A stretch of DNA of 64,000 nucleotides, taken from the NCBI GenBank assembly GCA_951406725.2, contig OX597816.1:24304001-24368000 (forward strand), written 5' to 3'. The notes beneath the pieces are model-generated. The model ran no database searches and had not been told where the DNA came from. It saw only the letters and a list, made by a program, of their open reading frames with translations. Shown here piece after piece: positions 1 to 64,000 of this stretch; positions within the stretch are counted from its first letter, which is position 1, and every line of letters starts with the position of its first letter. Both the position numbers and the translations under genes were made by a program. The DNA is from Octopus vulgaris (Eukaryota).

Positions 1-612
1 TCGTGTGTATAGGCAGATAGAAGCATGTTATCTTTCTGTATTATTTATTTGTAGACGGGGAAAATAAGGATCACTGGAAATAATTTTAATCCTATTTGGG
101 GGGATTTAGAAGAATTTATAGACGCATGGGTATCCTCTTTTACTACGTATGGACAGTTTTCATAAACCAACCATTGTTAAGGGTATGAGGAAATTAAATA
201 GACCAGTTTGCATACATAACACAATGTTTGCGGTTAGTAGGATAAATATATTACCTGAGCGTCAGCAGTTTTCGGTTTAAAGCTATTACTGTGTCATAGA
301 ATATACATACATACATTCATACATACATACATACATACATACATACATACATACATACATACATACATACATACTTACATACATACACATATATGTATAT
401 ATACTCTTTTACTCTTTTACTTGTTTCAGTCGTTTGACTGTAGCCATGTTGGAGCACTGTCTTTAGTCGAGCAAATCGACCTCAGAACTTATTCTTTGTG
501 AGCCTAGTACTTGTTCTATCGGCTTCTTTTGCCGAACCGCTAAGTTACGGGGACGTAAACACACCAGCATCGGTTGTCAAGCGATGTTGGGAGTGGGACA
601 AACACAGACATA

Positions 613-664
<52 letters not shown>

Positions 665-1977
665 CAGGGTGGGGGAAAAGTAAGGAAGCATTAGAAAATG
701 CTAATAAAATCCATATTCCTTTTACAAATTTATTGAAACAAAGGATACATGTTCTTTATTACATGGGAAGATGAAAATAAATCTTCATATTTCAACGTAA
801 GCACCGGTGGCGTTAACCAGTTTCCTCAAACAGCCAAGTATGGAATGAACAACCTTCTGAAGGACGTCGTCTGGGATATCACTGATAAGCTCCCGAATCC
901 GTGTCTCTAAGTCCTCCAGCGTGCGAGGTTTTGTGTTGTACACCTCTTCTTTTGTGTAACCCCGCAAGTAAAAATCACATGGAGTGAAATCTGGACTTTT
1001 TGGAGTTCTGGACTTCTGCGGTCACAGTATCCTGCGAATGTTAACTCCTGCACGTAATGGAGTTTCTACGGACGAAGATTCAATTCTTTATGCAACACCG
1101 TACATATTGTGTGTCTTGTTTGTTCACTTTCACGAGCTGCTTGACGTGTTGATTTTTCGCGGGCTGCGATTAAACATTTTCTGCACTGTTGCCATGTTCT
1201 GCGCTGATCGGGATGTGGTTGGACGGCCACTTCTTGCATCGTTCACAGAGCCCGTGGTCATTAGCTTTACATGACAACTCTTTATTGCCTCCGGACGTAA
1301 TGTTGCATGCTTATCTTTCCATGCACGCCACCATATCTGAACCGAATCAATGGAATTCCACACTTCATAGCGTGCTGCTATCTTAGCTCGCTCCTGAACA
1401 GTCAAGCGACCGGCCATCTGGAAAATAAGAAATAAGAAACACGACAATAAGAAAATAAGAAATCCCCATTAGCGTTGTCTGTTTAAAAATTGCTTTCGTC
1501 ATGACTTTGGTGATATTGAAAATTCTAAAGCGGCGAGCTGGCAGAAACGTTAGCACGCCGGGCGAAATGCTTAGCGGCATTCCGTCTGCGTTACGTTGTG
1601 AGTTCAAATTCCGCCGAGGTTCTCTTTGCCTTTCATCCTTTCGGGGTCGATAAATTAAGTACCAGTTACGCACTGGCATCGGTGTAATCAACTTAATCCG
1701 TTTGTCTGTCCTTGTTTGTCCTCTGTGTTTAGCCCCTTGTGGGCAGTAAAGAAATAGGTATTTTGTCTGTCCTTACATTCTGAGTTCAAATTCCGCCGAT
1801 GTCGACTTTGCCTTTTATCCATTCGGTGTTGATAAATTAAGTACTAGTTGCATACTGGAGTTGATCTAATTGACTGGTCCCCTCCGCCAAAATTTCGGGC
1901 CCTGTTCTTAGAGTAGAAAAGGATATTAAAAACTCTATAAGCAATTTGTAATCCCTAGTTACTTTCCAGCCATCCTG
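665..1977 (-). mobile_element. Degenerate Tc1/mariner-superfamily DNA transposon (DUF4817-type HTH transposase), internally deleted, with SINE insertion
   Basis: Imperfect TIRs are ta|CAGGGTGGGGGAAAAGTAA (665) and TTACTTTCCAGCCATCCTG (1959-1977). Minus-strand pieces read MAGRLTVQER...TTGSVNDARSGRPTT and SPDFTPCDFYLRGYTKEEVYNTKPRTLEDLETRI. Confidence 0.8.
1529..1920 (+). mobile_element. tRNA-derived SINE family B (GGCGGCGAGCTGGCAGAA head, GCCTTTCATCCTTTCGGGGTCGATAAA central domain)
   Basis: The same sequence recurs at 2385-2563(-), 4527-4750, 7309-7930, 8204-8436, 34351-34740, 38039-38270, 42815-43285, 46466-46600(-) and 63174-63345. It has a B-box-like GAGTTCAAATTCC. Confidence 0.85.
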
Positions 1978-2115
1978 ATTGCATGCATGCATACATACAT
2001 GCGGCACCTTGGGCAAGTGCCTTCTCCTTGGGCCTCAGGTCGACCAAAGCTTTGTGAGTGGATTTGGTAGACAGGTACTGAAAGAAATCTGTCGAATATA
2101 TATATATATGTGCGC

Positions 2116-2157
<42 letters not shown>

Positions 2158-2639
2158 CTTTGTCAGTCCCCCACCTCCGCTTGACAATCGGTGTTCGTGT
2201 GTTTACGTCTACGTAACTTAGTGGTTCGGCAAAAAGAGACTGATAGAATAAGTACCAAGTTTTTTTTTTTTAAATTAAGTATTGGGGTGGATTCATTCGA
2301 TTAAACATTCTTGAAGGCGGTGTATGCATGCATGTATGTATGTATGTATGTATGCATGTATGTATAACTTGTGTAAAATATATATTTCGTTATTGCCCAC
2401 AAGGGGTTAAACATAGAGGGGACAAACAAGGACAGACAAAGGGATTAAGTCGATTACATCGACCCCAGTGCTTAACTGGTACTTTATTTATCGACCCCGA
2501 AAGGATGAGAGGCAAAGTCAACCTCGGCGGAATTTGAACTCAGAACGTAATGACAGACGAAATAACTTGTGCAAAATATAATCATCTAATATTGTTACAG
2601 ATGTTGGTAAATCACTTCTCGTAAGCATAAATTGATATT

Positions 2640-4800
2640 AATATATGCAAATTTTCAATGTGAAATTATGGAAGAATAAATTATTTTTCGTCTTCCATCG
2701 CTTTTGGATCTGCGAACATTTTGACGATATGACTTTTTGATGAGGTATTTTAAAAACGTATTGAAATCTCAGTCAGTTCCTGCATGATATTTATAGTTGA
2801 ATTTCTGTCCATGACCTCCGAAGAGTTGCATGATATGACTCCGTAACATAGATCAACACTTGCACGTGAAGATGCTTCTTGCAAGATGATGCAGAATAAA
2901 ACAGCATTGTTAAAGAGGCTGTAGAATCGCATTTCAGAAGCAAGCAAGAAGAGATACTTTGCTATCATGTTCGATGCTTTGTTCAGCACTCACTTCTCTG
3001 CAACTCTGATATAATTATCAGAGCAGCATGACAGAAGATATACTATATCAAACGCAAGAAGAGAAAAATACCTATATCGATAGCTTATCTTTGCCATATA
3101 CGATCAAGCACTGGTTCTCGGTAAAAATAAACTGATCACTTTGGCTGGCAATGAACATGAAAATTGTGATCTGTCAGCCTCAGTTCGAATTGCAACTGCA
3201 AATCTCACGCAAGAGATTATTTAGTCAAGCAGCTATGGTATTCAAGAACTGAAATAGAATATCTACCAAAATCAATACTACTGGTTCGAGATAAAAAAAA
3301 ATTTTTAATGATTTATATAAGGATAGAAGAAGATTTGCATAACTCGGAAGTAAGCTTTTCATGGAGTCTCGTTCTGAACAGGAAAAGAATTTATTTGATC
3401 AACCAGATAAAGTTCATTCACTCAATCAGACTGCTATTATTGTGGCTTCAGCAGGAAGTGCTGCAACTTTACACACAGACAGCTGGATTTACTGATTTTA
3501 AGCTTTCCGTTAGTCTTCTATACCATGACAGAACTGTTTGTAATTTTGGCAAAGGATCTAGACGAACGGATTTCTGAAGCAGACCGAACTGAAAGAATGA
3601 GATATCTATACAGTATCTCACAGTCTTGTATTTGAAGTTTTCGGTTGCATCTTACAAGATCTTAGAGGTAACACTAACACCATTGGGGAGATACAATTTT
3701 ACTCTTTTGAGGTTGCAGGCAAATTCTGCGAATCTTCCTAATGGACACGCCCGCTGACCAGTTGAGAATAAATATCAATGAAATTTATATTGCTTTTAGG
3801 AGATGCCCCTGCAGCCAATTTTGCAAAAATGTTACGTAAAACTACAGGCAGGAGGGTAATGTTCAACTATCAATTGTTGTTTTTTGTTCCTTCTCGAGCC
3901 ATGCCTGGTTCATAAGGGCCGGTTTCCCAGTTTCCTTGGCGTATAGGTTCCCCACCTGGACGGAACGCCGGTCCGTCGCAGGTGAGCTGCAATATGCAGG
4001 AGGAAAGAGTAAGAGAAAGTTATGGCGAAAGAGTCAGCAGAGGTTCGTCATTACCTTCTGCCGGGGCTACGTGGAGCTTAGATGTTTCGCTTGTAAACAC
4101 ACACATCGCCCGGTCTCAGATTCGAACCTGCAATCCCTCGACTGCGAGTCCGCTGCTCTAACCACTAGGCCATGTGCCTCCACTCACTATCAATTGACAT
4201 TGATAGTACAGATGTTAAAAATATAAAATAAAAACTGAAACAGTTATCAACACATCTATAGAAATAATATTGAAAGTTTATCCAAGCCTCTCACAGAATT
4301 TTGGAAACCATTAAAGAGTTTCTTTCTGTCATAGGTCTCAAAAAGGACATTCTGAGGGATTTTAATGTCATAAATCTTTCAGTATATACCGGTCCAGACC
4401 AGATGGAACAAGTTTACACCGTATTCCATGCTGAAGATGCTGCCAAACTATCCAACAGAGTTTCTCGGTTTTCTTCAACCTACAACTCTCCTTCCTCACA
4501 ATCTGTAGCTGATAATACGAGCAAGTCGGCGAGCTGGCAGAAACGTTAGCACGCCGGGCGAAATGCGTAGCCGTTTTTCGTCTGCTGCTACGTTCTGAGT
4601 TCAAATTCCGCCGAGGTCGACTCTGCCTTTCATCCTCTCGGAGTCGATTAAATAAGTACAAGTTACGCACTGGGCTCGATATAATCGACTTAATCCGTTT
4701 ATCTGTCCTTGCTTGTCCTCTCTATGTTTAGCCCTTTGTAGACAACAAAAAAAATAATTATGTTGCTATGAAAAATCAGAGACCTTAAAGATTCCAACTT
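2640..4800 (+). pseudogene. Fossil Helitron RepHel coding region (Pif1-type helicase), frameshifted and interrupted by SINEs
   Basis: Degenerate motifs appear in the correct order: LLQDDAE..VKEA..YFAIM (~2875-2970), TGK Walker A remnant (~3378), QTAIIVASAGSAATL (~3427-3470), ILQDLRGN (~3649), RQILR...TPADQL (~3717-3765), YPTEFLGFLQPTTLLPHNL (~4449-4505). Confidence 0.7.
3877..4183 (-). mobile_element. tRNA-derived SINE family C (V-domain-like CCTGCGACGGACCGGCGTCCCGTCCAGG), with TSD
   Basis: The head GTGGAGGCACATGGCCTAGTGGTTAGAGC...GGTTCGAATC has A/B boxes. The TSD ACTATCAATTG lies at 3866-3876 and 4186-4196. Related copies occur at 4900-5170(-), 18195-18530(-), 37401-37664(-) and 44450-44700(+). 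Confidence 0.85.
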
Positions 4801-5673
4801 TAAACCTGTATCTACATTACAAAAAATCAACTTTCTTTTAGTTCTGTTTCTGTTAGTCTGTATGTTGTAGGTGTTCTAAGGGTATCTTTCTTGCTTCTTT
4901 GTCACCCTTTACAAGCCTCCGGTTTCTGTGGCGTATGTGTTCCCCCACAGCTGAACCGGACGTCAGTCCATCGCAGCGTTACTCAAGAAACAGGAAGAGA
5001 GAGAAAGTTGTAGTGAAAGAGTACAACAGGGGTTGCCACCCATCCCCCTGCCGGAGCCTCGTGGAGCTTTTTTTTAGGTGTTTTCGCTCAATAAACACAC
5101 ACAACGCCCGGTCTGGGAATCGAAACCGCGAGTCCGCTGTCCTAACCACTGGGCCATTGCGCCCCCCACGAAGGAATCACTGCCGACCAGAATATTCAAA
5201 ATAACGAATACGGCATCTGAACAATCATGGGAAACCATGCTTACACAAGAAATAGTCCAGATGCTTCAAAAATAAATAAAGGTGTCAAGATATGATGAGA
5301 TCGCAAATCTTTAGTGAAAATATTTAGTGTATAGTTTTGTGTATTTATTTTCACGTCTTCGTTCTATCATCATGATTTATAACGTCAGCGTTTCACATTT
5401 GTTGTTTTTTTATTCATTACTTGCGCTTTCGTTGTATTCTTTCTTATATATGTCCTTTATCGATTTCTGGTATTTTATTGTGCTTTGAAACTACGCTTCT
5501 TAAGCCAACTAATCTATTACATCCAAGATATTTTGCATCCAAATATTGTGCGAGAATATTATCGTAGTTTCGATCTCTTGGGTAAGATGACGCTGTTAAA
5601 ATATGCACGTCAAATAGAAACATATTTCTCTCATCCATTTATGTATACTCTGTGCGTGTGTGTGTGCGTGTGT

Positions 5674-6270
5674 ACTTTTTACTCTTTTACTTGTTTCAGT
5701 CATTTGATTGCGGCCATGCTGGAGCACCGCCTTTAGTCGAGCAAATCGGCCCTAGGACTTATTTTTTGTAAGGCTAGTACTTATTCTATCGGTCTCTTTT
5801 GCCGAACCGCTAAGTTACGGGGATGTAAACACACCAGCATCGGTTGTCAAGCGATGTTGAGGTGGGGGGACGAACACAGACACACAAACACACACATATA
5901 TATACATATATACACATGCATATATACGACGGACTTTTTTCAGTTTCCGTCTACCAAATCCAATCACAAGGCTTTGGTCGGCCCGAGGCTATAGTAGAAG
6001 ATACTTGCCCAATGTGGCACGCAGTGGGAATGAACCCGGGACCACGTGGTTGGTAAACAAGCTACTTACCACACAGCCACTCCTGCGCCTATATATGCAT
6101 ATATATGACGGGCTTCTTTCAGTTTCCGTCTACCAAATCCAATCACAAGGCTTTGGTCGGCCCAAGGCTATAGTAGAAGATACTTGCCCAAGGTGGCACG
6201 CAGTGGGAATGAACCCGGATCCACGTGGTTGGTAAGCAAGCTACTTACCATACAGCCACTCCTGCGCCTA
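5674..6270 (-). mobile_element. Dominant tRNA-derived SINE family A (octopus-type, internal (CA)n/(TA)n microsatellite), here with a duplicated 5' half
   Basis: The head is AGGCGCAGGAGTGGCTGTGTGGTAAG...GGTTC...CACCTTGGGCAAGTG and the tail is GACTGAAACAAGTAAAAGAGTA. More than 15 copies occur in the window (e.g. 404-660, 2000-2320, 9524-9970, 12590-12945, 16988-17400, 26500-26870, 29296-29704, 39981-40380, 43716-43900, 51005-52525). Confidence 0.9.
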
Positions 6271-6838
6271 TTATTTAAGTTAATTTAATATTTGTTTAAT
6301 TGGGAGTGTATTGGTCAAGGTGACCTACTCCGGTTCGAAAAATCAGAAATCTGGGAATGCTTTGGAGTAAAAGGTTTGAGAAAATCAATGTTGTACATCA
6401 AGTACAAGTCTTTTAGAAAAATAGTTCCTGCCATTCAGATTGAGCTACAGTTTAGACGTGTTGTAAAAAAATAAAAGGTGATCATTGAAGTCTGTTGTTA
6501 CAGATTAATGAATGCTGTTGCCATGGATTAATAAATTCTGTTGCCACGGATTAATAAATGCTCATGACACAAATCTATGTATAGTACTTAGGTGTTTTTC
6601 TCAGAAATTGGTAATTTTTGTCAAGCCCGTTCGCTTGCTATTCGATTGCAGTTTTTATCGTGTTATTGTTTACCTCACTTGTCATGCTCTGCTATATTTG
6701 TGACATTATAGATTTTATTTTTTTCTTTATTCATATCCCTTATTATTATCCATTCTGCTTTTTTTTTTATTGTGCTGTATGCTTTTATTTCATGTTCTCC
6801 ACCAAATGCTTTAACCTTTATTGATGTTGGTATGTTAC

Positions 6839-6905
<67 letters not shown>

Positions 6906-7308
6906 TGTTAATGTCTCAGTAAGAACTTTTTTTTATTTGTTTCCAATACATTTTTCTCCCGAAAGAAGTATTCTCTTGTCTATAAAGCATCTTTATCATC
7001 AATGATTTGGTTGATATGATTTGCATAAGAGTTTTTTTTTTTCGAGATTTCTGGAATTCTCTGGTTATTTCAACTTTTCTTTCTCTCTCTCTTTTATATG
7101 AGACTCCTCTTTTAAAAATTTAGCCAGTCTTCCTCTGTCATGGTGAAGATTAAAAATAAAATAAGAAATGCGCCCTTCCGTGCAGCTGTTAGCTTGTATA
7201 TGTAGCTTGAGCAGTGATATTATTCTAATTGTTGATATAATTATTCGAGGTGGCACAAACGTTAGCATGCCGGACAAAAATGATTAGCGGTATCTCTCCG
7301 ACTTTATA

Positions 7309-7930
7309 AGGCGGCGAACTGGCAGAATTGTTAGCACGCCGGGCGAAATGCGTAGCCGTATTTCGTCTGTCGTTACGTTCTGAGCTCAAATTCCGCCGAG
7401 GTCGACTTTGCTTTTCATCCTTTCGGGGTCGATTAAATAAGTACCAGTTACGCACTGGGGTCGATATAATCGACTTAATCCGTTTGTCTGTCCTTGTTTG
7501 TCCTCTCTGTGTTTAGCCCCTTGTGGGTAGTAAAGAAATAGGTATTTGAGGGCGGCGAGCTGGCAGAAACGTTAGCACGCCGGGCGAAATGCTTAGCGGT
7601 ATTTCGTCTGCCGTTACGCTCTGGATCGATTAAATAAGTACCAGTTACGCACTGAGGTCGATATAATCGACTTAATCCGTTTGTCTGTCCTTGTTTGTCC
7701 CCTCTATGTTTAGCCCCTTGTGGGCAGTAAAGAAATAAGAAACGTTAGCACGCTAGGCGAAATGCTCAGCGGTATTTCCTCTGCCGCTATGTTCTGAGCT
7801 CAAATTCCGCCGAGGTCGACTTTGCCTTTCATCCTTTCGGGGTTGATTAAATAAGTACCAGCTGAGCACTTGGGTCAATGTAATCAACTAGACCCTTTTC
7901 TTAAAGAATTTCAAGCCTTGTGCCTTTGGT
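7309..7930 (+). mobile_element. Tandem cluster of three SINE family B copies
   Basis: Heads begin at 7309, 7549 and ~7738, head-to-tail. Confidence 0.8.
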
Positions 7931-7974
7931 AGAGATGATTATTATTAATTATTTGATGAAAACTCTCAGCTTTC

Positions 7975-8203
7975 TTTTGCTGGGTGTGATGGAAAGGGTC
8001 AGCTTTCCACAGCCAGCATACTATGGTGACACTTGTTTACTGGCCATGCTTCAAGAACTCTGCGAAGAATTCATGCAGTTCCAAGTAATGCTGAGTTTTG
8101 AAGGTGTTCTGTCTTTACATTTGTATTAATCTTTTTGAACCAAGATGGTAGTTGAGTGCTGATACTTCCAAGTGCACCAATTACTATTGGTATCACTTCT
8201 ACT
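7975..8203 (-). mobile_element. 3' end of R4/Dong-like (restriction-like endonuclease) non-LTR retrotransposon, interrupted by a SINE
   Basis: The minus strand reads VEVIPIVIGALGSISTQLPSWFKKINTNVKTEHLQNSALLGTA*ILRRVLEA, homologous to the 21637-21834 ORF. Confidence 0.7.
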
Positions 8204-8436
8204 AAGGCGGCGAGCTGGCAGAAATGTTAGCACGCTGGGCGAAATGCTCAGCAGTATTTCGGCTGCCGTTACGTTCTGAGTTCAAATTCCGCCGATGTCG
8301 ACTTTGCCTTTCATCCTTTCGGGGTTGATAAATTAAGTACCAGTTACGCACTGGGGTCGATGTAATCGACTTAATCCGTTTGTCTGTCCTTGTTTGTCCT
8401 CTCTGTGTTTAGCCCCTTGTGGGCAATAAAGAAATA
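8204..8436 (+). mobile_element. SINE family B copy with 15-bp TSD
   Basis: GGTATCACTTCTACT is duplicated at 8189-8203 and 8437-8451. Confidence 0.9.
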
Positions 8437-10554
8437 GGTATCACTTCTACTCTCCTCATTGATCAAGTAGTAGTAGTAGTAATGGTGGTGGTGGTCGTCG
8501 TGGTCGTGGTGGTGGCCGCGGAGGCGGTTCTTGGTAACGTGCGAGTCAGTCTGCTTTTGTATTTGTATTATAAAATGCAATTTTGAGAAATTTGGGAAGA
8601 AAATACTTAGAGACGTTGCGTCAGGAATAGAATTCGAGCGAAGAAAAGATGTATTTTTGCTTCGAACATGAAAGATAATATCGTTTTGTTTTAAAAGTGT
8701 TTGCCTAAATCAATAAACAATTACATCAGATACATTACATTAGATTAGCACGAAATGTTCCTGTTATAGAAAGCAACAATAATAAAAACAAAGGTAACGC
8801 TGCTGTTAGTTTACAAGATCAGAGCACCAAATAGAACTTTGGTATTGATAAGACAAAACCAGCATTAAAACCAGTGAAAGCACTAACAGTTACTTTTGGC
8901 AAAGCTGCAGTTGTAATAATGGTAACAACAATCAAAATTTTACCAACAGACATAGAAACAACACATTCTTTTAGTTGAAATAGCTAAGTAGTTTAAATAG
9001 CTATCTGCATCGTCTGATGTTGAGAAAGATTTGTGAGAGTTTCAACGTCATTAGATAAATGTAACAGGTTTTCTAAGGAAAAATGTTTGCAGGAGGAGAA
9101 AAACTCAAACGAGATAGTTATTGGTTTTTGCTCTTGGGTGTATTTACAGACAAGAAAATAAATCATTTGAATTCGCATGAATATTGCTCCTCACAGTATG
9201 AATGTTAATGCTGGGTTATGAACTATATATCATGTCTCTATCTGTTGAGTTATATAAAATTTATATCATTTCTTCTCATCATGGTGAGAAGACGTAATAT
9301 AAATTGATGGAGAATTATGAATGGAATGTATCTACGAGGAAAATGTCAAGAGTTGAAAATTCTAGTATTGTGCAAGCTTTCAAGAAGGAGCATAGGATTT
9401 TGTGATGCTGTACACTTAAGGTTTCCGTTGAAGGAAATATTTCATTCATGAGGTTTTTCTTTGTTGGGAACAGAGCTGTTCTGAGATTTACATTTCAACT
9501 ACTATAGTCTACAAAAATATTCAGGCACAAGGTTGTTGCGTGGTAAGAAGTTAGCTGCCTAACCACATGGTTCCGGTTTCAGTCCCGCTGTGTGACACTT
9601 TGCGCAGGTGTCTTCTACTATAGCCTCGGGCCGACCAAAGCTTTGTGAGTGGACGTGGTGGACAGAAGCTGAAAGAAGCCCATCATGTGTGTGTGTATGT
9701 TTGTGTTTGTGTGTGTGTGTATGCTTGTGTGTGTGTATGTTTATGTGTGTGTGTCTTTGAGTCTGTGTTTGTCCCTCACTACCGCTTAAAAACCGGTGTT
9801 GGTTTGATTATGTCCCCCTACCAAAGCGGTTCCGCAAAAAGAGACAGATAAAGTAAGTACCAAGCTTGAAAAAAGTAAGTATTGGGGTTGATTCGTTCGA
9901 CTAAAATTCTTGAAGGCGGTACTTCACTATGGCCGCAGCCTAATGACTGAAACAAGTAAAAGATAAAAGAGAAGCCAGGTATGGTTACCATAATAGTGCT
10001 ACATTGAGAGTTCTATCTATGGGGGCAACGAAGTGTTCTTCGTACGCAAGAAAATATCAAATTTCGACGAACGCTGCCCACCTTCGCTACTCCCTCCAGT
10101 TTGTTATTGTCGTGAAAGATTACTTACCTGGTCTTGGACACATTCGAGATAAAGATACACGAAGACTATTGTTCAGGACATTTCGCTGGAAGTGAATGAA
10201 TGGTAATTGTTTTCGTTGATAATTAGAGAAAAAATGGCGGCGAGCTGGCAGAAACGTTAGCACGCCGGGCGAAATACTTTGCGGTATTTCGTCTGCCGCT
10301 ACGTTCTGAGTTCAAATTCCACCCAGGTCGAATAGAGAAGATTAATAATTAGAGAGACGGCGACGAGCTAGCAGAATCGTTAGCAGATCGGACAAACTGC
10401 TTGACGGCATGTTCAAATTTCGCTGAGGTCGGTTCTATCTTTTATCATTTCAAGGCGCCATAAAATAAATATCAGTTGAACACGAGGGTCAATGTTATTG
10501 ACTTACCCACTTACGGAGATATCATGTAAGCTTTTCTTTCTTTTTTTTAATTTT

Positions 10555-10777
10555 AAGAATTCCTCGTCATATTGCGGTTCACCTATCGCGGTTTATTATT
10601 TAAGCTTATGTCGATCCCTCCGTGGTGTTGTTTTGCATTTATAATATGATAAATATATACAAATTATAAAAATTATTAAAAAAATATACCGTACACTACT
10701 GTTTCTACTTCGTGGATTTTCGCCTATCGCAGGGGTTTTCGGAACGTAATACCCGTGACAGTTGAGGCATTATTGTA
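10555..10777. mobile_element. Probable Tc1/pogo(Tigger)-type MITE remnant
   Basis: Degenerate ends ATTCCTCGTCATATTGCGG and CCGTGACAGTTGAGGCATTATTG|TA, with an internal repeated CCTATCGC motif. Confidence 0.4.
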
Positions 10778-10849
10778 GATCTCAGTTTAATTCAAATTTC
10801 AGCAACCAGTGGCGTATTCGATACCATTCAGTGTCATGAACTTTGGGGT

Positions 10850-10918
<69 letters not shown>

Positions 10919-11014
10919 AGAGAGAGAGAGTGGGGTTCTTATCAAGCATTTAGTGAGTAACTTTTTCAGGTTTATACTGCACGTCCAAAAAGAAAAGCAT
11001 TGAACACGAATTTC

Positions 11015-11450
11015 GGATCTTTTCGGGTTCAACGGCAGTTTTTAACATAATTTCTAGGTACCTAAAAAATTGGAAACTTCGTATACTGGTAGAATGTGTT
11101 TATAAAACATCTTTTTCTCTTGGCTTTATTGAGAAAATTTTATAGTTTGTAAGATATTTGTTGTTTTTTTTTCTTCAATTTCTGCAATTTCAACCAATCA
11201 GTGACGTCCATTGAGTTAAAAAGCATTCTGTGCCGTATGAATATGTCCCTCGTTTAAGAAACAGGTTGGGTTTATTTACATTTGTGAAGAAAAAAAGATA
11301 CCCTTCCCCTACCCCTAACCCTAACTAACCCTAACTAACCCTAACCCTAAAAGAGATTGAAATGCAATAGATTGATTCTAGTGTCATAATTATGGGTGAC
11401 ACTTTCATATGACACCGCTAGAAAAACTGCCGTTCAAACCGAAAAGATCC
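11015..11450. mobile_element. 436-bp MITE with GG-starting TIRs, 8-bp TSD and internal (CCCTAA)n tract
   Basis: TIRs are GGATCTTTTCGGGTTCAACGGCAGTTTTT and AAAAACTGCCGTTCAAACCGAAAAGATCC. The TSD CGAATTTC lies at 11007-11014 and 11451-11458. Confidence 0.9.
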
Positions 11451-11648
11451 CGAATTTCTGACTAACTACTTGATAACGGATCTGCTAAAAATAAGCAAAA
11501 GGAATTCCGTTTAAGAGGAGTGCCGAATTAATAATCAACTTGTTAACTCACATCCTGATGAGAGTGTGTATACAGTAAGTATGTATAGTAAGATGGATGG
11601 ATGGAGCAGACCGAAAGATTAACTAGTGGTTCTCATATAGGCTTGATC

Positions 11649-11696
11649 ACTATGCTACTTGTCCTATATGCTACTTGTCCTATATGCTACTTGTAC
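11649..11696. repeat. Three copies of a 16-bp unit (CTATATGCTACTTGTC)
   Basis: Direct reading; it lies ~70 nt upstream of the exon 1 acceptor. Confidence 0.8.
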
Positions 11697-11798
11697 TCTA
11701 TTTCTTTGATCATTAACGTGAATAACCAACTCTAATGTTCATTTTTTCTTTCTTTCTATATATTCCAGAGTTTGAAATTCAAGAAAGAACTGCCAACC

Positions 11799-12087
11799 AT
11801 GAGATATAAACAACAAATCATCATTGTCTTAACTGCTCTTTTTATGGTATACACTGCTGTTGCTAGACGAAGCGATACTCGTGCACGAAGCAGAGGTGCA
11901 GGTGCTATACGTAAACCTCGCGATGGACCTATAGAGGAAGGCATGTGTGACCTTGAGCTGTCTTGCCGCGGAGAAGCAACTGTACCAATAAAGCTGCCGA
12001 TAAGGGGACCACGTGGACCGGCTGGACTTGATGGCGAGAAAGGAGAACCTGGTACGGCTGGGGTGCCCGGACTTCCTGGTGTCCCTG
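11799..12087 (+). CDS. Collagen-C1q domain (C1q/TNF-related) secreted protein, coding exon 1: signal peptide, Cys pair, collagen-like Gly-X-Y repeat
   Basis: A polypyrimidine tract and ttccAG acceptor (11767-68) precede an ATG in good context (gccaaccATG). Translation gives MRYKQQIIIVLTALFMVYTAVA (hydrophobic signal), CDLELSC, then GPR GPA GLD GEK GEP GTA GVP GLP GVP G. The phase-1 donor G|GTATGT is at 12088. Confidence 0.9.
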
Positions 12088-13235
12088 GTATGTAGACTAT
12101 TTATTGTCGATGTATATAGATATGAACATTAACTCCCACACGTACAAGTATATTCACAGATGCAGAAATATTATGATGCGTATATATATATATATATATT
12201 GATGAATAAGTCTATTTCGGCATATTTAACCTTTAAATGCTGGCCATTGATAAAAAAAATTTTTTCGAAAAAAATTTTATCCTATATTAGATGTATATAT
12301 ATATATATAATTATTATTTAAGGGAATAAAATCCAAACTTACAAGGAAAAAGAATTCAATTTAGAAATACTAACTCAAATTACACACAATATAATATATA
12401 TATATAAACTATTAGAAAAAACCCCACCTTTTATCAATTCAAAATGAATAATTAAATTACACCATCTAGAAAATTACATATAATAGAAAAGTTAAAATTA
12501 AAATAACAATAAAATGTAAAGATTAAGTAAATTACAAAAATAATAAATATGTATATAATAGGTAGAAAAACATATATAAAAACATGTTTGTTTCCCAACC
12601 ACATGTTTAGGTCTTACTGCACAGCACTTTGAGTTAATGTCTTCTAATATAGGCCCGGGTTGATCAGAGCCTTGAATGGATTTGCTAGACTGAAACTGAA
12701 AGAAAACCCTCGTATATGCACATATATATGTATATGTGTGTTTGTTCCGCCACCGCTTGGCAGCCGGTGTTGGTTTCTTTACGTCCCTTAACTTACCGGT
12801 TAGGCCAAAGAGACTGATAGCCTAAGTACCAGACTTAAGAAAAACTAAAGAATTGGAGTCGACTAAGCCCTTCAAGATACTTCCCAGCATGACCCCAGTA
12901 TCCCCTTAGTCTAATGACTGAAACAAATAAAAGAGAAAAGATAAATGTCCCCGACCTTCTTATCGATCCTACACGGCTGATAAAAGAAATGGAGGAAAAA
13001 TACAATGATTCGTAGAGTTAGAGGAAATTTTGCTGTAAGCATTTTTGCCGAATGAAAATTCGCCGCGAGAAATTACATTTTAAATGACCTCATCACGTGT
13101 TTTTTTAATGTTTTACGTTAAATAAAGACTTACTTATTTAATACTTTTATAAAACATTTTATCATTCTTTTCTTTTAAATAAAAAAAAAATGCTGATATA
13201 AGACTGTCGAATATGTCCTGGAAAATTTTTTGGTT

Positions 13236-13360
13236 CAGTGAAATTTCTTACGGCAGAATTTCTTATACAGTGAAAATTCTTACGGCAATTTTTCTTATAC
13301 AGTGAAATCTCTTGCGCAAATTTTCCTATTCAGTGAAATTTCTTACAACAAATTTTCCGG
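13236..13360. repeat. Four ~32-bp degenerate tandem units (CAGTGAAATTTCTTACGGCA..TTTTCTTATA), probably internal to a non-autonomous DNA element
   Basis: The CAGTGAAA anchor recurs at 13236, 13268, 13300 and 13332. Confidence 0.7.
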
Positions 13361-14413
13361 ATACGGATTCATAGTTTGCACTCAGAAAACGAAACCTGAT
13401 CAGAAAGTTAAGAACAGAGTAAACTCCACTAACCTCTCAGAGGTTAGGTGTTAATATTAGAGGTGATAAAGGTTTTTCGTATGCAAGCCGCAGGGCTCGC
13501 TCTGAACACTCTAATTTTTTCTGTCAACGCACCGGCTGCCTCAGATATTCGGCGAATATCACTCCCGGTAGAACCGTGCGAGCTGAGACAACCAGAAGTT
13601 GGCGGAGTAAATTTTAGTGTTATTTTGTAAATAACGCTGTATAACAGGATTTTTGTCCTTGAGTAGCAACTGTTATTTGCTGTTTACTTGTTCTTACAAA
13701 GTATGAAAAATCGTTAATATTTCCATGAAACTTCGCTTTTGTTACATTTATTCAAACCCCAAAGAATCCCTCTCAATACATTGCTATGATGCTCCCCCAC
13801 TACTCATGGACATCATCAGAGATACACATACTGTCAACCACTAAGGGACATGTTCAAGTAGTTAGGGTCAAGCAACTGGCAAGCAAATCTGTGACATTGA
13901 GCAGAATATTTGCTATAACGATGTTTCTGCTTCAACAACTCAGCGCTGAATCCGTCTGAAATGTAATGGAAAATAGGTCACTTTAAAAATATTCATGTAC
14001 AGGTCACAAAAACAAATTTTGAGGGGCAGAGTGGTTTGATTTCTAGATAGAAGCAAATAGTAAATAACACTTGCAGACCAAAGGACAAAAAATAAAATAA
14101 CAATTTTGTTACACAGTGTAATTAATAGCAACAGAAGCAGTATCGATACAAGAAGAATAATTTATATCTCCAGCTAAACATGGAGGTTGTGTTTGGGACA
14201 CACAATACTGCGTTATTTATCTTGAGAAAGTCTCTGATATGGACTTGTGGTGCATAAAATCACTTGTATATATATTGATGACAGACGAGAACCGTCTGCT
14301 ATGGCCGCCGGAAATGCTAAGTCACATGATTTCGCTCTGGTTTGAGCTCTTTCATTAACAGATATCCGGTCGCGTCATAACAGCCGAATCTCCCGTCAAC
14401 GATATATATAAGA

Positions 14414-14803
14414 CTAGCAGTATCACCTGGCGTTGCACGGGTTTGTTTCGACCCTTTAGAATTGGAATTTTTGAAAAGTAAAAATTTTGCATTATTGTAG
14501 CTTGTTATTCTCTTTAAGTGAACATTTTTCTGGTTGAAATACACCGAAAAATGGCGACACAGCAGTCAAAAAACCGTAAAAATAGGGATTTTCATAGAAA
14601 AAAAGCACCTTTTTTATGTAAATAATTTTTGGTGTTAACATGATCCGATTTGAATTTTATCTTCTACGGAATGAAGAGCAAGCCTTCTTCTATCATACTT
14701 TCAATTTTGGTTAATTTGTGCCGCAGGGTCTCGGAGGAGATAGTGTTAGTTGAAGGCTACCAAACCTGCCACACACAGACAACTTCAGCTTTATATATAT
14801 AGA
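14414..14803 (-). mobile_element. Non-autonomous Helitron
   Basis: The minus strand starts A|TCTATATATATAAA and ends with a GC-rich hairpin (CCCGTGCAACGCCAGG) and CTAG|T. It is inserted in an AT dinucleotide with no TSD. Confidence 0.8.
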
Positions 14804-15449
14804 TTAGCGTCTGTTCTGGAACTGATGTCGCAAATAACTAGTGAGCTTATTAAAAAAATAATTTATTGCAACAGAATCAATATGAATACTAAAACGTAAC
14901 CGTTATTTCCCTTGAGAGAACCTCTCCTATGGACTCATGGCGCAGAGGTAAATTTGGTCGTTATTTCTAACACCCATCGAGACACACTCGTTGGCTAAGG
15001 CTTTGATATCTGCTACAACCCGGTTATTTTTAATCTTCGAAATAAAACGACATAGACAAGGATTTATGATGTTAAAAAATCATGTTCACTGTTGACATAG
15101 CCAATTATTTTTTTTGCTATGCTTACACCAGACTCCATTCATATTTGGCTTTTCAATCGATATCCACATGCATCGCTCATTGCGGCAGAGTTATTTTCTT
15201 ATTCGAATCACAAACAATATACGAATAAAAGTATATACGAATGGGTGAACGAATAAAGGAATTCGCGAATGAATGAATGTTCTTTTTTTTATTGTGAACA
15301 TTTAAGCGAAAATGTTTTATATTTGCTGAAGAATAATATTTGTAGCATTTGATGATTTATTAATACAACCGGAAATTAAATATAAATTTAATTTAAAATG
15401 TTTGCACTTACTATTTACTTATTTATGTGTTTATTTCCTTATATGTTCC

Positions 15450-16200
<751 letters not shown>

Positions 16201-16543
16201 GTGTACGTCTGTATATGTTTGTTCTCGCATAGAATTGCAGTCACTAGGTGTTTGTGTACACAATTTCTTATCTCACCTGCGACGAAGTACATTATGTCTA
16301 TAATAAAGGATTTATAGATCACACTTCTGGCTTTCAGCTAATTATTATCAAATAAACGTGACAGGCTCTTCAAACTGTTAGAAATAACAACCAAATGTCA
16401 CTTTTGTCACATAACACTGCCTTTAAAGAGGAAGAGATACATCAAATTACGTACGTCCTCATACATATACGAAAACAAGGCATGAATGTGGATGTCTGGT
16501 CATTTGGTTGGTTAATCAGGGTTAAATGACAACTTCTCTACTT

Positions 16544-16827
16544 CAGTGCTTCTCAAACTATCTGATGTGTCGTACCGGCAAATCTTTTTTTGACAATGTG
16601 TCAGGGACTGGTAATATTTCTTAAATATTAATTTGTACCGGAAACGATATATATAATAATGAATATAATAAAAGTTGACAATTTTTGACATCCTATATTT
16701 ATTTTGTAAACAAATAATACAATGATACATAAGCATTTTATAAGCATTTTAGAATGTTTCTTTCTTTCTGGAAACTCGTCGCGTACGGCAGCTGATGGCT
16801 CGCGGACCACCACTTTGAGAAGCACTG
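16544..16827. mobile_element. hAT (Charlie-like) MITE
   Basis: Perfect 14-bp TIRs CAGTGCTTCTCAAA / TTTGAGAAGCACTG. The flanking 8-mers CTCTACTT / TTCTACAC are a degenerate TSD with a TCTA core. Confidence 0.8.
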
Positions 16828-16868
16828 TTCTACACTAATGAACATATATTATATATATTTTTTTTTTT

Positions 16869-16919
<51 letters not shown>

Positions 16920-17224
16920 TTTTTTTTTTAAAGAATATATATATATATATATATAAAAGAATATATATATATATTCTTTTATTTTTTATTCTTTTACTTG
17001 TTTCAGTCATTTGACTGTGGCCATGCTGGAGCACCACCTTAAAGGGTTTATTTTTAAGAGGGGACTTATTCTTTATAAGCCTAGTACTTCTATCGGACTT
17101 TTTTGCCGAACCGCTAAGTTACGGGGACGTAAAGACACCAACATAGGTTGTCAAGTGATGATGGGAGACAAACACACACACACATGCACACACACACTCA
17201 CACACGCGCACACACGCACGCACA

Positions 17225-17290
<66 letters not shown>

Positions 17291-17409
17291 CGACGGGCTT
17301 CTTTCAGTTTCCGTCTACCAAATCTACTCACAAGGCTTTAGGTTTATAGTAGAAGACACTTGCCCAAGGTGCCACGCAGTAGGATTGAACCCGGAACCAT
17401 ATATACATA

Positions 17410-17670
17410 GTCTAGCGGTGGTCTGCTCCTAGGTAGGTTCTGTGCATGTGAACCTTTTCTAGCACTCCTTATACGATCTGAGAGGACCCGTACCCCCTCC
17501 TGCCACCGTTAAGTAGATTACTGGAACCTCGGTTACCATAATTAGACTTGGGTGAATACCGGTTTGGGTTTCCGTTGCCTTCTCCAGGTAGATAGGATTT
17601 GAACTCAGAATTTTGAGAGCCAGAAGATATATCATCGTAAAGTATCTCTGACGACGTGGCAACGTGAAAT
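17410..17670 (-). mobile_element. Additional SINE-like family (second copy at ~47615-47870)
   Basis: Both sites share GTGAACCTT...TAGATTACTGGAACCTCGGTTACCATAA...GGATTTGA(A/G)CTCAGA; the last block is an antisense B-box. Confidence 0.65.
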
Positions 17671-18194
17671 AAAGTTCCCGCTCTGGGAATCGAACCTGCG
17701 CTTAACCACTAGGCCACGCGCCTTCACTACACACACACACATTATTTGTTTCAGTCATTAGACTTCGGCCATGCGGGAGCACTGCCACGAACAATTTTAG
17801 TCAAACGAATTGACCCCAGTTCTTATTTATTTTTTAACATGGCACTTATTCTATGGGGGTCTTTGGCCGAACTGCTAAGTTACGGGAACGTAAACACACC
17901 AGCCTCCAGGTGTCAAGCGGTGGGGGTTGGGATAAACACACATACACACACACACACATACACACATACTCACAAGCTTTCTGTTGGTTCGAGGCTACAG
18001 AAACTTGTCCAAGGTGTCACGCAGAGGGACCGAACCTAGCATCTTATAACTGGGAAGTAAGCAACTTAACCATACATCATGCTTGCGTCTATGTTCTAAT
18101 GAGAGGACACGGCGCATTCATCATAAATACTTTCGGTTGAAACCATGTTAACCAAATGACAAAGTAGCCAAAAGCCATATTCGTAGAAAGACAT

Positions 18195-18530
18195 GTTGTT
18201 GTTTGTTTCATCCTTTAGAAGGAACAGTTGTTTGTTCCTTCTCGAGGCACGCCTGGCTCATAGGGTCGGTTTCCCGGTTTCCTTGGCGCATAGGTTCCCC
18301 ACCTGGATGGGACGCCGGTCCGTCGCAGGTGAGCTGCAAGATGCAGGAGGAAGGAGTGAGAGAAAGTTGTTGCGAAAGAGTCAACAGAAGCTCGCCACTA
18401 TCTTCTGCCGGAGCCGCGTGGAGCTTAGGTGTTTCGCTCATAAACACACACATCGCCCGGTCTGAGATTCGAACCCGCGATCCCTCGACCGCGAGTTCTC
18501 TGCACTAACCACTAGGTCATGTGCCTCCAC
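18195..18530 (-). mobile_element. SINE family C full copy with 10-bp TSD
   Basis: AGAAAGACAT lies at 18185-18194 and 18531-18540. Confidence 0.88.
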
Positions 18531-18906
18531 AGAAAGACATATTAGTCGAAGAAAATTCCACAATATTCCATAATAGCAATTTTCAAATGAATACAATGAT
18601 GGAAACAGGACATTATTTTGACATTTTTTTCAGTGAATATTCAAAACAAAATTCGGCTTCCGCAGTCTAATCGATTTTATATGTTAATTTATATTTCTAA
18701 ACCAACCAGGTAGATTTTTTTTCGAATTGTCCAATTCTGACCTTTAAAAAACTTGGCCCGCCATCGTCTATTACTTTCTTTACATCATTTGTATATTTCT
18801 GACCAATCGATGGTCAGCTGTTTTGACGTTCTTTTTACAAAAGAATTCAGCTATACTTGGGAGACTGTTTTATGTAATAAATGTGGACGAGATTACTTCG
18901 TTTCCA

Positions 18907-19473
18907 TTAGGTTGTCCGGAAAGTTCGTGCCGATTTTTAAATGAAAGAAAAGGATCAATAAATACTTGCCATTGCATTTTTAATCAACCAAATATGAACC
19001 ATCTTATTGCACAATGCGTCTCCGTCTTTCCTTTAACTTGAAAATACCCTCTTCCCAGAATTGAGGTGGTTTCATGGCAAAGAATTCATCAAGGTATATT
19101 TTTATGCCATCCAAGGAATTGAAACTTTTACCATTAAGACTATTCTGCAGAGACCTGAATAAGTTGAAATCCGAAGAAGCAATATCTGGTGAATACGGAG
19201 GGTGGGGTAACACATCCACAGCCGAGCTGCAGCAATTTTTGTCTGGTTCCCAAAGCATTAAGTGCCGAAAATGAACTTTCTTATCTTCCATGTTAAAGGG
19301 TTACAGAATTAACACAGGTTATAGGAATATAAACCTTCTTCCACGAAAAGATAGCTTAAACTGTACTCTAAATGGAGGTGTAGTCAAATCCCATTTTATG
19401 GACTCAACCATGTTCTAAAATAAGTGGAAAGGTAAGCTACTATAAATCGGCACGAACTTTCCGGACAACCCAA
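18907..19473 (-). mobile_element. Internally deleted mariner (DD34D) element, 567 bp
   Basis: TIRs are TTAGGTTGTCCGGAAAGTTCGTGCCGATTT and AAATCGGCACGAACTTTCCGGACAACCCAA|TA. ORF 19004-19291 joins the transposase N-terminus MEDKKVHFRHLMLWE to the C-terminus HPPYSPDIASSDFNLF...GIFKLKERRRRIV. Confidence 0.92.
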
Positions 19474-19757
19474 TAGATTTGTGTTGTTGCGGTAGATACT
19501 TGTGGGTCGGACACTGTCTCATTATTTGCTAGCATTGTTCGTTTATTCTCTAAACTTCTTTTAGAGATGCATTTTCCGACATTATATTTATAATTGTGTG
19601 TGTATTCTTTTCGTTCTGGGCTCAAATTAGGCCGAGGTCGACTTTGACTTTCATCATTTCGAAGTCAATGAAATCAGTACCAGCTATACACTGTGGTCGA
19701 TGTAATAGACTATCCCCTCATATATTGCACACAGACACACATATTACACACCCACAC

Positions 19758-19795
<38 letters not shown>

Positions 19796-20022
19796 ACACA
19801 CGCACGCACGCACACACATTAGTTATGCAAGTGTCTTCAATTATAGCTTCGAGCCGACCAAAGTTTTGTGGGTAGATTTGGTAGACGGAAACTGAAAGAA
19901 GCTCATCTCAAGTGTGTGTATGTATGCGTGCGTCATTGTGTCTGTATTTATTCCCACCACCATACATACACACACACATACATACATACATACATACATA
20001 CATACATACATACATACATACA

Positions 20023-20058
<36 letters not shown>

Positions 20059-20185
20059 TATAATGAAGAGAAATAACCTTTATTAACATATATTATATGT
20101 TGTGAAATTTGATTTGGAATTACTAAATTGAATTTTTCCCTGTAAGTTTGGAATTATATTCCCTACTATTATATATATGTGTGTG

Positions 20186-20268
<83 letters not shown>

Positions 20269-20360
20269 GTGTGTGTGTGTTTGTGTGCATATATATGCAC
20301 ACACACACACATGCATCTATATGCATATACTGTATATGTATTTCTCTCTCACTGTATACA

Positions 20361-20406
<46 letters not shown>

Positions 20407-21077
20407 CATATACATAAATGCATTGATACAGTCATGCATACTTACATACCCACGCACACATATTTTTTCATGTGCAAATGAGAGAAAAACTAATGCATGT
20501 ACAGTATATATATATAGCAATAATTTGAGCCGACGAAATGTATATATATATATATATGTGTGTGTATGTCTGTGCGTGTGTATGTGTATGCACATATATG
20601 TAAACACATGCATGTATATCTATACATATATTCGTATGCACACACCCACATGTCTGTATGTGTATGTGTGCGTGTGTTTTATATGTATGCATTTACGTAT
20701 GCACATCAATATACTGCATAGTGTATATGCACTTATGTAAGCACGTATGTATGTATGTTCGTCTATCTGTCTGTCCGTATATACGTACATATATAGCTTT
20801 TGAAGTGATGTGATAAAGTCACTGTTTTACGTAATGCCCTGAATTTTTTTTTTTGTGTTCTTTGTTTATTATTTTCCAAGTTAAGTTCAATAATCGATAA
20901 AGCATTACAATACTTCATTTACTAGCACAAACATCCATTTTCAAATTGGAATGTTTCAGCTAAACATTTCATCTCTAAAGACAAATATATTTACTAGTCT
21001 GTCGCCATTATTTTCTCTTGATAACAAAGATACAGAGACAGTTAGGATGGGAGAAAAATAGATAGATAGATAGATAT

Positions 21078-21126
<49 letters not shown>

Positions 21127-21273
21127 ATAATTAGAGAGGCCGGGAGAAAGATGGAGAGAATAAGCTTCTGCGGAAGGAAGATAGGTAGGGCTATAGTACA
21201 AAGTAGAGATAGTAATGTGTGCTAGAGAGAATTAGAAAAAAAGAGGAGAAAAAGGAAAGAGTGTGTATGAGCA

Positions 21274-21325
<52 letters not shown>

Positions 21326-21488
21326 AGGGAGGAGTGAGAGACTAGAAGTGGAGGAAATGCAAGGAGGAAGTGGAGGATGGGGTTGTAACATTCAGAAGAT
21401 AGATAAAACAGAAAGAAAGGGTTATGGCCGTAAGAGAGCTGCAGGACTAAAGAGAACGTTATATACATTATTATTATTATTATTATTA

Positions 21489-21537
<49 letters not shown>

Positions 21538-21559
21538 AATTATTTTTATATGAAAACCC

Positions 21560-21850
21560 ACATCTTATTTTGCTGGGTATGCTGGAAAGTGCCATCTGTC
21601 CACAACCAGCAGACTAAGGTGACATTTGTTTACTGGTCATGCTTCAAGAACCCTGCGAACAATTCTTGCAGTTCCAAGCAATGCCAATTTTTGCATGGGT
21701 TCTATCTTCACACTTGCAACAACCTTTTTCAGCCATGTTAGTAATTGAGTGCTAACACTTCCAAGTGCACCAATTATTACTGGTATCACGTCTACTCTCT
21801 TCATTGAAAACAACCTTCTTATTTCCCACTTCAAATTGTCATAGTTGTTT
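21560..21850 (-). mobile_element. 3' end of R4/Dong-like non-LTR retrotransposon (RLE domain C-terminus)
   Basis: Reads NYDNLKWEIRRLFSMKRVDVIPVIIGALGSVS...MQKLALLGTARIVRRVLEA*, followed by a short UTR and a (TAA)n tail at 21468-21537. Confidence 0.75.
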
Positions 21851-21881
21851 ATTTAAATTTTTTTTAAATTTTATTGTTATT

Positions 21882-22414
21882 GAGTGAGAGAGTCGTGCAT
21901 GCCATCAAAGTGATACAGGGGTAAAATATACGAAGCCCAGTATACCCATCATGACTACCCGTCTGATAAGGGTACACTAGGCACATGCATCACAACCATG
22001 TGTGCGCGACATAGTGATTTCATATCAGGATAAACAGCGCATGACCTTGCAGGTGGGGCCCAGTTAGAATTTTCTTCAGGTCGAGTAGCCCATCCCTCTC
22101 CAATGGTCCTTGAATAAGGCTTGTTTAAGGATGGATGTTGAACGAAACACCCATGTTTCCAGAGGTGAATTATTCAAACTCCAAAGAATTCCTTTTAACA
22201 CATGGTGATGATGCTCCCCACCCCACTATGCTCGTGGTCAGAGATGCACATATTGTCAGCCACTAAGGGACATGCTCAAGTGGTTAAGGCCAAATAACTG
22301 ACAGGCAAATCTGTTGCTATAGCCCGTCTTTTCTACCCAGATAAAACAAAGTACATGATAACACTTCCAATCAGTTAAGATGAGAAGCCATGAAAGTCAC
22401 TGCCTGGTACTGCA
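21882..22414 (-). mobile_element. ~550-bp non-coding interspersed element bounded by (AAT)n
   Basis: Same sequence as 33231-33755, 55007-55560, 56315-56804, 63470-64000 and partial 13750-13918. Confidence 0.85.
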
Positions 22415-22417
22415 AAC

Positions 22418-22530
<113 letters not shown>

Positions 22531-22532
22531 TA

Positions 22533-22580
<48 letters not shown>

Positions 22581-22588
22581 CATCATCA

Positions 22589-22643
<55 letters not shown>

Positions 22644-24898
22644 AAAACAGTTTGATTCGGCTCTATGCATCTTAAAGCTACGTAGGTTTCTTGTAGAAAC
22701 CTGGTTCGGCCAGGCTACATATATATATAGGAAGAAAGAGAGAGAGAGAGAGGGGGGGGCAAAAAGAATGAGTGAAAGATAGCTATGTTCCATTCCTTGC
22801 TAGCAAACAGGAGTAATATGAGAATTAGAAATGGAGAGAAATAGTCGGAGAAAAAGAGGTGGGCGGTTAACACTAGCATACAAGATATGTATGTAAAGAG
22901 AGATGGAAACAAGTAGTGCGTGTGAGAGAGAGAGGAAGGATAGAATGACAGTAAATAGGGCTGAGAGAGAGAGCGCGGATGAATGAGTGATACATACAGA
23001 CATGTTACTCTCGGAAATAAGAGAGAAAGAAACAGAGAACTACACACGAAGAGAAAAATGTGAGATTTTAAGAATATAAGAGACAGAAAAATGAATTAAC
23101 GAACGGTGGGTAGACGTGAAGAGAAGTCTGTAGGTGTCTGTGTCTGTATCAGTGGCTGTGTTTATGATAAATACAGTATTTCTGTTGGTGTTGTATACCT
23201 TAATATTTTGAACGGATAGCGATCAATGACAGACGTATCAGGCTGCAAGTATCGACTGGTGTTGATATGATAGATTAAAACTCTTGAAAGCAAAGCGGCG
23301 CACCAGAATGGCTGCAGTCCAATGACTGAAACCAGTAAAGGTGTTAAAATAGTATAGAGTAGAAGTGATTATATTCGTGGCGCAGGACAACGAGGGCTAA
23401 TAATAGTAAAAATAAAAGGAGACAAAATAAGAGAACGTTAGAGTAAGACTGAAACACACACACACACGCACATTATTTCTTTGAATTATTGGACTGCGGC
23501 CATACTGCAGTACTGCCTTGAAGGGTTTTAGTCGAACAAAAGACCTCAGTACAATTCTTTTACACGTTAATTTCACGAGCAGGCTGTTCTGTTGATCGAA
23601 TCAACTGAAACACTCGTCGTCGTAAGCGACAGAGAGCCAAGCCTTTGTGATCACGGTAAGTCCATAGTCGAAGATTTATATAGAAGGGCAGGTCACGGGT
23701 AGATCATAGGCAGGGGTACTTATATGCTATTGTTTGGGCTCATTCTCGCTGGTATGTTAGCACAGGCGAAGATTTATATAGGAGGTCAGGTCACGAGTAG
23801 GTCATAGGCAGGTCACATTCAGTAGTTGTGTTGAAAGCGTTGCTGGATCTAGTCATATTGCTTTTGCTTGGTAGGTTACTCCAAGGAAAATAACATCACT
23901 AGGTGAGACAAGCTGGCACTGAATTAGCCTCGTTGATTGACAGGCGGCGGTATCGTTTAGAGAATGCGTGGGCTAAGACTACGCGCCTTCATTGGCCAGT
24001 TAAAGTTGAGACAATGTCACGCGACAACTTGCTGGGGGCTGCCTGCTGTAGCCTAGCGGCAGGTATTTAAAGGGAAATTTGACAAGACAGTCAGTCACCC
24101 GCTAACACTCGTTAACGCTACATCGAAGAGGCCTGGGAACAGAAGAAAGAAGAAGAAAGAAGACATGCACCCAACACCAGAGCTGAAGACACCTCCGAAA
24201 GGGAGGGCCCCGCCACGTCAAAACGTTAGAGGAGTAGGGGCCGAAACCGGACGTGGTTCCTCCTGATGGTGTCTTGAGCTAACTGGATCCTATAAAGGAG
24301 TTGTTGTGGTAACAGACCACGAAACACGATTGAAATTCCTATATTATGTTCGCTACTTATGCTATAGTTAGGATCCACTCTCAAGTATGCAAATACATTT
24401 GCGATAGGTTACAATTGTCTCGGAGCACGGATCAAAGATATATTAAAATTCAGTGATTTATATGAAACGATCGCATCTTAAACATATTCTCAACAAAGGA
24501 AGTGGTTTGTTTTAAAGTACTCGCTTTGCAGATAAAGAGGATTATTATTTAATGCCATTGTAAATTTCAGTGTAATTACATATTCTTCATCAGTAACATG
24601 ATACAAATAAGTGCTTGTGTAGCTACAGACTTTATACGCATCTGAGTTCGCAAGCATAGATCTCGCCATATGCATACACATACACACATACATTTCAACT
24701 TCATTTACGAGCATTATCATTTATAGTGATATACATACGTGCACGCACATACACAATATATATATGCATATATAACAAATTTAGGAATGGCCTTAACAGG
24801 CCATTCGTCCACCAGAGAGAGCAGCCAGAACTCAAACCGCCAAGTAGTAGTAATTCAGAAATTAGGTGAAAATTTAAAAACGTTTACCCTAATTCATC

Positions 24899-24995
24899 TT
24901 TTAGACGATGCATCGTTTCTGTGTTTTTAATGATAAACCAGCTTAATTAAATTAAATTAAGCTAATCTACCATAGGTCACACTTCATCAGTAAAA
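24899..24995 (-). ncRNA. Type I hammerhead ribozyme motif (canonical core) in a short Penelope-like repeat (~24770-25165)
   Basis: Minus strand: stem I UUUUA, core CUGAUGA, stem II (GUGU..ACAC plus a 19-bp extension with four G-U pairs), GAAA, palindromic stem III ACGAUGCAUCGU, C17, then UAAAA. Confidence 0.75.
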
Positions 24996-25496
24996 AACCT
25001 GGGAGAGACAAATATACACGAAGCGTCTGTATCAATGCCTCCGGAATATCTCTCTTAAAATTTTCAAGACCAACGTAGTCTTTGACTATTTTCTCTTTTC
25101 CACTAGACCGCTGGTAGCGATAAATTTCTATTGAATTTTTTGCTACCCTAAGTTGATTAATTTATATGCATATATATATATACATATCTATATATATATA
25201 TCTATAAATATATATATATAAGTTTGGAAATGTTGACTACCTTGTGTTATGTTTCGATGGCGCTTGGTCGAAGATGCAAAGGGTAGATTTCTAGCATTTT
25301 CAAATTTATAATTCTCGAAATATTATGTCGATGAAGGAAATGAATTTTTTATAATTCTAATCCAGAAACGCGTCCATAATAAATCGTAGACTGTTTGATT
25401 TCATTATGTTTTCTTCTTTTGCCTATGTGAGTTACAAATATTGTTGTTTCTAAATTTTCGGTATGTAGTTAAGCAACTTTTTGCTAAACCTTTAAT

Positions 25497-26019
<523 letters not shown>

Positions 26020-26074
26020 TCCGGGAACGCTGCCGTTGTTCTCTTTTAGAGAGACTTAGTAATTTTAATATTTC

Positions 26075-26139
<65 letters not shown>

Positions 26140-26901
26140 TATGTATGTGTGTATACACAAATCCGTGCACACACGTATATATGCATACATATACACACGT
26201 TTATATTCACACATACGTACACACGATACGCATCGGTACGGATATGAATAAATATATTCAAAGATAAACACCTAAGGGTATGTACCTAGATAGACATACA
26301 CATGCATACATACACTTACAGGTATGCTTATACGTATGTACTTACATGTAAGTATACACGCACATTATACAAATATTTATACGTTTATGTAAATATAGAT
26401 ATTTACATAAGCCTATGTAAATATCTATATAAACGCCTCAATGTTTGTATTAATTTTATAGATATACACAGATATACATTTACATATATATGCAGAAACG
26501 AGTGGCTGTGTGGTAAGTAACTTGCTTACCAACCACATGATTCTAGGTTCAGTCCCACTGCGTGGAACCTTGGGCAAGTGTTTTCTACTATAGCCTCGGG
26601 CCGACCAAAGCCTTGTGAGTGGATCTGGTAGACGAAAACTGAAAGAAGCCCGTCGTACATATGTATATATATATGTGTATGTGTGTGTGTGTGTGTATGT
26701 TTGTGTGTCTGTGTTTGTCCCCCCAACATTGCTTGACAACTGATGCTGGGGTGTTTACGTCCCCGTAACTTAGCGATTTGACCGATAGAATAAGTACTAG
26801 GCTTACAAAGAATAAGTCCTGGGGTCGATTTGCTCAACTAAAGGTAGTGCTCCAGCATGGCCACAGTCAAACACACAAACACATACATACACACACATAC
26901 A

Positions 26902-26969
<68 letters not shown>

Positions 26970-27044
26970 CATACATATATGCATTCATATATATATACAT
27001 ATATATCCAAATGTATACATATATACATACATATATACATATAA

Positions 27045-27128
<84 letters not shown>

Positions 27129-27193
27129 TTGTATGTATGTATGTAAGTATGCATGCATGTATGTATGTATGTATGTATGTATGTATAGATAGT

Positions 27194-27242
<49 letters not shown>

Positions 27243-27303
27243 GGATGGATGGATGGATGGATGGATGGATGGATGGATGGATGGATGGATGGATGGATGG
27301 ATG

Positions 27304-27374
<71 letters not shown>

Positions 27375-27691
27375 GGATAGATAGATGAATGGATAGTTGC
27401 GAAGTTTGAAAAACCGAAGTCATTTTACAGTTTGTATAAGCAAGGCTTCGATGTAACTGTCGAACTTTTCGATGTGAAAATAAAATATGCTGCTACACAG
27501 AAAGGTATTGAGAGTTATAACGTTTGGCTGTTCTTATATATATATAACTAAGCTTTAAAATAAATATTGATATATGGACACGTGTCCTTGAGTGTGTATG
27601 CGGGTGTGGTCGTGCATGTATGTGTGTCTGTGCGTATGGGTGTGTGTATGTAAGTATGTATCTACACACGTATTCATACACCCCCACACAG

Positions 27692-27770
<79 letters not shown>

Positions 27771-28273
27771 TGTTTGTATATATTTATATTCACATATATA
27801 CAAATGCATATATATATATATATAATATATATATATATATATTTAAATGTATGTATATATAGATATACACACATATATTTATAAATATATATATCTATAC
27901 GTACATGTATGTATATAAATATATATATATATAAATATAATATATATAAATGTAATATATATAAATGTAATATATATAAATATATATACATATATAAGTA
28001 GATATAATATATAGAAATACATATATATATATATATATATATACATATATACATATATATATACATACATACATACATACATACATACATACATACATAC
28101 ATACATACATACATACACACAAACACATACATTCAGACGCACACATATGGAGTGTGAATTAGTTAGAGAAAAGGTGGAGATAGATACATCAAAAGAAAAA
28201 TGAAATATCAGAATTTAGGAAAATCAATGGTATTCATCACCATACATCTATGTGTGCATGCGCATATGTGGTG

Positions 28274-28317
<44 letters not shown>

Positions 28318-28488
28318 TATATATATACACATACACGTCTCTACAAATATTGGTATTTAGTTGATGGTATTGATGGTGTATTTATGCAGTTCTGTAAAGT
28401 ATCAATTCGCGTGCGCTTGAACTCGTTTATTCACAGATAGACACATTGACGATACTTACAACACACACAAATGCCCTCCCGACACACA

Positions 28489-28528
<40 letters not shown>

Positions 28529-28926
28529 GTCTCTGTCTCTGTCTCTCTTTCTCACCGCTACCCACACACATACACTATAGACAGAACCATCCGCATGTAC
28601 ACACATAAAATATCATTAAAATCTTTCTCATACAACTTAGAAGACAGACAAATAATAGGTTAGGTATGTAAAATAAATATTCTGCATAAGAGATTTTATA
28701 CACGAGACTTACCAAACGTAGAACCGTTATTATTATACCTTCCTCATTACCTTTATTGTAATTATAACATATGCAACGAGACTAAATGGTTGTTGTTGGT
28801 GGTGGTGTTGTTGTATAGCCTCAATCAACCCTCTTTGACCATACTTATTATCAAAGATATCTCGTCATATTATTTTCCCAGACATATCTAATACTGCATT
28901 ATCCAAAGTGTCCTTCCCACTACCAT

Positions 28927-28992
<66 letters not shown>

Positions 28993-29073
28993 ATTTATAT
29001 ATATATATTCATATCTATCATTCGCCATGATAGATCGCTAGCCACTACACATTCTTTATTTTCTCTCCTTGTT

Positions 29074-29111
29074 TCTTTCTGTGGAAGAGCGTAGGCTCGA
29101 AACGTTGAAGA
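29074..29111 (+). ncRNA. Minimal hammerhead-like motif (CUGUNGAA core variant), copy 1 of a ~200-bp repeat
   Basis: Reads UCUUU CUGUGGAA GAGC-GUAG-GCUC GAAA CG UU GAAGA. Confidence 0.5.
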
Positions 29112-31721
29112 CTTTTTCACTTCTCGAGCGTTAAAGTAAAACGTTTGTTTGTTGTCTACACCATCTGTCTTCGTCTTTGTTTTTTGCGAATTGTTTCCAA
29201 ATTTGGCATATGGATTAAGTTTTGTATACTAATTCTTAAAATGAAATTCATTTTCTTATAAATTCATAACTAAAAAGTTATTAGCTCTTGACCCTTTACT
29301 CTTTTACCTGTTTCAGTCATTTGACTGTGGTCATGCTGGTGCACCGCCTTTAGTCGAGCACATCGACCCCAGGACTTATTCTTTCGAAGCCTAGTACTTA
29401 TTCTATCGGTCTCTTTTGCCGAACCGCTAAGTTACGGGGACGTAAACACACAAGCATCGGTTGTCAAGCGATGCTGAGGGGATAAACACACAAACACACA
29501 CACACAAACACACACGCACACACATATATATACATATATACGACGGCCTTCTTTCCGTTTCCGTCTACCAAATACACTCACAAGGCTTTGGTCGGCCCGA
29601 GGCTATAGGAGAAGACACTTGCCTAAAGTGCCACAGAGTGGAACTGAACCCAGAACCATGTGGTTTGTAAGCAAGCTACTTACCACACAGCCACTCCTGC
29701 GCCTTTTTGTAATTTGTTGATTACAATCAATTTGGAGGTTACACACCTTGTGCGCATGCGCAACATCTTTGGTTGCTATGACAAAAAAGTAAAAGAGTAA
29801 AAGAGTAAATCTTAATCCATATCCCAATTGTATACTAATTATGAAAATGAAATTCATTTTCTTATAAATTCATAATTAAAAAGTTATTAGCCCTTAACGT
29901 TTGCAAAATTTGGGTATTTTAGCCAATCAGACCACCGTTAAGGTCTGTTAGCATATTAAGCAAAGAAGTACCACGTGTTCCATAGCTGATTGCGAAGAAC
30001 TCTGTTGCTATAGTAACCAAAGATGGTTGCGCATGGGCACAAGGTATGTAACCACCAAATTGATAGCAATCAACAAATTGAGTGTACCTGGGCATCTTTA
30101 AAGCGTGGAAACAAATGACGACGTGGGACACACCATACATGGTTGACTCCTTTCTTTGTGAATTTTTGTGGAGAAGGGGATACGAGAAAGATAATTCATT
30201 TTGTAAAATCCTAGACTGCATTGCAGACTTTCGTTCTTAAGTTTTTTTAAACTAAGAAACGTCTGTTTTAAGCAATAAATGTCTGTTTAAGACTTGTATT
30301 TCTAGCAACTCTTGTTGGTTTGCTCGTAGCTTTTAAATATTTAATTTGCTCGCGAAACTCTTTTAATGTTTTTCACTGTTTACTATAGCTAGTTTAATGT
30401 TTTGACACGTCAGTGTTCCCCACTACGTCTTTCTCGCTTCTGTGACAGATGATGGAAGAAGCAGCGAACACGCTGTTTTCTGATTGGCTGAAAATTCTGA
30501 AAATTATCAAACTTTGAACACCTGAAATATTTTCGGCAATTTTTTCTGGAATAAATGAATAACGAATTCGGATTCAGTGTCAAAAATTACATCTATATGA
30601 TACATTAAAACAATTTTTTAACGATAATTGTAAAGTGACAAATTCAGGCTTTGGTCGACCTGAGGCTATAGTAGAAGACACTTGCCCAAGGTGCCATGCA
30701 GTGGGACTTGAACCCGGAACCATGTGGTTCGTAAGCAAGCTACTTACCACACAGCCACACTCCTACGCCTATGAAGTTAGATGAAAACTTGCTGTCGTCG
30801 TGAATAATAACGTCTTACTCCGCTAAGAAGAGAGTATGATGTATTACGAATGACCTCTTATATCGGTTTGTCATGCGATGATATTATTATGATGAATATC
30901 AAGGAAGAGACGTGAGTATTTATTTGTTAAGAGAACAGATGCTAAGAACAGTGGACAGCGACATATCGCCATCGTTGTGAATTATTTATTAGTTTAACTA
31001 CTTGGAACGTATTGTGACAAAAACAAACAGCCAATGCAACAAGACAAAAAGGAAGCGTCTACGTGGTTGCTCGGTTTGCTAGAAATAGCAACCAAATCAC
31101 CCTCAATTTACACATCACTGTTTTTAGTAAATAACACATTGGATAATTTGGTCTTAGGTTCGTTACACACACAAAAAAGACGTAATTGTCATATGTTTCT
31201 TTTTTCTTCTTGCTGGTCTGGAGTAAGGGCCACTCTCTTTAGCCTTCGCAGGTTCTCCTACATTGGTGAGATTTTGATGGCAGTAATTTTCCTCTTGAGC
31301 TTTTGAAGGTCTACACCTGCTGGAAAGATATGAACAGGAAAAGGAATTCCAGAATGAATGATGTTCTGTGAAGGAAGGACTGGGGGTCAGTGATTACTGT
31401 AGGACAGTGGTTCTCAACCGCCTTTAGTCGAGCAAATCGATCCCAGGACATATTCTTTGTGAGCCTAGTACTTATTCTATCGGTCCATTTTGCCGAACCA
31501 CTTGATTACAGGGACGTAAACACACCAGCATCGGTTGTCAAGCGGTGTTAGGGGGACAAACACAGACACACAAACATATACACACATACATATATATATA
31601 TATATATCCCCCATCCTCTCCTCTTCCCCCTCTCCTCCCCTCTTCTTCCCCTCCCCTTCTCCCCCCTCTTCTCCCCCTCCTCCTCTTGACTTTACACATC
31701 ACATCATATATGATGTGCCAT

Positions 31722-31954
31722 ACTAATACATACACCAACTAATACATACTAATACGTACTAATACATACTAATACATACTAATACATACACCAACCCTAT
31801 ACATACACACGTCCAGACCCCTCATACGCACTTATACTCTCTCATACACACACACACACACTTATACATACTAATACGTACTAATACATACTAATACATA
31901 CACCAACCCCATACATACGCACGTCCAGACCAATCCTACGCACTAATACTCTCT

Positions 31955-31993
<39 letters not shown>

Positions 31994-32058
31994 ATACATA
32001 CTAATACATACACCAACCCTATACATACACACGTCCAGACCCCTCCTACGCACTAATA
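31722..32058. repeat. Compound minisatellite (~115-135-bp units containing CTAATACATACACCAACCC...CACGTCCAGACC) inside a family A SINE
   Basis: The unit anchor CACGTCCAGACC occurs at ~31808, 31920 and 32030. Confidence 0.75.
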
Positions 32059-32227
32059 GCTGGTCCTTCAACCCTATTATCAACCCTATTATCTCCCCTT
32101 ATTTCGCTCTCGCGTCTCATGTTTGATCTTTGACCTCTGGCAGAAATCAGATCGCCATGTTGATTCGTTAGTTACTGCACGCATTTTTTCTCTCCTTCTT
32201 TCTGTGTTTTTTTTTTCTCTCTGTGTA

Positions 32228-32265
32228 TCTTTCTGTTGAAGAGCGTAGGCTCGAAACGTTAAAGA
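32228..32265 (+). ncRNA. Minimal hammerhead-like motif, copy 2
   Basis: Reads UCUUU CUGUUGAA GAGC-GUAG-GCUC GAAA CG UU AAAGA. Confidence 0.5.
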
Positions 32266-32362
32266 CTTGTTTTATTTATATTTCCTGAGCGCCATACTAA
32301 TACAATTGTTCGTTTGTTTTCCACCTGCCTTCGTCTTTTGTCTATTTTCATAAAGCTTCCCG

Positions 32363-32402
<40 letters not shown>

Positions 32403-33098
32403 GACAGGCTTCTTTCAGTTTCCGTCTACCAAATTCACCCACAAGGCTTTGGTCAGCCCGAGGCTATAGTAGAAGACACTTGGCCAAGGTGCCACGCAGT
32501 GGTACTGAACCCAGAACCATGCGGTTCATAAGCAAGCTACATACCACACAGCCACTCCTGCACTTATACAGTCAGGAGATAATCAGCCACAGCCTAATAT
32601 AAAATATAAGATATTGTGCTCTACAAAGAATATAAAGTACTTATTAAAATGCATAGCAGTCAGGGGTTAAGCAACAACAGCCTAGTGCAAAACATTCACA
32701 AAATATGAGACAGTAGAGTGCTATACGGACAATATAAAATACTAATTCAAATATATAAGAGCGAGGTAGACGTGCGGAAAACAAGAGAGTACAATGTGTT
32801 TATTAATTGCATCAGATATATTATCTTTTGTTTTGCTATGAAATAATATGCTATTTCTGTTGCGACGTACAGTGAACATACTAAACATTGTCTGGGATAA
32901 ATTATCGAATTCCTATCCTCTATTGTTGTTATTCTTCGTTACGCTGGTTTCTTGTTAGCCTAATTACCAGACGTGCATGACCCGATTGTTTGTTCATACA
33001 CACACACACACACACAATAGATAGATAGACAGACACTTGGGCACACACGTAAACTCATATATAGATATTGTGTACTTCGTAACTGCTGGCGATTAAAC

Positions 33099-33220
<122 letters not shown>

Positions 33221-33230
33221 TATATTAAAT

Positions 33231-33755
33231 GCCCTGGTGCAGTACCAGGCAGTGGCTCTCATGGCTTCTGATCTTAACTGATTGGAAGTGTTATCATGTA
33301 CATTGTTTTGTCTTGATATAAAAGATGGGCTACAGCAAATATTCTGCTCAATACCACAGATTTGCTTGTCAGTTGCTTGACCTTAACCAGTTGAGCATGT
33401 CCCTTAGTGGCCTACGATATGTGCATCTCTGATCACGAGCAGAAGTAATGGGGGAGCATCATGGCCATGTGTTGAGAGGGATTCTTTGGGGTTTGAATAG
33501 TTCACGTTCAACATCCTTAAATATTCAGGGACCTTTTGAGCAGGATGGGTTACTCGACAAGAAGAAAATTCTAACTGGGCCCCACTGCAAGGTCATGTGC
33601 TGTTTATCTTGATATGAGATTACCATGTCGCGCACATATGGTTGTGATTCATGTGCCTGGTGTACCCTTATCAGACGGGTAGTCATGATGGGTATACTGG
33701 GCTTCGTCTATTTTATCCCAGTGTCACTTTGATGGCATGCACTGCTCTCTCACTC
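33231..33755 (+). mobile_element. ~550-bp (AAT)n-associated element
   Basis: Starts GCCCTGGTGCAGTACC directly after an (AAT)n run and ends CTCTCTCACTC-AATAAT. Confidence 0.85.
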
Positions 33756-33884
33756 AATAATGATAATATTATATGTATATATATATATATACAGACACTT
33801 AGATACTGAGACTTGTTTATCCTAGATAGATCAATTAATAGATAGATAGATAGATACACACACACATCATACATACACATATAT

Positions 33885-35400
33885 ACGAGGGTGTGTAATT
33901 TATTAAAACAAAAGCAGGGATTGATCAATTACATCATTGTTCGACATAGTCTCCTTCCTTTTCGATACACTTCCATCGATCTACAAACCTGCTTACTCCA
34001 TCGGAGAAGAAGGTTTCCTGTCGGTCGCGCAGCCATTTGTGCACCGCTTCCTGTGCCTCTTCGCCTGCAGCAAATCGATGGCCTCATAAAGAATATATGA
34101 GAGGTCCAAAAGGGTGAAAGTATGAAGGAGCGAGTTCAAGACTGAATGCAAGGTGTTACAGCAACATGAAATCCAGTTTTTTAATGATCTCAACGGTGTG
34201 GGCGACTGTAAGTGGACATGTATTAACGTGCAACAACACTTGATTTGACGACAGGCCGCTGCATTTGGTGCGAATTGCAGGTTTCAGTCTGTTGGCCAGC
34301 ATTTCATTGTAACTTACACTGGTGACTGTTGACTCCTTTTCTAGATCATGTTCGCCGGGCGAAATGCGTAGCCGTATTTCGTCTGCCGCTACGTTCTGAG
34401 TTCAAATTCCGCCGAGGTCGACTTTGCCTTTCATTCTTTCGGGATCGATTAAATAAGTACCAGTTACGCACTGGGGTCGATGAAATCGACTTAATCCGTT
34501 TGTCTGTCCTTGTTTGTCCTCTCTGTGTTCGGCCCCTTGTGGGTAGTAAAGTAATAGGTATTTCGTATGCCGTTACGTTCTGAGTTCAAATTCCGCCGAG
34601 GTCGACTTTGCCTTTCATCGTTTCGGGGTCGATTAAATAAGTAGCAGTTACGCACTGGGGTCGATATAATCGACTTAATTCGTTTGTCTGTCCTTGTTTG
34701 TCCCTTCTGTGTTTAGCCCCTTGTGGGTAGTAAAGAAATAGCATCACTTTTTTTTTCTGTGGATGGTTGAGTTTTGAATATCTTTTTCGCTAGCGATTCC
34801 GGGTGTTTTCACTCTATACACGGCCTTTTGGATTTTAATTCAAAGTGATGGACACAGGTCTCATATCCTGTGACTATTCTCTCCAAAAATGCTTCGTCTT
34901 TATCATTGTAGTGGACAAGTAAGCGTTGACAGATCGCCACACGATTACGCTTAAGTGCTTCGATAAGCTTCCTTGGTACCCATCTCACACAGAGTTGCCG
35001 TGGATGATTTCGTATGTAGAACCATGAATAATTTGCAGAAGACATGTCATTTAATCGATTGTCACTTGACGGTTCGCCAGAACCATCTCCCGAGCTTGTT
35101 GAATCTTCACCTCAGTGGTGGAGGTTGATGGGCGTCCTGCGCCCATCTCGTGTTTCACCTTTGTCGGCCCATTTTTAAACTCGAACCACTCATACTTCTA
35201 CACGGTAGAGCTCTATACCCATATTGTATGGAAAGTCTGCAATAAAATTTAGCCCTGACACACCTTCAGAGCCAGAGAAAACGGGTCGCTAATCTCGGTT
35301 CTTCCTTGGTGCACACTGCCAGCTGATCGACCATATTTACTCTGTAACAAAAAAAAAAGAAATTTGAGCGATCAAGGTCCAGCCTCGGTTACATAACCAC
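33885..35400 (-). mobile_element. Degenerate mariner transposon, interrupted by a family B SINE dimer
   Basis: One end reads TACGAGGG. Minus-strand motifs are GAGRPSTS, LCVRWVPRKL, FLERIVTGYET, LHVN.CP, FSLELAPSYFHPFGPL and RWKCIEKEGDYVEQ*. Confidence 0.8.
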
Positions 35401-35496
35401 AAAAATACCACTTTTTAGCACGCGGGCGCTGAAGGCAGGGCAGTCAACCTAAAAGAAGTTTTTTCCAACATATAACGGGTATAAGCCTGTGCGTAA

Positions 35497-35570
<74 letters not shown>

Positions 35571-35771
35571 GTCTGTCTCTCTGTATGTCTGTCTGTCTGT
35601 CTATCCATTTGTCTATCTATCTATCTATCTATCTATTTATTTATCTATCTATTCTCTATCTAGTTAGCTATCTGCAAACACACATACGTACATAATACAT
35701 ACATACATACATACATACATACATACATACCTATACAGAGATAATAGACAGAGGCAGACAGACAGACAGAC

Positions 35772-35834
<63 letters not shown>

Positions 35835-35856
35835 CAGACAGATACATAGATAGAAT

Positions 35857-35942
<86 letters not shown>

Positions 35943-35953
35943 CAGATAGATAC

Positions 35954-36010
<57 letters not shown>

Positions 36011-36091
36011 GCGTGATATCTGAGTTTGTAAGATAGTGACTGTATAAACAACTAGATACACGAACACACACGTAGATACACAGGCACGTGT

Positions 36092-36142
<51 letters not shown>

Positions 36143-38038
36143 TAGTGAGAGAGAGAGAGAGAGAGAGAAGTGATGACTGGAAGTATGTAACAAATGCAGA
36201 GCGACTGTGATATATATTTTTCAATACAAAATTCGACGTAATCAAAAGACAATCTCAATTAATGGACTTAAAACAACACAACTACGAAAAAAATAAAAAA
36301 AAAAAGGAAAAAAGAAAAGAAAGATAACATTATTTCTTCTATCGCAGCCAACAGTAAATTCAATAAGTAGCAATAACAAATAATTTTCAGAGTCTTATCG
36401 ATCTAGCTTTCCCCCAATTACATCGACGTTTAATCGACACTGATCAATTAATCTACACAAATATTTTATTTGGCTTAATGCTTTGAAAATCTTCAATATC
36501 CGGAGAGAAAGACAAATTGCAAATACTACTCTTCTGGAAATCAAATGAATTCTTCGTAATTATTTAAATCTTGATTTCGGTTACTTCTACACCAATGCTA
36601 TGTAATTTTCGCATTATCGATCTGTTTGATTTTTTTCTTCTTTTTTTTTTTTTTTTTTTGAAATCTGCAAATTCTTTACGTTCGATTATAGATTTAAGAA
36701 TAAAGAAGTAAAGAAATAAATTGGTAACATATGCAGACTTGAATAGAATTATTTCGGCTATTCACTATTGATGTTGTTTTGGCTTTGCATTTCATCATTG
36801 CATTTAATGGACATTTCTTTGTATTTTTAGTAAATTAAAGGTTTCCGTCACTGTGCTATATTGTACGGTCAGTTATTGGAGCATAATGAAACCTGATAGT
36901 CTTAGATGATTCGCAGTGAAAAATATGAATTGAATAAGAAAGAAAAATGGTTAGCATTAACGAAAATATAAATTTCGCGCTTCGGATAAAGGATTTCAGA
37001 ATTCTATAGAGATGAGAAAGTAGATTGATGGTTATCTTTATTTTATTATTATTATTATTATTATTATTTTTGTATGATTCGTTTGTCTCTCAAACCATTA
37101 ATCGATAGAAAAGAAAATAATGGATTTGAACGAAAATCGAAACTATAGTCATGGGCTTCGCTTGTGATGAGCTCATCTTCATTGAACACTTTTGAGCATC
37201 TTTTCGGGGTCGATTTAAAAAACAAAAAAGTATCAGTACAGGTAGGTAGATTGGCGGAATTGTTAGAGTATCGGATAGGATAGGATACTTTCTGTTATCC
37301 GTCCCGGCCCTGTGCTTTCTGAGTTCAAATCGCGTCTCGTCACCGGAAAATGGTGACACTTCTGTTAGGCGTTGCGACCTTTGTTGGGGGTTATTTAGTT
37401 GTTTGTTCCTTCTTGGGCCATGCCTGGCTCATAAAGGCCGGTTTCCCATCTGGTCCGTCGCAGGTGAGCTGCATATGCAGAAGGAAAGCGTGAGAGAAGG
37501 TTGTGGCGAATGAGTCAGCAGAAGTTCGCCATTACCTTCTGCCGGAGCCGCGTGGAGCTTAGGTGTTTCGCTCATAAACACACACATCGCCCAGTCTGAT
37601 ATTCGAACACACGATCCCTCGACCGCGAGTCCGCTGCACTAACTACTAGGTCATGTGCCTCCACGATTATTTAGTTACTTATGTCTTACTATGTTATCTC
37701 AGATTTTGCTGAGATTGACTTAGTCTTTCTTCCTTCGCGATCGATAAAATAACAGTATCAATCAAATACTGGTTACATTTAAGCGACTGTATCTGCAAAT
37801 GTCTTCCAACACGACATTTACAGTCTTGTACATATGTTAGAAATTATTATTGTTATAAATCAAATTCTCCGAATCCTACACAAGCTGTTTGGATCACTGA
37901 CTAAGCCAAATGGATTGTTATAATTCTGCTGCTTGACATGCACGAAAATATCAAATATACTAAGCAGCTGTACCTAACAATCTAGTAATAATAGGTTGTT
38001 TAGTAGCGTCATATTGCATCATATATTACGCTGGTGAA

Positions 38039-38270
38039 GGCGGCGAGCTGGCAGAATCGTTAGCACGCCGGGTGAAATGCGTAGCCGTATTTCGTCTGCC
38101 GTTGCGTTCTGAGTTCAAATTCCGCCGAGGTCGACTTTGCCTTTCATCTTTTCGGGGTCGATAAATGAAGTACTAGTTACGCACTGGGGTCGATATAATC
38201 GACTTAATCCGTTTGTCTGTCCTTGTTTGTCCCCTCTATGTTTAGCCCCTTGTAGGCAGTAAATAAATAT
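38039..38270 (+). mobile_element. SINE family B copy with 18-bp TSD
   Basis: ATATATTACGCTGGTGAA lies at 38021-38038 and 38271-38288. Confidence 0.9.
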
Positions 38271-38294
38271 ATATATTACGCTGGTGAATTGTAT

Positions 38295-38855
38295 CAATCG
38301 TTACAGAGGTGGATAAAAGCTTTGGCAGGATAATACACAGTTCATGCCGCAGGGTTCGAATCCTGCCGAAATCAACTTTTCATTTCGTCGTTTCAGGGTC
38401 AATAAATTAAAGTACTGGTCTGGGGTGGTGGGTTGCAAGGTTTGTTAGAGCTTCGTACAAAATATTTTGTCGCATTTGAATCGGATCTTTACACTATGAG
38501 TCCGAATCCTGCCGAAATCAATTTTGTCTTTCGTCCTTCCGGGTTCGATAAAATAAAGTGCTGATCTAGGGCAGTGGATCAGAAGAATTATTGAAACGTC
38601 GCACAAAATTTATTGATATTTGTATCGGATCTTTATGTTAAAAGGTCGAATCCGGCCGAACTCATTTTGGCCTTTCATCCTTCTGGATTCAATAAAATAA
38701 AGTACCGGTCAAGCGTGATGGATTAAAAAGGTTGTTAAAGTATCGTACAAAATGTTTCATGATATTTGTATCGGATCTTTATGCTATGAGTTCGAATCTA
38801 GCAAAGGTCCCTAATGCATTTCGTTCTTTCGGGTTCGATAAAATATACTACTAAT
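38295..38855 (+). repeat. Four diverged tandem units of ~145 bp derived from a family-B-like SINE
   Basis: CGAATC anchors at ~38357, 38503, 38647 and 38793 are each followed by TTTCRTCCTT...GGRTYCRATAAAATAAAGTA. Confidence 0.75.
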
Positions 38856-39400
38856 GAAAGTATTGGAGTGCAGTCGTTACCCCTTTAGTTGACCCTCGAT
38901 TCAAGAGCGAGAAAAGTGGAGAGGATCTGTGTCCAGCCAACAGCATGGGGACTCAAAACATGAGCGAAGATATGGCTTATGCTACTGCTAAACCGTATTT
39001 CATTGCCAATTATATGCAGTTTATCTAAAACTTTTGTCTTTAGTGAAGCACATAGTTTTCAAAGTAGCTCCTATTTAAAAATCAAGGTTACGATATCATT
39101 TTCCTTCACAATATGTTCCTTCGCTGCTTCCATAAATGACTCTTAATATATGTGATAACTATAAGGCTTGCAAATACCTACTGAATCATTTTAAAGTCCA
39201 CGATCTATAAAGAGCACAAGCTAAAAGGTTTCAGTAATCTGTTCGTTGGTCAGGCGGAGTTTTGTATGTCAAGTACACGTCTTTTTGAATGCATCCTCTC
39301 TTCATTTCATTTAGCTGAGTATGACTTGAAGGAGATGTGTGTGTACACATACGTACATACATACATACATATACATTTATATGAATATATACACACACAA

Positions 39401-39487
<87 letters not shown>

Positions 39488-39507
39488 TATTCACACATAT
39501 ACACATA

Positions 39508-39556
<49 letters not shown>

Positions 39557-39590
39557 TCACATATATGCATATATATACATATATATGTTT

Positions 39591-39910
39591 ATAAGCGCGA
39601 CCTGAGGACTGCCAACATCTGTGTAGACACGTGGGAGGAAACAGCTGCTGACCGCTCTGCCTGGCGTCGGACGGTGAGGAAAGGCGTTTCCATGGCTGAG
39701 GAGAGGAGAGCACAGCTGTGGTTGGACAGGCGGGACAGGAGGAGAACAACTGCAGCAACACCCCACACGTACCCATCGATGTTCGTGTGCAGCAACTGTA
39801 CCAAGGACTGCCACTCTAGAATTGGACTGTGCAGTCACAGCAGACGCTGCACATCATCAAAGTAGGCCCCACCCTTGGCGCAACCCATTGTCTATCAAGA
39901 CAGACGGGGA
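39591..39910 (+). mobile_element. 5'-truncated RTE-clade LINE (ORF C-terminus with C2H2-type zinc finger and short 3' UTR)
   Basis: Reads [31 protein letters not shown]...[23 protein letters not shown]; the W-E-x-x-A-x-D-R-x-x-W-R motif is typical of RTE elements. Confidence 0.85.
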
Positions 39911-39926
39911 ATAAGGATAAGGATAT

Positions 39927-39972
<46 letters not shown>

Positions 39973-40700
39973 GCATATATAGGTGCAAGAGTAGCTGTGT
40001 GGTAAGCAGCTTGCTTATCAACCACATCGTTCCAGGTTCAGGCCCACTGCATGGCACCTTGGGCAAGTGTCTTCTACTATAGCCTCGGGCCGACCAAATC
40101 CTTGAGTGGATTTGGTAGACAGAAACTGAAAGAAACCTGCTGTATATACGTACATATATATGTATGTGTGTGTATATCTTTCTGTATCTGTATTTGTCCC
40201 CCTAACATAGCTTGACAACTGATGGTGGCCTTGTTACGTCCCCATAATATAGCGGTTCGGCAAAATAGACCGATAGAATTAGTCCTAGGCTTACAAATTC
40301 CTTGGGTCGATTTACTCGACTAAAGGCAGTGCTCCAGCATGGCCGCAGTCAAATGACTGAAACAAATAAAAGTAAAAGAGTAAGAGTATGCATATATATG
40401 TATATATATATACATATATATCTATATAGGGCATATATATATACAATGCATATATATAGTTATATATGCATATATATACACATATATATATATATATGTA
40501 TATTTATGCATATATATGTATATATACACATATATATGTATATATATGCATATATATACATATATATGTGCATAAATATACATATATACATATGCATATA
40601 TATACATATATATGTGCATAAATATACATATATACATATGCATATATATAGACATATATATGCATATATGTATATGTATATATATGCATATATGTATTTA

Positions 40701-40747
<47 letters not shown>

Positions 40748-40867
40748 TCATATATATATATACATATATACATGTATACGTACATATATATATATACATA
40801 TATATATATATACATATATACATGTATACATACATATATATACATGTATACATACATACATATATAC

Positions 40868-40902
<35 letters not shown>

Positions 40903-40918
40903 TGTACGTATACATGTA

Positions 40919-40993
<75 letters not shown>

Positions 40994-54623: not shown

Positions 54624-54854
54624 AAAGCACCCAAGATGCTAAGTGTGGGTGTTAAACCTGATGACGGACATCTGCTCTCTCTCCTTCACACACACACGGA
54701 CACACACACACAATGTCTCTCTCTCTTTCTCTCTTTCTCATTACCTTTCTTTCTCTCTCTCCCTCTCTCTCTCTCTCTTTCTGCTCCTCTCTACGTTTCT
54801 CTATGTTTTGCCAATTTAAACGACAAATACATTATTTCTTAAACTTTGCACTTA

Positions 54855-55000
<146 letters not shown>

Positions 55001-55006
55001 AATAAT

Positions 55007-55560
55007 GCCCTGATGCAGTACCAGGCAGTGGCTCTCATGGCTTCTGATCTTAACTGATTGGAAGTGTTATCATGTACATTGTTTTGTCTTGGTATAAAAG
55101 ATGGGCTACAGCAAATATTCTGCTCAATACCACAGATTTGTTTGTCAGTTGTTTGACCTTAACCAGTTGAGCATGTCCCTTAGTGGCTGACGATATGTTC
55201 ATCTCTGATCACGCGCAGAAGTAGTGGGGGAGCTTCATAGCCGTGTGTTGAGAGGGATTGTTAGGGGTTTGAATAATTCACCTCTGGAAACATGGGTGTT
55301 TCGTTCAACATCCTTAAACAACCCTTATTCAGGGGCCTTTCGAGTGGGATGGGTTACTCGACCTGAAGAAAATTCTAACTGGGCCCCACCTGCAAGGTCA
55401 TGTGCTGTTTATCTTGATATGAGATCACCATGTCGCGCACACATGGTTGTGATGCATGTGCCTAGTGTACCCTTATCAGACGGGTAGTCATGGTGGGTAT
55501 ACTGGGCTTCGTATATTTTACCCCAGTGTCACTTTGATGGCATGCATTGCTCTCTCACTC
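55007..55560 (+). mobile_element. ~550-bp (AAT)n-associated element, apparently full-length
   Basis: Long (AAT)n runs flank both sides; the element runs GCCCTGATGCAGTACC ... CTCTCTCACTC. Confidence 0.88.
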
Positions 55561-55604
<44 letters not shown>

Positions 55605-55625
55605 TGATGATGATGATGATGATGG

Positions 55626-55659
<34 letters not shown>

Positions 55660-55968
55660 AATAATAATAATGATAATGATAAAGAAGAAGAAATTATCAA
55701 AACTATTATAAAATGTGCATAATAGCAAACACCTTTTAAGATCGTAAGATTACACTATCATCTTTATCAGATTACTTTTAAAGCATACTTTGAAAACAAG
55801 CGTTTGATTTTCTTATGTTATGACAGATATACTCTAGAACAATAGTCTGTGCAAAACCAAAAATATGGTATCCTAGTGGTAGCATCAACTTGAACGTCTA
55901 ACTTGTCTCTTGAGGTCTCTGGGTGAGACTTGGAGTCAAATTGTACAAATAGAAAGCAAAAGACAAAC

Positions 55969-56059
<91 letters not shown>

Positions 56060-56063
<4 letters not shown>

Positions 56064-56204
56064 TGGAAATAATAAGGGCCGCAATAAGACTAGAGCACTT
56101 GCAGAAAAGGGCACTGCTTGGAACCACTCTAATACTCCGGAAGGTGCTCGAAAAATAATGAACTGCGATAGGTAAGCCCCAATATAGCGAGGGATTACTG
56201 TACA

Positions 56205-56276
<72 letters not shown>

Positions 56277-56937
56277 GTAATAATAATAATAATAATAGAT
56301 GATGATAATAATAAATCATGTACATTGTTTTGTCTTGGTATAAAAGATGGGCTACAGCAAATATTCTGCTCAATACCACAGATTTGCTTGTCACTTGTTT
56401 GACCTTAACCAGTTGAGCATATCCCATAGTGGCTGACAATATGTGCATCTCTGATCACGAGCAGAAGTAGTGAGGAAGCATCCTAGCCATGCGTTGAGAG
56501 GGATTCTTTGGGGTTTGGATAATTCACCTGGAAAAATGGTTGTTTCGTTCAACATCCTTAAACAATCCTTATTCAGGGACCTTTTGAACGGGATAGGCTA
56601 CTCGACCAGAAGAAAATTCTAACTGGGACCCACCTGCAAGGTCATGCGCTGTTTATCTTGATATGAGATTACCATGTCAGGCACATATAATTGTGATGCA
56701 CGTGCCTAGTGTATCCTTATCAGATTGGTAGTCATGATGGGTATACTGGGCTTCGTATATTTTACCCCAGTGTCACTTTGATGGCATGCATTGCCCTCTC
56801 ACTCAATAATGATAAAGTAACGTGGAACAAATAGAGGCTGCAATAAGGGTAGAGCACTTGCAGAATACTCCGGAAGGTGCTCGAAAAATAATGAACTGCG
56901 ATAGGTAATCCCCGATATGGCAAGAGATTATTGTACA

Positions 56938-56940
<3 letters not shown>
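56060..56940 (+). mobile_element. Nested R4/Dong-like LINE 3' ends (56060-56207, 56817-56940) and a truncated 550-bp element (56315-56804) within (AAT)n
   Basis: IRAAIRLEHLQKRALLGTTLILRKVLEK* plus a UTR ending TGTACATG-(AAT)n is present twice. Confidence 0.72.
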
Positions 56941-57023
<83 letters not shown>

Positions 57024-57048
57024 AAGAAGAAGAAGAAGAAGAAGAATG

Positions 57049-57122
<74 letters not shown>

Positions 57123-57144
57123 AAGAAGAAGAAGAAGAATGATG

Positions 57145-57264
<120 letters not shown>

Positions 57265-57386
57265 TCAACAACAACAGCGACAAATAAACTTATTCATAAT
57301 TATTATACCTGCTAATGATTAAGTTGTTTGTCATTCATAATTTTCGTTTTATTTCTTTCTTTTATTCTTTCTTTTAATCACCCTAG

Positions 57387-57596
57387 GCTGCTGTGATGCT
57401 GATGCACAATGACAAGATGGTAGTAACTATTTGGGCGGAAAGTATCCCTACTTGGTCCTCAGCCTCAGGTGGTGCCATATTGCACTTGAAACGCGGCGAC
57501 GAGGTGTGGTGCGAGGCTTTGCAGCGTGCTTCGTTTTTATCTGGATACCTGTATACTACATTCTCCGGCCACATTCTCTTTGCTGACGAAGAATAA
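57387..57596 (+). CDS. Collagen-C1q protein, coding exon 3 (C-terminal half of gC1q domain, stop)
   Basis: A long pyrimidine tract and cctAG acceptor (phase 0) open the exon. It encodes AAVMLMHND...[17 protein letters not shown]...[14 protein letters not shown], with the classic S-x-S-G-G-x-I-L-x-L-x-x-G-D-x-V-W and T-F-S-G motifs. The joined CDS is 289+209+210=708 nt = 235 aa + stop. Confidence 0.92.
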
Positions 57597-63130
<5,534 letters not shown>

Positions 63131-63349
63131 GTGTTTTTTGAGTTATTATTATTATAATTATTATTATTATTAACGGACAAAATGCTTAGCGGCATTTCGT
63201 CCGACCTTACATTCTGAGTTCAAATTCCGTCGAGGTCGACTTTGCTTTTCATCTTTTCGGGTTCGATAAATTAAGTACCAGCAGAATATAATCGACATTC
63301 CTCCTCCCAAAAAATATCAGGCTTTGTGCCTAAAGTAGGAAGGATTATG

Positions 63350-63382
<33 letters not shown>

Positions 63383-63413
63383 ATTAGTAGTGGTGGTAGT
63401 GGTGATGGTGGAG

Positions 63414-63467
<54 letters not shown>

Positions 63468-63469
63468 TT

Positions 63470-64000
63470 GAGTGAAAGAGTAGCACAATCCATCAGAGTG
63501 ATGCTAGGGTACAAATATACTCATCATGACCACCCATCTTATAAGGGTACACCAGGCACATGCATCACAAACATATGTGCGTGACATGGTGATCGCATAT
63601 CAAGATTAACAGCCTATGACCTTGCAGGTGGGTCCCAGTTAGAATTCTCTTCAGGTCGAGTAGCCCACTCAGCTCGAAAGGTCCTTGAATAAGGGTTGTT
63701 TAATGATGAACGAAACACCCATGTTTCCAGAGATGAAATATCCAAACTCCAAAGAATTCTTCTCAACACATGGTTATGATGCTCCCCTATTACCCCTGCT
63801 CGTGATCAGAGATGTACACATCGTCAGCTACTAAGAAACACGCTCAACTGGTTATGGTCAAACAATTAACAAGCAAATCTGTGGTATTGAGCAGAATATT
63901 TGCCGTAGCCCATCTTTTATACCAAGACAAAACAATGTACATGATAACACTTCCAATCGGTTAAGATCAGAAGCCATGAGAGCCACTGCCTGGTACTGCA
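63470..64000 (-). mobile_element. ~550-bp (AAT)n-associated element (runs to window edge)
   Basis: Reverse complement of the 55007-55560 sequence. Confidence 0.85.

Follow-up and report, generated by a model that had tools for sequence, protein, structure and literature searches.

Non-LTR retrozymes of animals are low-GC, noncoding tandem repeats that occur as monomers to multimers and carry a type I hammerhead ribozyme in each unit. They show target duplications of more than 4 bp, and autonomous Penelope-like elements reside in the same genomes (PMC7229834; bioRxiv 10.64898/2026.07.22.740005). In the available text of these two papers, mobilization of retrozymes by Penelope-like elements is argued from co-occurrence and from pLTR homology. 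Penelope-like elements themselves are described with two internal 3' ends downstream of a hammerhead, head-to-head inverted arms, a tail at one end only, and AT-rich or (TA)n targets (PMC11167929; PMC8557442; PMC3846280). The presence of the tail on one inverted arm has already been reported qualitatively (PMC8557442, PMC3846280).

Here we describe an Octopus vulgaris repeat family that resembles both groups in each of these respects. The family and its sister, with units of 473 and 492 nt, constitute a non-LTR retrozyme in which stem II is extended, the largest subfamily has A·A at the base of that stem, and the Penelope-type tail is long. The favored reading, to which we assign a probability of roughly 0.78 on the basis of sequence comparisons, is that this retrozyme would be moved by a Penelope-type reverse transcriptase (RT)-endonuclease that primes once at each of two sites on a probably circular ribozyme-strand RNA. 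No such family was found in the literature on octopus retrozymes that the search covered; most subscription papers lay outside it, and the supplements of PMC7229834 and bioRxiv 10.64898/2026.07.22.740005 may list cephalopod families.

A type I hammerhead in a truncated insertion

The window analyzed here is a 64,000-nt stretch of O. vulgaris contig OX597816.1 (positions 24,304,001 to 24,368,000). A first-pass annotation had proposed that it contains a canonical antisense hammerhead with a long stem II extension. The predicted elements were confirmed on the minus strand, namely, the CUGAUGA and GAAA core motifs, the 12-nt palindrome ACGAUGCAUCGU as helix III, a GUC site with a predicted cut between 24904 and 24903, and a 19-bp hairpin with 15 Watson-Crick and four G-U pairs. 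Together they form a three-helix junction around a CUGANGA / GAAA / UH core with an open stem I, as in type I hammerheads (Table 1). The core is intact, but "canonical" is too strong a word. Positions 10.1-11.1, which are normally paired in hammerheads and typically G-C (PMC4209133), are an unpaired A·A in the window copy and in 43 of the 76 variants typed; G-C, A-U, or G-U occupies them in relatives. The "extra unpaired A residues" noted earlier at the base of stem II are, more precisely, this single mismatch followed by a 4-bp stem; the internal loop beyond it lies 5 positions from the core. The motif is antisense relative to the host gene, as had been stated, but it lies on the sense strand of the element itself.

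Table 1. Features of the hammerhead, the insertion, and the predicted host intron (window positions)
Feature	Position	Strand	Description
Type I hammerhead	24896..24998	minus	Stem I 24998-24991 / 24903-24896; core 24990-24984 (CUGAUGA) + 24919-24917 (GAAA, 24919-24916); stem III 24916-24905; C17 at 24904
Stem II	24920..24983	minus	A·A at 10.1-11.1 (24983/24920), 4 bp (24982-24979 / 24924-24921), 5x5 internal loop, extension
Stem II extension hairpin	24930..24973	minus	19 bp (24973-24955 / 24948-24930), four G-U pairs, 6-nt loop
Left target-site duplication	24761..24774		14 bp, in TA-rich tract
Right target-site duplication	25163..25176		14 bp
Arm A	24775..25080	minus	~0.65 of 473-nt unit; spans cleavage site; 3' end at site A
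Site A module	24775..24806	minus	8-bp hairpin 24806-24785, then CCUAAAUU(U)G motif, arm end; putative priming site
Arm B	25076..25162	plus	Inverted, 87 nt, head-to-head with arm A, 5-nt overlap at junction; 3' end at site B
Site B module	25113..25162	plus	Hairpin 25113-25147, then motif (one mismatch in window copy), arm end; putative priming site
Predicted host intron	12088..53901	plus	Between collagen-repeat exon (ends 12087) and C1q exon (53902-54110); GT/AG, matching phase

Canonical type I hammerheads from satellites of newt, schistosome, and Dolichopoda, as well as axolotl HHR_Amex2, share the core, the GUC site, and a palindromic helix III with the octopus motif. In contrast to these, octopus helix III consists of 4 bp plus a tetraloop, and stem II carries the long extension. 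HHR_Amex2 also resembles the octopus motif in that its stem II begins with a mismatch, U·U, and its monomer is described as cleaving weakly (PMC7229834). Relative to the metazoan non-LTR retrozymes as the cited texts present them, the octopus motif differs in this A·A and in a loop 2 that is an internal loop capped by the 19-bp stem (PMC7229834; bioRxiv 10.64898/2026.07.22.740005). Since helix III is longer than 1 to 2 bp, folding as a monomer is possible. In a short context, the ribozyme fold of the window motif lay 1.6 to 2.0 kcal/mol above the minimum, similar to eight other folded variants (1.6 to 3.9 kcal/mol); with 40 more nt on each side, the value rose to 6.7 kcal/mol. We place the chance that the window motif would cleave as a naked monomer slightly below even. 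An Rfam scan of 23500-26100 returned 13 matches at E values up to 10, the hammerhead model not among them, and the best 150 of 274 matches for the whole window included only microsatellite-driven microRNA models. Taken alone, the ribozyme adds one more member to a known class.

The motif lies inside a 388-bp truncated two-armed insertion (24775-25162) that is flanked by a 14-bp target duplication. The element, its target duplication, and its two-armed anatomy go beyond the first-pass annotation. No open reading frame (ORF) of 100 amino acids (aa) covers the window copy. Because this copy has one ribozyme, it releases no monomer and is a dead-end product.

The ribozyme likely lies antisense within a predicted 41.8-kb intron of a collagen/C1q gene. 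The gene assignment is based on Pfam matches to PF01391 (collagen repeat; E value of 1.8e-05, under its cut-off) and PF00386 (C1q). Three plus-strand exons of this predicted secreted collagen/C1q-domain gene were seen at 11796-12087, 53902-54110, and ~57390-57595. An intact core placed antisense in this putative intron is what would be expected if the window locus itself were a selected functional antisense ribozyme, for example, one that cuts an antisense transcript of the C1q gene. However, the copy is truncated, it is 98 to 99% identical to dispersed copies over the motif, and its features are family-wide. Selection at the locus is therefore unneeded, and we consider this explanation very improbable.

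Other hammerhead-like motifs were observed in the window. One, at 24177-24260 on the plus strand (CUGAAGA ... GAAA), is part of a repeat that spans 23885-24344. It has the same orientation as the host gene and an apparent extra hairpin between A9 and stem II. The single further copy seen (L025, 2159-2296) is 94% identical over 140 nt. Another, on the minus strand at 24545-24600 (CUGAUGA ... GAAA), has weak helices and no second copy among the fetched loci; it is probably decayed or a chance occurrence. At ~25500-26140, a long inverted repeat (81% self-match) with the minimal-hammerhead-like word GAAACGCGUC is likely another two-armed Penelope-type relic.

The repeat family and selection on its ribozyme strand

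The insertion belongs to a noncoding tandem repeat with a 473-nt unit, of which 160 nt are G or C, and 195 exact motif matches. The genome searched comprised 2.8 Gb in 227 contigs. Three exact patterns gave 149, 38, and 8 matches, and their controls gave 0; the 149 matches of a 21-mer, against 0 for its reversed control, demonstrate that the motif is not due to chance. Of three subfamilies with the same stem III, the one with A·A is the largest (149 versus 38 exact matches). Six loci (L061, L069, L080, L108, L113, and L119) form a subfamily in which U4C (CCGAUGA) occurs together with G10.1-C11.1. For analysis of the copies, 128 loci were fetched out of all matches, merged to 89 sites, and mapped on a natural unit. 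Searching with a motif close to end B gave 3,920 matches (control, 11); this motif is common to this family and to a sister family with a 492-nt unit, ~73% identical, which was the source of most of the first 100 matches to that motif. Arrays reach 6.9 turns in the window family and 9.35 turns in the sister family. Both units exceed the 150 to 450 bp given for metazoan non-LTR retrozymes in the text of the cited papers, a range that is descriptive and not mechanistic. The 473-nt repeat is young. It has the defining features of retrozymes: dispersed tandem repeats whose every unit holds a type I hammerhead, no coding capacity, low GC content, and a target duplication of more than 4 bp.

Family sequence is also carried by contigs from runs of two organism codes, none of which is on record as RNA. 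Four contig sets cover the element; they show joints where units meet in the genome, and their ends do not pile up. Contigs do not reveal strand, ends, or level and thus do not bear on expression.

The first-pass annotation had argued that mismatches that are G-U on the minus strand point to selection on minus-strand RNA structure. Four G-U pairs out of four in one copy are expected about 1 time in 16 if all changes are transitions. The asymmetry of a single copy is weak alone; the family makes it strong. In a typed set of 67 of the 79 variants (12 were dropped for loop changes or indels), the pair types common to at least 2 variants were 21 Watson-Crick, 10 G-U, 1 A-C, and 6 other, the single A-C type being fixed in 17 variants. 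All 79 variants fold better on the ribozyme strand.

Covariation was scored in 36 chosen variants of the 79 distinct ones; stem I, which an alignment gap kept out of this scoring, was typed separately. Under these conditions, 94.6% of cells were paired and 34 cells held double changes, and none of 500 shuffles came as high on either measure, both of which are inflated by relatedness. The counts of pairs and of pair types were not above those of the shuffles (442 and 497 of 500). At the stem II base, both partners vary in each of the three scored pairs, and the extension contains nine pairs with one-sided changes and two with two-sided changes. In stem I, U-A to C-G swaps were found at two positions. 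The helices thus covary among genomic copies.

Hammerheads tolerate any base at N7 but no G at H17. Both properties were seen in a core survey of 23 sister loci that had been chosen by the end-B motif and not by the ribozyme: N7 took all four bases (T8/A3/C5/G3), and H17 was A or C (A13/C7), never G. No variant at the 11 core positions was common to two sites, and the comparison with the rest of the unit (0/11 versus 87/481; p 0.23) is not significant by itself. The core is kept among family copies. The proposal of selection on the RNA structure is therefore upheld by covariation and core conservation, with N7 varying freely and G excluded at H17; that selection acted on the retrotransposing RNA lineage before insertion and not on this locus.

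The G-U bias could also be left over from A-to-I editing of an originally perfect hairpin rather than reflect selection for structure. In relatives, U-A does alternate with two of the four G-U pairs, and one locus, L022, described below, suggests that edited RNA can enter DNA. The other two, however, have G-C as their alternative, and both U-G pairs are also seen as C-G. Site-private changes are balanced between A>G and T>C (15 versus 17; p 0.60), as are shared A/G and C/T differences (21 versus 20), and double-sided changes exist. As a general cause of the G-U pairs, editing thus appears largely refuted already by these comparisons, and we regard it as improbable.

Insertion ends and Penelope-like elements

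The 3' ends of the arms fell into two phase windows in 123 of 139 cases (68 A, 55 B). Phase A lies ~130 nt after the cut and phase B lies ~227 nt after it, giving a tail of ~98 nt. The 5' (inner) ends were spread over all 10 bins, with 4 of 139 within 5 nt of the cleavage site. Among the 46 two-armed sites, 39 were A+B, 1 was B+B, none was A+A, and 6 were unclassifiable, so that A+B accounts for 39 of the 40 classifiable sites (p 7e-11 against even odds). A second set of 19 two-armed sites, mostly of the sister family, included 18 that were A+B; these were read by hand with three already-counted sites left out, and their selection by the B motif disfavors short A+A copies. Combined, 57 of 58 classifiable two-armed insertions obey a one-site-per-arm rule. 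Three apparently one-armed sites (L075, L108, and L115) hide a short arm of the other type. In the literature covered by the search, with most subscription papers outside it, we found no count of the tail rule, no retrozyme case, and no explanation by a repeated module.

Both ends come after a hairpin and a CCUAAAUUG-like motif, and the two motifs are 95 nt apart. Each end hairpin has one double-sided change, and 97.1% of cells are paired (20 of 83 variants). The target is (TA)n: within 30 nt of the motif, (TA)4 is reached by 120 of 121 ends. A telomere-repeat reading of the CCCUAA in site B was dropped in view of these targets. The partner arm is the strict nearest relative at only 9 of 25 window-family sites (with 5 ties) and at 11 of 13 sister sites.

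These ends carry the Penelope-type signature of two internal 3' ends, a tail at one end, head-to-head inverted arms, and a microsatellite target. Against the descriptions of Penelope-like elements in PMC11167929, PMC8557442, and PMC3846280, the octopus unit differs in having no ORF, in two sites that look like repeats of one hairpin-plus-motif module, and in a ~98-nt tail where 30 to 40 bp has been published; the longer tail counts against the Penelope-type reading. A DNA-level satellite or inverted-repeat (MITE-like) element that moves with no RNA step would account for the tandem and inverted arrangement. It is at odds with outer ends that differ between arms by a fixed distance while inner ends are random, and with the strand-specific pairing of all 79 variants and the catalytic-core pattern; we consider it extremely improbable.

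Autonomous RT/GIY-YIG elements in the same genome likewise carry a tail, of about 40 nt, on one arm and none on the other. This pattern was seen at 4 of 4 two-armed loci of a family with a 776-aa ORF and at the one two-armed locus of a family with a 781-aa ORF. A third, decayed family ends at two points ~50 nt apart. The two autonomous families (L189 to L202) are young and have many intact ORFs. The 776-aa family has an upstream 487-aa ORF (L190) and a 1.4-kb microsatellite-like 3' region, and a hammerhead scan of it found none; in the 781-aa family, a hammerhead-like motif starting UUGAUAA was present in 5 of 5 loci shown.

No sequence in common with the unit was found in the active 776-aa and 781-aa families or at another 20 GIY-YIG loci. 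Likewise, apart from one nested fragment, nothing of the unit was found at 95 loci around GIY-YIG/RT matches or in 30 relatives of one of these loci, a result that counts against the favored reading. The nested fragment, in L131, matches site A at 78%, lies next to a GIY-YIG fragment, and was considered as a partner. It was rejected as a nested insertion, being identical to the sister retrozyme at 57 of 57 nt and having no counterpart in 28 fetched relatives from other loci. The units contain no RT plus GIY-YIG ORF. The case made in the available text of the retrozyme papers (PMC7229834; bioRxiv 10.64898/2026.07.22.740005) differs from that of the octopus unit, for which no pLTR homology to autonomous elements was found in the sampled loci (the searches score the best 150 candidates) and which shows the Penelope signature in its insertion ends.

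Template and proposed mechanism

The cleavage site is crossed by 123 of 139 arms, and 61 arms are longer than one turn. Arms that cross the cut site imply that the template is a circle or an uncleaved multimer, and of these we lean toward the circle. At one of 67 sites (L022; G000:C13:28009496-28012627), five A>G changes are located at unit positions 138, 144, 155, 172, and 212, all after U. They occur in every covering copy: in two turns of one arm, with three of the five also in the other arm. Each of these G residues is found in at most 2 of 56 to 67 sites, and the chance of such a cluster is ~7e-6 per site before a context term (A>G makes up 9% of private changes). The simplest reading of this pattern is that one ADAR-edited ribozyme-strand circle may have been copied by both arms. 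No second A>G cluster was found in 33 sister-reference sites. In the papers that the literature search listed, nothing pertinent to the copying of edited RNA into genomes was found.

Some arrays mix two or three unit types and are not always strictly periodic (L030, L046, L283, L284, L286, and L291). A single monomer circle therefore does not explain all arrays, and the mixed ones fit multimeric templates or later duplications. In L284, L291, L030, and L046, unit variants recur with a period of 2 or 3, as multimeric circles or block duplications would produce.

It is thus conceivable, though we think it unlikely, that the template is an uncleaved linear multimer from tandem loci, with the same Penelope-type priming, a hammerhead that is dispensable or needs protein, and arrays that grow later by unequal crossing-over. 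Such a template would agree with the mixed arrays, with the abundance of the A·A subfamily, and with the report that ribozyme mutants left insertion of the anole Poseidon element in vitro unaffected (PMC11167929). It does not predict a conserved core in which N7 varies freely and H17 excludes G, and the same rare A>G pattern in successive turns of L022 would be unexpected unless the source array was already homogeneous. The alternatives for the template and for the G-U bias are partly compatible with the favored reading, so that our confidences do not sum to one.

Under the favored reading of a retrozyme moved by a Penelope-type enzyme, tandem loci would be transcribed, the hammerhead would cut out monomers, and a host ligase would close them into circles. 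Monomer release and circularization by ligase are established for other animal retrozymes (PMC7229834). Counting against this reading, eight of nine Xenopus retrozyme dimers are reported not to cleave in vitro (bioRxiv 10.64898/2026.07.22.740005). A dimeric enzyme would then nick both DNA strands at (TA)n, each nick would prime just after its own hairpin-plus-CCUAAAUUG module, and copying would run round the unit. The anole protein is predicted to be dimeric and nicks both strands (PMC11167929). Whether a dimer primes in a dedicated manner, one site per nick, is in our estimate an even call. The one-site-per-arm rule is nearly strict in octopus, whereas the in vitro work, as described, saw no difference between strands (PMC11167929). 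PMC3846280, in the text available, leaned to self-priming on an antisense template, whereas the octopus L022 changes and G-U bias are on the ribozyme strand.

A broader proposal, to which we give slightly less than even odds, is that dedicated twin priming makes both the tails and the head-to-head arms of Penelope-like elements. A dimer would bind two repeated hairpin-plus-CCUAAAUUG modules ~95 nt apart in one circular RNA of the ribozyme strand, use each to prime at one DNA nick, and continue around the circle; the circles could be subject to A-to-I editing, with edits written into the germ line.

The main value of these data lies in the insertion anatomy. It bears on which enzyme moves animal retrozymes and on the origin of Penelope tails and inverted arms, both of which are stated as open in the available literature. 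The 57-of-58 rule, the two look-alike RNA modules, and one apparently edited template point to a small ORF-free substrate that yields direct predictions for an existing in vitro system. If twin priming is true, the 473-nt unit would be a minimal natural substrate.
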